Shown here one piece after another: positions 1 through 64,000 of a stretch of 64,000 nt of DNA. The translations under genes were made by a program, and so were the position numbers. Origin of the DNA: Okeania sp. SIO2F4 (lineage in GTDB: Bacteria > Cyanobacteriota > Cyanobacteriia > Cyanobacteriales > Microcoleaceae). Numbering within the stretch: position 1 is the first letter of the stretch; each line of letters starts with the position of its first letter. Location of the stretch: contig NZ_JAAHGT010000021.1 in NCBI RefSeq assembly GCF_010672385.1, positions 223 through 64,222 of the forward strand. Direction: 5' to 3'. Under the pieces are notes generated by a model, which worked only from the letters and a program-made list of their open reading frames with translations, was not told where the DNA came from and did not search any database.

Positions 1-68
1 AAACTAGGATTTGAGATTGCTTCCCTGTCGGTCGCAATGACGGAAATACATTGTACTGCGTAAGTCGT
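1..68. mobile_element. MITE-like element, copy A (left end cut by the window edge)
   Basis: Nearly identical to 6476-6543 and 14553-14620 (aaactaggatttgagattgcttccct.tcggtc.caatgacg.aaatac.ttgtactgcgtaagtc). Ends with the family's right TIR, tgcgtaagtc(g/c)t. Confidence 0.55.
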
Positions 69-167
69 ATTTATTTTAAATTAACCATAGTAGTGAAGTG
101 AATTCAACTAACTTTTGTAAATATTATGTGGCAATTGGGTTGAATTATGGTATAGTACAGATAACTA

Positions 168-3100
168 TTGCAGCTTAATCGCGACGTATCAACCATGACT
201 CATGATTTTGTCAAGCCTAAGAAAATAGGTGGACTTGATACCAACACCCATGCTGGACAAAGAAGTCCATTTGCTGGTCGTCCTTTTTTAGCAACTCCTA
301 GAAGTCAGCCACAGCCCCAAGATATACAAACGATGCGAGAACGGGCGGCACGATACCAAGCTGCAAATCCTCATCTATATGGCACTTCAGCTCAACTTCA
401 AACAGTTCAAAGACAAGCCTCAGAGACAGAAGAAGAAAGCCTCCAGATGAAGGCCAATGAGTCTGTTCAACGAAAGCCAGAACAGCCTGACCTCCAAACA
501 TTGATTAGGCAAAGAGCTGCACGAGCCTATACACCGCTACAACGGATGATGAAAGTTCAAATGGCTGAATATCAGGGCTTGGATCGGGATAAGGAAGATA
601 TCCAGATGCGTCAGGAGTCTTCAGTTCAACGGGAGGCGATGCCAGAGGAACAAGAGAAAAAGAAACCTGAAGATATTCAAGCAAAAACAGAACCTCAACC
701 GGAAGATTTAGAAAAAGAAGAAGATATTCCTCCAGTTCAGGCTACAGCAGAATCTGAACCCGAAGATTTAGAGAAGAAGCCAGAAGATATTCAGCCTAAA
801 CTTAACTCAACTGTTCAAGCCCAAGATGATCTAGACAAGGAGAAGCCAGAAGACCTTCAAGCAAAAGCAGACTCTCAACCGGAAGATTTAGAAGAAGAAG
901 ATTCAACTCCAGTTCAGACAAAGGCAGAGCCAACTGAAACGTTAGAAGAAGAGACAAAACTTGAGGAAAAACAGGAACTGAATGTTCAATCTCAGCCGTC
1001 ACAGCAAGAAGAAGAGGTTGAACTGCAACAAAAGGTTAATCAAGCAATTCAACAGCAGAAACTGGACGAACAGAACAAGGATGCCCAGCTACAAACTCGC
1101 ATCGATCGCTCTATTCAAAGGCAAAAACTCAATAAAGATCGAGACCAAGGTCATTTGCAACAGCAAATTAATCATGCTGTTCAACATCAGGAACTTGAAA
1201 AACAACAGGAGGAAACGCAACTTCAGCGTCGGATTAATCGCGCTATTCAGAAACAGAAAGCCCGTGAGGACGAGGATATTCTTAAAGCACCTCCAGCCAA
1301 AACTCAGTCGGTTCGGCCAAAATCTTTTCAGACTAAGCTCCAGAATAAGTTACAGACTAAGCTAACGGTCGGGAAACCGGGGGACAAATACGAACAAGAA
1401 GCGGACAAAGTGGCGGCTAAAGTTATGGCCATGCCAGAGACAGAGCAGAAAATATCTCAGAAAACTGAATTAGCTCCCAAGCAAGAGGAATCTGAAGTTC
1501 AGATGCGATCGCTGGCCGATTCTGTTACCTCTGTTGGTCATGGACAATTGACTGGTGAGCCACAGTCTGTTGTTCAAAATAAGGAAGGCCAATCTTCAAA
1601 CAAACCCGGTCTGGAAAGTCGTTTAGCTAGTCAGCAGGGTCAGGGAAGTCCTCTACCGGATGAAACGCGCAACTTTATGGAGTCGCGGTTTGGGGCGGAC
1701 TTTGGTAATGTGCGGGTACATACGGGCTCCCAGGCGGTGCAGATGAATAAGGAGTTGGGGGCACAGGCGTTTACTCATGGGAATGATGTTTACTTTAATT
1801 CAGGGAAGTTTAATCCGGGGTCGAGTAGTGGGAAGGAGTTGTTGGCCCATGAGTTGACCCATACAATTCAGCAGACGGGAGGGAAAACCTCAAAATCAAA
1901 CGTTCAAAAGTCCTCCAAAGCCAACAAAGTCCAAACGAAGCCGAGCATGACTCCCTTGACGGAGGAAGAAATACAAGATTTCTACCAATTCTTCTCAGCA
2001 TTCCTAAGTTTATTAAACGAAGAAACACCAGAAAGCGAAGAAACACCAGAAAACGAAGAAACAACACAAAACGAAGAAACAACACAAAACGAAGAAACAC
2101 CACAAAACGAAGAAACAACACAAAACGAAGAAACAACACAAAACGAAGAAACAACACAAAACGAAGAAACAACACAAAACGAAGAAACAACACAAAACGA
2201 AGAAACACCAGAAAGCGAAGAAACACCAGAAAGCGAAGAAACACCAGAAAGCGAAGAAACACCAGAAAGCGAAGAAACACCAGAAAGCGAAGAAACACCA
2301 GAAAGCGAAGAAACTGATGATGGTGGTAGCGGTGGTGGTGGTGGTGGTGGTGGTGGTGGTGGTGTTGGTGTTGGTGTTGGTGTTGGTGTTGGTGTTGGTG
2401 TTGGTGTTGGTGTTGGTGTTGGTGTTGGTGTTGGTGTTGGTGTTGGTGTTGGTGGTGGTGGTGGTGGTGGTGGTGGTGCTGTGGGTGTTGGTGGTGGTGG
2501 TGCAGATGGTCATGGGGATCATGAGAATTCTCAAAATGAAATGGAAGAACAGGAGGAAGAAAATGATCGATCTGAAGAGGAGAAAGAGGAAGATTTAGAA
2601 TCTGCTAAGAACAAATTACAAGAAATTCTTGACAAATCTAAAAAGACAACAGAAGTCGAAAAGCATTTTCCTGCTGTTAAAGAAGAATTTCAACTCAAGG
2701 ATATTAGGTGGGAAAACCTACTCACGCCTGATTCTGCCTTGGTCATAGAAATTAATCCTCTGGACCGACTTGACTTGACACCAAATCGAATCATAGTTGA
2801 TTTAAATATACTTTTTGGTCTACCACCCCAGCCTGTGGAATATACACCGGGTTGGATCAACACTCCTGAGGGAGACCAGGAAGTTGGAAAGAAAATGGAA
2901 GGGAGAATAGGGCCTTATCACATAATAGGAAGTGGGCCACAGGATCTCGGATTACTAACTGCTTATTTACCGACAGATCAAAACATGGATGGTGACAAGC
3001 GTTATATAAGAGGTCATCTTCTTAATCATCACCTTGGAGGAAACGGATACAACGAAAATCTTTATCCCATCACTGCTACAGCAAATGCACGGCATCTTAA

Positions 3101-3773
3101 TCAAGTAGAAAAACATGTAAAAAGATGGGTTGATACAGAAAATTCTTGGGTTCATTACATAGTAGAAGTTGATGAAAAAGAAGTTTATCTCGCTCAGGGA
3201 GATATCACTAACAACGTGATTAATGCTGATTTTATTTGTTATGCATATAAATTGGATACTGATGGAAGGGAGGTATGGGATGGTACTCAGATCCATGGAA
3301 GAAGGATTGAGTCAAGATTGAATATTAGTAGTTCAGGAAATAATGGTTGTTATGCTCAAAATTCTCTAGGTCAAGCAAGATCATTGTCAAATGAAGAATG
3401 TATAAACGAACTAGATACACCTAATAATGAAAACGAACTAGATACACCTAATAATGAAAACGAACTAGATACACCTAATAATGAAAACGAACTAGATACA
3501 CCTAATAATGAAAACGAACTAGATACACCTAATAATGAAAACGAACTAGATACACCTAACAATGAAAACGAACTAGATACACCTAATAATGAAAACGAAC
3601 TAGATACACCTAATAATGAAAACGAACTAGATACACCTAATAATGAAAACGAACTAGATATACCTAAGAATGTTAATCCACCTGATAATGAAATTGAAAA
3701 TATGCTCGATCCCACCGGCGAATGTAATGGGTGTAGTATGGATAAAGGTTTATTTGATCAGGTTGTTGGTTGA
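168..3773 (+). CDS. Polymorphic toxin: DUF4157 (HExxH, eCIS-associated) module plus RGH-type beta-beta-alpha-Me nuclease-like domain, joined by long low-complexity linkers
   Basis: 1201-codon ORF (TTG at 168, first ATG at 195). 'LPDETRNFMESRFGADFGNVRVHTG...GKELLAHELTHTIQQ' is the DUF4157 signature, with HELTH at nt 1848-1862. 'YIRGHLLNHHLGGNGYNENLYPITATANARHLNQVEKHV' (nt ~3003-3130) resembles the RGH...N...N core of non-specific endonucleases. The remainder is Q/E-rich sequence and tandem repeats. Confidence 0.75.
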   Translation: MQLNRDVSTMTHDFVKPKKIGGLDTNTHAGQRSPFAGRPFLATPRSQPQPQDIQTMRERAARYQAANPHLYGTSAQLQTVQRQASETEEESLQMKANESVQRKPEQPDLQTLIRQRAARAYTPLQRMMKVQMAEYQGLDRDKEDIQMRQESSVQREAMPEEQEKKKPEDIQAKTEPQPEDLEKEEDIPPVQATAESEPEDLEKKPEDIQPKLNSTVQAQDDLDKEKPEDLQAKADSQPEDLEEEDSTPVQTKAEPTETLEEETKLEEKQELNVQSQPSQQEEEVELQQKVNQAIQQQKLDEQNKDAQLQTRIDRSIQRQKLNKDRDQGHLQQQINHAVQHQELEKQQEETQLQRRINRAIQKQKAREDEDILKAPPAKTQSVRPKSFQTKLQNKLQTKLTVGKPGDKYEQEADKVAAKVMAMPETEQKISQKTELAPKQEESEVQMRSLADSVTSVGHGQLTGEPQSVVQNKEGQSSNKPGLESRLASQQGQGSPLPDETRNFMESRFGADFGNVRVHTGSQAVQMNKELGAQAFTHGNDVYFNSGKFNPGSSSGKELLAHELTHTIQQTGGKTSKSNVQKSSKANKVQTKPSMTPLTEEEIQDFYQFFSAFLSLLNEETPESEETPENEETTQNEETTQNEETPQNEETTQNEETTQNEETTQNEETTQNEETTQNEETPESEETPESEETPESEETPESEETPESEETPESEETDDGGSGGGGGGGGGGGVGVGVGVGVGVGVGVGVGVGVGVGVGVGVGGGGGGGGGAVGVGGGGADGHGDHENSQNEMEEQEEENDRSEEEKEEDLESAKNKLQEILDKSKKTTEVEKHFPAVKEEFQLKDIRWENLLTPDSALVIEINPLDRLDLTPNRIIVDLNILFGLPPQPVEYTPGWINTPEGDQEVGKKMEGRIGPYHIIGSGPQDLGLLTAYLPTDQNMDGDKRYIRGHLLNHHLGGNGYNENLYPITATANARHLNQVEKHVKRWVDTENSWVHYIVEVDEKEVYLAQGDITNNVINADFICYAYKLDTDGREVWDGTQIHGRRIESRLNISSSGNNGCYAQNSLGQARSLSNEECINELDTPNNENELDTPNNENELDTPNNENELDTPNNENELDTPNNENELDTPNNENELDTPNNENELDTPNNENELDTPNNENELDIPKNVNPPDNEIENMLDPTGECNGCSMDKGLFDQVVG
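2019..2313 (+). repeat. In-frame 18-bp coding tandem repeat (EETPES / EETTQN units, about 16 copies)
   Basis: gaagaaacaccagaaagc and gaagaaacaacacaaaac units follow each other head to tail inside the toxin ORF. Confidence 0.9.
2319..2492 (+). repeat. (GGT)n / (GGTGTT)n microsatellite encoding a poly-Gly and (Gly-Val)n tract
   Basis: Uninterrupted ggt and ggtgtt runs read directly. They translate as GGGGGGGGGGGVGVGV...GGGGGGG in the toxin frame. Confidence 0.9.
3405..3672 (+). repeat. 27-bp in-frame tandem repeat, about 10 copies (NELDTPNNE)
   Basis: aacgaactagatacacctaataatgaa repeats almost perfectly. The last unit is diverged (NELDIPKNV). Confidence 0.9.
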
Positions 3774-3890
3774 TGTGATGGATGATTCAGAAACACAGAA
3801 ACCAATAATTTTTTCACAAATGAAGATAATTCAATATAACAGTGAGTAAAACTTATGAAAAATACAAGTTATATATAGCAATTTCATTCA

Positions 3891-4490
3891 ATGGTAGCTA
3901 GTCTTAAAAATAACTCTGCTATTGATGTTTATCTATATAATTTTAATCCTCCAGCAACAAAAGAGGAATTAAATGAAGCGCAAAGCAAATTTAACCTTAC
4001 CTCGGCAATGATTGATTTTTATAGTGAAGCAAATGGTATCACTATTGAATGGGAAAAGCTAGGGAAAAAGGAAGTTCCGGAAGGAGGATTAATCGCTGGA
4101 TTGATTGATTTATTGCCAATTCAGGAAGTATTTAGGGATTGGAAAGATAATATTTATTTTGATGAAAATGATCCTTGTAAAGCATTACATCCCATAGACT
4201 ATTTTATTGGCAATGCTTGTGCAGGACTTTATTTAGATGGCTCAGATAATCCCGAAATCTATTATTACTATCGGGGTCGAAGAATTAGACCATTAGGTGT
4301 AGATTTCGAGGGCTATCTTCAACTGTTACTTAAATCTCGTGGTTTTTGGTATTGGCAACTAGCTATTGCTGGCCCTGAAGACATTGACCCTTCTGCAACT
4401 ATGTCCAGAGAAGAAAGAAACTTTCGAGAAATTATTCCACAGCTTTTTCCAGACTTTAATCAATCAGACTTTCAACGGCTAGAACAATGA
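3891..4490 (+). CDS. SMI1/KNR4 (SUKH)-like putative immunity protein
   Basis: 199-aa ORF immediately downstream of the toxin. Its N-terminal 'EELNEAQSKFNLTSAMIDFYSEANGITIEWE' fits the SUKH-1 pattern (ligand-question motif followed by 'nG'). The position is typical of an immunity gene. Confidence 0.5.
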   Translation: MVASLKNNSAIDVYLYNFNPPATKEELNEAQSKFNLTSAMIDFYSEANGITIEWEKLGKKEVPEGGLIAGLIDLLPIQEVFRDWKDNIYFDENDPCKALHPIDYFIGNACAGLYLDGSDNPEIYYYYRGRRIRPLGVDFEGYLQLLLKSRGFWYWQLAIAGPEDIDPSATMSREERNFREIIPQLFPDFNQSDFQRLEQ

Positions 4491-4575
4491 AAATATTTCA
4501 CAGTATTCCACATTTTTGAGATACTTTAGTTATTGCGATCGCGAATCTTCATAGGTTATTCAATACTAAACTATC

Positions 4576-5706
4576 ATGGGTACGCTAATTCAGTCTGTTG
4601 CTTCCCTCGATCACTTCCAACTTTGGCCTAATTCTAACTCCCCCGTTTATCTTCAGACCGCAACTGTTACCCTAATTCAACAGGATGAGGAAATCATCGA
4701 GTGTCGCCTGACTTTTGGGGTTACTCCTGAACTCTACCATAGTATTGACACTGAAGCACTGTTCAACCTCAAGCCTGAAGTTCGGACTATGTTAACTAAT
4801 GGCCACTTCCAACCTCAACTCGATATCCATATTGAAGCCACTCTCAAACCTGATTTACTTCCTCTGCTTCTACAACAGGCGATCAACGCCGAAGAAGCGG
4901 CTTTTTATATTTCTAACCTCAGTCAAAAGCAAGCATCCTCACCAGACAGCTATACACTCCCTGAGACTGACCATCCTTACACTTTGTTAGAAACTGAAAA
5001 TTGGTTGGCCTTGTCTGTGGTACAACATCAAAATTCAGGAGAAATAGGCTACCGCACGTTTTGGTCTTATGTCAATCCTCAGACTTTAAATCGTAATTCT
5101 ATTTCCAGTGAAGAATTATCTGAAAATATCACCCGCTTTTTTACTGATGTCCTTGGTGGAAGTTTGGATAGTGCGATGCAAGAATTTGCCGATGAAACCG
5201 TCGGAAAAATTTCTAACTTTTTTCAAGAACTTACCTTAAAATCTTCTCCAAATCCTTCTATGTTTCAGACAGTTCTCAACTTTTTTACCGAAGATGACTG
5301 GCCATTTACTAAAATTCAAGGTGATTTTGCTTTACGTTTGGCCTTTCAAGGAAAAAATGGTACTTGGGACTGTTACGCCAAAGTTAGGGAACCACAACAA
5401 CAGTTCGTTTTCTATTCTGTTTGTTCGGTTAATACACCAGAAAATAAACGACAGGCGATTGGAGAATTCATCACCCGTGCCAACTATGACATGATTATAG
5501 GAAACTTTGAATTTGATTTCACAGATGGAGAAATTCGCTACAAAACTGGAATTGACGTACAAGGGGATAGACTGAGTTTTGCATTAATCAAACAGATGGT
5601 TTACGCCAATGTGATGATGATGGACGAATATTTACCAGGAATTCAAGCTGTTCTCTCTGAAAACCTCTCGCCCCTCGAAGCAATTACCAAGATAGAAGCT
5701 AGCTAA
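4576..5706 (+). CDS. Hypothetical protein with a C-terminal YbjN-like (T3SS-chaperone-like) domain
   Basis: 376-aa ORF. The C-terminal ~140 aa ('DWPFTKIQGDFALRLAFQGKNGTWDCYAKV...FVFYSVC...ANYDMIIGNFEFDFTDGEIRYKTGIDV') resemble YbjN-family domains. The N-terminal half is unrecognised. Confidence 0.45.
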   Translation: MGTLIQSVASLDHFQLWPNSNSPVYLQTATVTLIQQDEEIIECRLTFGVTPELYHSIDTEALFNLKPEVRTMLTNGHFQPQLDIHIEATLKPDLLPLLLQQAINAEEAAFYISNLSQKQASSPDSYTLPETDHPYTLLETENWLALSVVQHQNSGEIGYRTFWSYVNPQTLNRNSISSEELSENITRFFTDVLGGSLDSAMQEFADETVGKISNFFQELTLKSSPNPSMFQTVLNFFTEDDWPFTKIQGDFALRLAFQGKNGTWDCYAKVREPQQQFVFYSVCSVNTPENKRQAIGEFITRANYDMIIGNFEFDFTDGEIRYKTGIDVQGDRLSFALIKQMVYANVMMMDEYLPGIQAVLSENLSPLEAITKIEAS

Positions 5707-5801
5707 AGTATTGATAATTCATTAAGCAGAATAGAAAAAGGAGTCAAAAAATAAAGTTTTAATTAACACTAATTATTCTTGTTTTTGCAACAAAACTAAT
5801 A

Positions 5802-6416
5802 TTAAAAATAATTATTTATCCTATTTCTATCAGGATTAATTCCTGTGGGAAGTTTACGATTATTTCTAGTTTTTTTGCGGTTATCTAAACTATCAATTTC
5901 ACGACGAACTTGAGAAAGGGTATCAGAAACTTGATTTTTTGTACCATCATAACCAAGTGATTTTGAAGGTTTACTATGCTCTGTTTCTTTAAGTATTAAA
6001 CTATCAATTACAGCTCTAACAGGTGTTCCATCACTCAGAAACATTGTCAACTTATAATTGAGTCGTTCAATAAAACAACTCCGAAGATAAATTTGGTCTC
6101 CCCAAATAAACTTATAAATAGGTGGAGATTCTTTTCCCTGGGCAAATTCTACAGCTTTCCGAAACGGATCGATAAAAGTTGTCACAACATTCAATCCAGA
6201 TTCATAAGTATCAAATAAAATATTATTAATTGTTACTTGGTAGGGTTTAGTATGAGAAAAGCTAACTTTAGGAACTCCAGTATTATTATCTCTTGAACCA
6301 GGATTATCTGCAATTTGGACGACTCTTTCAAATACTAATTCTTTGGGATTAAACATAAATATAATATCCGGCGCATTATCCTGACATTTTAAAATAGCTT
6401 TAACAAGTTGTGCCAT
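5802..6416 (-). CDS. Contractile-injection-system tube-protein N-terminal-domain-like protein (tube-initiator-like, no LysM)
   Basis: I place the start at ATG 6416 (MAQLVKAILKCQD...), preceded by ggaga. The longer track ORF would read through a MITE. 'AILKC...IIFMFNPKELVFERVV...VSFSHTKPYQVTINNILFDTYE' matches the 'FxFNPeel' pattern of CIS tube / Afp7-N-like proteins. Confidence 0.5.
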   Translation of the reverse strand: MAQLVKAILKCQDNAPDIIFMFNPKELVFERVVQIADNPGSRDNNTGVPKVSFSHTKPYQVTINNILFDTYESGLNVVTTFIDPFRKAVEFAQGKESPPIYKFIWGDQIYLRSCFIERLNYKLTMFLSDGTPVRAVIDSLILKETEHSKPSKSLGYDGTKNQVSDTLSQVRREIDSLDNRKKTRNNRKLPTGINPDRNRINNYF

Positions 6417-6452
6417 AATATTCTCCTTAAAAAATTTAATTATAATATATAC

Positions 6453-6543
6453 AGGACTTACGCATGAGGTAGGAAAAACTAGGATTTGAGATTGCTTCCC
6501 TGTCGGTCGCAATGACGAAAATACGTTGTACTGCGTAAGTCCT
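6453..6543. mobile_element. MITE-like element, copy B (91 bp, 12-bp TIRs aggacttacgca / tgcgtaagtcct)
   Basis: Perfect terminal inverted repeats. The interior is almost identical to copies A and C. It lies exactly between the stop of the 1491-aa gene (6551) and the start of the tube-like gene (6416). Confidence 0.65.
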
Positions 6544-6550
6544 AATATAT

Positions 6551-9500
6551 TTACCAAGGTATATTACCTCTATAGTAAGGTCCTAAACGTTCTCTTTCTA
6601 TCTCTATTTTTAATTGTAATAATTGATAAATTTTTCGAGTAAGAGTTTGTAATTTATAATTAACTAAAGAAACTGTTGCTCCAGTTTGCGATCGAAGTTG
6701 TCCAGGACGATTTAGACTTGAAGACAACCCTGGTGTTTTGATAGGAGCGGTTTGACTAATAGTATCGAACCACGGCAAAGAGCCACCTGTTTTGAAGTCA
6801 TGACGTTCTCGTTCTAATTCAAGTTGTTGTCTTAATAAATTATAAACTTTTCGCGCCAACATTTCCAACTGTTCCTCATCAATTACAGTAATTTCTCTAT
6901 CTTCTCCAATCACTTTTTCCACTTTTGCTGAAGAACTTGAAATAGATGTTGGAAGTTCGGGAAGAGATTGTTCTTTTCCTATTGTAATTAATTCAGAAGT
7001 TTCCAGAGGCAACTGAGAATTAGATGATGGATTAAAGCGATCGTAATCCAGAATTTCTGTTATATTTGACCAGGATTCTTGTATGTTATCTATTACTGGA
7101 ACACTTTCATCTATTAGTTTAAATTGATTCGACCAAACTTCTTTAATTTGAGAATTTGCTTGGTTTTTAGAAGGTTGAAAAGAACCTATGTCAGTTGATG
7201 TTTCAGAATTTGATAAACTCTCAAAAAATTCACTCATTAGTTGGGATTGAATAAAATCTGATTGTTGAGCTAAAGGAGAATGAGATTGAATACGATTTAG
7301 GTTAGTTAAATTTTCAGGATTTAAGCGAGGTTGAATTTGAGAGACTTGATTTTCTGTTGTTTCTTGAGGAATAGTATCAGTAACTTCTGATTGTAATAAA
7401 GGTAAATATTCTGTAGTAGTTTGGGCTTTTTCTGGTAATTTAACTGTTGATTTTTGTTGAAATAAATCAATAGTTTTTTCTTGTGTTAACTGTTGGATTC
7501 CAATAGTTTCATCTAAAGCTTTGGGGCTTATTTCTGGTGATTTTACTATGGATTTTTCTTGAAGTGAATCCATAGGTAATTCTGGGATTAACTGTTGAGT
7601 TTCAATAATTTTATCTAAAAGTTTTGGAGTTGTTTCTGGCGATTGAGCTATGGATTTTTCTTGAAGTGAATCCATATTTTCTTCTGGGATTAACTCTTGG
7701 GTTTCAATAATTTCATCTAAAGCTATATTCGTTTCTTCTAAATTTTTTTCATAAGCAGGAACAGTTGAAATTTTAGGAACTAAATTAATAGGTTTTTCTT
7801 GTATTAATTGTTGGGTTTCAATAGTTTCATCTGAAGCTTTTTTTTCTATTTCTGGTGATTTTACTGTAGATTTTTCTTGAACTAAATCAATAGGTATCTC
7901 TGGGATTAACTCTTGGGCTTCAATAGTTTCATCTAAAGCTTTGGGGGTAATTTCTGGGATTTTAACTATGGATTTTTCTTGAACTAAATCAATAGGTAGC
8001 TCTGGGATTAACTGTTTATTTTCAGTAGTTTCATCTAAAACTTTTGGAGCTGTTTCTGGCGATTTAGCTATGAATTTTTCTTGAAGTAAATCCATATTTT
8101 CTTCTGGAATTAATTCTTGGGTTTCAACAATTTTATCTGAAGTCTTGGGGGTTGTTTCTGGCAATTGAGCTATAGATTTTTCTTGAAGTGAATCAATAGG
8201 TGATTCTGGGATTAACTCTTGAGGTTCAATAGTTTTATCTAAAACTTTTGGAGCTGTTCCTGGCGATTGAGCTATGAATTTTTCTTGAATTAAATCTATA
8301 CTTTCTTCTGGGATTAACTCTTGGGTTTTAACAGTTTCATCTGAAACTTTGGGTGTGATTTCTGGGAATTTTACTGTGGATGTTCCTTGAAATAAATCAG
8401 TAGGTTGTTCTGGGATTAACTCTTGGGTTTCAACAGTTTCATCTGAAGCTTTGGGTGTGATTTCTGGTGATTTATCTATGAATTTTTCTTGAATTAAATC
8501 CATATTTTCTTCTGGAATTAACTCTTGGGTTTCAATAATTTCATCTGAAACTTTGGGTGTTGTTTCTAGGGATTGAACTAGAGATTTTTCTTGAAGTAAA
8601 TCAATAGGTAATTCTGGGAATAATTCTTGAATGTAAAGAGTTTCATCTGAAGCTTTTGGCGTAGTTTCTGGTGATTTAAATGTCGAATTTTCTTCAACTA
8701 AGTCACTAGATTTATCTGGAATTAACTCTTGATTTTCAAGAGTTTCGCCTGAAACTTTTGATGTTATTTCTGGTGATTGAACTGTGGATTTTTCTTGAAC
8801 TAAGTCACTAGATTGCTCTGGGATTAACTGTTGAGGTTTAACAGTTTCGTCTGAAGCTATATTTGTTTCTTCTACAATTTTTTCAGAAGCAGGAATGGTT
8901 GAAGTTTTCGGAACTAAATTAATAGGTTGTTTTTCTATTAACTGTTGGGGTTCAATAGTCTCATCTGAAGCTGTTTTTTCTGTTTCTGGTGATTGAACTG
9001 TTGATTTTTCTTGAACTAAGTCAGTAGATTTTGGGGTTAACTCTTGATTTTTAACAGTTTCATCTAAAACTTTGGGTCTTCTTTCTGGTGATTGAACTGT
9101 CAAATTTTCTTGAACTAAGTCAATAGATCGTTCTTGTATTAACTGTTGAGTCTCAATAGTTTCATCTGAAGCTGTTTTTTCTATTTCTGGTGATTGAACT
9201 GTTGATTTTTCTTGAACTAAATCAATAGCTTTTTCTGGGATTAACTCTTGATTTTCAATATTTTCATCGGAAGCGGTTTTTTGTGTTCCTGAGAATTTTA
9301 CTGTGAAATTTTCTGGAACTAAGTCAGTATATTTCTCTGGAATTAACTCTTGAGGTTCAATATTTTCATCATTACCTATATTCGTTTCTTCTAAATTTTT
9401 TTGAGAACCTGGAATAGTTGAAGTTCCGGGAATTAAATTAATAGGTATCTCTGGGATTAACTCTTGATTTTCAATATTTTCATCTGAAGCGGTTTTTGGT

Positions 9501-11026
9501 GTTTCTGGGAATTTTACTGTGAAATTTTCTGGAACTAAGTCAGTATATTTCTCTGGAATTAAATCTTGAGGTTCAATATTTTCATCATTACCTATATTCG
9601 TTTCTTCTAAATTTTTTTGTGTACCTGGAATAGTTGAAGTTCCGGGAATTAAATTAATAGGTATCTCTGGAATTAACTCTTGGGATTCAACAGTCTCATC
9701 GGAAGCGGTTTTTGGTGTTCCTGGGAATTTTACTGTGAAATTTTCTGGAACTAAGTCAGTATATTTCTCTGGAATTAAATCTTGAGGTTCAATATTTTCA
9801 TCATTACCTATATTCGTTTCTTCTAAATTTTTTTGAGAACCTGGAATAGTTGAAGTTCCGGGAATTAAATTAATAGGTATCTCTGGGATTAACTCTTGAT
9901 TTTCAATATTTTCATCTGAAGCGGTTTTTGGTGTTCCTGGGAATTTTACTGTGAAATTTTCTGGAACTAAGTCAGTATATTTCTCTGGAATTAAATCTTG
10001 AGGTTCAATATTTTCATCATTACCTATATTCGTTTCTTCTAAATTTTTTTGAGAACCTGGAATAGTTGAAGTTCCGGGAATTAAATTAATAGGTATCTCT
10101 GGGATTAACTCTTGGGATTCAACCGTCTCACCTGAAGCGGTTTTTGGTGTTCCTGGGAATTTTACTGTGAAATTTTCTGGAACTAAGTCAGTATATTTCT
10201 CTGGAATTAACTCTGGAGGTTCAAGATTTTCATCATTACCTATATTCGTTTCTTCTAAATTTTTTTGTGTACCTGGAATAGTTGAAGTTCCGGGAATTAA
10301 ATTAATAGGTATCTCTGGGATTAACTCTTGGGATTCAACCGTCTCATCGGAAGCGGTTTGTTCTGTTCCTGGGAATTTTACTGTGGAATTTTCTGGAACT
10401 AAGTCAGTATATTTCTCTGGAATTAAATCTTGAACCTCAAGATTTTCATCATTACCTATATTCGTTTCTTCTAAATTTTTTTCTGTACCTGGAAGATCGG
10501 AAACAGGTTTATAAATATCGCCTTCCCATTTCGCTTGAACAATAGGTAAATTATCTGATTTATTTTTTTTTAATTTATCGTCTGAGAGTTGATGACTCTG
10601 AGGAAAAAGCATTTTATCAGCAGCAGTTGTTAAAATGCGCGACTGAGTTTGAATAATTTGTTTACCGAAGCGAGGATGAAGTTCCGAAAGCGGATTATTT
10701 TGGATGTTTTTTTCTACTAAAGGATGTGTTTGAAATTCTTCTTTTTTTATTTCAGCTATACTCTGGTTAATCTGATTTTCTGAAGAAGATTCTGAGTCAA
10801 AATTGTCTTCAATAAATTGACTGGTTATAGAAGTTGGTTTTTCAGGATAATTTGAACGAGAAAAATCCTGTGCAAAAGTGAAAAAATTATCAGATTCTTC
10901 TAAAGTTTGGGGTAACATTAATTGAGAAGCTTGAATCAGAGGCGATCGAACTTTCAACATCCGCTTTCGTCCCAGGTTTTCCGGGGAACACAAAGATTTT
11001 TTTAAACCTAGGGAAGATGTAGACAT
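6551..11026 (-). CDS. 1491-aa acidic tandem-repeat protein (tape-measure-like by position) with two C-terminal 'VYxLL...ERER' motifs
   Basis: Uninterrupted ORF. It has six near-identical 72-aa units (PG[ST]QKNLEETNIGNDENIEPQDLIPEKYTDLVPENFTVKF...), then many diverged ~34-aa 'ELIPE..DLVQEKSTVQSPE..K.SDET.E.Q' units. The C-terminus carries 'LARKVYNLLRQQLELERERH' and 'LTRKIYQLLQLKIEIERERL'. Confidence 0.7.
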   Translation of the reverse strand: MSTSSLGLKKSLCSPENLGRKRMLKVRSPLIQASQLMLPQTLEESDNFFTFAQDFSRSNYPEKPTSITSQFIEDNFDSESSSENQINQSIAEIKKEEFQTHPLVEKNIQNNPLSELHPRFGKQIIQTQSRILTTAADKMLFPQSHQLSDDKLKKNKSDNLPIVQAKWEGDIYKPVSDLPGTEKNLEETNIGNDENLEVQDLIPEKYTDLVPENSTVKFPGTEQTASDETVESQELIPEIPINLIPGTSTIPGTQKNLEETNIGNDENLEPPELIPEKYTDLVPENFTVKFPGTPKTASGETVESQELIPEIPINLIPGTSTIPGSQKNLEETNIGNDENIEPQDLIPEKYTDLVPENFTVKFPGTPKTASDENIENQELIPEIPINLIPGTSTIPGSQKNLEETNIGNDENIEPQDLIPEKYTDLVPENFTVKFPGTPKTASDETVESQELIPEIPINLIPGTSTIPGTQKNLEETNIGNDENIEPQDLIPEKYTDLVPENFTVKFPETPKTASDENIENQELIPEIPINLIPGTSTIPGSQKNLEETNIGNDENIEPQELIPEKYTDLVPENFTVKFSGTQKTASDENIENQELIPEKAIDLVQEKSTVQSPEIEKTASDETIETQQLIQERSIDLVQENLTVQSPERRPKVLDETVKNQELTPKSTDLVQEKSTVQSPETEKTASDETIEPQQLIEKQPINLVPKTSTIPASEKIVEETNIASDETVKPQQLIPEQSSDLVQEKSTVQSPEITSKVSGETLENQELIPDKSSDLVEENSTFKSPETTPKASDETLYIQELFPELPIDLLQEKSLVQSLETTPKVSDEIIETQELIPEENMDLIQEKFIDKSPEITPKASDETVETQELIPEQPTDLFQGTSTVKFPEITPKVSDETVKTQELIPEESIDLIQEKFIAQSPGTAPKVLDKTIEPQELIPESPIDSLQEKSIAQLPETTPKTSDKIVETQELIPEENMDLLQEKFIAKSPETAPKVLDETTENKQLIPELPIDLVQEKSIVKIPEITPKALDETIEAQELIPEIPIDLVQEKSTVKSPEIEKKASDETIETQQLIQEKPINLVPKISTVPAYEKNLEETNIALDEIIETQELIPEENMDSLQEKSIAQSPETTPKLLDKIIETQQLIPELPMDSLQEKSIVKSPEISPKALDETIGIQQLTQEKTIDLFQQKSTVKLPEKAQTTTEYLPLLQSEVTDTIPQETTENQVSQIQPRLNPENLTNLNRIQSHSPLAQQSDFIQSQLMSEFFESLSNSETSTDIGSFQPSKNQANSQIKEVWSNQFKLIDESVPVIDNIQESWSNITEILDYDRFNPSSNSQLPLETSELITIGKEQSLPELPTSISSSSAKVEKVIGEDREITVIDEEQLEMLARKVYNLLRQQLELERERHDFKTGGSLPWFDTISQTAPIKTPGLSSSLNRPGQLRSQTGATVSLVNYKLQTLTRKIYQLLQLKIEIERERLGPYYRGNIPW
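7450..10500 (-). repeat. Hierarchical in-frame coding repeats (216-bp units at ~9200-10500; ~100-bp diverged units at ~7450-9200)
   Basis: The 216-bp units are almost identical at DNA level (for example ...ggaattaa.tcttgaggttcaatattttcatcattacctatattcgtttcttctaaattttttt...). Confidence 0.85.
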
Positions 11027-11116
11027 AATTAATCAGCCTCTTAATTAATTAAATTTTATAAAAAGCCTTTATAAAAAGCGGTTAAAATTATCTCGTTCTC
11101 TTGATGCTTTTCGCTT

Positions 11117-11836
11117 TTAATTATCAATTTCACGCGCAGCTTTTCCTTTAGCATAATCCATTCCTTGTTGTTTTAATTGATCGTATTCAGTTTCCAGATC
11201 GTTCATCGTATTTCTAACTTCTTGTCCCAATGAATTCCTAGCATTAGAAAGGGTTCTACTAGCTTGATTTAGGTGTTGTCTGCCAACATCTGCTAAATCA
11301 CTAGCAAAATAGCCTAAACTACTGCGATTAAGTGGGTTTGCTGGCTCGAATTCTCGTTTGTATGATTCTAAAGTATCTTTTTTATAAATGGTTAAACCTT
11401 CATAAGCTAAAGTTAATTCCTCTATAGCAACATTATTAGAATCTGCTTGAAAAGGCGATACTTTCCAACTAACTGGAACTGAACCAATTAGTGTCCAAGA
11501 CTGCATCGTTTCTCCAGCTTGATTAAATAGAAGCAGAGTAACATTCAAACGAATTTTTTGAGAGTCTCGCAAAATTTTTTCAATCCAATTTAAGAAAGTT
11601 AAATCATCAGTTATTCCTCGTTTTAATGTGACATCTGTGAATTCCGCTGGTCCTAAAATAATTCTTTGTTGATCGTTAACACCGCCTTCATGAAAAGTTT
11701 CTCGCTTAATGTTAACGCCTAAGCCAGAACATTCACTAAAACAGGCTGAAATTTGACTATCAATTTCTAAATAAAACTTATTCGCTGTAACATAATTTAG
11801 TTCATAAGCTGAAGGTTCTTGACGATTTTTTTTCAT
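11117..11836 (-). CDS. Phage T4 gp19-like tail tube protein with a ~90-aa C-terminal extension
   Basis: 'YVTANKFYLEIDSQISACFSECSGLGVNIKRETFHEGGVNDQQRIILGPAEFTDVTLKRGITDDLTFLNWI...WTLIGSVPVSWKVSPFQADSNNVAIEELTLAYEGL' follows the conserved phage-tail-region/gp19 tube pattern. The extra C-terminal helical tail is not typical of this family. Confidence 0.7.
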   Translation of the reverse strand: MKKNRQEPSAYELNYVTANKFYLEIDSQISACFSECSGLGVNIKRETFHEGGVNDQQRIILGPAEFTDVTLKRGITDDLTFLNWIEKILRDSQKIRLNVTLLLFNQAGETMQSWTLIGSVPVSWKVSPFQADSNNVAIEELTLAYEGLTIYKKDTLESYKREFEPANPLNRSSLGYFASDLADVGRQHLNQASRTLSNARNSLGQEVRNTMNDLETEYDQLKQQGMDYAKGKAAREIDN

Positions 11837-11988
11837 TATAAAATCCTCCGATGGTTACAAACACGTTCCTGTTGATTACGAATATCTTCTTCCATTAGCT
11901 TATAAACTCTATCGCAGAGTTTTCGTAGTAAAATTGGATCTTTAATTATCTTTTCAATTAATTTACCTTCTAAATCTTTTTCTGACAT
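11836..11988 (-). CDS. 50-aa ORF (absent from the ORF track) with a 'VYxLM...ER' motif, coupled to the tube gene
   Basis: My translation: MSEKDLEGKLIEKIIKDPILLRKLCDRVYKLMEEDIRNQQERVCNHRRIL*. Its TAA overlaps the tube gene ATG (TAATG). The motif resembles the two at the C-terminus of the 1491-aa protein. Confidence 0.45.
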   Translation of the reverse strand: MSEKDLEGKLIEKIIKDPILLRKLCDRVYKLMEEDIRNQQERVCNHRRIL

Positions 11989-12011
11989 TTTGATTAAGGT
12001 TTATCCTGACT

Positions 12012-14507
12012 TTATTTTAACAATTGAATGGGAATTAATCCAGCCGAATGTAATAGATGTTGTCCTTCATTAGTTTTCATTATATCAGAAAATACTCGAC
12101 CTGGTGAATCTTTACTTCCTTCTTTTAAATAAATCACAGCAATCGAATATCCTAACGGATAATTTCCTTGTTTAAATATCTTAGGGTTTGGTTTGTAACT
12201 TCCTTTGTCCATACATAAATCTGTTGCTGGTGTGATTGGTTTGCCATTGTTATGTATAATTGGTTGAACTGCTGTAAGTTTCCCTTCTCCAACAATTGCT
12301 AAAGGATAGACTGAACACTGATTAAATACTTTACTAAATAAATCAATCCCAATCACAGCTTGACCGTCTTGTTCAAATTCTGCTAAAGCCCTTGCAGTAC
12401 CTTTACTATATCCTGTTTTTATGCAAGTCTTTTTATCTTCATTAATAAGATTGACAAAGTTGTTTCTTTCCTGGGTATTTTTTAAAACTAAGTTTTCAAA
12501 TAATGAAGTCACCAGAAAAACTTCTTCTGTAGTTTTATAACAAATAGGGCCTCTTTTGACATTTTTTTGATTATTAACAGAATCAGCTTCTTGATTATTA
12601 GCAGAATCAGAAATCCCTAACTCTTTTAATGTTAAGGATTGATTAGAGTAGAGTTTTTTGAGGGATTTGAGGGAAATTTTACCAGAAAGTAATTTAGGCA
12701 AATTTCCTTTTCGCTGAACATCACTGAAAGCTACATAAGCGAATAAACCATCGTATGCAATAATTTGTATTTCTAACTGTTTGTTATTTTTTAAAAGCTG
12801 AACTTCGTCATCAAAGAGAGAAGTTACTATAAATTTATATTTTTCTAAATTAGATATAATTGTATTTTCTAAACGTTCTTTTTTTGCTTCTTTTGTCCCT
12901 TCGTTGCTTTCGGTATGGCTAAAATCAAATGAATCTGGAGAATGTGAATTAAATGAATTTTGAGAGAGAATATTCAAATGCTTATAAAACTGTTGACTTC
13001 TACCATAAGCAACGGGAGTTTTTAACGCAATATTCCATCTTTTATCCGCTGCATATCTAATTCTTTTATTGCTGAAATTTATGGGAATATTCACTTGTTT
13101 AATTGACTTGCTTTTTGGTTCTTCTGGAATAGTCTTTGGCTCTATTTTTTGTGTTTTTAAACGAGAGAAAAAATACCATACTCCCCCAAAAAAACTACCA
13201 AAAGCCACTAAGGCTATCAACATAAGAATAATCGGAATAATCCAAGAACGTTGAGAAGTTTCAACATCTTTATTATCATCAAAAACACTCTGGGAGGAAT
13301 CTACTTTAGAATCTAAAGGTAATTTTAATAATTCTCGATGAGCTTGAGCTGCACTCTGAAAAGAACCCGAATATAATTGTACGGTGAAATTTTTGATTTC
13401 AGGATGACAATGTTGATGCCATTCCAAATCTTGAGCTGGATATTCCTGGGTTCCACCAGATAAAAAATAGCTAACTTTACCTAAATCTTTAAGGTCTTTT
13501 TCAAAGACTTTTTTGGATAGATATTGATTTTCTAATTTTGAGTCTAAATTATCTATTAATTGTTCCCATAGTGCTAGACGACTTACATAAATTTTAAATT
13601 CTTCATCTTCTTCATTAGAAGCAAATTGTTGACCATAAGTAACAACTAATAGACTGTCTAAATTGAGGTTTCCATGACCTATTCCTTTAGAGTTATTTTC
13701 AAAAAAACGAATTTCATAACAGTTGTGTAAGAACTGCAAGCTTTGCAATATTTGTTGCAGAATTTTACTAAATTGAATTGGCGTTAAAGGTTCATGCCGT
13801 TGATTGAGATATTCTCCTAAAGTCAGACTATTGGGAATTTTTTCAAGAATCAAATACCAACGGATATCTTGTTCGTTATCCTCATAAAAATCTTGAACAA
13901 TATCAATGGGAAGTAGTAAACGAAATTCTTTAACTTTTACATTTTGATAGGTAACTTCAGGTAAACGATCGGATGAACTTCGAGTTAAAAATTCTTGAAT
14001 CAATACTTGTTGCTTTTGCTGTGCAGTAGGAGTGGCTTCATATTGACGAGTTTGAGCTGAATGACTCAGACACTGACCAATTTTATACCTGCGACCAAAG
14101 TTATCTCGAATTTCATAATCTGGAAGGAGAACTTTTTGAGTTTTCTGGTCTTTGCGTCGTCGTCGAGAACGTTCCCTAAAAATGGGTTGGTCTAAACTTG
14201 TAGGTTGAATGGAAGTTTTTACTCCTCCTGTTTCTGCGGGAATTATGGGTTTTAGTCTAGCTTGACTTGGAGATTCGAATTGGCTTTTATCTTGAGAAAA
14301 ATTAGGTAAAGGTGGAAAAATTTGCCTATCTTGCTTTTGGGAATTCTTGCGTTCGCTTTCTCCAAATTCCGCTCGTTCATACATTTGCTGTGCTCGACGC
14401 ACAAAAACCCGACGAATACTATCAACAGGATAGTTAATAAAGGTAAAAATTTCTCGTCCTCTGAGTTTTACTATGTTTACTAAATCTGATAATCTCATAG
14501 CGATCAC
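12012..14507 (-). CDS. Membrane-spanning pseudokinase with a C-terminal PstS/PBP-like periplasmic binding domain
   Basis: The kinase-like fold has degraded catalytic motifs ('VLIQEF' in place of VAIK; 'GHGNLNLDSLLV' in place of HRDLKPxN; no DFG). One TM helix (WIIPIILMLIALVAFGSFFGGVWYFF). The C-terminal domain ends '...MKTNEGQHLLHSAGLIPI', as in PBP_like_2 domains. Confidence 0.55.
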   Translation of the reverse strand: MIAMRLSDLVNIVKLRGREIFTFINYPVDSIRRVFVRRAQQMYERAEFGESERKNSQKQDRQIFPPLPNFSQDKSQFESPSQARLKPIIPAETGGVKTSIQPTSLDQPIFRERSRRRRKDQKTQKVLLPDYEIRDNFGRRYKIGQCLSHSAQTRQYEATPTAQQKQQVLIQEFLTRSSSDRLPEVTYQNVKVKEFRLLLPIDIVQDFYEDNEQDIRWYLILEKIPNSLTLGEYLNQRHEPLTPIQFSKILQQILQSLQFLHNCYEIRFFENNSKGIGHGNLNLDSLLVVTYGQQFASNEEDEEFKIYVSRLALWEQLIDNLDSKLENQYLSKKVFEKDLKDLGKVSYFLSGGTQEYPAQDLEWHQHCHPEIKNFTVQLYSGSFQSAAQAHRELLKLPLDSKVDSSQSVFDDNKDVETSQRSWIIPIILMLIALVAFGSFFGGVWYFFSRLKTQKIEPKTIPEEPKSKSIKQVNIPINFSNKRIRYAADKRWNIALKTPVAYGRSQQFYKHLNILSQNSFNSHSPDSFDFSHTESNEGTKEAKKERLENTIISNLEKYKFIVTSLFDDEVQLLKNNKQLEIQIIAYDGLFAYVAFSDVQRKGNLPKLLSGKISLKSLKKLYSNQSLTLKELGISDSANNQEADSVNNQKNVKRGPICYKTTEEVFLVTSLFENLVLKNTQERNNFVNLINEDKKTCIKTGYSKGTARALAEFEQDGQAVIGIDLFSKVFNQCSVYPLAIVGEGKLTAVQPIIHNNGKPITPATDLCMDKGSYKPNPKIFKQGNYPLGYSIAVIYLKEGSKDSPGRVFSDIMKTNEGQHLLHSAGLIPIQLLK

Positions 14508-14529
14508 TCCTGTTCATAATAATGTAATT

Positions 14530-14620
14530 AGGACTTATGCATAAGGTACGAAAAACTAGGATTTGAGATTGCTTCCCTATCGGTCACAATGACGAAAATA
14601 CATTGTACTGCGTAAGTCCT
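14530..14620. mobile_element. MITE-like element, copy C (91 bp)
   Basis: TIRs aggacttatgca / tgcgtaagtcct. The interior is near-identical to copy B. It lies between the TPR gene stop (14641) and the pseudokinase start (14507). Confidence 0.65.
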
Positions 14621-14640
14621 AGAATTTAACTCAATTTTTG

Positions 14641-16590
14641 TTAGCTCTTTTTGATTAAATTTCGTAAGACAATTTCTCGTTCTTTGCGAGCTATGTTATA
14701 CTCAGGATTGAGTTTCAATGCTTGTTCAAAATTCGCCAAAGCATCCTGATAGCGACCCAACCGAGAGAGGGCAATTCCTTTTCCCGTAATCACACCAACG
14801 TTTTCGGGACTCAGAGCGTCAGCTTGAATGTAAGCATTCAAAGCAGCTTGATATTGCCTGAGTTCAAGTAAAATTAACCCTCGGTTATACCAACCCTCAA
14901 AAGACTTGGGGTTCAATTGAACAGCTTCCTGAGTTGCTTCTAGAGCAAGTGTCAACAATTGAGGATCTCGCAACCGCCATAAGACAACAGCCTGATTTGC
15001 CAAAATACCGGCTTTGAACAGATTATCATTGGGTGTAAAATTACCTGCTAATGCCTGGTGATAGGCTTCTACTGAGGCTTTATATACCAATACATTCATG
15101 GTTTTCTCAGTTGTATATCCATTCTGTCGCTGTAAACTCAATAGCTGACCGTACTCGCTGAGAATGCGACCGTGGTTATACCAACCCCGAGCATAACTAG
15201 GATTAATTTTAACAGCTCGATGAGTAGACTGAAGCCCCTGCTTGTAGTTAAGTTCCGCCAGTTCATACTGTTGTTGTGCCTGCTGAAGTTGACCCAAATG
15301 CCATAATATCACCCCTCGGTTGTTCCATGCTTCGGCGTAGTCTTCCTCCAAGGCAATAGCGCGGTTTACAGAGCCTAAAGCATCATTATACCGTTCTAAG
15401 CCAGCCGAAGCGGTACTTTTCTCCTTCCAAGCCTTGGCAGGACGAGTATCCCCCCAATCTCGATCGCCCTCCAGAGCTGCTTCACAAGCCTTTAATGCGG
15501 GTTCATATTGTTCTAGTTGATTAAGCACTTCACACTGGTTAACCAAAGCGAGAGAATAGTTAGGCTGAACCTGAACAGCGCGACTATAGGAAGTTAAAGC
15601 TCGCTCAGTCTGTCCCAAAGTTTGTAGAGCAATACCTTGTTTTGTCCAAGCTTTGGCATTCTCAGGATTATCAGCTAAAATTTTTTCATAAAAACGGACT
15701 AAATTTTGAAGTTGTTTGACTATTTCTTCTGCTTCTTTTACTGGATTACTAACCAGAAGGGGATCGGATGTAGTTACTTCTTGACGCACCACCAGCAAAT
15801 GTTCTAAGGCTTGAGCTGGAGTAGTAGTTTCCCAATTTTCGTTCACAGCGATCGCTAATTCACAATTTTCAAGAGCTTCTGTATAGCGTTCTAGTTCAAT
15901 CAATAAACCACATTTTTTAGTTAGAAAAAAGGAAGAATTAGGGGTGATTTTTAAGGCTTGACTGTAAGAATCCATTACATCTTCAACACGTTTAATTTCA
16001 CGCGCTCTTGCCACATCCTGTTTTCCTAACCCTTCCAGTTCAGCTACTTCTAATTTTCCCAATTTTCCCAAAGCAATTCCTCGATGTTTCCACGCTTCAG
16101 CAGGACTACTACGACCCCAAATTCCATCAATTTGAATTGCCTGTTCACAAGAATCAATCGCTTTTTCGTATTGCTCTAATGCTAAAAATATTTGACATTG
16201 ATGCACTAAAACTTGAGAATATTTGGGTTCTCGCTGCAACAGATAATTATAGGAAACTAAGGCTTGGGGATACTGTTTTAACTGTTGTAATGAATTACCT
16301 AAACTCATCCAAGTCTCTAAATTTTTTCGCTTCGGCTTTAGTTCAATTACCCTTTGACAAGCCGTTACAGCTTCGGAATATTGTTGACCTTGTTCGAGAG
16401 TAGTACAGAGTTCTTGCCAAAATTCCACATCATTATAATCAAAGTCTGGAAGCTGAGAAACTGCATCCTGGTGAGCTTTTGAGACTGAGCTTTCTGTCAG
16501 CTTCGATTCACCCATCGCTGGAACTGTGATTTGAATAAAGAACCCAAGTCCAACATTAATAATACTAATCCACGATAATACTAATTTCAT
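14641..16590 (-). CDS. Secreted or periplasmic TPR-repeat protein
   Basis: N-terminal signal-like segment (MKLVLSWISIINVGLGFFIQITVPAMG). Then many 34-aa TPR-like units with W/Y..G.AL..LG.Y.EAL..Y..AL...P periodicity. Confidence 0.75.
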   Translation of the reverse strand: MKLVLSWISIINVGLGFFIQITVPAMGESKLTESSVSKAHQDAVSQLPDFDYNDVEFWQELCTTLEQGQQYSEAVTACQRVIELKPKRKNLETWMSLGNSLQQLKQYPQALVSYNYLLQREPKYSQVLVHQCQIFLALEQYEKAIDSCEQAIQIDGIWGRSSPAEAWKHRGIALGKLGKLEVAELEGLGKQDVARAREIKRVEDVMDSYSQALKITPNSSFFLTKKCGLLIELERYTEALENCELAIAVNENWETTTPAQALEHLLVVRQEVTTSDPLLVSNPVKEAEEIVKQLQNLVRFYEKILADNPENAKAWTKQGIALQTLGQTERALTSYSRAVQVQPNYSLALVNQCEVLNQLEQYEPALKACEAALEGDRDWGDTRPAKAWKEKSTASAGLERYNDALGSVNRAIALEEDYAEAWNNRGVILWHLGQLQQAQQQYELAELNYKQGLQSTHRAVKINPSYARGWYNHGRILSEYGQLLSLQRQNGYTTEKTMNVLVYKASVEAYHQALAGNFTPNDNLFKAGILANQAVVLWRLRDPQLLTLALEATQEAVQLNPKSFEGWYNRGLILLELRQYQAALNAYIQADALSPENVGVITGKGIALSRLGRYQDALANFEQALKLNPEYNIARKEREIVLRNLIKKS

Positions 16591-16715
16591 CTGTTATGTT
16601 TGTATTTTGCTAAAGTATATTAAAAGTAATTCATTTAATTGAATTTAATGGTTTGCTTAATAAATTTTTATATTTTTAAAATTACCTAATAATCAGTGAT
16701 AAAAAAAAGTTTTTG

Positions 16716-16769
16716 TTTGTAGTAGGGCAAGAGCCCTAAGTATGTATCGGGCTCTTGCCCTACTACAAA
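16716..16769 (-). terminator. Long perfect hairpin, possibly a rho-independent terminator for minus-strand transcription
   Basis: 18-bp perfect stem gtagtagggcaagagccc / gggctcttgccctactac with a 12-nt loop. On the minus strand an A/T-rich tract ending in an 8-T run follows it. Confidence 0.35.
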
Positions 16770-16850
16770 CTTTAATTATAACTATTCAACCGGAAATGAT
16801 ATAATTAAAGTTTAAAGCCTCCCCTTTTAAGGGGATAAAAAGCGGTAGTT

Positions 16851-16990
16851 TGCGTTAGCGTTAGCGGAGATCCTCTGCAAGAGGCAGCTCCTCTGTTAGC
16901 GTAGCTCCTCCGAAGGAGGCAAGAGGCAGCTTTCCGTAGGATGGGATGGCGAGGTCTCCCGAAGAGTGCAGAGCCACTCCGCGCTCTGCC
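16851..16990. repeat. GC-rich dispersed repeat (same family as 27735-27885, opposite orientation)
   Basis: Shares agctcctctgttagcgtagct, ttccgtaggat and ccgcgctct blocks with the reverse complement of 27735-27885. It stands out as GC-rich within AT-rich spacer. Confidence 0.5.
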
Positions 16991-17051
16991 ATATCCAATC
17001 CACCAAGAGAAGAAAAAATATTCCTGATGTCAATCCCAAAGCTTTCCTAGG

Positions 17052-17311
17052 TCATGGGGGAAAAGTAGCAATCGTACAGAAAACCACGCTAAGGCTGAAA
17101 TGCTTGCTATTAATTAGTTATAGCCATCAGAATTTGTGAAGTTTTGTATATGAATGGGTGTACCAGTTAAACTGTAGTTTATTTGGTACAGAAATTTAGA
17201 ACCATAAATCAAGGGTTTCAGACTTCTTTTCTCAGAGAGGTTTAATTGGTACAGCGATCGTAAATACCTTAACGGGGTTTTTTGCACAATTGCTACTCAA
17301 CCCCCGTCATG
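17052..17311. mobile_element. About 260-bp MITE-like element with imperfect ~33-bp TIRs
   Basis: Left end is catgggggaaaagtagcaatcgtacagaaaacc. The reverse complement of the right end is catgacgggggttgagtagcaattgtgcaaaaaacc. No ORF inside. Confidence 0.4.
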
Positions 17312-17340
17312 CTGCGCAAACAGCTAGAGGTACTGATAAC

Positions 17341-17540
17341 TAGACATCTCCAGAAAACAGGGAGCAGGGAGCAGAGAGCAGGGAGAGAGGATTGATAATT
17401 TCTGTAGGATAATTGATTTTATTTTTTCTAGGACTTACGCATAGACCATATATATAGAGTTAAAAAACTAAAACGTTATAGTTTTTTGCGCTATATGTAG
17501 TACCCATGCGTAAGTCCTGTTTTATTATTGGAGATATCTA
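17341..17540. mobile_element. 200-bp MITE-like element (TIR tagacatctcc / ggagatatcta, flanking CTGATAA direct repeat) with another MITE nested inside
   Basis: The 11-bp TIRs match 10/11. ctgataa occurs at 17333-17339 and 17541-17547, which may be a target-site duplication. The interior has heptamer-like (a)gcaggg/agcagag repeats and the element at 17430-17518. Confidence 0.4.
17430..17518. mobile_element. MITE-like element, copy D (same 12-bp TIRs as copies A-C, different interior)
   Basis: aggacttacgca ... tgcgtaagtcct termini. The internal sequence is unrelated to copies A-C. Confidence 0.5.
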
Positions 17541-17566
17541 CTGATAAGTGAATAGAATGCCCATAT

Positions 17567-20500
17567 TTAATCTGATTTCGGCGGAATTTCTATGGGTTCT
17601 AAAGAACCAGGTCGAGTTGGTACAGGTTGAACAACGTCTGATTCAGGTGTTTCCAATTCTCCCGTTTGTGGAAAGGAAAATTGACTCGGACTACTAGACT
17701 CACTCGAACTACTAGACTGATAAGTTTGAATCATAATAGAGCGACTTTCTTGTTCTCCTAAACTATTAGTAACTTGCAAAGTAATTGTTTCAGAAAATGG
17801 AGCTTGGCTAATCATATAAGTCATTGAACCTTCCTTTTCTACAACATCAGCAAGAGGTTGTAATTCAACTTGAATTCCTTCTCCACCTTCTACTTTCCAT
17901 CCTAATTGAATAAATACGGGTGAACTAATGGCAATAGGTGGATAATTTACAACAGGTTGAGTAATCAATTGATCGTTAACTTTAAATTCAATCTTTATTG
18001 GTGTTGGCGTTACTTTAACTGGGGGTGAAATTTTGGTAAATTTGACATTTTCTTCTGCTTTTTTAGAAATAACTTCAAGCTGAAATGTATGTTCTCCAGG
18101 GGGAAAGTTTTTTATTGGCACATCTCTACAAATTAGTAGATAGTCAACCGCTTGAGAAATTGAACAAAATGAGCTAACTTGACTGGGATATTGATATCTT
18201 TGAACCTCTTGACTAGAACCATTTTGATCTTGAGCTGTGATAATGAATAATTTAATTTGGTTAGGATTTTGAATTACCCAATTTAATTTTATCGGCTCTT
18301 TTTGAGCTTCTTCATAAACCTCTTTTGATACTGTAAATTGCTTAATTTCAGGTAAAGGTTCTGGTTGAACAACGATAGTATTCTGTAATGCTTGAGAGTC
18401 TGAGGGTTCTTTCTGGTTTGATAAAGAGTAAACCGCTACTTTGAATGTATGATTACCGGGTTCAATCAAGCTAGTATTTAAGCTCCACTGACAGCTTAAA
18501 TTTTCCGGGTTATTTGCAACTTTACAATCTAACTTACCCAAAAGATTTCTGGTATCTTTTTGCAGAATTTGAGCGTTTTCTAAATCTTGAATATAAGAAT
18601 AAGAAGCAGCTTTTGTAACTTGATTACTATCCTGAGTAATAATTTCAAATTGAGTTAATTGACTCCGATTTTTAATATCAAATTGCAGAATAATTGGTTC
18701 TTTTTTGGCTTCTTCATAAACCGCTTTTGATGCTGTAAATTGTTCAATTTCAGGTAAAGGTGCCGGCTGCACAACAATAGTATTCTGTAATGCTTGAGAA
18801 TCTGAAGCTTCTTTCAGGTTTGATAAAGAGTAAACTGCTACTTTGAATGTATAATTTCCAGGTTCAATCAAGCCAGTATTTAAGCTCCACTTACAACTTA
18901 AATTTTCTGATTTATCTCCAACCTCACAAACCAAGTCACCCCAAAGATTTTTGGTATCTTTCGGTTGAATTTGACCATTTTTTAGAATATAAGAAGCAGC
19001 TCTGGTAACTCGATCGCCATCTTGAGTAATAATTTCAATTTGATTTAATTGACTCTGATTTGTAATATCAAATTGCAGAATGATTTCTTCTTGTTGAATT
19101 CTTGAATAAGTTGATTTAGAAGAAGCTATCTTATTAATTTGAGATAATATAGGTTGAGGTTTAGGAGTGACTTCAATTGTATCAGTTTTACTAGAATCAG
19201 AAGACTTTTTTGATGAACGTTTTCTAAATAATTGATCGATAGATTTGGGAAAAGCTTCTATCTCAAAAATATATTTATCAGGAGGAAGAGGAGTAAGAGT
19301 CAGAGTACACTCAAGAGCGCATTGACTCTTGTTCTGAGCTTCAATTTTGCATTCTTTTTGATTCTGGCTATCATTTTCAGTATTTGATGAAGGCTTTCTA
19401 AATAGCTTATCAATAGTTTTTTTAAACAGATTACTATGGCTATCTTCAATCAATTTACATTCATGATTTTTATTAACTAATTCTGGTAAATTAAGTTTTT
19501 CATTGTCAAATAAATAGCTTTTCAAGTCACTACTTCCTTGACTATCAATCCTAGTAAAAACAATTTTTTCTAACTCTTGAGGATGACGAATTTCCCAATT
19601 AATTTTAATCGGTACACCTTCTTGATATTTTGATAATTTATTAATTGTGCTAAACTGGTTAATCTTAGGTAGAGGTGGCATTTTGAAGAAATTCCACCAA
19701 ATTGCTAATGCTGTTCCCGCTAAAAGACTTAATACCAATAAAATCAATAGCCATAAATGCCACCAAGGACTTTTATCCCAAACTAAAATTCCTTCTAGCG
19801 AGGGTTCCTCTAACGGTAAGTTTTGAACATCCTCTAACTCAACATCAAAGGGAAGTTCCAAAGGTGGTCTGGGAATTAAACGTCGCCATCGCCAACCTTT
19901 CCGTTCAACTTGTAAATTAATGGTCTTACTTTTACTCGGAAAAATTCGCACATCTGACTGCGGTGAGAGAACATAATTCCAAAGCTTTTCTTGCTGTATA
20001 AAGTTTGTCGCTAAAATCAGATCGCGTCTCGTATTCCCTTCGTTAGTTAATTTAATATCAAAATCAGCTTTACCTTCTTTGACTTTATTTTTAGTTGGTT
20101 GAAGTGTACATTGCAAATTATATTCTGGTAAAATTAATAAATAAAAGACTCGAATAATAAGCTGAGACTCATTATTTTTTGAAATAAGTTGAATAGTGGG
20201 AAAGTAATTTCCAGCAGGAGTATATTTAGGTGGATGCAATATTAACTGAATCTCTCCTGGGGGGTCTTCTGGATTGAGTTCAAGTCCGTCTGTCTCGCGA
20301 ATTAATCCGGGTAGATTTGTATTAACTTCAGGATAACGAACATCATACCAATCTTCGTCTAGATCGGGACAAATAATATAAAATCGATCCACTAATTTAG
20401 AGCGATTTTTTATTTGAATTGGAATTTCTACTTTTTCTCCAGCTTGAAGTTCATGGGGTTTATTTGGATTAGTAGAAGGAAGGATAAATTCAGGTTCATA

Positions 20501-20896
20501 GTCTGACTCTGTTTCCCGTTCTAAACGAACTCGAAGTTGTTGAGGACGACGAAAAACTTGATCGGGATATTGTTCGGGTGCTTCAGCAAATACGGTGTAG
20601 TGGTAAGTTCCTGGTGACGCTTGCTGGGGAACTTCAAATTGAATCTCAATTGATTGAGACTCCTCTGGTTTCAGTCGGAGACGATTATTAATCGACGATC
20701 GCTCGTCTATAATTGTACACCATCTTTCTATCGGCTTTGAACGAGAATCGTTTGCTTTGATCCAAAGAACAATATTTAATTCTTGGCTATCAGAATTGGT
20801 AACTTTTAAGCGATATTTCTCGGTTAAACCTCGTAAAATCTTGAGGCTTTTTTGAGACTCTTCCTGTATAAAAATGGGTGTTCGGGTTGATTGCAT
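17567..20896 (-). CDS. 1109-aa single-pass membrane protein built of repeated beta-sandwich (CARDB/NEW3/Ig-like) modules
   Basis: The N-terminal ~370 aa show repeated 'G....F.V.V.N.S' / 'PG.Y.F.V' patterns. One TM helix (WWHLWLLILLVLSLLAGTALAIWWNFF). After it come at least three ~130-aa internally repeated modules (for example '...ILQFDI.N.SQL.Q.EIITQD...SCKWSLNTGLIEPGNYTFKVAVYSLSN'). Confidence 0.6.
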   Translation of the reverse strand: MQSTRTPIFIQEESQKSLKILRGLTEKYRLKVTNSDSQELNIVLWIKANDSRSKPIERWCTIIDERSSINNRLRLKPEESQSIEIQFEVPQQASPGTYHYTVFAEAPEQYPDQVFRRPQQLRVRLERETESDYEPEFILPSTNPNKPHELQAGEKVEIPIQIKNRSKLVDRFYIICPDLDEDWYDVRYPEVNTNLPGLIRETDGLELNPEDPPGEIQLILHPPKYTPAGNYFPTIQLISKNNESQLIIRVFYLLILPEYNLQCTLQPTKNKVKEGKADFDIKLTNEGNTRRDLILATNFIQQEKLWNYVLSPQSDVRIFPSKSKTINLQVERKGWRWRRLIPRPPLELPFDVELEDVQNLPLEEPSLEGILVWDKSPWWHLWLLILLVLSLLAGTALAIWWNFFKMPPLPKINQFSTINKLSKYQEGVPIKINWEIRHPQELEKIVFTRIDSQGSSDLKSYLFDNEKLNLPELVNKNHECKLIEDSHSNLFKKTIDKLFRKPSSNTENDSQNQKECKIEAQNKSQCALECTLTLTPLPPDKYIFEIEAFPKSIDQLFRKRSSKKSSDSSKTDTIEVTPKPQPILSQINKIASSKSTYSRIQQEEIILQFDITNQSQLNQIEIITQDGDRVTRAASYILKNGQIQPKDTKNLWGDLVCEVGDKSENLSCKWSLNTGLIEPGNYTFKVAVYSLSNLKEASDSQALQNTIVVQPAPLPEIEQFTASKAVYEEAKKEPIILQFDIKNRSQLTQFEIITQDSNQVTKAASYSYIQDLENAQILQKDTRNLLGKLDCKVANNPENLSCQWSLNTSLIEPGNHTFKVAVYSLSNQKEPSDSQALQNTIVVQPEPLPEIKQFTVSKEVYEEAQKEPIKLNWVIQNPNQIKLFIITAQDQNGSSQEVQRYQYPSQVSSFCSISQAVDYLLICRDVPIKNFPPGEHTFQLEVISKKAEENVKFTKISPPVKVTPTPIKIEFKVNDQLITQPVVNYPPIAISSPVFIQLGWKVEGGEGIQVELQPLADVVEKEGSMTYMISQAPFSETITLQVTNSLGEQESRSIMIQTYQSSSSSESSSPSQFSFPQTGELETPESDVVQPVPTRPGSLEPIEIPPKSD

Positions 20897-20925
20897 CCTG
20901 AATATCTCCAGTTAAATTAGACTCA

Positions 20926-23442
20926 CTACCGAGGTTTTCGTTCATTCATACAGTCTTCATTTTTAATCTTAATTTTTTTGATATTTACATAATGATTTTC
21001 TCCATCAAATGTCAGGCGAATTTCTTCCTTAAAAGTTTTAATATCGACGCTATTGAGTCTGGTGTCTGGAAATTGAGCTACAACTTTTCCCTTTGTGGTA
21101 AGTAGTTCTCCATTGGGATTGAGTGACCATAACATAACTCGTCCATCATCTCCAGTACTCGCAAGATAGCAGCCATTTTGACTTAATGCAACTGTCCGAA
21201 CGGGTTGACCTTTATGGCCATCATTCCACTGTTCTAGACGAGCTGCTGAACAATTCAGAGTCTCACCTCTTCCTGGCGACTGTTCAATACATTGACGAAT
21301 TTTATCAAGGTTCCACAACGTAATATATCCCTCTGTGTCTGCACTAGCTAATAGATTTGGGAAGCTAGTATTATTAATTTCTTCATGAGTTGCTAGATTG
21401 GTAATATAATTATATTGGTTAATCAATTTATTGCTTTTATCTTCCCAATTGTAGGGAAAGTAATACAACTTATTACGATTCTTATTTTTACTCCCTTCTG
21501 CTTTTAAACAAGTATCCTCACTACCGTATTCAGAATAATAGTAATAATAATAATAACAGTAGTATTCCATCTCATTTTTATCTTTATAAAGTGGATTCCA
21601 ATTTTCCCATGTTTCCCAATTTTCCCAAATTGCTAACTTGTTATACTGACCTGCAAAAAAGACTAATCGAGGTTGATTTCGGCGTTCGCTGATGGCTAGA
21701 GTTAGTAATGCAAAGGGTTGTTTAAAAATTAATTCTCGACCAATTCTCTGGTTATCTTCATAGAGTTCATAGGTTTCGGCAAGAGGTTCAAGTCCAGACT
21801 GTTTTTTTTGCTTACGAGTTGGTATATTTGATGAATTCAAGCCAGAATCAATTGCCTCTAAATCCCAGACTCGTACCATTCCACTGCCATGTGCACTTAA
21901 TAAATAACGAGAATCTTTAGTAAACTCTAAGCCAAAAACACGGTCATTTTTATTTTCTTTAAGATAAAGGGTTCCTTGAATTTGTTGATTCGTAACATTC
22001 CAAAGATTAATTTCTCCAGTCTCTAAACCGGCTGCAACTTGTTGATTATCTTCCGGCAAAAAACGAACAACACGCACTGCTTTTTCATTGTTATCAGTAA
22101 TGACTTGTGGAGGTTCAAGTTGATTTCCCTCCACTTGCCAATAGCGAATACTCCGATCGCTCGAACCACTAATTACGGTATTAGCTTTACCGTCAAAAGC
22201 AACAGAATTCACTGGCTCGGTATGATGATTTTTTGGTGTGAGTAACCACCACAATGCTCCAAACAAAAGCATTAGCAGTAAGGCTAATAATTGCAACCAA
22301 AATGGAATAATAGGCTTAACATCTAGAGTAATTGTTTGAGCTTCAGGCTTGATAAATACTGAGGTATTACTTTCACTATCTTGATTTAATAAATAAGGTT
22401 TCAGGTTGAATTGAAGTTTATTTCCCATCCCCAACCAAGACCGAACTTGACTCACTTTCAATTTTTGTATAGCTGATTCTTCTGGATAGATTGTATAAAA
22501 ATTAAACCCAGTATAAAGATAGCGAGATTGCTGCTCGTCATATTCGACAAAGAGTTCTTGTTCTTGTCCTTGCTCAGACAAAATAGTAAGATGATGAGGT
22601 TGTTTAGTTCTTTCAAAGATATCAAAATTAATATCTTGAATCATGTTACTATAATTATCGAGTTGAATTTCATAATTGACGCTGTTGTTCCATCGAATTC
22701 CCGATAAAACCTGCTCAGTAGGATCGCATTCCCAATTGATAATTCCCTTCGGTAAAACTTCAAGCTTTCCCGAAACTTCGGGTTCAGGTTGAATCATTCT
22801 ATCCGTTTGAGCCATGATTTTAAAGCTGTAAATTCCACTCAAGGCTTTCCCTTCTTCAGGTGGTTTACACTCAAAAGTCACAAATTGGGGTTCACCTGGA
22901 TTAAGTTCTGTAATTTGTTTTTTGGTTCCATCAATTATCCAGTTTGGATCGAGCTTCTCTTCTCCTTGAAACGTCAAATTTACTGCCATTACATCGTGAC
23001 TATAATTTGAGACCTTAACAGGAATTTCAATAATTTCGCCAGGATATCCTTGAACTTTAGGATGGAGAATCTCTAATTCTAGAGGTTTTATGGGTGCTTC
23101 CAGCTTTAAAGTCAGTGTTTCTGTAGCGAAAAGTTGTGGATTTTCTACGGCAATTGCTCTAACGGTTAATTTTAATTCATTTTCATAACCAGAACGAGGA
23201 GAACGATGAATATTGACTGTAAATTCAGTTGTTGCACCAGGAGGTTTCTTGGTAGCAACTTCAGGCTTTGTGCTGTACCATTTTATCTGGGATTCTGGAT
23301 CGAGTCCAGGTATCATTATATCTAGATAAAAACTATAAAAATCTTGGCTGTAGTTTGTGACAGAAGCTTTGAAATAACCAGGTGAACCAGGCTGAAATTT
23401 AATATATTCCGATTCAAGTTCTAATCTAACAAAATCTATCAT
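20926..23442 (-). CDS. 838-aa membrane protein: N-terminal beta-sandwich repeats, one TM helix, C-terminal WD40 propeller with an aromatic low-complexity insert
   Basis: TM helix 'IIPFWLQLLALLLMLLFGALWWLL'. WD40 units include 'VNSVAFDGKANTVISGSSDRSIRYWQV', 'GSGMVRVWDL', 'EGYITLWNL' and 'STGDDGRVMLWSL'. The insert reads 'WENWETWENWNPLYKDKNEMEYYCYYYYYYYSEYG'. Confidence 0.65.
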   Translation of the reverse strand: MIDFVRLELESEYIKFQPGSPGYFKASVTNYSQDFYSFYLDIMIPGLDPESQIKWYSTKPEVATKKPPGATTEFTVNIHRSPRSGYENELKLTVRAIAVENPQLFATETLTLKLEAPIKPLELEILHPKVQGYPGEIIEIPVKVSNYSHDVMAVNLTFQGEEKLDPNWIIDGTKKQITELNPGEPQFVTFECKPPEEGKALSGIYSFKIMAQTDRMIQPEPEVSGKLEVLPKGIINWECDPTEQVLSGIRWNNSVNYEIQLDNYSNMIQDINFDIFERTKQPHHLTILSEQGQEQELFVEYDEQQSRYLYTGFNFYTIYPEESAIQKLKVSQVRSWLGMGNKLQFNLKPYLLNQDSESNTSVFIKPEAQTITLDVKPIIPFWLQLLALLLMLLFGALWWLLTPKNHHTEPVNSVAFDGKANTVISGSSDRSIRYWQVEGNQLEPPQVITDNNEKAVRVVRFLPEDNQQVAAGLETGEINLWNVTNQQIQGTLYLKENKNDRVFGLEFTKDSRYLLSAHGSGMVRVWDLEAIDSGLNSSNIPTRKQKKQSGLEPLAETYELYEDNQRIGRELIFKQPFALLTLAISERRNQPRLVFFAGQYNKLAIWENWETWENWNPLYKDKNEMEYYCYYYYYYYSEYGSEDTCLKAEGSKNKNRNKLYYFPYNWEDKSNKLINQYNYITNLATHEEINNTSFPNLLASADTEGYITLWNLDKIRQCIEQSPGRGETLNCSAARLEQWNDGHKGQPVRTVALSQNGCYLASTGDDGRVMLWSLNPNGELLTTKGKVVAQFPDTRLNSVDIKTFKEEIRLTFDGENHYVNIKKIKIKNEDCMNERKPR

Positions 23443-23449
23443 ATTATTG

Positions 23450-23640
23450 TAAATAAGGTTGATTTAAAACTTTTTCGCACTAAGAGCAATTATGATAACT
23501 GCTTCATAAAACTGATATAAAACGTCACATAGGGTGATATTTTAATGTTTACTTCCTGCTTCAATCGGAACTGTCGGCAGCACTCCGTCCACAGGCATTG
23601 ACGGTCAAGCCGACCGCATCCCTCAAATTAAGACTGGCAT
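23450..23640 (-). ncRNA. Expected location of the TnpB omega (RE-derived guide) RNA; boundaries not determined
   Basis: Positional inference only. In characterised TnpB elements the guide RNA overlaps the 3' end of tnpB and the right end. I could not define a structure by eye. Confidence 0.2.
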
Positions 23641-24667
23641 TCAGATCGCGGTCTATGGATATGCCACATTCAGGGCAATCAAAAGTTCTCACATTTAATG
23701 GCATATCCTGAACATGACCGCAGTTTGAGCAAGTCTTTGATGATGGAAAAAATCTATCCACAACTACTAGGTTAGAGCCGTACCACTCACACTTGTACTC
23801 AAGTTGTCGCCTGAACTCATAAAATCCTTGATCGGCTATAGACTTAGCTAGCTTATGGTTAGCCAACATACCCCGAACATTCAAATCTTCAATTGACACA
23901 ATGCTGTGGTTTTTAGCTAGATAAGTTGTCAATTTATGAAGCACGTCTTTACGGATATTAGCTACCTTTATGTGTACCTTGGCAATTTTAAGCTGCGCCT
24001 TTTTCCAGTTAGTAGAACCAATCTTTTTATTTCGGTTAAGGTATTGTAAATTAGAGAGCTTGTTTTCAAATTTCTTGTAAGATTTAGCACCTTCAAAAAC
24101 CACTTCTGTGCTAATGGTGGCTAAATTTTTCACACCTAAATCAACACCTACGACTTCAGTAGTCTTTGGAGTTGAAGCCGGAGTAAATTCATAGCTGCAA
24201 CTTAAGTACCAATCGCCTGCGTGTCTACTAATGGTTATTTTTTGAGTAGTTGCCTCAATCGGTTCATAAGTTTTTACAATACCAATAAGAGGTAATTTAT
24301 GACACCAACCATTTAGTTCTATTGGTTTTCCACAATTATCTATTGTGAAAGAATCAGACCTACCTTTCTTCTTAAACTTTGGATGTTTACCTAACCCTTG
24401 AAAAAACCTCTTAAATGCTTCACCCAAGTTTCGGAAAGCGTACTGATAAACTCTAGACGACAAGTTTTTCATCCAAGGATAAAGTGGTTTTGTGTGGTTG
24501 GTAAAAACTTCTCTAAGCTTACGGACATTGGGCTTATAACCATCAATATATGTAGCATTCCATAAACTTAAACCCCAGTTATAACACCAGCGTGAATAGC
24601 CAGCGTGTTGAGCCATCAGAGTTTTCTGCTTATTATTAAGTTTCAGCTTTGTTCTAATGGATTTCAT
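23561..24667 (-). CDS. tnpB: TnpB (IS200/IS605-family OrfB, RuvC-like RNA-guided nuclease), with no adjacent tnpA
   Basis: 368 aa. N-terminal 'KLKLNNKQKTLMAQHAGYSRWCYNWGL', 'VVGVDLGVKNLAT' (RuvC-I), 'IVSIEDLNVRGM' (RuvC-II), a zinc ribbon 'CSNCGHVQDMPLNVRTFDCPECG' and 'DRDLNASLNL' (RuvC-III). Confidence 0.85.
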   Translation of the reverse strand: MKSIRTKLKLNNKQKTLMAQHAGYSRWCYNWGLSLWNATYIDGYKPNVRKLREVFTNHTKPLYPWMKNLSSRVYQYAFRNLGEAFKRFFQGLGKHPKFKKKGRSDSFTIDNCGKPIELNGWCHKLPLIGIVKTYEPIEATTQKITISRHAGDWYLSCSYEFTPASTPKTTEVVGVDLGVKNLATISTEVVFEGAKSYKKFENKLSNLQYLNRNKKIGSTNWKKAQLKIAKVHIKVANIRKDVLHKLTTYLAKNHSIVSIEDLNVRGMLANHKLAKSIADQGFYEFRRQLEYKCEWYGSNLVVVDRFFPSSKTCSNCGHVQDMPLNVRTFDCPECGISIDRDLNASLNLRDAVGLTVNACGRSAADSSD

Positions 24668-25119
24668 CTATGGGTGAGTGCAACCTGTCTAAAAGTATGC
24701 TTTTTTTGCGTATTATATCGTTTTTCTTTGATTAAGTCAATTCTCTCTACTGAAAGCGTTGACTAGATTTCTACTTTGTAGCTTTCTGGTTTACCATCTG
24801 TTTACCATCTCAAATGATGTCAGACTACCTCTGTTCTTAAAAGAGGTATTGTATTCAAAACAAATTTTTACCTTGTACTTAGGCTTGGAGTTGGACTTAC
24901 TCATCTCTAACTTGTGCGGATTTTTTGTGCCATACCCTGCTATTTCTAGCCTATTTTCATCTTTTAGATACTGGTGGCGAAATATTACTTAACATTTGAG
25001 AAAACAAAAAAGCCCAATTCTGTACCTTGGCTAATTCCTCTGCCCAATTTCAAGTAAAACTCCAAAGCTCCGCCCTCCCCACTCCCAAAGTGGGGCCAAA
25101 CACTGGCCCTATTCTTAAC

Positions 25120-25410
25120 CTAACCTGCTACCCCATCAGGTGGCGGCCCTAAAGCCAACCGCAACTCCTCAAAAAACTCCACAGGCATAACCCCCAACAA
25201 CCCACTCAACAAACCAATAAGCGTATCAACAAACAAAAAATCCAGAATTTTCCGTCCAAAAATCTTAACTACCACCACCACTTCACTTGCTAATTCCTCC
25301 ACCGTAATCAAACTATCCTTAAAATCCTGCAACAGAGCAGGTATCCCAATCTCTAAAATAGTCACAGCATCCTCAAACCAAAGATCCACAAGAGTTTCAC
25401 TGCTGTGCAT
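25120..25410 (-). CDS. Hypothetical 96-aa protein (last gene of the orphan cassette)
   Basis: ORF only. It lies in a locally GC-richer segment, directly downstream of 25426-26049. Confidence 0.35.
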   Translation of the reverse strand: MHSSETLVDLWFEDAVTILEIGIPALLQDFKDSLITVEELASEVVVVVKIFGRKILDFLFVDTLIGLLSGLLGVMPVEFFEELRLALGPPPDGVAG

Positions 25411-25425
25411 TTTGTTATTATCTAA

Positions 25426-26049
25426 TTAAGTTAGTGCAGGCAAACGACCTTCAACCCTCTGATATTGCCTAGTTAACAGCCAAGTTTGACTAGCTTCGTA
25501 GGTATCGCCAGCAAAAGATAGTTGGTAATTTTCAGAGGGATTATAAACATAGCTTTGACCTGAAGTATTGGTGATTAAAATTAACACTTGAGGGGGGAAA
25601 GCAGTGCGGTCTATCCACAGTTCGGTAAACTGTAAATTGAGAGCCTTATTTGCCTGAATTTCTACTTCTGGTAAATCTTCGACTTGTTGGAAACGTTGTC
25701 GCAACACCGTTAATATAGTTTCATCGCTGCTTTCTACATCGTAAGCACTGCTATCTACGGCGCGAACGATTATATTTGGCTCCGGTGCGTTGTATGGGTA
25801 GCCTACGAATGTGCCGTCGATGACTTGGGTGATGTTGCTGGCTATTTGTAACAGGGTTTCTCCAGAGACTCGAGTTTGGGTATCAGCTAGTTGGTGGAGG
25901 CTATCGCTATCGGTTCCCAGACATTCAATATCTGATATTTCCCATTCTGTGCTGGCAAGTTTGTGGCCGAGTAATTGGAGAATATCGGCGAGATTAACTG
26001 CTAGGGTGTTGTTATTCGGTTTGCGATCGCTTATGGTGATTCCGCGCAT
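25426..26049 (-). CDS. Hypothetical 207-aa protein, a candidate immunity protein for the upstream toxin fragment
   Basis: The ORF starts 17 nt after the stop of the truncated ORF at 26066-26415. No recognisable motif; the call rests on position. Confidence 0.35.
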   Translation of the reverse strand: MRGITISDRKPNNNTLAVNLADILQLLGHKLASTEWEISDIECLGTDSDSLHQLADTQTRVSGETLLQIASNITQVIDGTFVGYPYNAPEPNIIVRAVDSSAYDVESSDETILTVLRQRFQQVEDLPEVEIQANKALNLQFTELWIDRTAFPPQVLILITNTSGQSYVYNPSENYQLSFAGDTYEASQTWLLTRQYQRVEGRLPALT

Positions 26050-26065
26050 ATTTTCTCCTTTGATT

Positions 26066-26415
26066 CTAGTCTGGTTGTTCTAAGAGTTCGGCTGCGCCTC
26101 TGACAAAGCCAGAAGTAGTACCTATCTTGGGGTCGTTGATGTAGAAACGGTGTTGATGTGGAGGTCTGGGATGTCCGGGGCGCATCCTGCCAGTACGGGG
26201 AAAGGTGGGAGTGGTGAAGTCAATGTCGCGCACCGGATGGTTGCTTGCATCATATTCCCGTCTTTGATAAATTCTGTTATTAATTGTATCCCACCGCAGC
26301 ACTGAATGAGGACCTATTGCGTTGGTGTCTGGTCCTGAAATTCTGGAGGGTCGAGCGCTTTTGTCAAGTGGGGTTCCATCTGCATAGAGGAGCGTAAAAT
26401 TCTGGTTGTGAGGGC
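26066..26415 (-). pseudogene. 5'-truncated ORF, possibly an orphan C-terminal toxin module
   Basis: The frame is open from 26415 with no ATG; only a GTG at 26302 gives the 78-aa track ORF. It encodes '...NRIYQRREYDASNHPVRDIDFTTPTFPRTGRMRPGHPRPPHQHRFYINDPK...'. 'Y.R.EYDA.N....ID' is reminiscent of YD/RHS repeat ends. Weak call. Confidence 0.25.
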
Positions 26416-26641
26416 ATCAAGCATTAGAAAGTTTTTAGATTGAAGATTGATTTTTTAATTGTATCATAAATTGGCAGATATACACAGCTAAATTATTAAC
26501 AATTAAAGCATTAATAATTATCTGCAATAATCTGCTTTTTTTCATGGTTATTTTGATTATTAATTTCAGGTATTTACTGTTGATAATTCAGGTATTTATA
26601 GTACAATATCTAATATATGTAGAAAAGGAAAATTTTGACAA

Positions 26642-27133
26642 ATGGGTAATAAAGCAAATCGCATTCAAAAAAAGAATAAAAGGCGGGAGAAAAATAAAAC
26701 ATCTGGTATCAATAAGAGGATATCCAGCATTGAAGCTCACTAACAGATAGTATCAATTCAACAATCATTATCACAAATTGAACAACTGTTAAAAGAAGAA
26801 GTCAACAATCTTGAATCTGAAGATAGTGCTTTTAATAGTTTAATTTGTGTGGCATATTTGCACAAAGCAATTGAACTGGCCAACAACCTGAGAAAAAATG
26901 GGTATCACAAAATAATAAATCCAGAAATACAAACCAAGACTAAATCTTGTATAGAATTATTGGAAAGAATAACTGATGATAATGATGATGATAAATTAGT
27001 AGAAATAGCACCATTACCTAAAAAAAGGGAAACTGCTGAAACATTACCTACGAAACACAATATATATGGATATTCCCAACCTGACTATTCGGCCTGGAAT
27101 TTAGACCCATCGTCATCTTTAGTTATGGCATAG
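26642..27133 (+). pseudogene. Hypothetical gene interrupted by an in-frame TAA at 26741-26743
   Basis: ATG 26642 (aaggaaa lies upstream) reads MGNKANRIQKKNKRREKNKTSGINKRISSIEAH*QIVSIQQSLSQIEQLLKEE... It continues in frame, with no further stop, into the track ORF 26849-27133, which has only a GTG start and no RBS. Confidence 0.45.
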
Positions 27134-27272
27134 CTACGCCCTCCACACTCTTAAAGTGGGGTCATTTTTCCTGTTTTTTTTGATTAATTTTCTATAAATT
27201 AACAACAATATTTTTCATCAAGATTAGTTGGGTTTGGATAGTGCAAAAACAAGATTTTAAGGAGGATAAATT

Positions 27273-27725
27273 ATGGGCAAACAAGCAAAGTTGAGAGCGG
27301 GTAGGCGGGTAGAGAATAATTTTACTAATTTTACCCCGTTTTTAAATTTTGATGTAGAAACCCTAGAATACGTCAACAATAAATATTCAAATGTAAGTTT
27401 TAATTCCTTAACTCTAGACTGGGAACCTCATATTTTTTTTATGTGTCATGTAGTATTTCCAACAAATACTAAAAGTACAGGATTAATGTTTTTTGGGTTT
27501 AAAGATACTATTGATAAATATGAATACCAAGCTGTTATATTTTGGCCTAATCATATGAAGAAAGATCAAACTAAATATAAAATGTTGGTTGAATTAGGTA
27601 TGAAAAAATATGATTCACTTTTGTATAAAGCTATTTATAGCGATATAGAAAAATTACCTGAAATAGATAGGATTTCCATCCACAACATTTTTTTTAAATT
27701 TACAGAAGTCAAGAATAAAAGTTGA
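27273..27725 (+). CDS. Hypothetical 150-aa protein
   Basis: ATG preceded by aaggagga at good spacing. No recognisable domain. Confidence 0.5.
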   Translation: MGKQAKLRAGRRVENNFTNFTPFLNFDVETLEYVNNKYSNVSFNSLTLDWEPHIFFMCHVVFPTNTKSTGLMFFGFKDTIDKYEYQAVIFWPNHMKKDQTKYKMLVELGMKKYDSLLYKAIYSDIEKLPEIDRISIHNIFFKFTEVKNKS

Positions 27726-27734
27726 CCAACTGCT

Positions 27735-27885
27735 TCTATTGACATCCTCCCGACGCGACTGTGACCGGAGAGCGCGGGTCTCCTACCAACATTGAAGTAG
27801 CAGTCAGCACTCAGCTTGCCTCCTGCGTCGTAGCTACGCTAACAGAGGAGCTATCCTACGGAATGCTCCGCATTCCGGACTGAAA
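27735..27885. repeat. GC-rich dispersed repeat (inverted relative to 16851-16990)
   Basis: Contains agctacgctaacagaggagct, atcctacggaa and ggagagcgcgg, the reverse complements of blocks in 16851-16990. Confidence 0.5.
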
Positions 27886-27994
27886 AGCTAATAGCTAGTT
27901 GAGATGATTAATGTACGGCATCGTACAGTGAAAGCACAGCAAAGCTAGCTACCACCATAGGTAGCTTGAAAAAATTTGGGCAGTGCGTGTCTGA

Positions 27995-30900
27995 TTAAGT
28001 CGGCGTTGGTATCGGTATCGGTTCCGGTGGTGCCAACGCCTGCTCAAAAATTTCCTGATACTCCAGAGGCAAATACGGTATCAACCCCAGGATAAATCCC
28101 AAAATAGTATCAAGTGATACATAATTCAAGAGATTCAGATTATATTCATCCTTAAAAATGTCCAGAGTTGAGATGACTTCGGCAGGGATAGACTCAGAGT
28201 TGAGAAGTTCCTGCACCTCTATAGGAAAATAAGTCTCTACTGCCCACCTAAAATCCTCTGGTAACGCATCAATAGCAGTTTTAGAATTATTCCACTTCCT
28301 ATAAAATATATTATTTAGGAACTGGAATAATTTCACAGCGCGTTTATAACCTCCTAAATTCTTGAATATCTTACTAACCCATCCTTGGGTACACTCCATC
28401 TCCTGAGCTATTTTATCCTGAGTTACTTTCTGTCCAAAACGTACTAACTTCATACCAAGCTCAATGGCCATCTTAGTATCAAGGTCCCGTCGGGTTGCAG
28501 CTTCAGGACATAAATCATAAGACATCATTTTATTGATTTGACACCCAGGAAACTTATCTTTAAGCTGATGTGTAAGTTTTTCCGAGTAATCCCCCAGCAG
28601 ATAAACTGCCTTCTGCTTATGAGGTTGTAAATGCGCTCTGAGACGACCGACTAACTGTAATTTTTCACTATCCACAGAATGCTGAATATAGTCTTTAAAC
28701 TTCTCAGTAGGATTAGCAGGATTAGCATATAATCCTGTCAAAGTTCTAAATTCAGCAGCCATAGCACCTAGATTAGCCGTAGGGTTGCCTATAGCAATGA
28801 TTACATCATAGTCCTGAAGTTCATTAGTCCCTCGATTATGTACCCACCAATAACCAAAATAATCAATACCAGGGATATCCTTATAATTAGACAGTTGTCC
28901 CATAAAATCAATCAAAGCTATTTTGGCCTTTTTACCAAGCTGTGCTGCAAAAGCTCTTGAATCCGCTATAATTTTTTCTACACCTTTGATTAATCGTTTT
29001 GGTAAGCTAGCTTCACTCAATCCCTTTTCTCTTTGTTCCTTACTATCTCGTTGCGCCCCACAAATGCCAAAACCATCTACTAGATTAACTATTAAATTAG
29101 TAGCAGCGGGTGTAGCGACCTTATATTCCAAGATATCTTCTGCATCAATACCCATTCTCATTGCTATATCTTCAGTCCGTGCTGTAGCATCCTTATAGAT
29201 AATACTTTGAGCATTGGAAAGACTTCGCTTAATGTGATTATTTGACTGAGTTATATAAAACCCATAGCTTTTAGCTTGGATATATCCCCTATCTCCAGTC
29301 AAAATCTCCAATAGTGGAGACAAAAAGTTTAATTTACACTTTTCATCAACCCGTTTCTGTTGAACTTCCCAAGGCAAATTATCATCCTCAATCAAATTTT
29401 CTAAATCAGGTTTATATACTTCTTTGAGGATTTTGACCACATCTTTTAGAGTAGGACTTACATTAACAATTCTGATATCCTTATCCTCAATTTGCCGAAC
29501 TTCTCCCCAAACATTAGTATCAGTTTTGGTTGAAAATTCTACAGCGGTTAAATTCCACAAAGCATGGTTAATTAATTTTTCTATCCATGACCCTTTAATA
29601 ATTTTTAATTGAAGTACATCACTGGAATTAACTATGCCTGATTTAGCCTCTAAAAATAATGCTTTTTCATGCTCTGTAATTATGCCGTGATGACAATATA
29701 AATTAGCTAATTTATCAAAGATAAAATCAACAAATTCATAATGATTCAATCCATTTTTCTTAAATTTAGTCGAATTATCTATGAATAACATCATTTCCTT
29801 CATTACTTGAATTAAAGGAGATAGAGCGCGTTTAATTGCATCACCATAATGTAGACCATCTACTTGATGTTCTATCAGCTTAGTTCCTAATTCATAGAAA
29901 GCTTCATTTAATGATTTACTACCTACAAATATATCCTTTGTAGATTTAAGAATTGAACCCGCTTCGTCTATTACCGCAATATCTTTTTGAGATAGGGTAG
30001 ATAGCTGTTGAGGATGAGAGCGGATAAATGATTCGTTTTCCTTGGTTTTCCATCGCCCAATAAGTAGGGGGCAAGCTAATTTACCTTCTGAGTTTAACAA
30101 GTTTGGACAACCTTGGCATCCTGCAGCAACAAGACCCCCAAATAGAGTCATGTTTTTAAATTCGGGGAAATATCTAAATATTTCTTCTCTAATACAGGAT
30201 GCTTCTATAGTAGGCTCCTCCTTACCTTTAGGTCGGCGGATATGGGGATATCCCAAAGGTGTTTGCTTGGCAGTATCTTCAACTAAACCACTGTGACGGG
30301 CGGGTAAAACAACTGAATTACTTTCAATACTTTCTGTAGTAGGGTTACGAGGGTCGTCACAGATGTAGTAGAGAGTAGGGTCGTCTTCTGATTTTTGTGC
30401 ATGGGGATTGATTCCCAAATAAGGTGGTAAATTACCTGTATCATGGCTTTTACCAGTGCCAGTACCACTAAGGTCTAACAAATTTTTGATACCACGTTTG
30501 ACCATAACAGCTTCAAAAATATTTCTCTTTCCTGGAGGAACTACATAAGCAGGTCTACCTTGAAATATCCAATCTTCAAAGTTGGATGGTAAATTCCAGG
30601 AATTAACATCATCTCCTAATACGATTTGTTTTTTACCCAATATTAGAGGCGGTTCCAATTTAACTATTGTTGTAGTAGTTTCTGCTAACCTCTGTGTTTC
30701 AGTTTCTTTAAGTTTAGCAATACGTTGTTTTTCTAATGGGTGTAGTTCATATTTTTCAGGCAGTACCCCGTGTTTACGCAAATACTTATACGCAGGACGG
30801 GCCACTTTTTTCTCAAGAGTTTTGGCTAGACTGATGACTGTATTTTTTAGCTGTCGTGGGAATTTGTGTAATTGGTTGTACTCTTTTTCAGATATTAACT

Positions 30901-31984
30901 TTGACTTATATTGCTCATACTGCTGTTGCCACTCTGGTAAATTCACACCAGCATCAGCAGCTAACTCTTTGACGAGCGCTATAAAGTCTTTTCCTTTAGG
31001 TGTACCGTGACCGCCATTAACAAAATGACGATATTGTACCGCGTGGCCACCTTCTTGACAACCATGACAATACCAAGAGTTATCAGCCGGGTTAACCTGG
31101 AATGATGTACCAGATGTACCGCCGTGCTGAGGACAGAAACCTACTATTTTCTTACCATGCCGTTTGAAGTTGTGGCCGTTCCAATTATAGATATCTTCAG
31201 TATCTAACTTTGGTAAAATATCCAGTTCTAAAATATCTGCTAGACTCTCAGCAGTTGATAGGGATGGGTAAGCTTGTCTATCTGCTCTCCTTTCCTCTAA
31301 ATACTGTGCCCTCTCGGCTTTTTTCGCTTCAGCTTCTCTAGCAGCTTTGGCCTCCTTGTCTGCCAACTCTAAGAGTAAATCTAATATTTCCGGCGGGGCG
31401 TATGCTATTTCTGTATCTTCTGGAGAATTTACCCAAACATATTTACCAGTTGTGGGGTGATAACTAGGAGGTAAAACAGACTGGCAATAGTTATAACGAA
31501 GTTCTAAAAGCTCGTCTGGGCTTGCTTTTAAATCTCCCCAATTTCTAATTACGGAACGGGTGAAAGATTTTAAATTTTCCCTATACTCTGGTGGTATTTG
31601 AAATGCTATTTGATATCTTCCAGTTTTACCGGATGACCAACTTACAGTCTTAGGTAGTTCGGGACAAATAGCTTTCAGGATGGGTTCTGCTGAGGGTCCA
31701 TCTACATCTATTGCTAATAAACCGCCGGATATTTCTCCACATCTCACTCCAAAGCCAGAATCATAAGCTGTGTATGGTTTTCCGGTTTTTTGACTGATTA
31801 ACTGTTGGCCTTTGGTGATATAAGTGGCGATCGCTTCTCTACTAACTGGTTGTTCATGTTGCCAGTTTGAGCGGTAGGGACGTTTGTCGCGCACTGGTGT
31901 TAAGGCCAAGTGGTCGGGGATGGTTTTTAATCCTTTGGCTATTTCGGCGGAGCGTGGGTGGCGGTTAAATATTTTCCAATCCAT
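27995..31984 (-). CDS. Replication protein: N-terminal bifunctional primase-polymerase (AEP), CHC2-like zinc finger and C-terminal P-loop NTPase/helicase-like region
   Basis: 'LALTPVRDKRPYRSNWQ', 'GFGVRCGEISGGLLAIDVDG' and 'VLPPSYHPTTGKYVW' fit Prim-Pol motifs. 'CPQHGGTSGTSFQVNPADNSWYCHGCQEGGH' is a primase-type zinc finger. Walker A is 'GTGTGKSHD' (nt 30440-30467) and Walker B-like is 'IAVIDEAGS'. Confidence 0.7.
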   Translation of the reverse strand: MDWKIFNRHPRSAEIAKGLKTIPDHLALTPVRDKRPYRSNWQHEQPVSREAIATYITKGQQLISQKTGKPYTAYDSGFGVRCGEISGGLLAIDVDGPSAEPILKAICPELPKTVSWSSGKTGRYQIAFQIPPEYRENLKSFTRSVIRNWGDLKASPDELLELRYNYCQSVLPPSYHPTTGKYVWVNSPEDTEIAYAPPEILDLLLELADKEAKAAREAEAKKAERAQYLEERRADRQAYPSLSTAESLADILELDILPKLDTEDIYNWNGHNFKRHGKKIVGFCPQHGGTSGTSFQVNPADNSWYCHGCQEGGHAVQYRHFVNGGHGTPKGKDFIALVKELAADAGVNLPEWQQQYEQYKSKLISEKEYNQLHKFPRQLKNTVISLAKTLEKKVARPAYKYLRKHGVLPEKYELHPLEKQRIAKLKETETQRLAETTTTIVKLEPPLILGKKQIVLGDDVNSWNLPSNFEDWIFQGRPAYVVPPGKRNIFEAVMVKRGIKNLLDLSGTGTGKSHDTGNLPPYLGINPHAQKSEDDPTLYYICDDPRNPTTESIESNSVVLPARHSGLVEDTAKQTPLGYPHIRRPKGKEEPTIEASCIREEIFRYFPEFKNMTLFGGLVAAGCQGCPNLLNSEGKLACPLLIGRWKTKENESFIRSHPQQLSTLSQKDIAVIDEAGSILKSTKDIFVGSKSLNEAFYELGTKLIEHQVDGLHYGDAIKRALSPLIQVMKEMMLFIDNSTKFKKNGLNHYEFVDFIFDKLANLYCHHGIITEHEKALFLEAKSGIVNSSDVLQLKIIKGSWIEKLINHALWNLTAVEFSTKTDTNVWGEVRQIEDKDIRIVNVSPTLKDVVKILKEVYKPDLENLIEDDNLPWEVQQKRVDEKCKLNFLSPLLEILTGDRGYIQAKSYGFYITQSNNHIKRSLSNAQSIIYKDATARTEDIAMRMGIDAEDILEYKVATPAATNLIVNLVDGFGICGAQRDSKEQREKGLSEASLPKRLIKGVEKIIADSRAFAAQLGKKAKIALIDFMGQLSNYKDIPGIDYFGYWWVHNRGTNELQDYDVIIAIGNPTANLGAMAAEFRTLTGLYANPANPTEKFKDYIQHSVDSEKLQLVGRLRAHLQPHKQKAVYLLGDYSEKLTHQLKDKFPGCQINKMMSYDLCPEAATRRDLDTKMAIELGMKLVRFGQKVTQDKIAQEMECTQGWVSKIFKNLGGYKRAVKLFQFLNNIFYRKWNNSKTAIDALPEDFRWAVETYFPIEVQELLNSESIPAEVISTLDIFKDEYNLNLLNYVSLDTILGFILGLIPYLPLEYQEIFEQALAPPEPIPIPTPT

Positions 31985-32140
31985 TTATACCACCTCCTTT
32001 GTTGTTGCTAGGGTGGTCAGAATATTTGAGGGTTGGGGTTGGCAATCAGTTGTTAATAGTGCTATAATCATGGTGTTGAAAATTTTGTATCTACGGGGTT
32101 TTGGCTCCGTAGGTTTACTTTTTTTGGGGTTACTTGAGAG

Positions 32141-33889
32141 CTATTCCATTGAATATTCCTCGCCAAAAATCATTCTCATGTGGTGGTTAACCCATCCTAT
32201 AGCCTGTCTGTCGGCTACCATCAGACGAATTAAATATTGTCGATATGCAATCTTGTCTGCTAGGGTAGGTTTCTGACCAAATATGGCATCGCGCATCCAT
32301 TTGTAGGGAGGCCATTGTTTGTATTGACTGTAGTATTGATTATCTGCCCAAACAGGCTTTAAACCGCGATGATAAGCTTCTTTGAGAAGTTCGTGGTAAT
32401 GTTGATATTGCTTAACTTTATCTGCTGTGCAACGTAGGAGTTTAAATTCTTTGGTAGGTAAAAGTTTAGGTGTGACTGGATACTCGTAACCGCAACAACC
32501 ACACAATGCGTCAAAATTGCGATTAATTGCACTACACTTTGGACAAATTTTAGTAGGAGCTTGACCAAGGGGTGTTTTGTCTGACTTGCCCAGGGTAAAT
32601 GATTTTAAATCTTCAACAAAACCAAATCTTCTTACTATCCCTGCTTGGTCTAAAATTAAGCAGTCGTATTTGCCTGGGGAAATTCTTAAACCACGTCCTA
32701 TTTGTTGCCATGCCTTAGCTTTAGACTTGGAGGGGCGACAGAGGAGTACGCATGAAATGGCAGGAATGTCAAACCCTTCTCCCAATGCTTCACAACTGGC
32801 AACTACTTTGATTTGTCCTGACTGTAGTTGGGAGTAGATAATCTCCCTTGCGAGTGTAGGCATTGTGCCATCTACACTTGCAGCTTGGACTCCTGCTTGG
32901 TTAAATGCAGTGGCAATAGCTTTTGCATGAGCTATGTTTACGGCAAATGCGATAGTTAAACGGTTATTAGCTAGTCGTTTCCATTCTTTGACTATAGTGT
33001 TGATAACTTCGGGGGTGTTACAGCGTATACCTAAGTCAGAGTTGTTAAAGTCTCCTGCTACTGTTCGTACTCCTTTGAGGTCAATACCGTCAACGCTGTA
33101 GTAGACTGGGGGTGCTAAGTATCCTTTGAGAATTAGTTCTCCTGGAGTGGGAGCTGCTATGAGGGTGTCGAATAAATCAGACATTGCTTCCCTTTTTGAT
33201 AGTCTCCAGGGGGTGGCGGTGAGACCGATGAATATAGGACTGTCTGCCTTCTGCTGTTGGCCTTCCTCTAGTGGGCTAGGTGTTTGAGCTATTGTGGGTA
33301 TGAAAGGTGAGGGTAAAATATCTCCATTCCTTCTGCATTCTGCATTCTGCATTCTGCATTCTTCAAGTTGCTTCTGTATAACTTTGTTCCAGGCAGTTTG
33401 ATGTGCTTCGTCTATAAATATGATGTCTGGAGTAAACCAGTTGATTTTCCGACGACTGAGAGTTTGTGCGCTGGCAATTTGAACTGGAGCGTTACGGTTT
33501 TCAGAGTAACCTCCGGCGATGACTCCGCATTCGATACCGAAGTCATTGAATTTTTTGATGGTTTGTTTGATTAAAACGTCTCTATGAACTATGAATAATA
33601 TGGTTTTGCCACTTGAATATTCTCTATAGATGAAGTCACCAGCAATGACTGTTTTACCAGCTCCTGTGGGGGCGACAATTAGTATCCGGCGGTGGTTTTT
33701 GTTGATGCGTTTGTACAGCTCAGAGATGACTTGAATTTGGTAGTCTCTGAGGTTAGGGATGTTAGCAGGTTCTATAATGAGGGGTAAAGATAATTGTTTA
33801 TCTTTTTCTACTCTTTCGCTCTGCTGCTGTGGCAATGGTTGTTGCAGCAGTTTTCTCTTTGTTTTGGATGCTATTTTTGCACAAGTCAT
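32141..33889 (-). CDS. SF2 DEAD/DEAH-box helicase with a C-terminal zinc ribbon and an insertion between motifs II and III
   Basis: 'LRDYQ' (Q/motif I region), 'VAPTGAGKTV' (Walker A), 'FIDEAHQ' (motif II), 'GLTATPWR' (motif III), 'QQIGRGLR' (motif VI) and 'CPKCSAINRNFDALCGCCGYEY'. Confidence 0.8.
   Translation of the reverse strand: MTCAKIASKTKRKLLQQPLPQQQSERVEKDKQLSLPLIIEPANIPNLRDYQIQVISELYKRINKNHRRILIVAPTGAGKTVIAGDFIYREYSSGKTILFIVHRDVLIKQTIKKFNDFGIECGVIAGGYSENRNAPVQIASAQTLSRRKINWFTPDIIFIDEAHQTAWNKVIQKQLEECRMQNAECRRNGDILPSPFIPTIAQTPSPLEEGQQQKADSPIFIGLTATPWRLSKREAMSDLFDTLIAAPTPGELILKGYLAPPVYYSVDGIDLKGVRTVAGDFNNSDLGIRCNTPEVINTIVKEWKRLANNRLTIAFAVNIAHAKAIATAFNQAGVQAASVDGTMPTLAREIIYSQLQSGQIKVVASCEALGEGFDIPAISCVLLCRPSKSKAKAWQQIGRGLRISPGKYDCLILDQAGIVRRFGFVEDLKSFTLGKSDKTPLGQAPTKICPKCSAINRNFDALCGCCGYEYPVTPKLLPTKEFKLLRCTADKVKQYQHYHELLKEAYHRGLKPVWADNQYYSQYKQWPPYKWMRDAIFGQKPTLADKIAYRQYLIRLMVADRQAIGWVNHHMRMIFGEEYSME
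33334..33361 (-). repeat. Heptanucleotide tandem repeat (GAATGCA x4 on the coding strand) inside the helicase gene
   Basis: tgcattc occurs four times head to tail on the plus strand. It translates as ECRMQNAECRR within the insertion between helicase motifs II and III. Confidence 0.9.
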
Positions 33890-33953
33890 AAGTTTTAAGT
33901 GGTAAAAAAATTGTATTGTTTGCAGTGATTAGGGTTGGGGCGCGACGAAAACA

Positions 33954-35036
33954 CTATGTAGGGGGTCGTGTGGAGTTTTCCCCTTTGATTATTTCTAATA
34001 TTTGGCGGTGTGGAAGTTTAGCGGCGATCGCACGTTCTACTACACAGACTTTTTTCTGAGGACATCCGACTGAGGAAACTACTGCTTTACCCTTTTTGTA
34101 CAAAGGTTTACCGTTTTTCCCCTTCTTATGCCAGCAGTAGTTCCAATACCAATGTTTATGATCGTTAGCCGAACGTTGGCTTTCTTTGACACGGGGATAT
34201 TCAACAAGTCCAGTCTTTGTTTCGGTCAATTTTGTGTATTTATGAAGCCAGCCACTCCCTCCAACTGGTTTGTTTGAAAATTTTTCTATTGAGTAGTCTG
34301 TAGAAACCCTAGACTCCTGATTGAGTATAGTTTGTGGAGGTTGAGTTTTTTCACAATTAATTGGACTATCAGATAATTGGCCAACAGATGTGGATTTGTT
34401 GTTTTTTCTACTGTCTTCTACTGGTTTGTTTGAAAATTTTTCTACTGAGTACTCAGTAGAAACCCTATACTCTTGATGGGGTTTGGTTTCTATAGGTTGA
34501 GCTTTTTCACAATTAATTGGACTATCAGATAATTGGCCAACAGATGTGGATTTGTTGTTTTTTCTACTGTCTTCTGCTGATTTGTGTGGAAATTTTTCTA
34601 CTGAGTAGTCTGTAGAAACCCTGGACTCCTGATTGAGTATGGTTTGTGGAGTTTCAGATTTGATCTGGTTTTGTTGGCCTTCTTGAATAAAGCCAGGGAT
34701 TTTTGATTGATTGAGGCATTCAATGTCTTCTGCTGGTTTGGACTGATTTTTTTCGTCTGAGTAATCAGTCGAACCGCTATAGTCCTTATGAGGTTTTGGT
34801 TGAATGACTTGAGAGTTTTGATGATTTTCCTGGCCCCCTTTAAGCAAGTCTGAAAGTTCCTCTAGAGTAAGGCTAAAGGGATGGGTTGTTATGTGGCCTT
34901 CCGGTAGATGCTCGTCATCGAAAAAGGTGTTATAAGATTTGGTGACGCTATCACTCATACATTGCTGTGATTGTGTGTCTTTTGTGTTGTTAGAATTGTT
35001 GTCTACGTTGGTAGTATTAATAAAATGTGGATTCAT
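33954..35036 (-). CDS. Hypothetical 360-aa protein with three ~47-aa tandem repeats and a basic, W/Y-rich C-terminal domain
   Basis: Repeats of the form 'ILNQESRVSTDYSVEKF..K..EDSRKNNKSTSVGQLSDSPINCEK'. C-terminus reads 'YPRVKESQRSANDHKHWYWNYCWHKKGKNGKPLYKKGKAVVSSVGCPQKKVCVVERAIAAKLPHRQILEII'. No family recognised. Confidence 0.55.
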   Translation of the reverse strand: MNPHFINTTNVDNNSNNTKDTQSQQCMSDSVTKSYNTFFDDEHLPEGHITTHPFSLTLEELSDLLKGGQENHQNSQVIQPKPHKDYSGSTDYSDEKNQSKPAEDIECLNQSKIPGFIQEGQQNQIKSETPQTILNQESRVSTDYSVEKFPHKSAEDSRKNNKSTSVGQLSDSPINCEKAQPIETKPHQEYRVSTEYSVEKFSNKPVEDSRKNNKSTSVGQLSDSPINCEKTQPPQTILNQESRVSTDYSIEKFSNKPVGGSGWLHKYTKLTETKTGLVEYPRVKESQRSANDHKHWYWNYCWHKKGKNGKPLYKKGKAVVSSVGCPQKKVCVVERAIAAKLPHRQILEIIKGENSTRPPT

Positions 35037-35102
35037 TTTGCACTCCTGTTAATAATTAACAATTAATAATTAATTGTTGGTTGTTGATTTAATTATTGCA
35101 GT

Positions 35103-35422
35103 CTAGATTTTTATGATTTCAATACAGTCTTGATTAATTGATTCAAAACCTTTTTTATTAATGTAATCGGCTTCATGTAATAGCTCTAGCCAATATTGCG
35201 TTTCGTTAGCTTCTTTGATAGCGATACGCAGTTTATGCACAAAGTCAGCAAGGCTTTCCGCATATTCAGATCACGGATTAAAGCACCAATTGCTGTACCA
35301 CTCCGAAGTATTTGTTTTGATAAAACATACTCTTTTTTATCCTGGTTTTGATATTGTGATAACTTAACTATTTGTAATGCAAAAGTGAAGGATTTGTTTT
35401 TAATTACATTATTTTTTTCCAT
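35103..35422 (-). pseudogene. Frameshifted four-helix-bundle protein (23S rRNA intervening-sequence protein family)
   Basis: The N-terminal part 'NKSFTFALQIVKLSQ...LSKQILRSGTAIGALIRD' runs into junk. The adjacent frame reads 'EYAESLADFVHKLRIAIKEANETQYWLELLHEADYINKKGFESINQDCIEIIKI*', the expected family C-terminus. A 1-nt indel near 35268-35272 accounts for this. Confidence 0.65.
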
Positions 35423-35464
35423 GATTTTAAATTCCTAATTATTAATTATTAATTATTAATTGTT

Positions 35465-38400
35465 TCAGAAGGGTATTAACTCCTCTTCTGTTTCTGTCTG
35501 TTCAGCGTGTTGGGAAATAAAGTCTTCCCAACACGCTGTTGCTGCTTTTTCAATGGTGTCGTAGTATGGTCCGAAAACGTTGGTACTGACGTACCATTTA
35601 CCAAAACCAGCTTTGTTCTTGCTTTTATTGCAAATATGGATTTTTCCACATTTTTGTGTTCCGTTCCAGACTATATAAGTCTCACTCCGGTTATAAATAG
35701 AGCTATCTTTGACCCAATGTAGTCCTTCGGAATGTTCGTAACTATCAGTGTTTGACTCTTCTGTAGTTGTGGATGCCTTAAACTCATCAGAAGTTTGACT
35801 ATCAGTAGTATCATTGATAGCAGCATTATTCAATATGTCTTGCCAAGTGATAGTGTCATTGTTTTTGTGGCTGTCTTTAATTGTCTGCTCCCAAACGCTA
35901 TGGTCAACATAATCATTGATATCAACGCCTTGACCAGCTTCCAAGTCAGAACAGAGTTGATCTACGTCGATACCAAATAGTTCTTTCATGTTTGACTTCA
36001 ACTTGACAGTAGGGAACAGTGTGAAAGTTTTGCCATCTCTAGTTTGCATCAAACATGGGTAGAGGTTTTTATCTCCACGGTAAAACCAAAGTGTGGTTCC
36101 AGAGCGTTTAGTACGGATGTTGTCAAAAGCATTAAATACAGCAGCCAGTTTGTCTAACAAGTCTACTGGGGAATGTTCAGTGCTCTTTGTGTCTGCGTCG
36201 TTGTTTAATTGATTTGAGTCTGGCAGTTTTCCATTGCTCTTGCCAGGAATAGACTTTTTTGTGTGTTCTGAAGTTTGAGTATTTGTTACAACTGGTTTAG
36301 GGTGATAGAGTTGATAAGGAATATTCTCTGCTACTAAAAATGCTTCTAAGTCGCAGTCATATTTAGCTAATTCGCCAATTAATTTCTGTTCTATTTCTAG
36401 TTCATCGTCTTGGTTGTGATGTATGCTTCCTACATTTGTTCCGTAATGAGTTACAGTTAAATCTACCTCATCGTGGCTTGCCTTAAAGTCTTCTAATAAC
36501 TCAATTTCAGTTTTAATTAAATTAAGCCATGTTTGGTCATCGTACTCATCAAAAAAGTATGAAGCAATATTTTCAATTATTTCTGTGTCACCTTTAGTAG
36601 TGGTATTATTTTCAGGCTGTTTACGATAATTTTCTATCTGAAGTTGTTTACCATTGACTACATCTAGAATAAGTGCTTTTATATCTAACTCGTATCGTTC
36701 CATGAGTAATTTTTCTAAGCTAATATCGCTCACTAAACCTTTATGGGGGTCTGTAAATATACGACCTAAAATTTCATCTTTTAAAGATATATGCAGGGTT
36801 ATTTTAGGTATGCCTAAACTTCGTTCAAATTGAAATTTATCTATCATGGATAATTGTTTTTTTACTTTGTTAATTAGCTGTTCTTCTAAGCTGGTTTGAG
36901 TCTTTTTATGTTGTGATAATGATGATTTTTGGTATTCCTTATCAGGAATAAATTCAAACCGAATTACCCATACTATTTGTTGGTTATCGCCCTCAAAAAA
37001 TTTCCCAATAAATTGTTGTTTTGATAGTTCGGGAAAACCTTCTGCTGCTAATTCTGAAGATGGCATATCTACCAATTTCTCTTGGTAAGGTTTATGGGTG
37101 AGGCGGATGTAACCAACTCGCTTACCACCAACGTGATAACCTTTTGTCAGTGCAGGATAAAGAAATTTTCCTGGTCTGGCATTCCAGTCATCAATGAAGC
37201 GTTGGGCGTAGTTATCTTTCCAAAACCGTCGTGTGACTGTTTTGTTGCCTGAAAGTAGTTCAGTTAGGGTTTTGCCAAAACTTATTGCTTTGCCATTGAT
37301 GGTTAGGTTTTGTTCATTGATACTTAGAGTTGTTCCTGTTTCCTGCTCCTGTGATGGGATTTGGTCAACTTTTAGTACAGTTCTACTTTCAACAGTAGGT
37401 TCATCACCATTGCTTTCAGTTTGGTTATCAGTAGTGTCATTAGCATTGTTTACTGTATCAATTATCCTCTCTGTATCTGCTAGTTCCTCTGTGTTTAACT
37501 GAGTATTTGCGACTGTGGATAACCTTTGAGTGCTTGCAGCTACTATCAAACTACTAAAGTCAAGTGATGTCATACTTTCAGCGGTTGGTTCATCACTGTC
37601 TAAGTTGTCTGAACTGATTGCTGATACTTGACTACTCCCTAACTTGGTTAAGGGTTGAGCTGAAACATACCTTAGTAAGTTGATGTTTATGTGTTCGATA
37701 CCGTTATCCCCAAGTACTCCAGAGTCTAGCCATTGAATAGTCGCTATTTCTCCTGAGACTGACTGCAAAATGCCTCGGCGTTCACGTCCTTTTTCCCAAA
37801 TGGGTGCAACAACACATCCTCGTGGTTTGAGAGCGTTATTATTGCTGCCAATATATGCGAATGGATCTACATCACAGCTTGGATGTTTTGAGTTATAATG
37901 TATAGATTTTATTAATCCTTTGATGTCTATTCCGTAGGATGTTATTAGGTGAGAAACTAATTTTGATTCTGCTGATAATTTACCTTGATTTATTGTCACA
38001 AAACCAAGTTGAAAATGACCTTGGTAAAAAGCTATTTGAGAGCAATTTTTATCTAGTTGCAAGTCAGTTTTGTAAGAGTTTATTGCTGTTTCTAAGGTGT
38101 CTAAATGTTTTGTGTTTAACTCAGCCTCAATTCCACTATTATTGTTGGGGTTATTGGGAGTAGATGGTGGTGTTTTAGAACCTCCATTATTATCTGGATT
38201 ATCTTCATCATTTTCTATTGTTTGTTCAATTAATTCTTTACGTTGTTGGCGTAGAGTTTCTAGCAATTGATTCCAGGCTGGACTAAAGTCTACTAATTCA
38301 TTGAGTAGATTATTTGCAGTTTTAAAGTCTTCTTCATTCCAGTTATCCCAGTTTTCTTTGGTCAGTAATTCTTTGATAGTTTGGTTTGTAATAATGTAGT

Positions 38401-41356
38401 TGTCTGTTTCAATTTCGGTTTCACCTTTGACAATATCAGTGGTTAATTGATTGAGGAGGATTGAGTATTGATTCAAGAATTTATCAACCAAATTTTCATC
38501 TAATATGATTTCGGGTTCTGAATCTGGATTATTGACTGTAACGGAGCCTAAGTAGTTTTCTAGCCATTCTATGCCGTTGTATATTTTAAAAATTCTTCCT
38601 TGACGGATGATGACTAATCGAAATTTATTTTTAAATTTATTAGAGAGAGAATGAAGTGCGTTATGAAGAGTGTCTAGATGGTCGAATTCTTCATCTAAAC
38701 TGCCTATCCCCAAGAGGTAGTTATTAATTAATCCTTCATCTATTATTTCTTTATTGTTGATATCTTGTATCAATTCATCTATATTGATACTGTATGCTTC
38801 TTTGAGTAGTTGTTTTTCTCTTTCTGGTAGTTCTAATATTTCGTTATCTTTATAAAAAACTGTGCCAAATAGTTCTTTACCTCTTTGAATATATGCTGTA
38901 GATGAGTCATTTCTGACTATGGTTAAGTCAGTTTTGTAACTATTAATAATTTCGATAAATATTTCAAAATAATCAGTTGTATTAGTTGATTCAAACCACC
39001 ATTTTGCTCTTTCTAGGGCAGATTTTATGTCTTTGGCATTATTGGAAAATTCGGTTCCGTGACTGATTATGAAGGGAGTGTTACTGTAATTATGCAGTTC
39101 AGTGATTTTAACCCAATCACTGTTGTTATTGTCTGAAGAGTAGATTAATACTTGACTATCACCTACGGTTTCTATTACCCAATTTTCTAATAGTAAGGGG
39201 GTAATTTTTTCTGTGAGTGTTAATGTTTTTTCTACTTCTACTGGTTCAGATTCTACGCCTGATTCAATTTTATTACTGCTATTTTTGTTAGGATTAGGAG
39301 GATTTATGGATGGTTTTGTTACACTTTTTCGTTGTTCAAACCAACAGTAAATTAAATCTATGGCTGTCTCAATGTCTTGGTAGTGTATGGTATAGAGTAA
39401 TTCTTGGTTATGTCTAATATAAATGTCTCCAATTGTAGAATTACATAATTCGACATGATTGTTTTGGTGGTTTTTTTCTTTAATAATTACTTGGTTAAAT
39501 AAATGTTCTTCAAGTATCCATGTTGGGGGTAAGTATTGTTCAATTTTCTTGAAGAATGTTAATGTTTCTTGAGTCTTTTTTTTGTGCGTTACTTCTCCAT
39601 ATTTATTGAAGACTTGGCTAAATTTATCTACGTTTTCTCCCCAATAAACTAGACAATGTGACTGTCTTGCTGGTGATTTTGGTTTGTAGTTGCTGTCTAG
39701 GAATTTAATGCGCCCTTTCCAGAAACAGATGGGTTGACTCCACAGTGGCTCAAACCATTTGGTGTCTGTTGATGCTGTTAGTAAGGCGATCGCTTCTGTG
39801 ACGTTACTACTATCAATTTCTGAAATTAGTTTCTCTATCCATTTACCAGGACAGCTATAGGGTGGGTTGAGGAATACTTTCCCGTGCCATACACAACTGA
39901 GTCCGTCTTCTGTTATGGTTTTGTGGTATTTTGCTGGTATGTGTTTTTTGTCGTCGGCACAGGGATCTAAGTCAATTGTTCCGAGGACTTCTTCTATTAA
40001 TTCAACTATTTGTGGTGGTGTGTACCAACAGTCGGATGATTTGGAGGTGGTTTGAGTAGGGTTAGACTCACTAGCATTTTCTATCCTAGTGTCAAAGGTA
40101 GTTGCTATTTTGTCTATTTCTTCTTCGTTAGAATATGGTGATTCTTCTGTTGCTAAACCTTTCAATACTTGGGTAAAGGTGGCAGCATCACCGGAACAGT
40201 AGACTTGATTTTTGCCAGGGGCGATAAACCACCAACTATTGTTTTGATAACCTACTTCTGCTATTTTTTGGTCTTTGATATAGAAGAAACCAAAACTGGT
40301 AATATTGTCACTGGGGTATTGACAGAATTTACCTCCTATTTCAGTTGCAGCATTATGGAGTTCTTGCTTGAGACCACCATTTTCTTTGTTTGATGGATTA
40401 TTTTTAGTATTTTTCCACACTGCATCTATGAATTTTTGAGTGGTGGAATTAGTGTTTTTACTCCATTTTTTGGCGGTTTCTGATTTTTTGAGTCTGATTT
40501 CATAATCATCTTCTTTGACATCATAGAACACTTTAAAATATCTGTGTTCGTTATCTAGAATTACTTCGCCACTGGATGAGTCGTACCAGGTTATAGTAGG
40601 GTTGTTGTTATTACCTGCACTGGAAATCTTACTTATGTTTAAGGTAGAGGGAGCAGTATCGGAAATTTCAACCATGTCTGAGGTAGGGGGTGTCGGTACG
40701 TCTCCAGATTTTTCTATATGTGTAGAGTCGGTTTCGGCGTTGTTGTCGGAAGTAGTGTCGTTGTTGTTTTCTTCTTGTAAGGTTAGAATTATTATTCCAA
40801 GGTCTCCATCTGTTTCCTGTAAACTCCATTGATATAATTTTTCTTTTAATTCAATTGTTCCTGTAAAGTTGTTAGTTAATTGTGTGATTCTGGTGACTTC
40901 TGTCTCTGTTAGTGCCATTTCCCAAGTGGAGTCTGTTTCGTTGTATTTCCAACCTTTTGGGAAGGTTGAGGTTAGTTCAGTGATGATTTCTTTGATTGTT
41001 ATTGTGGGAGTTGGGTTGTTTTCGGGTTGTGGTTTTTCTATGGTTTGGTGGTTGTGTTTTTTTTGTCCGTCAGTAATTTCAATTACTCTTGATTTTGATG
41101 GTGGGGGTAATGCTAGTCCTAGTTGAGAGGCTATCGCCTTTTTGTACTCTGGATACTCAGCAAGTATTGGTAGTAGGGTATCTAATGCTCTGGAGATTTT
41201 GGTTGGTATTGACTGTAGTTCTTTTAGTTGAGATTTCTTTTGTTCTAACAGAGTTGTGAGAATGCTGATGCTGTCTTTTTTCTCTTTCTCTAACTGGCTT
41301 GTGAGAATGCTGATGAGGTCTTTTTCTTGTTGTTTGATAGCAGATGTGTTCATCAT
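35465..41356 (-). CDS. 1963-aa polyvalent-type protein: Dam-like N6-adenine methyltransferase, ASCH domain and at least five copies of an unrecognised ~55-aa module
   Basis: 'CWYTPPQIVELIEEVLGTIDLDPCAD...WHGKVFLNPPYS...GRIKFLD' is the phage Dam-type MTase pattern (NPPY at nt 39857-39868). 'ELLSGNKTVTRRFWKDNYAQRF...GYIRLTHKPYQEKLVDMPSSELAAEGF' is ASCH-like (nt ~36960-37300). The repeated module ends '...(Y/F)(G/S/E)(I/L)D(I/V)..L(I/C).D(I/L/V)'. Confidence 0.7.
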   Translation of the reverse strand: MMNTSAIKQQEKDLISILTSQLEKEKKDSISILTTLLEQKKSQLKELQSIPTKISRALDTLLPILAEYPEYKKAIASQLGLALPPPSKSRVIEITDGQKKHNHQTIEKPQPENNPTPTITIKEIITELTSTFPKGWKYNETDSTWEMALTETEVTRITQLTNNFTGTIELKEKLYQWSLQETDGDLGIIILTLQEENNNDTTSDNNAETDSTHIEKSGDVPTPPTSDMVEISDTAPSTLNISKISSAGNNNNPTITWYDSSSGEVILDNEHRYFKVFYDVKEDDYEIRLKKSETAKKWSKNTNSTTQKFIDAVWKNTKNNPSNKENGGLKQELHNAATEIGGKFCQYPSDNITSFGFFYIKDQKIAEVGYQNNSWWFIAPGKNQVYCSGDAATFTQVLKGLATEESPYSNEEEIDKIATTFDTRIENASESNPTQTTSKSSDCWYTPPQIVELIEEVLGTIDLDPCADDKKHIPAKYHKTITEDGLSCVWHGKVFLNPPYSCPGKWIEKLISEIDSSNVTEAIALLTASTDTKWFEPLWSQPICFWKGRIKFLDSNYKPKSPARQSHCLVYWGENVDKFSQVFNKYGEVTHKKKTQETLTFFKKIEQYLPPTWILEEHLFNQVIIKEKNHQNNHVELCNSTIGDIYIRHNQELLYTIHYQDIETAIDLIYCWFEQRKSVTKPSINPPNPNKNSSNKIESGVESEPVEVEKTLTLTEKITPLLLENWVIETVGDSQVLIYSSDNNNSDWVKITELHNYSNTPFIISHGTEFSNNAKDIKSALERAKWWFESTNTTDYFEIFIEIINSYKTDLTIVRNDSSTAYIQRGKELFGTVFYKDNEILELPEREKQLLKEAYSINIDELIQDINNKEIIDEGLINNYLLGIGSLDEEFDHLDTLHNALHSLSNKFKNKFRLVIIRQGRIFKIYNGIEWLENYLGSVTVNNPDSEPEIILDENLVDKFLNQYSILLNQLTTDIVKGETEIETDNYIITNQTIKELLTKENWDNWNEEDFKTANNLLNELVDFSPAWNQLLETLRQQRKELIEQTIENDEDNPDNNGGSKTPPSTPNNPNNNSGIEAELNTKHLDTLETAINSYKTDLQLDKNCSQIAFYQGHFQLGFVTINQGKLSAESKLVSHLITSYGIDIKGLIKSIHYNSKHPSCDVDPFAYIGSNNNALKPRGCVVAPIWEKGRERRGILQSVSGEIATIQWLDSGVLGDNGIEHININLLRYVSAQPLTKLGSSQVSAISSDNLDSDEPTAESMTSLDFSSLIVAASTQRLSTVANTQLNTEELADTERIIDTVNNANDTTDNQTESNGDEPTVESRTVLKVDQIPSQEQETGTTLSINEQNLTINGKAISFGKTLTELLSGNKTVTRRFWKDNYAQRFIDDWNARPGKFLYPALTKGYHVGGKRVGYIRLTHKPYQEKLVDMPSSELAAEGFPELSKQQFIGKFFEGDNQQIVWVIRFEFIPDKEYQKSSLSQHKKTQTSLEEQLINKVKKQLSMIDKFQFERSLGIPKITLHISLKDEILGRIFTDPHKGLVSDISLEKLLMERYELDIKALILDVVNGKQLQIENYRKQPENNTTTKGDTEIIENIASYFFDEYDDQTWLNLIKTEIELLEDFKASHDEVDLTVTHYGTNVGSIHHNQDDELEIEQKLIGELAKYDCDLEAFLVAENIPYQLYHPKPVVTNTQTSEHTKKSIPGKSNGKLPDSNQLNNDADTKSTEHSPVDLLDKLAAVFNAFDNIRTKRSGTTLWFYRGDKNLYPCLMQTRDGKTFTLFPTVKLKSNMKELFGIDVDQLCSDLEAGQGVDINDYVDHSVWEQTIKDSHKNNDTITWQDILNNAAINDTTDSQTSDEFKASTTTEESNTDSYEHSEGLHWVKDSSIYNRSETYIVWNGTQKCGKIHICNKSKNKAGFGKWYVSTNVFGPYYDTIEKAATACWEDFISQHAEQTETEEELIPF

Positions 41357-41465
41357 GTCTTTTCTTCCTTGAAGTGTTGTTGAAAAAAAATCAAAATGCT
41401 TGAAGCAATAATCAATTTCCCTGAAGGAGTTCAGTTTTTTCTGAGTTACTGAACTCCAGCAGGTG

Positions 41466-42176
41466 TTATTGAACTAGGTGGAAAGATTTAGCGACTTGAA
41501 AGTTGTGAACGTGCAGCACTACTTTTAAGGCGTTCTCTATGTCTGCAAAGTAATCTACAGGTTGAAACGGGCGACGCAGGGCAAATTTTCCGATGTTACC
41601 GTGTCGCCAGATTTCTGCTACTTTTTCTCCGTTTTGCGATAGCTCTATTCGGAAATCATTAAGGTTAACTTCACTTATTTTTAGGCTAGTGCTAGCGATC
41701 GCCGTATTAACTATCTCAAATAATTTCCGGTTGTTGGCAACTGTTCTGTCTTCAGCAGGTAACGAGCGCTCATAGACAGTCTTTGCTGCTAAGATATGCT
41801 TGCAGAGCATCCGGCTATTGTCGTAATAATTGTGATATTTGTGGTCGGGACAGGTGCAGGTCCATTCTCCATATTCTAGAGTTACCACATAGTCTGTATT
41901 TTTTTTGGGATTACTGACTATGGCTTTGAAGTCGTAGTTGGTGTTGACTGGCCTGACTTTTAATCCTTTGCTTCGCTCTAGTCTTTCTATTTGAGCGATC
42001 GCTTGGTTGAATACTTGCTCTAGGTAGTGGGCTACTTGGCAGTAGAGTTGGACTTCTTGATGCCAGCCGGGGATTTCTGAGCATTTGATGTGGACGATGC
42101 CGAGAACATTTTCGTAAAATGTCTCTCGTGCCGACTTGACATCATGGCCAAGTCGGTCTATTATTGTTGTTAGCAT
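41466..42176 (-). CDS. SWIM zinc-finger protein
   Basis: 'EWTCTCPDHKYHNYYDNSRMLCKHILAA' matches the CxCx(n)CxH SWIM signature. Confidence 0.65.
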   Translation of the reverse strand: MLTTIIDRLGHDVKSARETFYENVLGIVHIKCSEIPGWHQEVQLYCQVAHYLEQVFNQAIAQIERLERSKGLKVRPVNTNYDFKAIVSNPKKNTDYVVTLEYGEWTCTCPDHKYHNYYDNSRMLCKHILAAKTVYERSLPAEDRTVANNRKLFEIVNTAIASTSLKISEVNLNDFRIELSQNGEKVAEIWRHGNIGKFALRRPFQPVDYFADIENALKVVLHVHNFQVAKSFHLVQ

Positions 42177-42445
42177 GAGAAAAAATCCTTCGTTTTTTCT
42201 TGTGTTGACGATATCTGAAGGACATCACAAGCTTTCTCAGGGCCTCGGTGGTGTCCAATCATTTGAGTTCGTAGGAGTAAAATTAACCTCTACAAACACA
42301 ATAATACTCATGTTAACATGGTATTGCAAGCAATGAACTATTTTAATTATTCTTATCTTTTGGCTAAAAGTATAAGATTTTTTTATGAAATGTTAACATG
42401 GTTGCTAAGTTAGTATGAATATTTATAAGGGTTAGATAAGTAGAG

Positions 42446-42688
42446 ATGGCAAAGATTAATAAAAGCAAGAAATCAGTCCCTTACGAAACTGTAATGTGCA
42501 AAGCAGAGAGGGAGGGAGGTAAGTTTGTTAGCCCTTACAAGGAACCTAGAGGGCCAGCAATAGCTGTTAGGCTTCCCATATCACTCTATGAATGGGTAGA
42601 ATCAGAGGTAGCTAGGCGTGGGTGCAGTAAGAGTGAGGTAATTTTGGAGGCACTGAAGTCTTTTCAAGTTCAAAACTTATCAGCTTAA
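42446..42688 (+). CDS. Small ribbon-helix-helix (CopG/Arc-like) protein
   Basis: 'AIAVRLPISLYEWVESEVARRGCSKSEVILEALKSF' has a beta-strand/helix/helix layout. Confidence 0.5.
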   Translation: MAKINKSKKSVPYETVMCKAEREGGKFVSPYKEPRGPAIAVRLPISLYEWVESEVARRGCSKSEVILEALKSFQVQNLSA

Positions 42689-43513
42689 GAAGTTCTGTAG
42701 GCTGTTATATTTTTTTTGATGTCAGGCTGAAAAACTACCACATATAAACGTAAAAGTATGAGAGCTGATACTAATGCTTAAAATGGTGGAGTATTTATAT
42801 GAATTGATATTCTGGCCTCAAAAGTTATTGATTGTTTATTCCTTACTCTTCTGCTTTTGAAAGTTAATCATTGTTCAATGTTCTCCTCAATAAGGATAAA
42901 GATTTGCATTTCTTTTCACAAATGCACTTGCTGTAAACCAACTACCCACTAAGTCAAAAATTAAAAATGGGAGTCTTCAGCAATGTTTTTTTTCTAGAGA
43001 AAAAAACACTCCCACAATATCAAGTTGAAATTGAGTTAAAGCACTCTTGAACCTGCTTTTAACTTCAGTGTCAACCCAACTAGATTATTTTTTAAAACTG
43101 TCAAGAAAATACTTTGTTCTACTCTCGTTTACTCCTGCATTTAGCTCTATATCTATGATAGGTAGTTAACAAAAGAGAATTAATGGCATTGAGGCTACGT
43201 ATTAAATTTGAAAGTTAACTAGCTATCAGCTTTTTGCAGTTCTGGTTCAAATCCCTGTACAAAGCTTGAAACAATGAGCAAAAACGATTGTTGATTGCTG
43301 ACCGCTTCTTTAAACAAGAATTATTTGATATTAAGCATAGTAAACAATGTTAATCAATTATTTTTTGAGTGTCAACCTCAATCAAAAAATCAACTTTTTT
43401 TGCTCTATTTCGCATTTACCAGAATTGCCGGAATTTCAGGTTTTTACATCCTCCCTCTGGGGAAATTTGCTGAAAATTTTGTCTTGCCGATCAATATGAG
43501 CATCAAATTGTTA

Positions 43514-43583
43514 TCTATACAAATTGACTGAAAATAACTAACTTCAACTAAGTATTTGTCTATACAAATTAACCGAAAATAAC
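43514..43583. repeat. Two 25-nt direct repeats 45 bp apart, inside a ~1-kb ORF-poor AT-rich region
   Basis: tctatacaaattgactgaaaataac (43514-43538) and tctatacaaattaaccgaaaataac (43559-43583). Confidence 0.6.
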
Positions 43584-43693
43584 CAATAATCCTCTCTCAT
43601 TAGTATTACTTTTTCAAAAAGTATTTAAGTTAAGCAATTTGTTTTTCTGGTTCTTAGTCCTCGATTAGGTGATAGAACATCCGTTCCGCTTCG

Positions 43694-44119
43694 CTACGCA
43701 CAAGAAACGTGGACTATAGCCGACCATTTTTTGTCTAACTCCCAAGCTAAACGTTGGGCTGAAGGTGACGGGTTCCTTTTGCCACAAGCCCAATTATTCA
43801 CACTCACCAACGAAACTCCTAGAGCTTCAGCTAATGCTTCTCTAGAGAAGCCTGGGTATTTTTTTAGGAGTTGAATGGGATTAATTTTTTCTGTGGAGAA
43901 AGAAAAAAAGAAATATCGGTTAGGCCATACGTTGATTTGCTGTTGCAATTCCCAGGCCAGTCTGCGGATAGTCCGACATGGGTTTCGTCGCCCGCACATC
44001 CAGTCAGAGAGAGCGCTTCTCCCCACTCCTAAAGCTTTTGCTAGCTTGGCTTGGGTTAACCATTGGTATTGCATCAGGAGGGATACTGGATTTGTCTCCT
44101 CGAAATGTGTTATATTCAT
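43694..44119 (-). CDS. Tandem double-HTH (XRE-like) DNA-binding protein
   Basis: Two internal repeats: 'LTQAKLAKALGVGRSALSDWMCGRRNPCRTIRRLAWEL' and 'FSREALAEALGVSLVSVNNWACGKRNPSPSAQRLAWEL'. Confidence 0.65.
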   Translation of the reverse strand: MNITHFEETNPVSLLMQYQWLTQAKLAKALGVGRSALSDWMCGRRNPCRTIRRLAWELQQQINVWPNRYFFFSFSTEKINPIQLLKKYPGFSREALAEALGVSLVSVNNWACGKRNPSPSAQRLAWELDKKWSAIVHVSCA

Positions 44120-44211
44120 AGTCTGAAAATTTAAAAAATTTGTATGCTATTGGGAAGTTGTTACCTTCCTAGTAGCTTTATTTTTTTTAAGGCAGAGCTA
44201 CACGCTCTTGT

Positions 44212-44517
44212 TCACTCTTCGTGTTCTGGGTTATTGTCTACAGCATCAATAGTATCTATAACATCTATTTTTGGCAAGAGATTGTTATATTTGTTTACGA
44301 ATAAAGCTAGTTCATTTGCCATATCAGCATAATCTAATAGCTTCAAAACATAGGTGCTATCAGTATCAAAATTTTTGCCCCACCCTTTAATAGAGTTAGG
44401 GGAAAGTCCAGTAGCACGGCTGATTTCTGCGATAGCTTTTTGTCTGTATCCCCAGTCTTCTGGCTTCAAGCCGTACAGTGTGAGCATCCATTTGTTAAGG
44501 TATGCGGTAACTTTCAT
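44212..44517 (-). CDS. Small HTH-like protein, paralog of 45099-45398
   Basis: 'YRQKAIAEISRATGLSPNSIKGWGKNFDTDSTYVLKLLDYADMANE' aligns with 'YKARCIEELAKVTGFTEQSIKNWGADFKGHPDYVKVILKQANIINE'. Confidence 0.55.
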   Translation of the reverse strand: MKVTAYLNKWMLTLYGLKPEDWGYRQKAIAEISRATGLSPNSIKGWGKNFDTDSTYVLKLLDYADMANELALFVNKYNNLLPKIDVIDTIDAVDNNPEHEE

Positions 44518-44743
44518 CTAAGTATCTAATCACTACCAATATATAATGGCCTTGAATTGTCGTTACCTCTGCATAACAATACAATTTCACACTGAGAAAA
44601 ATAGTAGGTGATAAATACAATTATCGTCTGATGCAACGAGAGTGCATTTTGCTTGGAATTGGCCGATGTAGCTGCCGCTAGGCTCCGCCAACACTACAAA
44701 ACTCGACTTGATAAAATTAGCTTTCAAAAACTACTTTTACAAG

Positions 44744-44971
44744 TTATTTTGCAGCTTTGAGGTTCTCTAATTCTGCAACCAAATTTTTCAGAATATCTAA
44801 ATGTTGCATTTGAAACTCAATCGCAAAACCCTTTCCATCTCGGCTGTACCCCGGACATTTTAAGGCCACAGCCTCGCTATGAGTTGCATTTGATATGTAT
44901 AACAAGTCGTTAGACGACAGGCTGTAGGAAGTATCTGTCCAGGTTTTGTGTTTTGACTCTGTTTCATTCAT
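44744..44971 (-). CDS. Hypothetical 75-aa protein bracketed by ~30-bp inverted repeats
   Basis: ORF only. It is flanked by 44665-44694 and 44995-45025, which are imperfect reverse complements of each other. Confidence 0.4.
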   Translation of the reverse strand: MNETESKHKTWTDTSYSLSSNDLLYISNATHSEAVALKCPGYSRDGKGFAIEFQMQHLDILKNLVAELENLKAAK

Positions 44972-45098
44972 AGGGTTGATTTTTTGATTCTCTGGCGTTG
45001 GCGGAGCAAGTGCGGTAGCTGTATCGCTATCTTAAAGTTGCCCCTCTAAGAAACTCTACTTTATCTAGCTTAGATAGTAACTAAATGTTACTATTAAG

Positions 45099-45398
45099 TC
45101 AAGTATCATCACCAAAGTGTTTTTTGAATAACTGACGAAATTCATTGATGATGTTGGCCTGTTTAAGTATGACCTTCACATAATCTGGATGCCCTTTAAA
45201 ATCAGCTCCCCAGTTTTTTATAGATTGTTCGGTAAAACCTGTGACTTTTGCTAGCTCTTCGATACAACGAGCTTTGTAGCCTCGTTGTTCAGGTAAGGTT
45301 TTGTAAAGTACAGGGACCCATATTCGACAATAATCTTCAGGACTCATGCCAGTTTTGATATATGAATTAATTTCTAAATGGCATTTTGTTGAAGGCAT
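45099..45398 (-). CDS. Small HTH-like protein, paralog of 44212-44517
   Basis: See 44212-44517. The length (99 vs 101 aa) and motif order are the same. Confidence 0.55.
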   Translation of the reverse strand: MPSTKCHLEINSYIKTGMSPEDYCRIWVPVLYKTLPEQRGYKARCIEELAKVTGFTEQSIKNWGADFKGHPDYVKVILKQANIINEFRQLFKKHFGDDT

Positions 45399-45657
45399 TG
45401 TCTAGAGGTTGTTTTACCAGGACTTTCTATATATGGTAACTTTTAGTTACTATTGAGATGCTTTAAGAGTGGCATTATCAAAATGCACGAATCTCGATTT
45501 TTTTGTAATTGACAAGATACAGTTGTTAAGCTGTGGCCTTGGTAGGTCTCGGTTGTTTTTGATTTGTTGTAAGTTTGTTGAGGTACTAGATACGGTGCTT
45601 GAGCGCTCTGGCTTTCTCCTACGTTCCCTCTTTTGCTTATAGGTTCATTATATCACA

Positions 45658-45778
45658 AAGTAGCTCAAGTAGTTCAAGTAGCTCAAAAATGTTAGTAGTG
45701 CTAGTAATTCAAGTGACATAAATATTGTAGGTATGCAAGTATGGCAATATAAGCAATATATATAAGTAGTTCAAAATG
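45658..45778 (+). promoter_or_regulatory. Candidate operator repeats AAGTAG(C/T)TCA upstream of the RHH gene
   Basis: Three contiguous copies at 45658-45690 (aagtagctcaagtagttcaagtagctcaa). A fourth (aagtagttcaa) abuts the ATG at 45776. Confidence 0.3.
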
Positions 45779-46018
45779 CCTATAGGGCCTAACTCAACCT
45801 CTATCAGGATTTTTTTATCAGAAGAGGACGTCAAATTTAGAAAAAAATTCAAGCAGCTTGTAGCTGAAGCAGATACCTCCATGTCGAAACGCATGGCTAT
45901 TCTGATAAAGAAAGATATTGCTTACTGGGAAGCAACGGGAAAAATACTAGACTGGGACAAATTAGATGTAGAAGCATTGGAAAAATTTTTCCAGACAGAG
46001 CAGACAGAGACAAAATAG
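45776..46018 (+). CDS. Small ribbon-helix-helix-like regulator
   Basis: 'IRIFLSEEDVKFRKKFKQLVAEADTSMSKRMAILIKKDI' has a beta-strand followed by two helices. Confidence 0.45.
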   Translation: MPIGPNSTSIRIFLSEEDVKFRKKFKQLVAEADTSMSKRMAILIKKDIAYWEATGKILDWDKLDVEALEKFFQTEQTETK

Positions 46019-46110
46019 ATGTTAGAAAATATTTCAAGCGATTACCTCATAGTTAAACTTGAAGACTGTGATGAATTAGAGAATGTAGATAAAAAGAAAT
46101 ATTAAGCAGG

Positions 46111-46500
46111 ATGGCCAATGATGACAGAAAAGTTAAGACCTCCATTGTGTTGTCTCAATGGGCAAAACAGATGATAAAACGGGTTGCAGCTAATGAGGAT
46201 GTAGCCATGAGCGATTGGATTGAACAAGCTTGCAGAGAGAAATTGATGGATTTAGGTATTTTGCCAGTTCACGATTACAAAGATTTAGCTGATTTGGTAG
46301 ACACACACTACAATTTGCTCAGAGAGCAAACTCAAATACCTACAAAAAATCTTGACAACATTCGTCGAGGTGGGAGTTGCTCTGAAATTGACTTGTTAAG
46401 AGTGGCAATGTGTTTAGATATCAGTGAAACTGATATCCGGAATTTAGCTACAAAATCAACTACTAACTTAACTCAAGAGTATTGTAGCGATGGAGTTTAA
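46111..46500 (+). CDS. Small DNA-binding-like protein (RHH-like N-terminus, HTH-like C-terminus)
   Basis: 'KTSIVLSQWAKQMIKRVAANEDVAMSDWIEQACREKL', then 'IDLLRVAMCLDISETDIRNL'. Confidence 0.4.
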   Translation: MANDDRKVKTSIVLSQWAKQMIKRVAANEDVAMSDWIEQACREKLMDLGILPVHDYKDLADLVDTHYNLLREQTQIPTKNLDNIRRGGSCSEIDLLRVAMCLDISETDIRNLATKSTTNLTQEYCSDGV

Positions 46501-46765
46501 TGGCAAGAAAGTAGTTTTACCTGGGATGACGAGTTGCTTTGAATCCTCAAACTTGGGCTAAATTGGAAGCTTATTTTGTTTTGAGAGATTTGAGGTTAAC
46601 GGCAAATGGTAATGTTTCAACCGGAATCTGTTTGCTGAACCAATAGCTACTCCTAGTGATGTGAGGTTGCCTGTGGCATAGGTTGAATTTTGTCAAGGAA
46701 GCGATCGCCTTAATCAAAAATCGCGATCGCTCAAACTAAGGTAAATATTATTTCAAAAAAAATCA

Positions 46766-47650
46766 ATGACAAATCATAAATTTAATTTGCCTAACTTTGA
46801 GAAAGCAGAAGATTTGCTTAATGATTTATTTGAAGAAGTAAAAAGTAAGGAAAGTGAATTAGCGGGAGGAGAAGCTCAAGAGTTAAAAAGAGGAGCAACT
46901 GCAATTCAAAGATTGAAGGAAACTACTGTTACATTTGGCAATCCTCGTAGTAAATTAATTCCTCTTACTGAAAAAGGTTTTGAAGCAAAAGGAGTGGAAT
47001 TAAATTACGAAATTAAGCAGTTAATGAAGCAGTTTGATTTCTATTCTATGGTTGTGAGCATTGATATAAGACCTCAACCAAGTGTTTTGATTTCAAAATT
47101 AGAATGTCAGCTTGATTTTGGTCCTCAAGGAAAAGACGAGCCAATAGTGCATCGTATTATCCCAGATAGTAAATGGCAAACGGTATTAAAGACAGGAGTC
47201 AACTTGAATTTAGGACTAGATGCCAATTTAGAAGTGGGAGTTGGAGTTGATGTTTCTGAGTTAACAAAAATAGCTAATCTTCCTGATTATGACAACTTAA
47301 AAGCTAATATAGAGACTAAAGATGAACTTAAAGCATTTATTATTTTAGATAGCTTAAATTATAAATTTGGTAAGTTTAATCTTTTGGCTCAAGGAGAAGA
47401 TAACTCTCAGTGTTACTGGCGAATTGAAGAACCATAAATTCAGGATAAATCTACAGTTGAATTTGACATTATTTTTAAAGTTCCTAAGACATGGGAGTAT
47501 ATTGATTTAATTGGTAATGCATGGATTGAACCAAAGATTGATTGGCTTAATGGCGAATTAAATCATGTAATGACAGCTTTATCAAGTCGTTTAAAAAATG
47601 TGTTTGGGAGTCAAGAGAAAGCAGCTAAGAGTTATGCAGTTGGGATAAAA
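46766..47650 (+). pseudogene. Unknown beta-rich protein upstream of the CHAT protease, interrupted by an in-frame TAA at 47435-47437
   Basis: The 223-aa ORF ends '...SQCYWRIEEP*'. The same frame stays open for 70 more protein-like codons (IQDKSTVEFDIIFKVPKTWEYIDLIGNAWIEPKIDWLNGELNHVMTALSSRLKNVFGSQEKAAKSYAVLG*). Confidence 0.5.
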
Positions 47651-47755
47651 GAAGAATGGATTGGTGAAAAGCAAATTATCTTGCCTAAACCGTAGATGTT
47701 TTAGTTCTTTATATTTTATTATTATTAATTTCTGTCAATTTCAGATTTAAGTCTA

Positions 47756-49147
47756 ATGACAATGAATGAATATTTTTATCAGATTATTGTCCCCAATGAT
47801 AATATGGTTAGAGTGAGAAAATTAACTCCTCAATCAACCGACCCAGAACAGACAACGGGAAAGTTAAATCTCACTAAAATCAATGATAAGATTAGAGAAA
47901 TTATTAAAGCTCCTGCTAACTTAGAAGCTGGAAAAATCACTAAAGTGGGAGAAGCTTTATTTGAGGCTTTGTTTGACGGTCAATTAAGAGAAGATTTTTT
48001 AGCATACTATCAAGAAATTGTTAAAAAACAACAACAAATATTAGCAGTTATTTTGGAAATAAATGAGGAAGCAATGCCAGAAGTGGTAGCCTATCCTTGG
48101 GAGTTAATGTGTTTACCTCAGAAATATAATCAGGGTGAAATTTATTTCGCAACTGACCGTAAATTAAGCTTTTACCGCTGTCGATATCAATTAGAAGAAT
48201 CAGCAAAACTATCTATTAAAATTAATCAAGGTGAACAGTTAAAAATTGCTTTAGTTGTCTCTAAACCAACAGGTGATTCTCAATTAAGTAATGTAGAGTA
48301 TCAGGAAGTACAGCAATACTTAAAACTTGTAGATAGTCAACAAGAGCAAGTAAAATTTATGCCTGTTATGGATTCTCTGAATTTTTATAGTATTGTAGAA
48401 AAATTAGAAGCAGATAAACCGGATATTTTTCATTTTATTGGTCATGGTCAATTAGTTGAGAAAGAAGGAGAAGATGTAGGGCAGGTTGCTTTTGTTAATG
48501 AGTTTGGTCAAGCTGATTGGAAAGATGCTAGGATGTTTGGTCAATTGTTTAGTGGTCACACACCTAAAATTGTCATTTTACAAGCTTGTGAAACAGGAAA
48601 GCAATCTGAAACTAATGCTTTTAGTGGTGTTGCTTCTCGCTTAATGCAGCAAGGAATTTCAATAGTTGTAGCAATGCAATATAAGGTTTCTAATCAAACA
48701 GCAATTACTTTTGTTAAAGAGTTTTATTCAAAAATAATTGAAGGTAATTCTGTTGAGATGGCATTGCAGAAAGCTCGGTTTAAACTAGGTATTGAAAATG
48801 GGTATAAGCGAAGAGATTTTGCGATTCCTGTGGTATATATTAATGCTTTAGATGGCTATTTATTTACTTCAGAAGTAAATTCAGTTTCTCCAGTTGCCAA
48901 TAATGATCTCATAGCCAATAATTCTAGCAATTCTAGACTAAATTCGTTACGAAGACAAAAAGAAGAATTGGAAGAGCAAATAGCAGTTTTGGAAAATCTC
49001 CGCAATAATTGTCATCAACAACTTAAAGGAGAGGGGGATAGTGATAAAAGAGAGCAGCTAAGAGTCAAAATGAAAAATTACTTGAAGGAAATTGAGGTTC
49101 TATATGATGAGATAGATAACATCGAAAAAAAAATCAATCAAATTTAG
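47756..49147 (+). CDS. CHAT-domain (caspase-fold) protease with a C-terminal coiled-coil adaptor module
   Basis: 'PDIFHFIGHGQL' (His codon 48443-48445) and 'KIVILQACETGK' (Cys codon 48587-48589) form the caspase-like His/Cys dyad in CHAT spacing. The C-terminal ~70 aa are heptad-like and are duplicated in the next gene. Confidence 0.75.
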   Translation: MTMNEYFYQIIVPNDNMVRVRKLTPQSTDPEQTTGKLNLTKINDKIREIIKAPANLEAGKITKVGEALFEALFDGQLREDFLAYYQEIVKKQQQILAVILEINEEAMPEVVAYPWELMCLPQKYNQGEIYFATDRKLSFYRCRYQLEESAKLSIKINQGEQLKIALVVSKPTGDSQLSNVEYQEVQQYLKLVDSQQEQVKFMPVMDSLNFYSIVEKLEADKPDIFHFIGHGQLVEKEGEDVGQVAFVNEFGQADWKDARMFGQLFSGHTPKIVILQACETGKQSETNAFSGVASRLMQQGISIVVAMQYKVSNQTAITFVKEFYSKIIEGNSVEMALQKARFKLGIENGYKRRDFAIPVVYINALDGYLFTSEVNSVSPVANNDLIANNSSNSRLNSLRRQKEELEEQIAVLENLRNNCHQQLKGEGDSDKREQLRVKMKNYLKEIEVLYDEIDNIEKKINQI

Positions 49148-49192
49148 TTAAATCTTTAATTATATGTATGTATTAATAATTTAATTACTAAG

Positions 49193-50262
49193 ATGTCAGA
49201 TAGTCAAAAATTGGAAAGTTGGAAAAAGGAAAAAAAAGAATTAGAAGAACAAATAGCAGTTTTGGAAAATCTCCGCAATAATTGTCATCAACAACTTAAA
49301 GGAGAGGGGGATAGTGATAAAAGAGAGCAGCTAAGAGTCAAAATGAAAAATTACTCGAAGGAAGTTGAGGTTCTATATGATGAGATAGATAACATCGAAA
49401 AAAAAATCAATCAAATTCAGTTAGATGACAAAAGCTTGAGTCCAAACGATCATTTAGACAATCCTAACAATCAGCAACAGTTAAAATTTGATGAGTGTTT
49501 GCCTTATATCGATTTTGATAAAGCTTTAAATGCTTTTAAAAAAATTATGGCTAAGTTAAATGGAGAAGGAGATGTTGCTTTATTCCTCATTGAAGAAAAT
49601 AATGATAAGGAGGGAAATTTATTTTTAAGAAGACTGAGGAATGATTTAGCTTCTAATAGTTACAGGCAACATTTTCGTCTCTGTCATTCAACATATACTT
49701 CTGGTAATTTTGAAGGATTAATCAAAGGAATAGGTGAATTTTTAAACGTCACAAAAGAAGAAATTACTAATTAGTTATTAATAAAATAAGTGATTCTTTA
49801 CAAAATAATTCGTTTTTGTTTATAGAAATCAACTGTGATATTCTTGACCCAAGTGACATCGACTCATTCATTCCCAAGTTTATTAATTTTTTTTGGAAGC
49901 CTTTGAGAGAAAAAGTAAATGAAGTAGCTAAGGATTATAAAGGAATTAAAGTTGTAGCTGTAATAATTTCTGATATATTACTTAATTCCAGATTTTCAAA
50001 AGAGGAATTATCCTGCTATTATAATCGTTCTCTGAGGGTCTTTTCTAGGGATAAATTAGTCAAAATACCTTTAGAAAAATGGACACAGACAGATATTGCG
50101 AGATATTTGAGATGTGCTAATTCTAGTTTAAAAACACCGGAAGTAAACAGCATCGCTAAAAAAATTTATAATGCAACCAATAAAGGATCGCCTACAAGTA
50201 TCTGTAGAGCTTTAGAACAAGAAAAATGGCAAACTTTAATATATCCAACCCGTACCTGTTAA
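49193..50262 (+). pseudogene. Adaptor-module protein split by a frameshift (49193-49774 plus 49771-50262); a candidate VMAP/iSTAND-like partner of the MoxR-vWA pair
   Basis: The N-terminus repeats the CHAT C-terminal module (166/168 nt identical). The first frame stops at 49772-49774. The second frame is open from 49771 ('LVINKISDSLQNNSFLFIEINCDILDPSD...') but has only a TTG start at 49816. Confidence 0.5.
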
Positions 50263-50268
50263 ACAATT

Positions 50269-51261
50269 ATGGATTCAAGCATGACTTACCATTTTGAAAA
50301 CAACCCTAAAAAACGTCCTTCTAAACCTCATCCTGATTCACCTACAAAAGTTGAACCTTATATTGCACCTGATGAGTTAATTGATGCAGTAAATTTAGCT
50401 ATTTTTCTGCGTCGCCCCCTATTATTAGAAGGAGAAGCAGGTTGTGGTAAAACTCGATTACCAGTTGCAGTTGCTTATGAATTAGGATTACCATTCTATC
50501 GTTGGGATATTCGCTCAACTACGAAAGCACAAGAAGGTTTATATGAATATGATGCTATTCTTAGACTTCACGATGTTCAAACTCAAAAATTAGAAACAGA
50601 AAATAATAATACCAGAAATCCCAGTAATCCTGAAGATTATCGAAGTTTTGGAGCAATTGGTAATGCTTTTCGTTCAAAAGATTGTCCGGCAGTAGTTTTA
50701 ATTGATGAAATAGATAAAGCTGATATAGATTTTCCTAATGATTTACTAACAGTTTTAGATGAACCTTGGGAGTTTAAAATTAGAGAAACTGGAGAAACAA
50801 TTACTGCTGAAACTAATTGTCAACCTATTGTAATTATTACCAGTAATAAAGAGAAAGGAAATTTACCAGCTCCATTTCTACGTCGTTGTATTTATTATTA
50901 TCTGAAATTTCCGGAGCAACCTGAGCAACTTCAAAAAATTGTTGATATTCACTATCGATATAAACAAGAGTCAGAAGTTCCAGAAAAAATCAATACTCCA
51001 CATAATGAATTAGTACAACAAGCAGCTAAACTATTTATTAAAATTCGAGCCAACAAAGGATTGTTTAAAATTCCAGGGACAAGCGAATTTTTAGATTGGT
51101 TAGATGCACTTTGCAGTTGTCAAACAAAGCAAAATCCTAAGCCTCCTTATCCTATTAATGAGTTAGAAGAAGAAAAATTAATTCCTTATCGAGAGTTAAT
51201 ATTTAAAATTCGTCAAGATTGGCAAAAAAATACAACTTTTCCTCAACTTAGTGATTCATAA
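50269..51261 (+). CDS. MoxR-type AAA+ ATPase (AAA_5-like)
   Basis: Walker A 'LLLEGEAGCGKT' (nt 50431-50454), Walker B 'VVLIDEIDKAD' (nt 50691-50720) and 'PAPFLRRC' sensor/arginine region, in a single AAA+ module of ~330 aa. Confidence 0.75.
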   Translation: MDSSMTYHFENNPKKRPSKPHPDSPTKVEPYIAPDELIDAVNLAIFLRRPLLLEGEAGCGKTRLPVAVAYELGLPFYRWDIRSTTKAQEGLYEYDAILRLHDVQTQKLETENNNTRNPSNPEDYRSFGAIGNAFRSKDCPAVVLIDEIDKADIDFPNDLLTVLDEPWEFKIRETGETITAETNCQPIVIITSNKEKGNLPAPFLRRCIYYYLKFPEQPEQLQKIVDIHYRYKQESEVPEKINTPHNELVQQAAKLFIKIRANKGLFKIPGTSEFLDWLDALCSCQTKQNPKPPYPINELEEEKLIPYRELIFKIRQDWQKNTTFPQLSDS

Positions 51262-51318
51262 ATTTTCTCAAGTTTGAACTAACTTTCTTGATTTTATAAT
51301 AAAATTTTCCAATCACTC

Positions 51319-52386
51319 ATGTTTGAACCTAATTCTTATTTAACTACTCTTTTTTACCGTTTGCGTGAAGGCGGTTTTAATTTGAGTATTAGGGAATATT
51401 TTTCAGTAAAAGATGCAATAAAAGGAGGTTGGGGAACTAAAAGTAAAGAAGACTTTAAAAAACTCTTACGCTTGCTATGGTGTAACTCTTGGGAGCAACA
51501 ACAGCATTTAGCTGTAATATTTGATACTATTGTCATTGAACCGGAAAAAACTGAAGAAACAACACCAAATCAACCTCCAAAAATTCAAAAAACTGGGAAT
51601 TATGACCAATTTGACTCAGATTCATCAACTCCTACTTTTCCTACTACACCAATTGAACCCTCTTCAATAGAAATAACTAAACCAGCGACTGAGAAGTTAT
51701 CGCCATTACCCGTTACTAACCCTCAACTAATACAAGAATATCAAGATGATGCCGAATTTTATACTTATTATCCCATTTCTCGCCGTTCTATGGTTTATAG
51801 TTGGCGATATTTACGTCGCCCCATTGCTGACGGAGTTAAGGATGTTTTGGATATCAAAATGACCGTAGAAAAAGCTACAAAACAAGGATTTTTCTTACAA
51901 CCTGTTTACCGTCGGCGAGAAAAAAATCATGCTCATTTACTAATTTTAGTAGATCAGGAAGGTTCGATGACTCCCTTTCATCATTTCAGTCGAGACTTAG
52001 TAGAAACAGCTCAATATGAAAGCTCTATAGAAAGAGTAGATGTTGCTTATTTTCATAATTTGCCAGCAGAATACATTTATCAAGATCGTTTCTTAACCGA
52101 TAAAATTGCCTTAGAAACTGTTTTAAATCAATGTGATAGTGAAACTAGAGTTTTAATCGTTAGTGATGGGGGTGCTGCTAGGGGATATCGTCACCGAGAA
52201 AGAGTTTCAGCAACAACTGAAGTAATTTGGGAAATTCAACAACAGACTAATCTAATAGCATGGCTCAATCCTGTTCCTCAACTACGTTGGAATAATACTA
52301 CAGCTAGTATTATTTCTCATTTAGTACCAATGTTTTCTATGAATGAAGAGGGTTTAAGACAAGCTATTATGACGTTGCAAAGATAA
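51319..52386 (+). CDS. vWA-domain protein with a degenerate MIDAS motif, partner of the MoxR ATPase
   Basis: 'HLLILVDQEGSMTPF' sits at the DxSxS position (D-Q-E-G-S; Asp codon 51952-51954). 'VLIVSDGGA' is a later vWA strand. The helical N-terminal domain and the gene order after MoxR are typical. Confidence 0.65.
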   Translation: MFEPNSYLTTLFYRLREGGFNLSIREYFSVKDAIKGGWGTKSKEDFKKLLRLLWCNSWEQQQHLAVIFDTIVIEPEKTEETTPNQPPKIQKTGNYDQFDSDSSTPTFPTTPIEPSSIEITKPATEKLSPLPVTNPQLIQEYQDDAEFYTYYPISRRSMVYSWRYLRRPIADGVKDVLDIKMTVEKATKQGFFLQPVYRRREKNHAHLLILVDQEGSMTPFHHFSRDLVETAQYESSIERVDVAYFHNLPAEYIYQDRFLTDKIALETVLNQCDSETRVLIVSDGGAARGYRHRERVSATTEVIWEIQQQTNLIAWLNPVPQLRWNNTTASIISHLVPMFSMNEEGLRQAIMTLQR

Positions 52387-52754
52387 TATCGAGACTTTAG
52401 AAAAAAATAGTAAAAAAAGATATAATGTATACTTGATAAGTATTTTACGTTAAGATAATATAGAAGATAAAGTAGTAATTCTGGTTCCAATAAAAAAGAA
52501 GAAAAACAACTGTACCTCAGTAATTTTGGAAACGTTATAACTTTGAGTGGCGATTTTTTTTGTCTATAAAAGTGTTAGTTATAACTGATGTAAGAAACTA
52601 TTTTAAAATTCCAGAGTGGTCACAATTTATAAGTGTTATATATTAATATTTTGTGAGTATTAATCCTGGAAATAACCTAAATAATTAATATATAAATATC
52701 TTTCTGGGCAACAGTTTTTTTGCTGGTGTTGAGATAAATCCTGGAGGTTTAATA

Positions 52755-55700
52755 ATGGTTCAATTTCAAATTAAAGCAGATAGCGATATTCCTGCCTCAA
52801 ACCAATTATTTAATCAAATTCGAGCTGCCATAGCCTCCCGTCAGTTTCCTCCTGGCTATCGATTACCCAGTACGAGACAACTTGCGATGCAAACTGGTTT
52901 GCATCGCAATACTATAGCTAAGGTATATCGTCAACTAGAAGATATTGGTCTTGTGGAAGCTCTAGCAGGTAAGGGGATTTATGTCAAAGCTCAAGGTGAT
53001 GAGGGGTCGAAGTTAACATCTCCTATGAGTAACAGATATCCAGATATAGAAATGACTGAAATAACAGATGAAATTATAGCTCAGAATAAAGTAGAGCGAT
53101 TTCAAATTAAAGCAGATAGCGATATTCCTGCCTCAAACCAATTATTTAATCAAATTCGAGCTGCCATAGCCTCTCGTCAATTTCCTCCTGGTCATCGATT
53201 ACCCAGTACGAGACAGCTTGCCAACCAAACTGGTTTACATCGCAATACTATAGCTAAGGTATATCGTCAACTAGAAGATATTGGTCTTGTGGAAGCTTTA
53301 GCAGGTGAGGGGATTTATGTCAAAGCTCAAGGTGATGAGGGAGGGCCGAAGTTAACATCTCCTACGAGTAACAAATATCCAGATATAGAAATGACTGAAA
53401 TAACAGATGAAATTATAGCCCAGAATAAAGTAGAGCGATTTGTCAGTCGCTTTGAGTCTTCCTATGAATTGTTAGCTTGTCATGTAGCTTTACCTCTAGT
53501 ATTAACTCCAGAATTAGTTAACTATCTTAGAATTGAGTTTCTCAAAAGTGAAAAAGTTCCTTGGATTGCTGAAGCTGATTTATTGTTATCTAATCTATGT
53601 CGTCCAGTTGGTTATGAACTCTATGTAATGGATGAAGGAGTGAGAGCTTATTTACTACAAAAACTAGCACAAGACAAAAGATTTGGTCAGAAAAGAATTA
53701 AAGAGATTGCCCGTTTATTACTGAGTTATGTTCAGCATTTAGCTAAAACTAATCCTTTTCTGGGAATGAAAGAGTTAGAAACTCAGAAATGGGGAGCAAT
53801 GTTATATTTAGACACAGAGCAAACTGTCCGAGAAATAGGTACAGCTATATGTGAATGTGTAGATCGAGCAGAATTGGCTCGTTTACTCAAAATTACTGAA
53901 GACTTTAAACAACAAATAGCTTCATCAGGCCAGTTTCAGGATTTTTTAGATTATGCTCAACTTTGTAGTGAGTTACTTAGAGAACCTGAAAAAGTTAAAC
54001 TAGAACAAATCGCAGACTCATATCAGGTAGCAGGACTTGAATTAAGTGTACCAGAAAGTATTAACATCTCAATACTAGATTTTCTTAACTTAGACAATTT
54101 AGAGTCGTTTGAATTTACAGCTAAAGTTGGTAATATTGTTAAATTAAAAACTATTTTATTAGTTGAAGACGAACAAGAAGTAATCCAAGAAGTATCAAAA
54201 AAATTATCATCCCAATATGGCATTACCGTCAGAGGAACAGATAGTGTCAATGAAGTTATTCAATTAGCAGAATCAGGTGAAATTGACTTGATTTTAATTA
54301 ATTATTGGTTACCTAATAGTAGCTATCAAGACAGACCAGTTAATGGGTTTGAAATTATCAGGATTTTGAAGGCTAATTCTGATATTTATCCGAGCTTACC
54401 TATTGTTGGTTTCTCCTCTAATATTAAAAGGTTTTTACCTCTGAATTTAGTTGATGAATTTGTTAAAAGTGGTGCAAATGGTTTTTATTATAAGAAAGAA
54501 TTGTTGCTTAATAATGATTATCAAAAGTTCGTTAACTATCTCGAAGAAATATTTGCTCAAGCTCTTGAAAATACATCCTCTCAACCAGGAAAGAATTACG
54601 GTATCCTCATTGGCATTAACCAATATAACCATCTACCAACCCTCCGATACGCGGTTACAGATGTAGACGAAATAAAGGCTCGATGTGAGTTCCAAAACTT
54701 CAGTAAAGTTGACTTATTTTCAGATGTAACTTCGGTAAAAGTCAAGGAATTTTTGGCAGAGAAATTTGAGCAGCCATTTCTATCAACAGAGGATAATTTG
54801 TGGTTTTTCTTTAGTGGCCACAGTCGGTTAAGGCAAGGTGTAGACTATCTGATGTTAGTAGATAGTAAAACTGAGGAAATCACAGAAACAGCCATTTCTG
54901 TTAATTCTCTTGTAGAACAACTTTTTTCTTCAGGTGCGGGAAAGGTAATCTTGTATCTGGATATGGATAGATTATCAGGAGATGCTTCTTCCACCTCTAG
55001 TTATCTTTTACCAATTAAAAATTATCAGGGACTTATAGTTTTCTATGCTTGCGAACCTAATACCGCAGCTTATGAAATTGAGCAACTTCAGCAGGGAAGC
55101 TTTAGTTATGCTTTATATGAAGCCTTATTGTCAACCCAAGGAAACTTAAGTATAAATCAACTTGAGAAGTTTTTGATTGATCGCGTTCCTGAACTTAACC
55201 AACAAAATAATCAACAGACGCAAACCCCACAAACATTTATTTCTCCTAGCAACCTGGCAGAATGGGTTCCCTTTCCTTCAGATTTGCAGGTTTTTCAGCA
55301 CACAACACCAACAGTTAATCGACAGGGAGAAACTATTAGGCAAAATACTAAGCTTGCCCAATATTTCACTGAAATTCTTGCAGATGGCATTAACCTAGAA
55401 ATGGTAGCTATTCCTGGTGGTACTTTTACAATGGGGTCTCCTGAAAGCGAAAAAGATAGTAGAGACAGAGAACGTCCCCAACATGATGTAACTGTTCCTC
55501 CCTTCTTTATGGGCAAATATCCCATTACTCAAGGACAGTGGAGAGCGATCGCCTCTCGAACAGACTTAAAAGTAGACCTAGATTTAAACCCAGACCCATC
55601 TGATTTTAAAGAACTATATCAAGGTATAGATAGATGGAAGAGACCAGTGGAGAATGTAAATTGGTATGAGGCAGTAGAATTTTGTGAAAGACTCTCGAAA

Positions 55701-56288
55701 CTAACTCGAAAGAATTATAGACTACCAAGCGAGGCCGAATGGGAATATGCGTGTCGTGCTGGAACGACTACACCCTTTCACTTTGGAGAAACTATCACAG
55801 GAGACTTAGCTAATTACGATGCGTCAAGAATTTATGCTGATGAACCAAAAAGACAATATAGAAAAGAAACTATCCTTGTAGGTCAATTCCCTCCCAATGC
55901 CTTTAGATTATATGATATGCACGGAAATGTATGGGAATGGTGTGCGGATGACTGGCATAATAATTATAAAAATGCTCCTACTGATGGGATAGCTTGGCTT
56001 GATAGTAATAAAAGGGAAAATATGAATAATAGACCTCTCCAGGAACCAAGGTCTGAAAACTTTTTCAAAAGGATGAGAAATACAGTATCAAATATTTTTA
56101 ATCAAAATGAACCAGAGCCTAGGAGTAATGATAATGATGAAAAAGAAAAGTATACCGTGCTGCGTGGCGGCTCCTGGGTCAGCTATCCTCATGACTGCCG
56201 TTCCGCGTGTCGCTACTTCAACCTTAGGCGCGGCAACCACATCATCACTGTTGGTTTTCGTATTGTGTGTGGTGGCGGGAGTGAATGA
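52755..56288 (+). CDS. 1177-aa multidomain protein: 2x GntR-type wHTH, helical domain, receiver-like domain, caspase-like domain, C-terminal FGE-sulfatase (SUMF1-like) domain
   Basis: 'PSTRQLAMQTGLHRNTIAKVYRQLEDIGLVE' occurs twice (GntR HTH). 'ILLVEDEQEV...DLILINYWLP' is REC-like. 'YGILIGINQY...AVTDVDE...FFFSGHS...LYLDMDRLSG...VFYACEPN' is caspase-like. 'IPGGTFTMGSPE...RPQHDVTV...NVNWYEAVEFC...YRLPSEAEWEYACRAGT...HGNVWEWC...LRGGSW...CRSACR' is FGE-sulfatase. Confidence 0.75.
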   Translation: MVQFQIKADSDIPASNQLFNQIRAAIASRQFPPGYRLPSTRQLAMQTGLHRNTIAKVYRQLEDIGLVEALAGKGIYVKAQGDEGSKLTSPMSNRYPDIEMTEITDEIIAQNKVERFQIKADSDIPASNQLFNQIRAAIASRQFPPGHRLPSTRQLANQTGLHRNTIAKVYRQLEDIGLVEALAGEGIYVKAQGDEGGPKLTSPTSNKYPDIEMTEITDEIIAQNKVERFVSRFESSYELLACHVALPLVLTPELVNYLRIEFLKSEKVPWIAEADLLLSNLCRPVGYELYVMDEGVRAYLLQKLAQDKRFGQKRIKEIARLLLSYVQHLAKTNPFLGMKELETQKWGAMLYLDTEQTVREIGTAICECVDRAELARLLKITEDFKQQIASSGQFQDFLDYAQLCSELLREPEKVKLEQIADSYQVAGLELSVPESINISILDFLNLDNLESFEFTAKVGNIVKLKTILLVEDEQEVIQEVSKKLSSQYGITVRGTDSVNEVIQLAESGEIDLILINYWLPNSSYQDRPVNGFEIIRILKANSDIYPSLPIVGFSSNIKRFLPLNLVDEFVKSGANGFYYKKELLLNNDYQKFVNYLEEIFAQALENTSSQPGKNYGILIGINQYNHLPTLRYAVTDVDEIKARCEFQNFSKVDLFSDVTSVKVKEFLAEKFEQPFLSTEDNLWFFFSGHSRLRQGVDYLMLVDSKTEEITETAISVNSLVEQLFSSGAGKVILYLDMDRLSGDASSTSSYLLPIKNYQGLIVFYACEPNTAAYEIEQLQQGSFSYALYEALLSTQGNLSINQLEKFLIDRVPELNQQNNQQTQTPQTFISPSNLAEWVPFPSDLQVFQHTTPTVNRQGETIRQNTKLAQYFTEILADGINLEMVAIPGGTFTMGSPESEKDSRDRERPQHDVTVPPFFMGKYPITQGQWRAIASRTDLKVDLDLNPDPSDFKELYQGIDRWKRPVENVNWYEAVEFCERLSKLTRKNYRLPSEAEWEYACRAGTTTPFHFGETITGDLANYDASRIYADEPKRQYRKETILVGQFPPNAFRLYDMHGNVWEWCADDWHNNYKNAPTDGIAWLDSNKRENMNNRPLQEPRSENFFKRMRNTVSNIFNQNEPEPRSNDNDEKEKYTVLRGGSWVSYPHDCRSACRYFNLRRGNHIITVGFRIVCGGGSE
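52764..53438 (+). repeat. In-frame tandem duplication (336-bp unit) of the GntR-wHTH module
   Basis: 52764-53099 and 53100-53438 are near-identical at DNA level (tttcaaattaaagcagatagcgatattcctgcctcaaaccaattatttaatcaaattcgagctgcc...), with a 3-nt indel and scattered substitutions. Confidence 0.9.
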
Positions 56289-56395
56289 AGTCAGAAGTCA
56301 GAAGTTTTTATGAAGTTTGAAGTTTTTGGGATAGGGGAAATAATTTGAGTAATCAACAAATTTCAATTCAAGAAAGAACTAATAATTAACAATTA

Positions 56396-64000: not shown

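What the first reader, a model, noticed from the sequence alone, without database searches (positions are those of the whole stretch)
5802..11988. Sheathless tail-tube module: 50-aa ORF, gp19-like tube, 1491-aa repeat protein in the tape-measure position, and a second tube-like protein
The order of small ORF, tube, very long repetitive protein and CIS-tube-N-like protein mirrors the tube / chaperone / tape-measure / tube-initiator segment of myophage and eCIS tail operons. No sheath, baseplate wedge, spike/VgrG, PAAR or AAA+ gene is visible anywhere in the window. The upstream genes on the same strand are instead a pseudokinase and a TPR protein. The neighbouring convergent locus encodes a DUF4157 toxin, a domain that typically marks eCIS cargo. 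This could be a remnant of an eCIS. It could also be a minimal tube-based apparatus of unknown function.
Basis: partly seen in the sequence, partly recalled or inferred. Interest (0 to 1): 0.75.

Follow-up and report, generated by a model that had tools for sequence, protein, structure and literature searches.

The report
Needle-base genes of a contractile injector
The four genes are real, but they are not a sheathless device: they are the tube-starter and length-ruler genes of an ordinary contractile injection system, and in near-identical sister genomes its sheath, tube, spike and baseplate genes lie just beyond the left edge of the window.

Summary
On the minus strand lie a conserved 50-aa ORF, a gp19-family protein (PF06841, 2.5e-35), a 1491-aa repeat protein and a CIS_tube protein (PF19266, 2.3e-17). 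No sheath, spike or baseplate gene occurs in the 64 kb window.

The 'sheathless' reading is a window-edge artefact. The window is colinear (93-98% nt) with Dapis sp. contigs. There, P2_I, baseplate J and gp25 lie 3.5-8 kb left of window position 1. Two Cis1-type tube genes, the sheath and the Pvc16 cap lie 14-19 kb left, and AAA+, PAAR and VgrG lie beyond them.

In about 30 other cyanobacteria the same block (pseudokinase-PBP protein, small ORF, tube paralog, long protein, CIS_tube, VgrG) sits inside one contiguous sheath-to-ATPase cluster. The window's 'tube' is the Cis5-type adaptor, not the main tube. The CIS_tube protein is a LysM-less Cis7. The long protein occupies the Cis14 tape-measure slot.

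All four genes are under purifying selection (dN/dS 0.08-0.30). The module is therefore the needle-initiation and ruler block of a rearranged but complete contractile injection system. It is a new member of a known kind.

Lineage-specific features are left over: an operon-embedded transmembrane pseudokinase-PstS protein, and a tape measure that varies from 439 to 1946 aa through acidic tandem repeats.

The parts
11836..11988 (-). s50: conserved 50-aa protein, with its stop overlapping the start of the next gene. It carries a helix motif (LLRKLxDRVYxLMxEDxRNQxER) that resembles the C-terminal motif of the tape-measure-like protein. Role unknown.
   Evidence: Present directly upstream of the Cis5-type tube gene in 27 loci. 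dN/dS 0.17-0.30. hhalign against the TMP C-terminal motif gives probability 85%, E=6.6e-6. No Pfam, NCBIfam, PHROG or PDB match.
11117..11836 (-). Cis5-type inner-tube adaptor (gp19/Afp5 family), 239 aa. It has a lineage-specific C-terminal linker and a long helix (aa 181-238).
   Evidence: PF06841 2.5e-35. TIGR02241 2.8e-39. NCBIfam CIS5_fam 74 bits against CIS1_fam 18 bits. Best PDB sequence hits are 9rce_I, Alg5 7aeb_Y, Pvc5 and 9qgl_5A. The sheath-adjacent paralogs of the sister genome hit the Cis1 class instead. It is 64% identical to the fourth tube paralog of the Phormidium cluster and 27% to a sheath-adjacent one. AF2 model pLDDT 72.5. Foldseek top hits are Alg5 and Anabaena Cis5.
6551..11026 (-). 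Cis14-position tape-measure-like protein, 1491 aa. It consists of a conserved N-terminal part (aa 1-182), about 29 acidic 34-38-aa repeats (aa 183-1208, net charge -133, 10% Pro), and a conserved C-terminal part (aa 1209-1491).
   Evidence: It always lies between the Cis5-type tube and CIS_tube in 40+ loci. The 439-aa orthologs of Limnoraphis, Lyngbya and Capilliphycus equal the N and C parts without repeats. Composition. No Pfam, NCBIfam or PDB hit.
9214..10494 (-). Young repeat array inside the tape-measure gene: 216-nt (72-aa) unit, 5.9 copies, 94% identity.
7423..9370 (-). Older repeat array inside the tape-measure gene: 102-nt (34-aa) unit, 18.9 copies, 73% identity.
6770..6883 (-). First copy of the C-terminal motif LAxxVYxLLRQxLEIERERxG (aa 1382-1419).
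   Evidence: An HMM built from alignment A3 scores E=2.4e-18. In all fetched loci the motif is found only in proteins at the tape-measure position.
6554..6661 (-). Second copy of the motif, ending in ...GNIPW at the C-terminus (aa 1456-1491).
   Evidence: E=4.9e-16. 22 of 32 family members have two copies.
5802..6416 (-). Cis7-type tube initiator (CIS_tube domain), 204 aa, without a LysM domain, with a basic C-terminal tail.
   Evidence: PF19266 2.3e-17. PDB hit to the AlgoCIS LysM protein 7aeb_M at 9.3e-5. AAGGAG ribosome-binding site upstream of ATG 6416. dN/dS 0.08-0.20.
12012..14507 (-). PBP831: bitopic membrane protein. It has an N-terminal kinase-like domain with HRD changed to HGN (a pseudokinase), one TM helix (aa 423-441), and a C-terminal PstS-like periplasmic-binding domain. 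It is a conserved gene of this CIS lineage.
   Evidence: It lies directly upstream of s50 in 32 loci, including contiguous full clusters. Family profile against PDB: phosphate-binding proteins 2.8e-8 and WNK kinases 7.5e-6. Pkinase hits 11 of 17 members and PBP_like_2 hits 9 of 17. TM helix. dN/dS 0.34-0.48.
14641..16590 (-). TPR protein with an N-terminal signal or anchor sequence. It neighbours PBP831 in the Dapis/Limnoraphis/Lyngbya lineage and in Nostoc piscinale.
17567..20896 (-). 1109-aa Ig-like repeat protein with one central TM helix. It co-occurs with CIS baseplate genes in other cyanobacteria.
   Evidence: (L030, L004).
20926..23442 (-). 838-aa WD40 protein with one central TM helix. 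In Planktothrix, L030, L040 and L041 it lies downstream of the baseplate genes.
168..3773 (+). DUF4157/eCIS_core protein (putative cargo), 1201 aa, with internal 18-, 6- and 27-nt tandem repeats.
   Evidence: PF13699 2.4e-33. Repeats. eCIS_core genes lie in or next to this cluster type in many loci.
3891..4490 (+). SUKH/SMI1_KNR4 protein, likely the immunity partner of the cargo.
   Evidence: PF09346 3.5e-6. The role is inferred from what is known of the SUKH family.
4576..5706 (+). YbjN-like protein, repeatedly linked to eCIS_core genes in this cluster type (candidate cargo chaperone).
   Evidence: PF10722 3.7e-9. Synteny in L007, L014, L020, L022, L029 and L045.
23561..24667 (-). IS605-family TnpB/OrfB at the right-hand border of the CIS block. 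It marks a possible rearrangement boundary.
   Evidence: There is no DNA similarity to the TnpB copy of strain M172.

Best explanation
The four genes are the needle-initiation and length-determination block of a complete contractile injection system (CIS, Afp/PVC/AlgoCIS/tCIS type) of a Dapis-like marine filamentous cyanobacterium.

**Assignments**
- The 239-aa gp19-family protein is the Cis5-type adaptor ring.
- The 204-aa CIS_tube protein is a LysM-less Cis7 initiator ring.
- The 1491-aa protein fills the Cis14 tape-measure slot.
- The 50-aa protein is a conserved companion of unknown role that shares the tape measure's C-terminal helix motif.

**Inferred mechanism, by homology to solved CIS structures.** A VgrG trimer is capped by a Cis7 hexamer and then a Cis5 hexamer. 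The tape measure is anchored in this hub by its conserved C-terminal motifs. Cis1 tube rings, encoded next to the sheath gene outside the window, polymerise around the tape measure, and sheath polymerises around the tube. The AAA+ ATPase loads the DUF4157 cargo.

**Why it looks sheathless.** The locus has been broken into blocks. This block now lies inverted and convergent with the cargo genes, and the 64-kb window starts about 3.5 kb to the right of the nearest baseplate gene.

**Membrane link (inferred).** The transmembrane pseudokinase-PstS protein, the TPR protein and the two bitopic WD40 and Ig-like proteins on the same strand are lineage-specific CIS-linked membrane proteins. They probably tether or regulate the particle.

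**What is shown and what is inferred.** Shown: homologies, synteny, colinearity with the sister genomes, and purifying selection. Inferred: assembly order, the ruler function of the repeat protein, and membrane tethering.
For: 1. **Family assignments.**

2. **Full contiguous clusters elsewhere.** In Phormidium sp. R1S1 the order is tube x3, sheath, a 113-aa gene, PBP-kinase, s50, tube, TMP-like, CIS_tube, VgrG, PAAR, gp25, J, P2_I, Pvc16_N, AAA. The same core order occurs in Nostoc minutum, Mastigocoleus and others.

3. **Colinearity.** Window 122-7303 matches Dapis sp. BLCC M172 contig positions 14723-21074 of L047 at 93-98% identity.
   - That contig carries P2_I, J, gp25, two chaperone-like genes and two gp19 tubes to the left.
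   - A 93-98% identical contig, L050, adds the sheath (PF04984 and PF17482) and Pvc16_N.
   - A further contig of the same assembly carries VgrG, PAAR and the C-terminal part of the AAA+ gene; L050 holds an N-terminal part of it.

4. **Complementarity.** The left-flank block holds no Cis5, Cis14 or Cis7, and the window block holds no Cis1, sheath or baseplate genes. The two blocks complement each other.

5. **Paralog identity.** The sheath-adjacent tubes hit the Cis1 class in the PDB. The window's tube hits the Cis5 class.

6. **Selection.** dN/dS is 0.08-0.30 for the four genes.

7. **Limnoraphis.** It shows the same genes split across blocks: gp25-J-P2_I about 8 kb upstream of TPR-PBP-s50-tube-TMP-CIS_tube-VgrG, and sheath-tube-tube with Pvc16, AAA and PAAR elsewhere.

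8. **Field evidence (circumstantial).** Contracted sheaths were purified from a Lake Zurich sample, and MS identified a putative sheath protein of Planktothrix sp. PCC 11201 (PMC8894136, Suppl. Fig. 11). That strain carries a related cluster (L042).
Against: - The rest of the system was seen only in sister genomes, not in the window's own genome. Window bases 1-121 did not align to L047.
- One assembly used (GCA_013332635.1) is a metagenome. Linking its VgrG-PAAR-AAA contig to the sheath contig rests on complementary fragments of one AAA gene, with a gap of about 75 aa.
- In all Dapis-like sequences VgrG is not next to Cis7. In strain M172 the DUF4157 gene is split into two ORFs. Some decay of the system in this lineage therefore cannot be excluded.
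- The tape-measure assignment rests on position and family continuity only. No similarity to Afp14, Alg14 or phage TMP families was detected. The proline-rich acidic repeats are unlike the alpha-helical centre of known CIS rulers.
- Cis5 versus Cis1 discrimination is clear from sequence scores but weak from Foldseek (2.0e-7 against 4.3e-7).
Confidence: 0.85

Rival explanations
1. It is a decaying, displaced fragment of a CIS cluster that no longer contributes to any particle. The locus was shuffled by mobile elements and this block is on its way to loss.
For: - The cluster is broken into blocks, with TnpB genes at the borders.
- VgrG is no longer adjacent to Cis7 in any Dapis-like sequence.
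- The DUF4157 gene is split in strain M172.
- Repeat arrays are expanding inside two genes.
Against: - All eight genes of the block are intact.
- dN/dS is 0.08-0.30 for the four genes, both against a strain with dS of about 0.19 and against genera with dS of 0.6-1.2.
- The block is the only source of Cis5, Cis7 and Cis14 for the locus.
- The split arrangement is stable across Limnoraphis, Lyngbya, Capilliphycus and Dapis.
Confidence: 0.07
2. It is an auxiliary needle cassette, analogous to orphan Hcp-VgrG-effector islands of type VI secretion. It would supply an alternative hub, ruler and cargo set to a main CIS encoded elsewhere.
For: - The block lies next to a cargo-immunity-chaperone trio: DUF4157, SUKH and YbjN.
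- It is physically separated from the sheath and baseplate blocks.
- Tape-measure length differs strongly between strains.
Against: - No second Cis5/Cis14/Cis7 set is seen in the sheath or baseplate blocks of Dapis or Limnoraphis.
- In contiguous clusters of other genera this block is the single in-cluster copy.
Confidence: 0.05
3. It is the first reader's reading: a self-sufficient, sheathless, non-contractile tube apparatus built from these genes plus the pseudokinase and TPR proteins.
For: - No sheath or baseplate gene lies in the 64-kb window.
- In Limnoraphis-type genomes the block with VgrG ends without sheath genes within 10 kb downstream.
Against: - A sheath gene lies about 15-17 kb left of the window in colinear genomes.
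- The window's tube is the adaptor paralog, not the polymerising Cis1.
- The same block is embedded in sheath-containing clusters in about a dozen genera.
Confidence: 0.03

Closest known systems
Thylakoid-anchored CIS of Anabaena sp. PCC 7120 (all3313-all3327; Weiss et al. 2022, PMC8894136)
   Same: - The host is a filamentous cyanobacterium.
- Cis5 and Cis7 form the first two tube layers on the VgrG-like Cis8.
- Cis14 is the tape measure.
- DUF4157 proteins are the putative cargo.
- Membrane-associated accessory proteins are present.
- The window's tube matches Cis5 (All3323) and Cis1 (All3324) by sequence and fold.
   Different: - The Anabaena cluster is one contiguous operon.
- No Cis15 AAA+ is listed for it (Suppl. 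Table 1 of the paper). The present lineage has one.
- Anabaena Cis7 has a LysM domain that binds Cis9 and Cis12. The window's Cis7 has none.
- Anabaena's table lists no pseudokinase-PBP gene and no s50-type gene.
- The NCBIfam CIS5, CIS12 and CIS13 models are hit far below their equivalog cut-offs (74/260, 66/860 and 31/370 bits).
AlgoCIS of Algoriphagus machipongonensis (PDB 7adz/7aeb; Xu et al. 2022, PMC8894135; preprint 10.64898/2026.05.27.728243)
   Same: - The best solved matches include Alg5 (7aeb_Y) for the tube paralog, and Alg7 (7aeb_M) is the only one for the CIS_tube protein.
- DUF4157 cargos are loaded into the tube lumen with help from the AAA+ ATPase.
- The Alg14 tape measure sets particle length at about 0.229 nm per residue.
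   Different: - AlgoCIS is an extracellular system of a Bacteroidota species with a contiguous cluster.
- Alg14 is 526 aa with an alpha-helical centre. Here the centre is about 1000 aa of acidic, proline-rich tandem repeats.
- Alg7 carries a LysM domain.
Afp / PVC (Serratia entomophila, Photorhabdus): Afp5-Afp6-Afp7-Afp8 and Afp14
   Same: The same protein families are present: Pvc5, Afp5, Pvc1 and Afp1 are hit. A small protein lies next to the Cis5 and Cis7 genes, as Afp6/Pvc6 does.
   Different: - The gene order differs: the small ORF comes before Cis5, and the tape measure lies between Cis5 and Cis7.
- s50 shows no detectable similarity to any solved chain, including the entries that hold Cis6.
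- The hosts and the accessory genes differ.
Phage T4 tail: gp19 tube, gp54/gp48 tube initiators, gp29 tape measure
   Same: The window's tube protein belongs to the Pfam family named after T4 gp19. The assembly logic is the same: a hub, initiator rings, a ruler, then tube and sheath.
   Different: No phage head, neck or lysis genes are present. The closest relatives are bacterial CIS proteins, not phage proteins: the PHROG tube hit is only 1.6e-12.

Membership tests
Contractile injection system (Afp/PVC/AlgoCIS/tCIS-type) gene set | Contractile sheath gene (Cis2; PF04984/PF17482) belonging to the same locus | tested here: met
   Absent from the window. Present about 15-17 kb left of window position 1 in colinear Dapis-like contigs (L050 sheath of 571 aa), and in contiguous clusters of other genera. 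Not verifiable in the window's own genome.
Contractile injection system (Afp/PVC/AlgoCIS/tCIS-type) gene set | Main inner-tube protein (Cis1) | tested here: met
   Two gp19-family genes lie next to the sheath in L047 and L050. Their best PDB hits are Alg1, All3324, Pvc1 and Afp1. They are not in the window.
Contractile injection system (Afp/PVC/AlgoCIS/tCIS-type) gene set | Tube adaptor/initiator Cis5 (gp19 family, gp54 analogue) | tested here: met
   Window 11117-11836. CIS5_fam 74 bits against CIS1_fam 18 bits. PDB top hits include Alg5, Pvc5 and 9qgl_5A. Foldseek top hits are Alg5 and Anabaena Cis5. The score is below NCBIfam's equivalog cut-off, so this is family-level membership only.
Contractile injection system (Afp/PVC/AlgoCIS/tCIS-type) gene set | Tube initiator Cis7 with CIS_tube domain | tested here: met
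   PF19266 2.3e-17. Alg7 7aeb_M at 9.3e-5.
Contractile injection system (Afp/PVC/AlgoCIS/tCIS-type) gene set | LysM domain on Cis7, which links the tube to the baseplate in Anabaena, AlgoCIS and Afp | tested here: not met
   No LysM hit in the window protein. The precomputed Pfam lists of orthologs show CIS_tube only.
Contractile injection system (Afp/PVC/AlgoCIS/tCIS-type) gene set | Tape measure (Cis14): a long protein encoded beside the hub genes, with a helical ruler region and length proportional to the particle | tested here: inconclusive
   Position is met in 40+ loci. A conserved C-terminal motif is specific to this slot. There is no sequence match to any TMP family or solved chain. 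The central region is acidic with 10% Pro, which argues against a helical ruler. Particle lengths are unknown.
Contractile injection system (Afp/PVC/AlgoCIS/tCIS-type) gene set | VgrG spike and PAAR tip | tested here: met
   None in the window. VgrG directly follows CIS_tube in most other loci that cover that side (VgrG_rel 7.8e-103). In the Dapis-like assembly VgrG and PAAR lie beside the AAA+ gene.
Contractile injection system (Afp/PVC/AlgoCIS/tCIS-type) gene set | Baseplate wedge genes (gp25/Cis9, Baseplate_J/Cis11, P2_I/Cis12) | tested here: met
   In L047 and L050, 3.5-8.3 kb left of window position 1: gp25 of 137 aa, J of 779-780 aa (TIGR02243 3.3e-155) and P2_I of 357 aa.
Contractile injection system (Afp/PVC/AlgoCIS/tCIS-type) gene set | Cap (Pvc16_N/Cis16) and AAA+ ATPase (Cis15) | tested here: met
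   Pvc16_N of 410 aa lies divergent from the sheath in L050. AAA+ fragments lie in L050 and L054. Both genes are intact in Limnoraphis L052.
Contractile injection system (Afp/PVC/AlgoCIS/tCIS-type) gene set | DUF4157/eCIS_core cargo gene in the locus | tested here: met
   Window 168-3773, PF13699 2.4e-33.
Anabaena-type thylakoid-anchored CIS (tCIS) | Cis13 with a transmembrane helix, the Cis12 extension and the Cis19 crown that anchor the particle in thylakoid stacks | tested here: not met
   The Cis13-like DUF4159 protein of L047 scores 31 bits against a cut-off of 370 and has no predicted TM helix. P2_I/Cis12 is 357 aa, so it is too short to hold the residue 610-1100 extension. Cis19 was not searched for. 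Other bitopic proteins (PBP831, WD40, Ig-like) could play an analogous role, but that is inference.
Anabaena-type thylakoid-anchored CIS (tCIS) | Intracellular, membrane-anchored localisation | not testable with these tools
   This needs cryo-ET or fluorescence microscopy.
Pfam PF06841 Phage_T4_gp19 / TIGR02241 | Score above the curated cut-off | tested here: met
   121.7 bits against 28.2. 134.1 bits against 62.4.
Active protein kinase (for the 831-aa neighbour) | Catalytic HRD aspartate | tested here: not met
Invariant H278-G279-N280 in 17 family members stands in place of HRD. The kinase-like fold is supported only at profile level (7.5e-6 to WNK kinases).

The most novel reading that the evidence does not exclude
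This cyanobacterial CIS lineage may be a membrane-coupled, sensor-linked variant. An operon-embedded bitopic pseudokinase-PstS-like protein, together with the 50-aa motif protein, would couple an external or lumenal ligand signal to needle assembly or firing.

Separately, the tape measure may be tuned by expansion of acidic 34-38-aa repeats. Using the 0.216-0.229 nm per residue reported for CIS rulers, predicted needle lengths would be:
- about 95-100 nm for the 439-aa protein of Limnoraphis,
- about 320-340 nm for the 1491-aa protein here,
- about 420-445 nm for the 1946-aa protein of Dapis M229.

Alternatively, the repeat region is not a ruler but an extruded polyanionic passenger.
Probability: 0.2. 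Interest if true: 0.55.

Novelty: new member of a known kind. Interest (0 to 1): 0.3.

Why it matters
**Main value: a correction.** An apparently sheathless tube module is the middle of a normal contractile injection system. It was cut by the window edge and scattered by rearrangements. This warns against calling 'minimal' or 'sheathless' tail-like systems from a single window.

**Points a CIS specialist could use**
1. A transmembrane pseudokinase-PstS-like protein and a 50-aa motif protein are conserved inside the structural operon in about 30 cyanobacterial species. Neither is listed among the components of the Anabaena, AlgoCIS, Afp or PVC systems in the papers read here.
2. The tape-measure slot varies from 365 aa to more than 2400 aa, and four-fold between sister genera, purely through tandem repeats. 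This is a natural experiment on length control.
3. A short C-terminal motif (LAxxVYxLLRQRLEIERERxG) marks the proteins in this slot. It could help annotate CIS rulers, which currently have no family model.
4. A Cis7 without LysM raises the question of how the tube is tied to the baseplate in this lineage.

Tried and rejected
- **Exact-sequence look-ups** of two window proteins found nothing. The window's own genome is not in that collection, so I had to work through homologs.
- **s50 as Cis6/Afp6 (spike plug).** A profile of 17 s50 sequences found no solved chain, so this stays untested rather than supported.
- **s50 as tail-assembly chaperone.** A better candidate exists outside the window: the 106- and 126-aa paralogs after Cis1b, with a weak PHROG 'tail assembly chaperone' hit at 0.0066.
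- **Tape-measure motif in cargo proteins, as a possible loading signal.** The HMM hits only proteins in the tape-measure slot, never eCIS_core proteins.
- **Tape-measure protein against PDB, Pfam, NCBIfam and PHROGs.** Nothing meaningful.
- **NCBIfam CIS1 and CIS5 models used alone.** They do not separate the paralogs cleanly, because the sheath-adjacent tubes also score slightly higher on CIS5. The PDB hit patterns were needed.
- **Foldseek.** It ranks Cis5 proteins first, but by a margin too small to be decisive.
- **Rearrangement through identical IS copies.** The window's TnpB shares no DNA similarity with the TnpB of strain M172.
- **Literature.** A search of the held library for a pseudokinase in cyanobacterial CIS clusters returned nothing.
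- **Promoter and terminator scan.** Counts were no higher than in shuffled sequence and no minus-strand terminator was found inside the block. This is compatible with co-transcription but is not evidence for it.

Full report
**1. What is in the sequence**

The finding lies on the minus strand. The ORF list and translations give four genes:
- a 50-aa ORF at 11988..11836, whose stop overlaps the next start;
- a 239-aa ORF at 11836..11117;
- a 1491-aa ORF at 11026..6551;
- an ORF ending at 5802.

The list starts the last ORF at a TTG (6557, 251 aa). Orthologs start at the ATG at 6416, which is preceded by AAGGAG. The protein is therefore 204 aa.

Pfam confirms the two family calls well above cut-off: Phage_T4_gp19 at 2.5e-35 and CIS_tube at 2.3e-17. 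The long protein has no Pfam, NCBIfam or PDB match.

It is built from three parts:
- a 182-aa N-terminal part;
- about 29 repeats of 34-38 aa, from a young 216-nt array (5.9 copies, 94% identity) and an older 102-nt array (18.9 copies, 73%), with net charge -133 and 10% proline;
- a 283-aa C-terminal part.

Upstream on the same strand lie an 831-aa protein, a TPR protein, a 1109-aa Ig-like protein, a WD40 protein and a TnpB. Convergent on the plus strand lie an eCIS_core/DUF4157 protein (2.4e-33), a SUKH protein and a YbjN-like protein.

No sheath, VgrG, PAAR, gp25, baseplate J, Pvc16 or CIS-type AAA+ gene is in the 64 kb. This was checked by Pfam on all ORFs of at least 120 aa and by tblastn with family representatives.

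**2. The module is conserved, and elsewhere it sits inside sheath-containing clusters**

The tube protein has more than 1000 homologs; every source name among the 120 best hits listed is cyanobacterial. Contexts of the closest ones (an uncultured Lyngbya, Limnoraphis robusta and others) show the same order with a VgrG gene added: TPR, an 807-834-aa protein, the 50-aa ORF, tube, a long protein, CIS_tube, VgrG.

A scan of one genome per species with a CIS_tube alignment returned 35 loci, 34 of them titled as cyanobacterial or uncultured records. I clustered their ORFs and named the families by Pfam.

In Phormidium sp. R1S1 the order is contiguous: tube, tube, tube, sheath, a 113-aa gene, the roughly 800-aa protein, the 48-aa ORF, tube, long protein, CIS_tube, VgrG, PAAR, gp25, Baseplate_J, Tail_P2_I, Pvc16_N, AAA.

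The same core order (sheath, tube, tube, small gene, 800-aa protein, small ORF, tube, long protein, CIS_tube, VgrG, and so on) occurs in Nostoc minutum, Mastigocoleus testarum and about ten further loci. The four genes are thus the central segment of a canonical contractile injection system (CIS) cluster. The '831-aa pseudokinase' and the 50-aa ORF are regular members of that cluster type.

**3. The missing genes lie just outside the window**

The best CIS_tube matches (98% identity) are two Dapis strains and a MAG. Window 122-7303 is colinear with Dapis sp. BLCC M172 contig JBNHEQ010000220 (locus L047, positions 14723-21074) at 93-98% nucleotide identity.

To the left of the position that corresponds to window base 1, that contig carries the following (window-equivalent coordinates follow from the offset):

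| Gene | Approximate position relative to window base 1 |
|---|---|
| TnpB and a Cis13-like DUF4159 gene | within about 3.3 kb |
| Tail_P2_I (357 aa) | -4.6 to -3.5 kb |
| Baseplate J (779 aa) | -7.1 to -4.7 kb |
| gp25 (137 aa) | about -8 kb |
| two chaperone-like 106- and 126-aa genes, a DUF6760 ORF, two gp19-family tube genes | out to about -14.8 kb |

A second Dapis-like contig (L050) is 93-98% identical to L047. It extends the map to a 571-aa sheath gene (PF04984 and PF17482, about -16.9 to -15.1 kb) and a divergent Pvc16_N cap gene.

A third contig of the same assembly (L054) carries VgrG (84% identical to the Lyngbya VgrG), PAAR, and residues 272-662 of the AAA+ ATPase. L050 holds residues 60-196 of that ATPase at its end. 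The two contigs are therefore almost certainly adjacent.

The left-hand blocks contain no Cis5, Cis14 or Cis7, and the window block contains no Cis1, sheath or baseplate gene. The blocks are complementary parts of one system spread over roughly 50 kb.

Limnoraphis shows the same genes in a different block order. gp25-J-P2_I lies about 8 kb upstream of the TPR-to-VgrG block, separated from it by an inverted Ig-like/WD40/DUF4159/pentapeptide block. Sheath-tube-tube with Pvc16, AAA and PAAR lies on another contig.

**4. Identity of the individual proteins**

*The tube paralog.* The lineage has three or four gp19-family paralogs.
- The window's protein is 64% identical to the paralog that follows the small ORF in Phormidium, and 27% identical to a sheath-adjacent one.
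- NCBIfam scores it 74 bits on the CIS5 (inner tube adaptor) model against 18 bits on CIS1.
- Its best solved relatives are 9rce_I, AlgoCIS Alg5, Pvc5 and the PlPVC1 chain 5A.
- The sheath-adjacent Dapis paralogs instead hit Alg1, All3324 (Anabaena Cis1), Pvc1 and Afp1.
- An AlphaFold model built on 53 sequences (pLDDT 72.5) shows the tube fold plus a long C-terminal helix specific to this lineage.
- Foldseek ranks Alg5 and Anabaena Cis5 first, but only narrowly ahead of Alg1.

I conclude, with moderate-to-good confidence, that it is the Cis5-type adaptor ring and not the polymerising tube.

*The CIS_tube protein.* It matches the AlgoCIS LysM protein Alg7 but has no LysM domain.

*The long protein.* It occupies the Cis14 slot. 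Its family ranges from 365 to 1946 aa, and unclustered proteins in the same slot reach 2418 aa. The 439-aa orthologs of Limnoraphis, Lyngbya and Capilliphycus equal the window protein's N and C parts without the repeats.

Its C-terminus carries one or two copies of a motif, LAxxVYxLLRQRLEIERERxG. An HMM of this motif finds it only in proteins of this slot.

*The 50-aa protein.* It carries a similar helix motif (hhalign probability 85%). It matches nothing in any library, so its role is open.

*The 831-aa neighbour.* At profile level it is a kinase-like domain with HGN in place of HRD, one transmembrane helix, and a PstS-like binding domain. The WD40 and Ig-like proteins also have single central transmembrane helices.

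**5. Is it alive?**

All genes of the block are intact. Pairwise dN/dS against Dapis M229, Lyngbya and Limnoraphis is:

| Gene | dN/dS |
|---|---|
| Cis5 | 0.11-0.19 |
| Cis7 | 0.08-0.20 |
| 50-aa ORF | 0.17-0.30 |
| pseudokinase-PBP | 0.34-0.48 |

This argues against a decaying remnant.

There is also circumstantial field evidence. Weiss et al. purified contracted sheaths from a Lake Zurich sample, and MS identified a putative sheath protein of Planktothrix sp. PCC 11201 (PMC8894136, Suppl. Fig. 11). That strain carries a more distant version of this cluster (L042).

**6. Mechanism**

By homology to the solved Anabaena, AlgoCIS, Afp and PVC structures (PMC8894136), the assembly sequence is inferred as follows:
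1. Cis7 and then Cis5 hexamers stack on the VgrG trimer and convert three-fold into six-fold symmetry.
2. The tape measure is held in this hub.
3. Cis1 rings and sheath polymerise.
4. The Pvc16-type cap terminates growth.

In AlgoCIS the ruler sets length at 0.229 nm per residue, and the AAA+ ATPase mediates loading of DUF4157 cargo into the lumen (preprint 10.64898/2026.05.27.728243).

Applied here, the 1491-aa protein would predict a needle of about 320-340 nm, against about 100 nm in Limnoraphis. The repeat region is acidic and proline-rich rather than obviously helical, so its ruler function is an inference that needs measurement. Tandem repeats are a known source of tape-measure length variation in phages (PMC13585406, abstract).

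**7. Comparison and novelty**

The system is a member of the Afp/PVC/AlgoCIS/tCIS superfamily by its full set of core genes. It is not the Anabaena tCIS type:
- it has an AAA+ ATPase;
- it lacks LysM on Cis7;
- its Cis12 and Cis13 relatives score far below the NCBIfam equivalog cut-offs;
- it carries extra conserved genes.

I found no paper in the held library that describes the pseudokinase-PBP component.

The finding as stated, a sheathless tube apparatus, is not real. What remains is a new, rearranged member of a known kind with some lineage-specific features worth a specialist's attention.

**8. Caveats**

- The left flank was seen only in sister genomes, and window bases 1-121 did not align to them.
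- One of the assemblies is a metagenome.
- VgrG is displaced from Cis7 in every Dapis-like sequence, and the DUF4157 gene is split in strain M172. Partial decay in some strains is therefore possible.

Noticed in passing
window 12012-14507 (-), and 32 related loci: An 800-830-aa bitopic protein (pseudokinase with HGN instead of HRD, one TM helix, PstS-like binding domain) is a conserved in-operon gene of this cyanobacterial CIS lineage. It lies between the sheath/Cis1 genes and the Cis5/Cis14/Cis7 genes. It is not listed among the components of the characterised CIS in the papers read here.
   Followed up: partly
window 168-3773 (+): The DUF4157/eCIS_core gene contains three internal tandem arrays: 18 nt x16.7 at 2015-2314, 6 nt x27.7 encoding (GV)n at 2331-2499, and 27 nt x10 at 3404-3672. 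In Dapis M172 the orthologous gene is split into 407- and 426-aa ORFs. Repeat instability therefore affects both the cargo gene and the tape-measure gene.
   Followed up: partly
window 11117-11380 (-), aa 150-239 of the Cis5-type protein: A disordered linker and a confidently predicted 58-residue helix form a C-terminal extension. It is found only in the Dapis-like orthologs (239-261 aa). Orthologs of other genera range from about 150 to 213 aa.
   Followed up: partly
window 17567-23442 (-): The WD40 (838 aa) and Ig-like (1109 aa) proteins each have one central TM helix. They travel with CIS baseplate genes in Planktothrix, L030, L040 and L041. They may be peripheral or anchoring components.
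   Followed up: partly
window 23561-24667 (-); L047 12801-14099: IS605-family TnpB genes sit at borders of the rearranged CIS blocks in the window and in strain M172. The two copies share no DNA similarity.
   Followed up: yes
L047 753-1593 (left of the window in Dapis M172): Two paralogous 106- and 126-aa genes (weak PHROG 'tail assembly chaperone' hit) and a 48-aa DUF6760 ORF follow the Cis1 genes. They are the likelier chaperone candidates for the tape measure.
   Followed up: partly
L047 1625-4431 versus L050 6499-6930: Strain M172 has about 2.8 kb in the span between the DUF6760 ORF and the gp25 gene that does not align to the otherwise colinear contig L050. It includes a glycine-rich repeat protein of 261 aa.
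   Followed up: no
window 27995-42176 (-): A run of replication and modification genes: a Prim-Pol/CHC2 zinc-finger protein (1329 aa), a ResIII/Helicase_C helicase (582 aa), a 1963-aa protein with a Dam methyltransferase domain, and a SWIM zinc-finger protein. An HTH/Cro-like gene lies at 43694-44119. It looks like an integrated mobile element.
   Followed up: no
window 47756-52386 (+): A CHAT protease, a small iSTAND/EAD9 protein, a 148-aa ORF, an AAA ATPase and a VWA (CoxE-like) protein lie in a row. This looks like a conflict or defence-type gene set.
   Followed up: no
window 52755-56288 (+): An 1177-aa fusion of two GntR-type HTH domains, a response-regulator receiver and an FGE-sulfatase domain. 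This is an unusual architecture.
   Followed up: no

Follow-up and report, generated by a model that had tools for sequence, protein, structure and literature searches.

The effectors so far characterised in bacterial protease-effector modules belong to few families, namely bacterial gasdermin, Pepco/Trypco, EACC1, an MBL-fold nuclease and an alpha/beta-hydrolase (Evans et al. 2025, PMC12642450). Of 50 bacterial gasdermins, 43 adjoin proteases, mostly of the CHAT or C14 type (bioRxiv 10.1101/2021.06.07.447441). Two further groups are relevant here: the iSTAND MoxR-vWA ternary systems (Kaur, Burroughs, Iyer, Aravind 2020, PMC7159879), and the alpha-hemolysin/leukocidin toxins (PF07968; Hla, LukF/S, NetB, NetF, Epx, VCC), which are secreted offensive toxins without control by a partner protease. 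We compared with these systems a locus in a 64,000-nucleotide stretch of the Okeania sp. SIO2F4 genome (the window), in which a gene here called X (46766–47695, forward strand) is, in contrast to those toxins, paired with a CHAT protease gene.

X starts with an ATG at 46766 and, in the ORF list as in the translation, runs through the 223 codons of the annotated product (46766–47434) to a TAA at 47435–47437, which is codon 224 of the gene. The original prediction, made from the sequence alone, had described this ORF and an open frame beyond the stop, and both are found as described, as are the peptide stretches quoted there. The length given for the continuation, 70 codons to 47650 and 294 residues in total, was too short: the frame stays open for 85 codons (47438–47692; codons 225–309) and closes at a native TAG (47693–47695), and the read-through product has 309 residues. 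Eighty-five stop-free codons have a chance probability of ~4e-4 given the local G+C content of 33%, and the alignment matches the read-through product over its full length to intact proteins of 300–311 residues, with identities of 95% to P0001 (intact, 309 aa) and 84% to a protein of Okeania sp. KiyG1. Mainly because of this end-to-end alignment to orthologs, and also because of the low chance probability, we regard the continuation as a real coding remnant. The intact orthologs lie next to CHAT genes and none ends at the position of the TAA; the stop is thus premature, as had been proposed, and the gene is not genuinely 223 codons long.

By alignment, X is a member of an unnamed and sizeable family of ~305 residues, which comprises ~351 clusters (50% identity) and is found solely in multicellular, filamentous bacteria, namely cyanobacteria and Chloroflexota. 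The bloom-forming Trichodesmium is among the hosts. Pfam, PADLOC and NCBIfam scans with the read-through protein and up to 118 family members assigned no family, and a profile search of all PDB sequences returned nothing at E ≤ 10, in agreement with the earlier reading that the protein carries no recognisable motif. In the Pfam and PADLOC scans, the 118 members gave scattered chance-level matches to unrelated families only; one of these, a match to KwaB in a single member, was isolated and was taken as chance. A literature search found no description of the family, and no paralog of X was found elsewhere in the window. None of the ten listed families of protease-effector modules matches X in sequence, and Pepco, at 117 aa, is far smaller.

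The CHAT (caspase-fold) protease gene, whose position next to X had been recognised from the start, lies at 47756–49147 on the forward strand and encodes 463 residues with a C-terminal EAD9-like adaptor (Pfam CHAT E 8e-23). Its catalytic residues, His230 (48443–48445) and Cys278 (48587–48589), are invariant in 48 partner CHATs, the one in the window included, and by this dyad the window protease is predicted to be catalytically competent. Across species, a CHAT ORF is found directly downstream of X on the same strand in 49 of 54 loci, confirming the resemblance to the layout of bacterial gasdermins on which the original prediction had drawn. The protease is upstream of X in two further loci (a CHAT in L023 and a Peptidase_C14 in Hormoscilla), bringing adjacency to 51 of 54, and in Planktothrix the CHAT is in convergent orientation. 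We also found natural single-protein fusions, NACHT + X + CHAT and X + CHAT, and pairwise distances within X correlated strongly with those within its CHAT partners (r = 0.93 over 1035 pairs). X is a near-obligate, co-diverging upstream partner of one CHAT protease subfamily.

Co-divergence of the pair and enrichment in multicellular bacteria are shared with the described protease-effector modules (PMC12642450; 10.1101/2021.06.07.447441). The layout is that given for such modules (PMC12642450) and for EAD-coupled effectors (PMC7159879). In Trichodesmium RNA-seq assemblies, single contigs cover the orthologous X and CHAT, which is weak evidence of co-transcription, and promoter and terminator scans between the two genes found nothing above shuffled expectation. 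Conserved linkage of X and CHAT would also be compatible with a regulator, inhibitor or sensor role.

The modules attached to the pair are diverse. X is fused to EAD7, EAD2, TIR or FGE-sulfatase in some members, and the partner CHATs carry EAD10, EAD7, VMAP-C, iSTAND, NB-ARC, NACHT/TPR or FGE-sulfatase; the X-CHAT pair thus resembles the known protease-effector modules also in having many sensors (STAND NTPases, FGE-sulfatase domains and MoxR-vWA systems). Fusions of X with FGE-sulfatase and with TIR would be compatible with roles other than that of an effector. In three related strains, an X-CHAT cassette of 90–97% DNA identity is followed by a different module in each, with the break point just after the CHAT domain. 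Over its residues 1–381, the window CHAT shares 95% identity with a 958-aa CHAT from a close relative, and the block 48886–57414 is missing from close relatives. Judging from these comparisons, X and the CHAT protease domain are a two-gene cassette carried on interchangeable sensor/switch modules, via EADs or direct fusion.

The domain content marks the module in the window as a ternary conflict system of the iSTAND-MoxR-vWA type, and an EAD9-EAD9 pair joins it to the cassette. A repeat search identified two forward-strand copies of a 197-nt direct repeat (family D1), 96% identical, that correspond to the EAD9-like tail of CHAT (48957–49153) and the EAD9-like head of the iSTAND protein (49230–49426); the EAD9 matches (E 0.0012 at the CHAT C-terminus, E 0.00045 at the iSTAND N-terminus, in a 193-aa ORF) are both below the curated cut-off. 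The EAD9-iSTAND gene (49193–50262, forward strand), identified with Pfam and three-frame translation, is split into ORFs at 49193–49774 and 49816–50262, which hold iSTAND profile positions 3–94 and 120–153, respectively, with a frame change near 49770–49816 (iSTAND match E 9e-5, 23.3 bits against a cut-off of 24); it is a probable frameshift pseudogene. It is followed consecutively on the same strand by genes for a MoxR-type AAA+ ATPase (50269–51261; Pfam AAA, AAA_5 and AAA_2, weak bpMoxR) and a vWA (CoxE-like) protein (51319–52386; Pfam VWA_CoxE E 5e-10).

A row of EAD-iSTAND, MoxR AAA+ and vWA genes, a caspase-superfamily peptidase sharing its EAD with the iSTAND protein, and a filamentous cyanobacterium as host are all as in the ternary systems of Kaur et al. 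The window departs from that account in its frameshifted iSTAND gene and in EAD9 and iSTAND Pfam scores just below the cut-offs, and no X-like protein was found among the ternary-system components in the searched passages of PMC7159879. The swapped block also contains a gene for a 1177-aa multidomain protein (52755–56288, forward strand; Pfam) with two GntR-type HTH domains, a receiver, a caspase-like region (PADLOC caspase match at residues 613–736) and an FGE-sulfatase (C-lectin-fold) domain; its membership in the system is uncertain.

To characterise the fold of X, we used AlphaFold models of two members with only 20% mutual identity, P0001 and P0168 (pLDDT 86.5 and 85.1). The best 50 Foldseek matches of each model in the PDB were almost entirely pore toxins, namely alpha-hemolysin, leukocidin, NetB/NetF, Epx and VCC, at E 8e-7 to 5e-4, probability ~1 and ~280 columns. 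The best matches are thus membrane pore-formers, in line with the resemblance that the original prediction had put forward for checking; the superposition on the toxins is weak throughout (TM-scores 0.20–0.36, rmsd 9–25 Å). Against a viral structure library, Foldseek returned nothing at E ≤ 1e-3, and the Pfam Leukocidin model matched none of the 118 family members at E ≤ 10. Alignment of the X profile with hhalign to a LukF/LukS profile, made with phage PVL and related sequences, gave a probability of 0.2%, a comparison of limited power as the profile is narrow and mostly of F-subunits.

X resembles the alpha-hemolysin/leukocidin toxins in being ~300 residues long and largely beta, and in carrying a glycine-rich amphipathic segment at a relative position similar to that of their stem. 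It shows no sequence or profile similarity to them, and its N-terminal region is helical, as are several other parts, the models containing about ten helices foreign to hemolysin-type toxins. It also lacks their signal peptide and would therefore be cytoplasmic: the N-terminus is polar and helical, with a maximum 19-residue hydropathy of 0.83 and no hydrophobic leader. The amphipathic segment, residues 141–163 (LKTGVNLNLGLDANLEVGVGVDV; 47186–47254, forward strand), is a candidate membrane-inserting beta-hairpin or stem. It is glycine-rich and strictly alternating in hydrophobicity, no other part of X has a beta-amphipathic moment as high as its 3.09, and 167 family members share the alternation. 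Strands of ordinary beta-sandwiches often show such a pattern, too. The central region forms a compact hairpin in the P0001 model and long strands with a disordered tip, an extended hairpin, in the P0168 model. On these models, the fold of X looks more like that of the hemolysin-type pore toxins than that of gasdermin. The conserved L32-x-G-G loop, predicted with low confidence, and the conserved W218-R219 are cleavage-site candidates; the low-confidence loops differ between the models and no site was called.

Taking the pairing, the modular context and the predicted fold together, we consider with moderate confidence that X is a latent membrane-damaging effector activated by the protease, probably one that kills the cell, and that its copy in this genome is dead. 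In an intact system, the sensor module would fire and the adaptor would recruit and activate the CHAT protease, which would cleave cytoplasmic X. Cleaved X would oligomerise, its central amphipathic glycine-rich beta-hairpin would enter the cell membrane, and the infected or damaged cell of the filament would die. In this scheme, we infer the cleavage of X by CHAT, the action on the membrane, the direction of control and the role in death or defence.

The most serious competing explanation, which we think unlikely although it retains appreciable weight, makes X a regulator of CHAT and not the killer: an inhibitor of antitoxin-like type, an activating cofactor or scaffold, or a sensor or decoy reporting an invader. 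In that case, cells would be killed through broad proteolysis by CHAT or by another effector. Tight linkage and co-divergence suit any obligate partner, and some caspase-like defence proteases act without a dedicated effector (PMC12642450). The fusion partners point both ways: a putative ligand-binding FGE-sulfatase domain and TIR would fit a regulator, but fusion to EAD2 and EAD7 places X where effectors stand in the scheme of Kaur et al. (PMC7159879). Similarly, the pore-toxin matches have low TM-scores but are consistent in two independent models, and a conserved amphipathic, glycine-rich central segment would be hard to explain in a soluble regulator. Precedent also argues for an effector, as protease partners that were earlier known from co-occurrence, Pepco/Trypco and EACC1, proved to be cleavage-activated pore-formers (PMC12642450).

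That the effector is dead in this genome depends on the reality of the TAA. Codon 224 is Glu in all close orthologs and GAA in the two that were compared as DNA (L010 and L011), and the lesion amounts to one G-to-T change at 47435 (GAA to TAA). The base is G in contigs from four of four related metagenome runs, and an internal stop was found in none of 46 other species copies. Given the GAA of the orthologs, the G of the four populations and the lack of stops in other species, the X gene has, by sequence comparison, either become a nonsense pseudogene recently or been assembled with an error. Beyond the TAA there are no indels and no further stops relative to L010 and L011, and the conserved residues F233, KVPK 238–241, G250, W260, L272, W298 and L306-P307 are retained. 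The ratios of synonymous to nonsynonymous changes before and after the stop, 12:7 vs 3:5 and 12:12 vs 7:10, come from counts too small to show relaxed selection.

We consider it improbable that the TAA arose in assembly or sequencing, or represents a minority allele, and the organism carries an intact 309-codon gene. The best sequencing runs in a search for those of the source genome contain only 32% of the sampled words. The TAA is known from one assembly, the source is a draft contig, and the difference from the orthologs is a single base, at which every related population sampled has G; the undamaged 85 codons that follow, with all their conserved residues, fit an error as well. Substitution errors are, however, uncommon in consensus assemblies, and the iSTAND gene of the same system is also disrupted, as would be expected if the entire system were decaying. 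The public NCBI record contains the identical 223-aa sequence and annotates the product as such. With X shortened by 85 residues at its C-terminus and a frameshift in the iSTAND gene, the system in this genome is most probably inactive.

It is very improbable that the 223-residue product is itself functional, for instance as a constitutively active or dominant-negative form: the stop does fall in a lower-confidence surface stretch (residues 221–230, mean pLDDT 66) directly after a conserved C-x-W-R motif, but the lost part holds the strands predicted by the AlphaFold model at residues 230–240, 245–256 and 292–298 and many of the most conserved positions of X, up to the last two, no such form exists in 46 other species, a constitutively toxic form would not persist, and the ORF list and translation give the C-terminal piece neither a start codon nor an ORF of its own. 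The earlier suggestion that the TAA might create a useful shorter form is accordingly unlikely.

Similarly little credence is due to X being a bacterial gasdermin that has diverged and becomes active on losing an inhibitory peptide from its C-terminus, with the truncation mimicking or destroying that control. The size of ~305 aa and the place upstream of a CHAT or C14 protease do match the operon layout of bacterial gasdermins, but neither model had a gasdermin among its best 50 Foldseek matches. Bacterial and mammalian gasdermin structures are expected in a PDB copy as recent as the one searched. The 118 members gave no gasdermin match in Pfam or PADLOC, either. X also differs from most bacterial gasdermins in lacking a conserved N-terminal cysteine, positions 2–10 being variable and polar and the conserved cysteines being 114 and 216, and in its predicted fold, which is closer to the hemolysin-type toxins. 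Its C-terminal 85 residues are predicted core strands and not a short peptide, with conservation reaching the very end (W298, L306-P307). The gasdermin analogy of the original prediction thus describes the layout of the genes and fails as a relationship of the proteins.

Protease-gated death effectors are a recurring theme common to bacterial and animal immunity. The window copy of X is minor in itself, being a probable pseudogene, and the comparison of the window with its close relatives gives a clear view of one protease-effector cassette re-plugged into different sensor systems. Tentatively, and with less assurance than for the effector role as such, X may open a new class of beta-barrel pore-formers, hemolysin-like but cytoplasmic, that execute suicide triggered by caspase-type proteases in multicellular bacteria. 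If true, this would be a third structural solution to protease-gated pore formation, beside gasdermin and Pepco/EACC1, and might connect immune death effectors in evolution with the secreted alpha-hemolysin/leukocidin toxins. A hemolysin-like pore-former would add a new effector type to the catalogue, and pore formation by X would be a testable way for ecologically important cyanobacteria to undergo programmed cell death.

The window copy of X, the partner of the CHAT protease, had no match in Pfam, NCBIfam or PADLOC, and none of 118 diverse members scanned singly belonged to a Pfam or PADLOC family. No PDB sequences matched the family profile, and the proteins found, where their source gave a name, were all called "hypothetical protein." An exhaustive profile search with the X family recovered 351 clusters at 50% identity, and a species scan yielded 54 X loci. 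The hosts are filamentous cyanobacteria (including Okeania, Trichodesmium, Calothrix, Coleofasciculus, Dolichospermum, Microcoleus, Symploca, Moorena and Scytonema), filamentous Chloroflexota (including Ardenticatenaceae, Anaerolineae and Chloroflexaceae) and one genome of Desulfobacterales, with the nearest relatives of the window X in Okeania. No published description of the family was found in a nonexhaustive literature search, so an earlier one is possible; we rate X as a new, unnamed effector-position family inside a known system type.

In the window, X is followed 3′ by a gene for a CHAT protease (Pfam; 47756-49147, + strand). Using an HMM built from six X-linked CHAT domains, we found a CHAT ORF directly 3′ of X and on the same strand at 49 of the 54 species loci. 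Intact X orthologs do stand beside CHAT genes, and the genomic context supports well the idea of the original prediction that X is a protease-activated effector. At the other five loci, a CHAT gene lies directly 5′ of an X fused to an FGE-sulfatase domain (locus L023), a Peptidase_C14 caspase lies directly 5′ of X (Hormoscilla), the contig stops ~250 bases past X (locus L036), X is only a fragment within a large VMAP/NACHT/TPR protein (locus L065) or X is an orphan (the Desulfobacterales locus); the CHAT gene of Planktothrix adjoins X too, in convergent orientation. Single polypeptides combining NACHT, X and CHAT, and also X and CHAT, were observed. The pairwise distances of 46 X proteins and those of their partner CHAT domains correlated strongly (r = 0.93), the mean divergence of the two was equal, and the catalytic His230 and Cys278 were invariant in 48 of 48 partner CHATs, the window's included. 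Orthologs of X and CHAT occurred within single contigs of Trichodesmium culture RNA-seq assemblies and a marine metatranscriptome, which is consistent with, and weak evidence for, their cotranscription.

The window CHAT protein carries an EAD9-like effector-associated adaptor domain (EAD) at its C-terminal end; this adaptor recurs at the head of the protein encoded next, before an inactive-STAND (iSTAND) domain, and genes for a MoxR AAA+ ATPase and then a vWA protein follow 3′. The EAD9-iSTAND, MoxR and vWA genes make up a MoxR-vWA ternary conflict system of the iSTAND type described by Kaur et al. 2020 (PMC7159879), whose scheme has EADs as the tethers between effectors and core. EAD9 is encoded by a 197-nt direct repeat (96% identity) whose two copies lie in the final part of the CHAT gene (48957-49153, +) and the first part of the iSTAND gene (49230-49426, +). 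The repeat has the look of a local duplication or a gene conversion of recent date, by which the protease would have got its docking partner's adaptor.

A comparison with the X locus L010 located the junction of the modules. Over X and the CHAT protease domain (46723-48885), the two loci are 96.9% identical; similarity ends after 48885 and returns only at 57415, the strains being ~97% identical on both flanks of the swapped block. The 8.5 kb of the window (48886-57414: EAD9 tail, iSTAND, MoxR, vWA, a 1177-aa multidomain protein and an FGE-sulfatase protein) stand opposite 1.9 kb in L010 (12121-14020), which hold the remainder of a longer CHAT gene; its product has 958 aa, of which the C-terminal ~580 bear no relation to the window CHAT. 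The shared cassette starts, on its left side, at 46723, where a cyanobacterial HIP1 palindrome, GCGATCGC (46723-46730), lies just 5′ of the X gene. In Okeania KiyG1, the cassette is 90% identical and has the same breakpoint, followed by an EAD-VMAP-MoxR system. Across species, partner CHAT domains are joined to EAD10, EAD7, VMAP-C, iSTAND, NB-ARC, NACHT/TPR or FGE-sulfatase, and X itself is fused to EAD7, EAD2, TIR or FGE-sulfatase. X and the CHAT protease domain form a cassette that is coupled to one sensor or another. The same behavior is on record for the protease-effector modules of prokaryotic immunity (Evans et al. 2025, PMC12642450); X agrees with this functional class on every feature tested and is absent from the ten families listed there.

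Within the swapped block, the 1177-aa protein (52755-56288, +) contains two GntR-type HTH domains, a receiver, a caspase-like region and an FGE-sulfatase (C-lectin-fold) domain, and is followed by a stand-alone 286-aa FGE-sulfatase protein (56396-57256); in multicellular bacteria, diversity-generating retroelements are reported to target domains of this kind (PMC10907252). The neighboring genes 5′ of X (27995-42176, −) resemble a portion of a mobile element: they encode a Prim-Pol/primase protein of 1329 aa, a ResIII helicase of 582 aa and a 1963-aa protein bearing a Dam-type methyltransferase domain. A similar giant protein is encoded 5′ of the X-CHAT pair at loci L010 and L011.

We modeled the closest intact ortholog (P0001) with AlphaFold2 from a 72-sequence alignment. 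The model was confident (pLDDT 86.5, pTM 0.84) and has a helix pair at the N terminus (residues 11-52), then a mainly beta domain; that of a 20% identical member (P0168; 118-sequence alignment) was equally confident (pLDDT 85.1). Among the best 50 Foldseek matches in the PDB, P0168 retrieved only alpha-hemolysin/leukocidin-type pore toxins and P0001 almost only these, plus a few collagen-adhesin domains. The toxins matched by the two models (Hla, LukGH, LukE/D, PVL-S, gamma-hemolysin, NetB, NetF, Epx, beta-toxin and Vibrio cytolysin) had E values of 8e-7 to 5e-4, probability near 1 and ~280 aligned columns. A viral structure library gave no match at E <= 1e-3, indicating that a beta-rich model alone attracts no strong matches. 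Rigid-body agreement with the toxins was poor (TM-scores 0.20-0.36, rmsd 9-25 Å), and a profile-profile comparison of X with LukF/LukS, using a narrow profile, was negative (probability 0.2%); because of these two results, we take X to resemble the hemolysins in predicted architecture, with homology not established. In sequence and secretion (no signal peptide), X is unlike these toxins. The analogy to bacterial gasdermins in the original prediction holds for the operon logic but not for fold, sequence or the N-terminal cysteine, absent from X: no gasdermin was among the best 50 PDB matches of either model, and the pore formers found were the toxins, at the low TM-scores.

Hydrophobicity alternates most strongly in X over the glycine-rich residues 141-163 (LKTGVNLNLGLDANLEVGVGVDV), a pattern kept across 167 members. 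The P0001 model folds the central ~60 residues compactly; that of P0168 extends them into long strands (140-155 and 192-210) whose tip is disordered. The conserved alternation and differing conformations fit the hemolysin resemblance, and the region might be a pre-stem/stem segment. As X has neither a signal peptide nor a transmembrane helix, it would act from the cytoplasm.

The effector reading builds on what was shown (genetic linkage and codivergence of X and CHAT, competence of the protease, coupling to varied modules and a resemblance in fold), and we lean toward intact X being a latent death effector that is cleaved by CHAT and damages membranes. A sensor or switch module would fire, the CHAT protease would then be activated through the adaptor and cleave X, and cleaved X would damage the cell membrane, probably via oligomerization and insertion of the central hairpin. 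Cleavage, its site, the membrane action and the biological role are what we infer; the conserved L32-x-G-G loop and W218-R219 are candidate sites. The main rival, that X is no killer and instead regulates or senses for the CHAT protease, we consider rather unlikely.

The window copy of X is interrupted. Its ORF ends with TAA after 223 residues (46766-47437, +), continues in frame for 85 codons without a stop (47438-47692, +) and reaches the original TAG at 47693-47695 (+), giving a read-through product of 309 residues. The original prediction was right about the premature TAA, and its ~70-codon continuation and 294-aa product ending at 47650 were too short. With the G+C content of this region (33%), 85 open codons would arise by chance with a probability of ~4e-4. 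Among 5.8 billion proteins searched, 81 relatives were found, nearly all of them 300-311 residues in length, and their alignments with the read-through product run from the first residue to the last (P0001 with 95% and the Okeania sp. KiyG1 protein with 84% identity); orthologs thus span the TAA site and do not end there, as those of a genuine 223-aa gene would. Position 224 is Glu in close orthologs, and codon 224, TAA in the window versus GAA in two near relatives, is the sole notable DNA difference, with no indels or further stops against these two. At 47435, where the window has T, contigs from four of four marine-sediment metagenome runs with related strains have G. None of 46 other X copies contained an internal stop (one genome per species), and the conserved residues 3′ of the TAA are all retained in the window. 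Given the end-to-end alignment of full-length orthologs and the lack of stops in other copies, the window X is a full-length gene with a single, evidently recent nonsense mutation. An assembly error at codon 224, conceivable because the stop is known from one assembly and the best-matching sequencing runs contain only 32% of the sampled words, seems to us improbable. P0001 has Arg at position 298, Trp in the window and 98% of the family, and at Gly250, which is 81% conserved, the L010 ortholog (L010 10001-10930) has Cys; drift may also be under way in some of the "intact" relatives.

Three predicted strands (230-240, 245-256 and 292-298) lie in the last 85 residues of X, as do conserved residues as far as L306-P307. 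A second gene of the system is disrupted as well: a frameshift near 49770-49816 breaks the EAD9-iSTAND gene into two ORFs (49193-49774 and 49816-50262, +) that lie in different frames, and this gene is probably a frameshift pseudogene. With X lacking its last 85 residues and the iSTAND gene split, the system is most likely dead in the window. The VMAP gene of Okeania KiyG1 (L001 11012-12159) is also called as two overlapping pieces. In Trichodesmium erythraeum IMS101 (NC_008312, at about 3.483 Mb; L018 4001-6368), the X-CHAT pair is intact. The window copy itself is a pseudogene and key mechanistic steps are ones we infer; the X family is a good experimental target, for which the Trichodesmium pair could serve as the model.

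Follow-up and report, generated by a model that had tools for sequence, protein, structure and literature searches.

Near-identical EAD9-like modules on neighbouring CHAT peptidase and iSTAND genes of Okeania, probable docking adaptors matched by episodic gene conversion

The recruitment of interchangeable enzymes to large bacterial conflict systems through effector-associated domains (EADs) is a central, so far purely computational idea, and has been proposed as the bacterial counterpart of Death/CARD adaptor logic. The closest described systems are the iSTAND-MoxR-vWA ternary systems of Kaur et al. 2020 (eLife, PMC7159879), where EADs are proposed to be homotypic couplers of an enzyme to the core, itself a prediction. 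In that scheme EAD9 recruits "signalling" components such as peptidases and not terminal effectors, and FGS is the commonest effector domain among iSTAND systems (PMC7159879). An experimentally supported bacterial precedent for adaptor-mediated protease recruitment comes from gasdermin defence systems, whose CARD-containing proteases bear CARD-like/bDLD (EAD3) adaptors (Wein et al. 2023 preprint, PMC10312443). In these multi-gene immune operons the protease requires its small helical adaptor in order to activate a cell-death effector. A third comparison is with paired amyloid motifs, such as fungal HET-s/NWD2 and bacterial BASS, which follow the same genomic grammar as the locus described here: a short sequence at the effector-side C-terminus recurs at the N-terminus of an adjacent STAND/NLR-type gene, and among multicellular cyanobacteria and actinobacteria, collinear neighbour genes share highly similar motif pairs of at least 15 aa, the length required in that search (Dyrka et al. 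2020, bioRxiv 10.1101/2020.01.06.895854).

Judged by its gene content, the locus that we analysed in a 64-kb stretch of DNA from Okeania sp. SIO2F4 (the window) is an iSTAND-MoxR-vWA ternary conflict system of this type, an assignment made because MoxR AAA+ and vWA genes follow a CHAT/iSTAND pair. All genes lie on the forward strand. The CHAT (caspase-like) peptidase gene at 47756-49147 encodes 463 aa (Pfam CHAT E = 8e-23, residues 63-344), and its His/Cys motifs "HFIGHG" and "LQACE" are invariant across 38 homologues. After a spacer of 45 nt (49148-49192), which is unlike the modules and identical in the Trichodesmium MAG carrying locus L001, comes the first part of an EAD9-iSTAND gene (49193-49774, 193 codons), whose product exactly matches a hypothetical protein of Okeania sp. 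SIO2F4. Its iSTAND match (PF19995, E = 9e-5) reaches 23.3 bits against a cut-off of 24 and covers model positions 3-94 of 163; it stops halfway through the model, at the N-terminal half, owing to a frameshift in the gene. The remainder lies in another reading frame at 49771-50262, where the translated "LVINKISDSLQNNSFLFIEINCD..." can be aligned to the second, C-terminal half of iSTAND proteins that are intact. Such intact homologues measure 357-364 aa in L001, L002 and L003, these three with precomputed PF19995 matches, and further homologues occur in L009 (361 aa) and L010 (374 aa). A MoxR-type AAA+ ATPase gene (50269-51261; Pfam AAA, AAA_5, AAA_2), which keeps the same position in L001-L003, L009, L010, L015 and L017, adjoins a gene for a vWA protein of CoxE type (51319-52386; VWA_CoxE E = 5e-10) that is syntenic in L001 and L002. 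At the level of whole systems, PADLOC matched neither the iSTAND nor the vWA nor the conserved protein of about 305 aa encoded upstream of CHAT.

The likeness to the published systems (PMC7159879) thus extends over an EAD-tagged peptidase, an EAD-iSTAND, MoxR, a CoxE-type vWA and FGS-domain proteins, with one small all-alpha domain on a terminus of the core component and another on a terminus of the enzyme encoded 45 nt away, and the hosts are again multicellular cyanobacteria. Several features differ: EAD9 Pfam scores in the window are borderline, FGS domains sit on separate genes and are not fused to vWA, the window locus is damaged, and the pair of modules is 99% identical in DNA, while among related loci there are conversion tracts, one pair with 100% identity and one tandem array. 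The published text contains neither "gene conversion" nor "concerted", and a DNA-level mechanism is not discussed there. As against CARD systems, the core here is iSTAND/MoxR/vWA and not an NLR-like ATPase, and the window holds no gasdermin.

The module itself occupies 48950-49144 at the CHAT C-terminus (copy A, the final 65 codons of the gene) and 49223-49417 at the iSTAND N-terminus (copy B, codons 11-75 of the ORF). EAD9 (PF19962) was the best Pfam family for 14 of 14 modules from seven loci, with a best E of 3.7e-6. Measured against the gathering threshold of 25 bits, scores within the whole window proteins were 19.0 (CHAT) and 20.4 bits (iSTAND ORF), and copy B alone reached 24.2 bits over model positions 8-62 of 62 (E = 2.8e-5); the same module sequences also match generic coiled-coil families weakly. 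P0062 is a CHAT protein for which a faint EAD9 match had been precomputed; a profile of the 14 modules gave a non-significant 16-column match (E = 0.057) to its tail. In the AF2 model of the CHAT protein (mean pLDDT 88) a CHAT core is followed by a disordered linker (374-390) and by helices 393-425 and 429-462 (block-mean pLDDT 82-96), and Foldseek matched the model to separase, SAVED-CHAT, Craspase TPR-CHAT and caspase-9. The tail is therefore modelled as a two-helix hairpin of about 65 residues, in keeping with the small, non-enzymatic, mostly all-alpha domains of the EAD class. An initial reading of the sequence alone had called the module a coiled coil; AF2 predicts a helix-turn-helix hairpin in place of one long coiled coil. 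Pfam returned no Death or CARD match for either the proteins or the modules, and CARD/Death domains are six-helix bundles where two helices are predicted here. BASS motifs are about 20-25 residues long. They are beta-forming and prion-like and link Bell to NLR proteins, whereas this module of about 62-65 residues is confidently predicted to be helical and joins a CHAT peptidase to a putatively inactive STAND protein (iSTAND). Taken together, the repeated hairpin of about 60-65 residues is most likely a docking adaptor of the already described EAD9 kind.

Direct comparison of 48977-49144 with 49250-49417 bore out the 166/168 identical nucleotides of the sequence-only reading together with its two amino acid changes, and showed that similarity continues further, in register, over 48957-49153 and 49230-49426 (190/197 nt, blastn E = 3e-91). 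The two differences in the core are 49083 T against 49356 C (TTG Leu, TCG Ser) and 49091 A against 49364 G (ATT Ile, GTT Val), so that the 168-nt core contains no synonymous difference; the longest perfect run is 106 nt. The offset between copies is 273 nt, a multiple of 3. Beyond the 190/197-nt block the in-register identity falls to background (6-15 of 30 nt), and on its 5' side the identical block ends abruptly within a longer homologous but diverged stretch. No third copy was seen elsewhere in the 64-kb window by tblastn or blastn at E < 1. Read-through of a stop codon to join the two same-frame ORFs was also considered and is unlikely, as every locus has one to three in-frame stops between them.

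An identity of 99% over 168 nt at a spacing of 273 nt resembles a fresh duplication, and one could suppose that the pair arose recently in this strain alone, or through misassembly, and means nothing for function. We consider this very improbable. Misassembly is ruled out by a second, independently assembled sequence, the Trichodesmium sp. MAG locus L001 (93% nucleotide identity overall), which has both copies and the same two differences between them. Simple tandem duplication of a 273-nt unit is ruled out by the 76 nt between the copies and by the flanks, none of which show in-register similarity, and the diverged homologous stretch 5' of the identical block likewise speaks against recent origin. 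The comparative data already refute the idea: the module is present on both genes in 10 of 10 loci (the Okeania window, L001, L002, L003, L005, L009, L010, L015, L017 and L019) drawn from four genera, Okeania, Trichodesmium, Calothrix and Xenococcus, and from metagenomes. The concern that only one gene would carry the module in related genomes is thereby answered. Scans with the iSTAND alignment yielded only four loci from genomes and five from metagenomes, several of them redundant, and the sample is therefore a small one of nine non-redundant loci. Two further loci, L012 and L013 (those of P0062 and P0056), have a CHASE2 protein as partner, with tail and N-terminus about 30% identical (E = 2.7e-7 and 0.036); being matched but old pairs, they were left out of the statistics.

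What the tail follows across these loci is the iSTAND partner and not the enzyme. The head that bears it varies, from CHAT proteins of two clades to a trypsin-like enzyme in L009 and a TIR/DUF4062-like one in L010, and the tail matches the local iSTAND whichever head is present, while CHAT homologues as close as 75-81% identical have quite different tails in other contexts. In P0117, where CHAT and iSTAND are fused directly, the module is absent (hhalign probability 0.3%), as expected if the module substitutes for covalent fusion. All of this argues against an arrangement in which the hairpins serve only CHAT-CHAT and iSTAND-iSTAND oligomerisation, with their likeness arising from conversion between the repeats and with no docking of CHAT on iSTAND; such an arrangement would leave three unrelated enzyme types, each with a locally matching tail, to be explained. 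It nevertheless has points in its favour. Caspase-like peptidases are activated by dimerisation and caspase-9 is among the fold matches of the CHAT model, recombination between the repeats clearly happens, and at 97% identity A-A, B-B and A-B contacts look the same from sequence. On balance we regard it as unlikely. As for the suggestion that a module shared by an effector and its neighbour follows the logic of effector-associated domains, the adaptor layout is upheld by the EAD9 top match, the CHAT and iSTAND carriers, the pairing in 10 loci and P0117, whereas the role of terminal effector is not, EAD9 being assigned to "signalling" peptidases.

Nearby paralogous segments are known to evolve in concert by gene conversion, bacterial tuf genes and rRNA operons being examples. 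The EAD9-type pairs share the hallmarks of that process, namely sharp-edged blocks of DNA identity, homogenised synonymous sites and arrays from unequal exchange. Over the 62-codon module in seven loci, nucleotide identity between copies A and B is 77-97% within a locus against 59-70% between clades, with pS of 0.06-0.33 against 0.5-0.7; over 58 codons in 10 loci the figures are 77-97% within a locus and 56-71% for the Okeania and L015 types against all others. At the protein level, hairpins of the Okeania type and of the L002 type (Calothrix rhizosoleniae) are 42-47% identical. A copy generally resembles the one on the adjacent gene more than it does any other, the cognate copy being the best match in seven of nine non-redundant loci (permutation p <= 1e-5). 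The co-variation in other strains that the sequence-only reading named as a mark of concerted evolution is thus found, synonymous sites included. L017 and L019, two close relatives, carry a footprint of the process: the centre of L017_B equals L017_A, whereas L019_B differs, and at the E/R codon of "EID[E/R]LY" both copies switch together. In L011 a pair of unrelated helical sequence is identical over 222/222 nt, and in L009 a tandem array of 5.5 copies of the module unit lies between the two genes. These sequence footprints, the identical pair and the array show that recombination between copies occurs, and they support gene conversion as what keeps the copies matched across the family.

Selection on a homotypic interface could in principle hold the two copies alike at the protein level with no exchange of DNA, since homotypic interfaces favour identical sequences, and locus-specific substitutions common to both copies would fit such selection. 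Synonymous sites are homogenised as well, though, from the zero changes in the 168-nt core to L011 and to the low within-locus pS, and the identical positions are grouped in sharply bounded, tract-like runs; we therefore give this explanation very little credence. Conversion appears from these comparisons to be episodic and not continuous. Okeania and its closest relative L001 share the same A/B differences, and so no homogenisation has taken place since their split. Between L003 and L010, too, orthologous identity (A-A 87%, B-B 91%) exceeds the 84-85% within each locus. The choice initially offered for the window between recent duplication and ongoing conversion is accordingly resolved only in part: conversion stands, on the L017/L019 footprint and the L011 pair, "ongoing" does not in view of L001, and a recent duplication confined to the strain is contradicted by the 10 loci. 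What sets the present case apart from concerted evolution in general is that the converted tract is a putative protein-protein adaptor common to two different genes, and homogenisation would therefore directly affect the specificity of pairing.

Some observations suggest exchange on a wider scale. Between Okeania and L001 the segment 48920-49441 differs at 2 of 522 nt with none of about 75 synonymous sites changed, amid flanking pS of 0.15 (CHAT), 0.23-0.26 (iSTAND) and 0.08-0.09 (MoxR, vWA). The tails of L005 (CHAT) and L009 (trypsin) are 87% identical under unrelated heads, and those of L003 (CHAT) and L010 (TIR-like), whose heads are also unrelated, are 87-89% identical. The repeats might on such grounds be mainly a homology cassette, with recombination in the module or beside it swapping effector heads and iSTAND bodies among loci and strains. 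If the two copies exchanged unequally, the 273-nt unit could be deleted or amplified, deletion giving an in-frame CHAT-EAD9-iSTAND fusion, and the L009 array is consistent with this, as is the reading frame that A and B share in the six loci with adjacent iSTAND in which frame was compared. L011, however, departs from the same-frame pattern with an offset of 304, and a conserved folded hairpin would be left without explanation. A fused CHAT-module-iSTAND protein, whether as ancestor or as deletion product, was absent from 140 CHAT homologues, the sole CHAT-iSTAND fusion being P0117, without the module. As the main role of the repeats, swapping seems to us quite unlikely; it is compatible with an adaptor function and would be an addition to it.

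The explanation that we favour, and hold to be probable, is that the repeats are paired EAD9-type copies in an iSTAND-MoxR-vWA conflict (immunity/cell-suicide) system, where they dock the peptidase and are kept matched by episodic conversion. Each copy would fold as a helix-turn-helix hairpin of about 65 residues, copy A flexibly tethered at the CHAT C-terminus and copy B at the N-terminus of the iSTAND scaffold. From the domains, synteny, co-variation and recombination footprints described above we infer physical binding and a mechanism of activation: the hairpins would bind each other, e.g., as a four-helix bundle or in a higher-order assembly, which would attach the peptidase to iSTAND with no need of covalent fusion, and the MoxR/vWA chaperone pair would then license iSTAND assembly, gathering and activating the docked CHAT molecules. 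Episodic gene conversion or unequal crossing-over between the direct repeats would keep a pair matched and "private" to its locus while pairs at separate loci drift apart; on the Okeania line the most recent homogenising event is placed before the split from the nearest sequenced relative. Going further, one may picture the hairpin pair as a "plug and socket" kept locus-private by recombination, with the repeats also acting as joints that let loci and lineages trade iSTAND bodies and CHAT, trypsin-like or TIR-like heads. Conversion and unequal crossing-over would then re-match copies that had drifted, insulating the many paralogous conflict systems of a genome from cross-talk. This extension is possible but doubtful; were it true, the island without synonymous change amid more diverged CHAT and iSTAND sequence would be a trace of exchange. 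The DNA-level evidence adds to the EAD proposal a mechanism for maintaining pairing specificity, gene conversion with unequal exchange, that is apparently not addressed in PMC7159879. The locus and its relatives also provide a compact test case: a 65-residue hairpin, natural cognate pairs from 77% to 100% identical, and three enzyme heads on the same socket.

As a result for genome annotation, the locus can be entered as an iSTAND ternary system that is apparently decaying, as not all of its components are intact. Compared with L001, the iSTAND gene has lost 13 nt at about 49766-49771; the resulting frameshift splits the gene, and part 1 stops at the TAG so created. Upstream of CHAT the gene for the conserved protein of about 305 aa, of unassigned family (46766-47695, located by tblastn), is interrupted by an in-frame TAA at 47435-47437. 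Homologues from L002, L003, L011, L012 and L013 cover 46766-47689 in one frame at 39-77% identity, and the translation "RIEEP*IQDKSTV" of the window stands against "RIEEPEIQDKSTV" in the homologues. With the iSTAND frameshifted and a nonsense codon in the upstream gene, the conflict system in the window is probably defunct, and the module pairing may therefore have no current function there. The frameshift and the premature stop bear on function in Okeania sp. SIO2F4 and not on membership of the family.

The interrupted upstream gene always lies 5' of CHAT genes of the window's type. Its product had no match in Pfam, PADLOC or PDB sequences, and no publication on cyanobacterial CHAT proteins with leukocidin-like partners came up in a literature search; the predicted fold resembles beta-pore formers of the alpha-hemolysin/leukocidin kind, with low TM-scores. 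At the other end of the locus, 3' of the vWA gene, a gene at 52755-56288 encodes a GntR-GntR-receiver-caspase-like-FGE/sulfatase (FGS) protein (Pfam GntR, Response_reg, FGE-sulfatase; PADLOC caspase), likely an effector or sensor gene of the same island, and its L001 orthologue carries Peptidase_C14. It is followed by a gene for a stand-alone FGE-sulfatase (FGS) protein at 56396-57256 (E = 3e-60), and a similar pair of FGS genes lies 3' of the vWA gene in L002.

The sequence-only reading had described a 168-bp segment shared by two neighbouring genes, with two amino acid changes between its copies, and direct comparison bore this out: 48977-49144 and 49250-49417 match at 166/168 nt. The two differences are 49083 T (TTG, Leu) against 49356 C (TCG, Ser) and 49091 A (ATT, Ile) against 49364 G (GTT, Val), giving L->S and I->V. 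At the same 273-nt offset the alignment widens to 48957-49153 versus 49230-49426 (190/197 nt, blastn E = 3e-91; longest perfect run 106 nt), beyond which in-register identity is at background, and there is no third copy within the 64-kb window. Copy A forms the C-terminal 65 residues of the 463-aa CHAT peptidase encoded at 47756-49147 (+; Pfam CHAT, E = 8e-23). Copy B forms residues 11-75 of the downstream ORF at 49193-49774 (+), the 193-aa first part of an iSTAND gene (Pfam iSTAND N-terminal half, E = 9e-5) whose product exactly matches a hypothetical protein of Okeania sp. SIO2F4. The one remaining Pfam match of both ORFs is EAD9, 'effector-associated domain 9' (E ~1e-3 each).

Further downstream lie a MoxR AAA+ gene (50269-51261, +; Pfam AAA+ domains), a vWA gene (51319-52386, +; Pfam VWA_CoxE, E = 5e-10) and a gene of GntR-GntR-receiver-FGE-sulfatase Pfam architecture (52755-56288, +). 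Together, the CHAT, iSTAND, MoxR and vWA genes make up the 'iSTAND ternary system' that Kaur, Burroughs, Iyer and Aravind described (eLife 2020, PMC7159879): a MoxR-vWA pair with an inactive STAND protein, often carrying an EAD at its N-terminus, and a second EAD copy on the adjacent gene, joined to a peptidase or to an enzyme of nucleotide signalling. They noted that EAD copies of adjacent genes tend to be each other's closest relatives, predicted homotypic EAD coupling by analogy with Death/CARD domains, placed EAD9 among the EADs recruiting 'signalling' components and found FGE-sulfatase (FGS) domains to be the commonest effectors of iSTAND systems (PMC7159879). Our locus is an instance of this published architecture and principle. 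What goes beyond that paper, from whose text 'gene conversion' and 'concerted' are absent, is the DNA-level evidence on how the pair stays matched.

When modules from seven loci were scanned singly, EAD9 was the best Pfam family for 14/14 (best E 3.7e-6), with generic coiled-coil families as weaker matches beside it. Copy B by itself aligns with positions 8-62 of the 62-position model at 24.2 bits (cut-off 25), and on these profile scores, right at the threshold, the module probably belongs to EAD9. Modelled with AlphaFold2 from a 38-sequence alignment (mean pLDDT 88), the CHAT protein has its core followed by a disordered linker (374-390) and two long helices, 393-425 and 429-462, whose block-mean pLDDT is 82-96 overall and 94-96 across residues 401-460. 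The tail is modelled as a confidently helical helix-turn-helix hairpin turning at 'GEG', and the neighbouring genes have this EAD9-type hairpin in common. In structure the core resembles separase, SAVED-CHAT, Craspase TPR-CHAT and caspase-9, and the motifs with its catalytic His and Cys show no variation in 38 homologues.

The nearest relative, a Trichodesmium sp. MAG (L001), has an orthologous contig at 93% nt identity, on which both module copies are present and differ by the same L/S and I/V changes; its EAD9-iSTAND gene is intact (364 aa). Other loci, gathered through CHAT-homologue look-ups and scans with an iSTAND alignment, come from Calothrix rhizosoleniae (L002), Trichodesmium MAG_R02 (L009), Xenococcus (L010/L016) and metagenomes (L003/L004, L005, L015, L017, L019). 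The sequence-only reading had allowed for an accidental, strain-specific duplication should related genomes carry the module on one gene only; the data contradict this, as the module is present in 10/10 loci on the enzyme gene upstream as well as on the iSTAND gene, in gap-free alignment over 58-62 codons. The pairing is kept while the enzyme heads change: the module tail sits on CHAT proteases of two clades (~40% identical), on a trypsin-like peptidase in L009 and on a TIR/DUF4062-like domain in L010. Near CHAT homologues (75-81% identical) elsewhere bear wholly different tails, namely other EADs, FGE-sulfatase, SIR2-like or VMAP-C. One homologue, P0117, is a direct CHAT-iSTAND fusion without the module, as expected if the module stands in for a covalent link.

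Enzyme and iSTAND genes share a reading frame in 6/6 adjacent iSTAND loci checked (the window, L001, L002, L003, L005 and L010), where the A-to-B offsets are 273, 273, 267, 264, 291 and 264 nt, every one a multiple of 3, with 1-3 in-frame stops between the two ORFs. The pattern breaks in L011 (offset 304), where one helical segment occurs both in a CHAT tail and at the N-terminus of the adjoining, unrelated 656-aa protein, which has no Pfam match (2390-2614 and 2694-2918). That pair is identical at 222/222 nt and unrelated in sequence to the Okeania module, making it a second, independent example.

Comparison across genomes, which the earlier reading had proposed, showed that the two copies co-vary. 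Seven loci compared over all 62 codons of the module have A/B nucleotide identities of 97, 97, 86, 84, 90, 77 and 85%. Over 58 codons in ten loci, A and B of a locus are 77-97% identical, and the Okeania and L015 types are 56-71% identical to all others. In 7/9 non-redundant loci the best partner of a copy is its cognate (permutation p <= 1e-5). Co-evolution at the protein level only would also match the copies, but it is contradicted by the synonymous sites, whose differences per site (pS) are 0.06-0.33 inside loci versus 0.5-0.7 between clades (seven loci). Such homogenisation of synonymous sites means that selection on the protein is not the whole cause: DNA is exchanged, and A and B co-vary through this exchange.

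Footprints of such exchange can be seen directly. In the window the 5' edge of the identical block is sharp and lies within a longer stretch that is homologous as protein yet diverged as DNA: A has 'SRLNSLRRQKEELEEQ' opposite 'QKLESWKKEKKELEEQ' of B, and just 27/60 of the preceding nucleotides are identical. Between the close relatives L017 and L019, the centre of B equals A in L017 and B differs at ~12 positions in L019, and the E/R codon in 'EID[E/R]LY' changes jointly in both copies. The fully identical pair of L011 is a further footprint. In L009, the 1.7 kb (2286-4000) separating the trypsin-EAD9 gene from the EAD9-iSTAND gene is made up of 5.5 tandem copies of the module unit (period ~258 nt, 86% matches). 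ORFs are largely absent from this array, which looks like the product expected of unequal crossing-over between A and B. Runs of the heptamer TGTTAGG occur in it as well (2413-2536 and 2707-2784). Judged from these alignments, homogenisation is episodic, since Okeania and L001 share both A/B differences and orthologous identity between L003 and L010 (87-91%) exceeds within-locus identity (84-85%). Of the earlier proposal of recent duplication or ongoing gene conversion, DNA exchange therefore stands and 'ongoing' does not.

Between Okeania and L001 the segment 48920-49441, comprising copy A, spacer and copy B, shows 2 differences in 522 nt and 0/~75 changed synonymous sites. Its flanks have pS of 0.15 in the CHAT segment before it, 0.23-0.26 in iSTAND (pN/pS 0.55-0.84) and 0.08-0.09 in MoxR and vWA. 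At pS ~0.09, by our own arithmetic, the two modules together should show ~7 synonymous changes, and the chance of zero is ~1e-3. This island could have been swapped between lineages later than its flanks, or its synonymous sites could be constrained at the nucleotide level. More speculatively, the island and the swapping of enzyme heads feed a reading of the repeats as a recombination joint. We infer that the two hairpins would bind one another, docking the peptidase on iSTAND, and that iSTAND assembly under MoxR/vWA control would gather the peptidases and activate them; less probable rivals are that the hairpins serve self-association only or that the repeats are a recombination joint only. 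The bacterial CARD-like adaptors on proteases (PMC10312443) are the closest experimentally supported analogues. Amyloid motifs paired across Bell and NLR genes (bioRxiv 10.1101/2020.01.06.895854) are close as well, and both analogues are unlike the hairpin in fold.

A conserved cyanobacterial protein of ~305 aa is encoded always directly 5' of this CHAT type, whether iSTAND, CHASE2 or an unknown partner follows (window 46766-47695, +; homologues at L002 7004-7933, L003 3263-4180, L011 204-1124, L012 4036-4953, L013 866-1783 and L019 733-1704). It has no match in Pfam, PADLOC or PDB sequences. With its AlphaFold model (mean pLDDT 72.6; low confidence at 134-204), 49/50 of the Foldseek PDB matches listed are beta-pore-forming toxins (alpha-hemolysin, leukocidin, NetB, CytK, VCC), at E = 2e-6 to 1e-3 and TM-scores of only 0.2-0.3, the lone exception being a collagen-binding protein at rank 37. 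The low-confidence stretch has an alternating hydrophobic, pre-stem-like pattern, 'GVNLNLGLDANLEVGVGVDVS'. Tentatively, on this model, the protein may be a CHAT-activated pore former of gasdermin-like logic.

In the window the iSTAND gene is split at ~49766-49771 by a 13-nt deletion relative to L001, its C-terminal half being readable in another frame (49771-50262); this is a pseudogene, or else the assembly is in error here. In the ~305-aa gene, a TAA stop (47435-47437) lies in frame at a codon that is Glu in homologues, and the CHAT stop TAG is TAC in L001, whose CHAT protein is four residues longer as a result. Provided that these changes are not sequencing errors, the system is decaying in Okeania sp. 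SIO2F4.

Several further features were observed. The GntR HTH segment at the N-terminus of the 1177-aa GntR-REC-caspase-FGE protein is an in-frame tandem duplication (52763-53102 and 53099-53441; 243 nt at 95% plus 106 nt at 93%, spacing 336-339 nt), seemingly single in the Trichodesmium MAG orthologue as read from overlapping blast segments. The window's island closes with two FGS genes, typical targets of diversity-generating retroelements (DGR), and a gene for the DGR accessory protein bAvd lies 3' of a related iSTAND system in two metagenomic loci (L003 9328-9669, L004 7741-8082). A 1963-aa ORF at 35465-41356 (-) has a Dam-type N6-adenine methyltransferase domain (residues 434-565) and is followed by a SWIM zinc-finger ORF (41466-42176, -); the pair may be a further defence or mobile-element module beside the iSTAND island. 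Within the 1491-aa ORF at 6551-11026 (-), short matches exactly 216 nt apart at 9350, 9566, 9782 and 9998 (region 9350-10011) suggest tandem 72-residue repeats.
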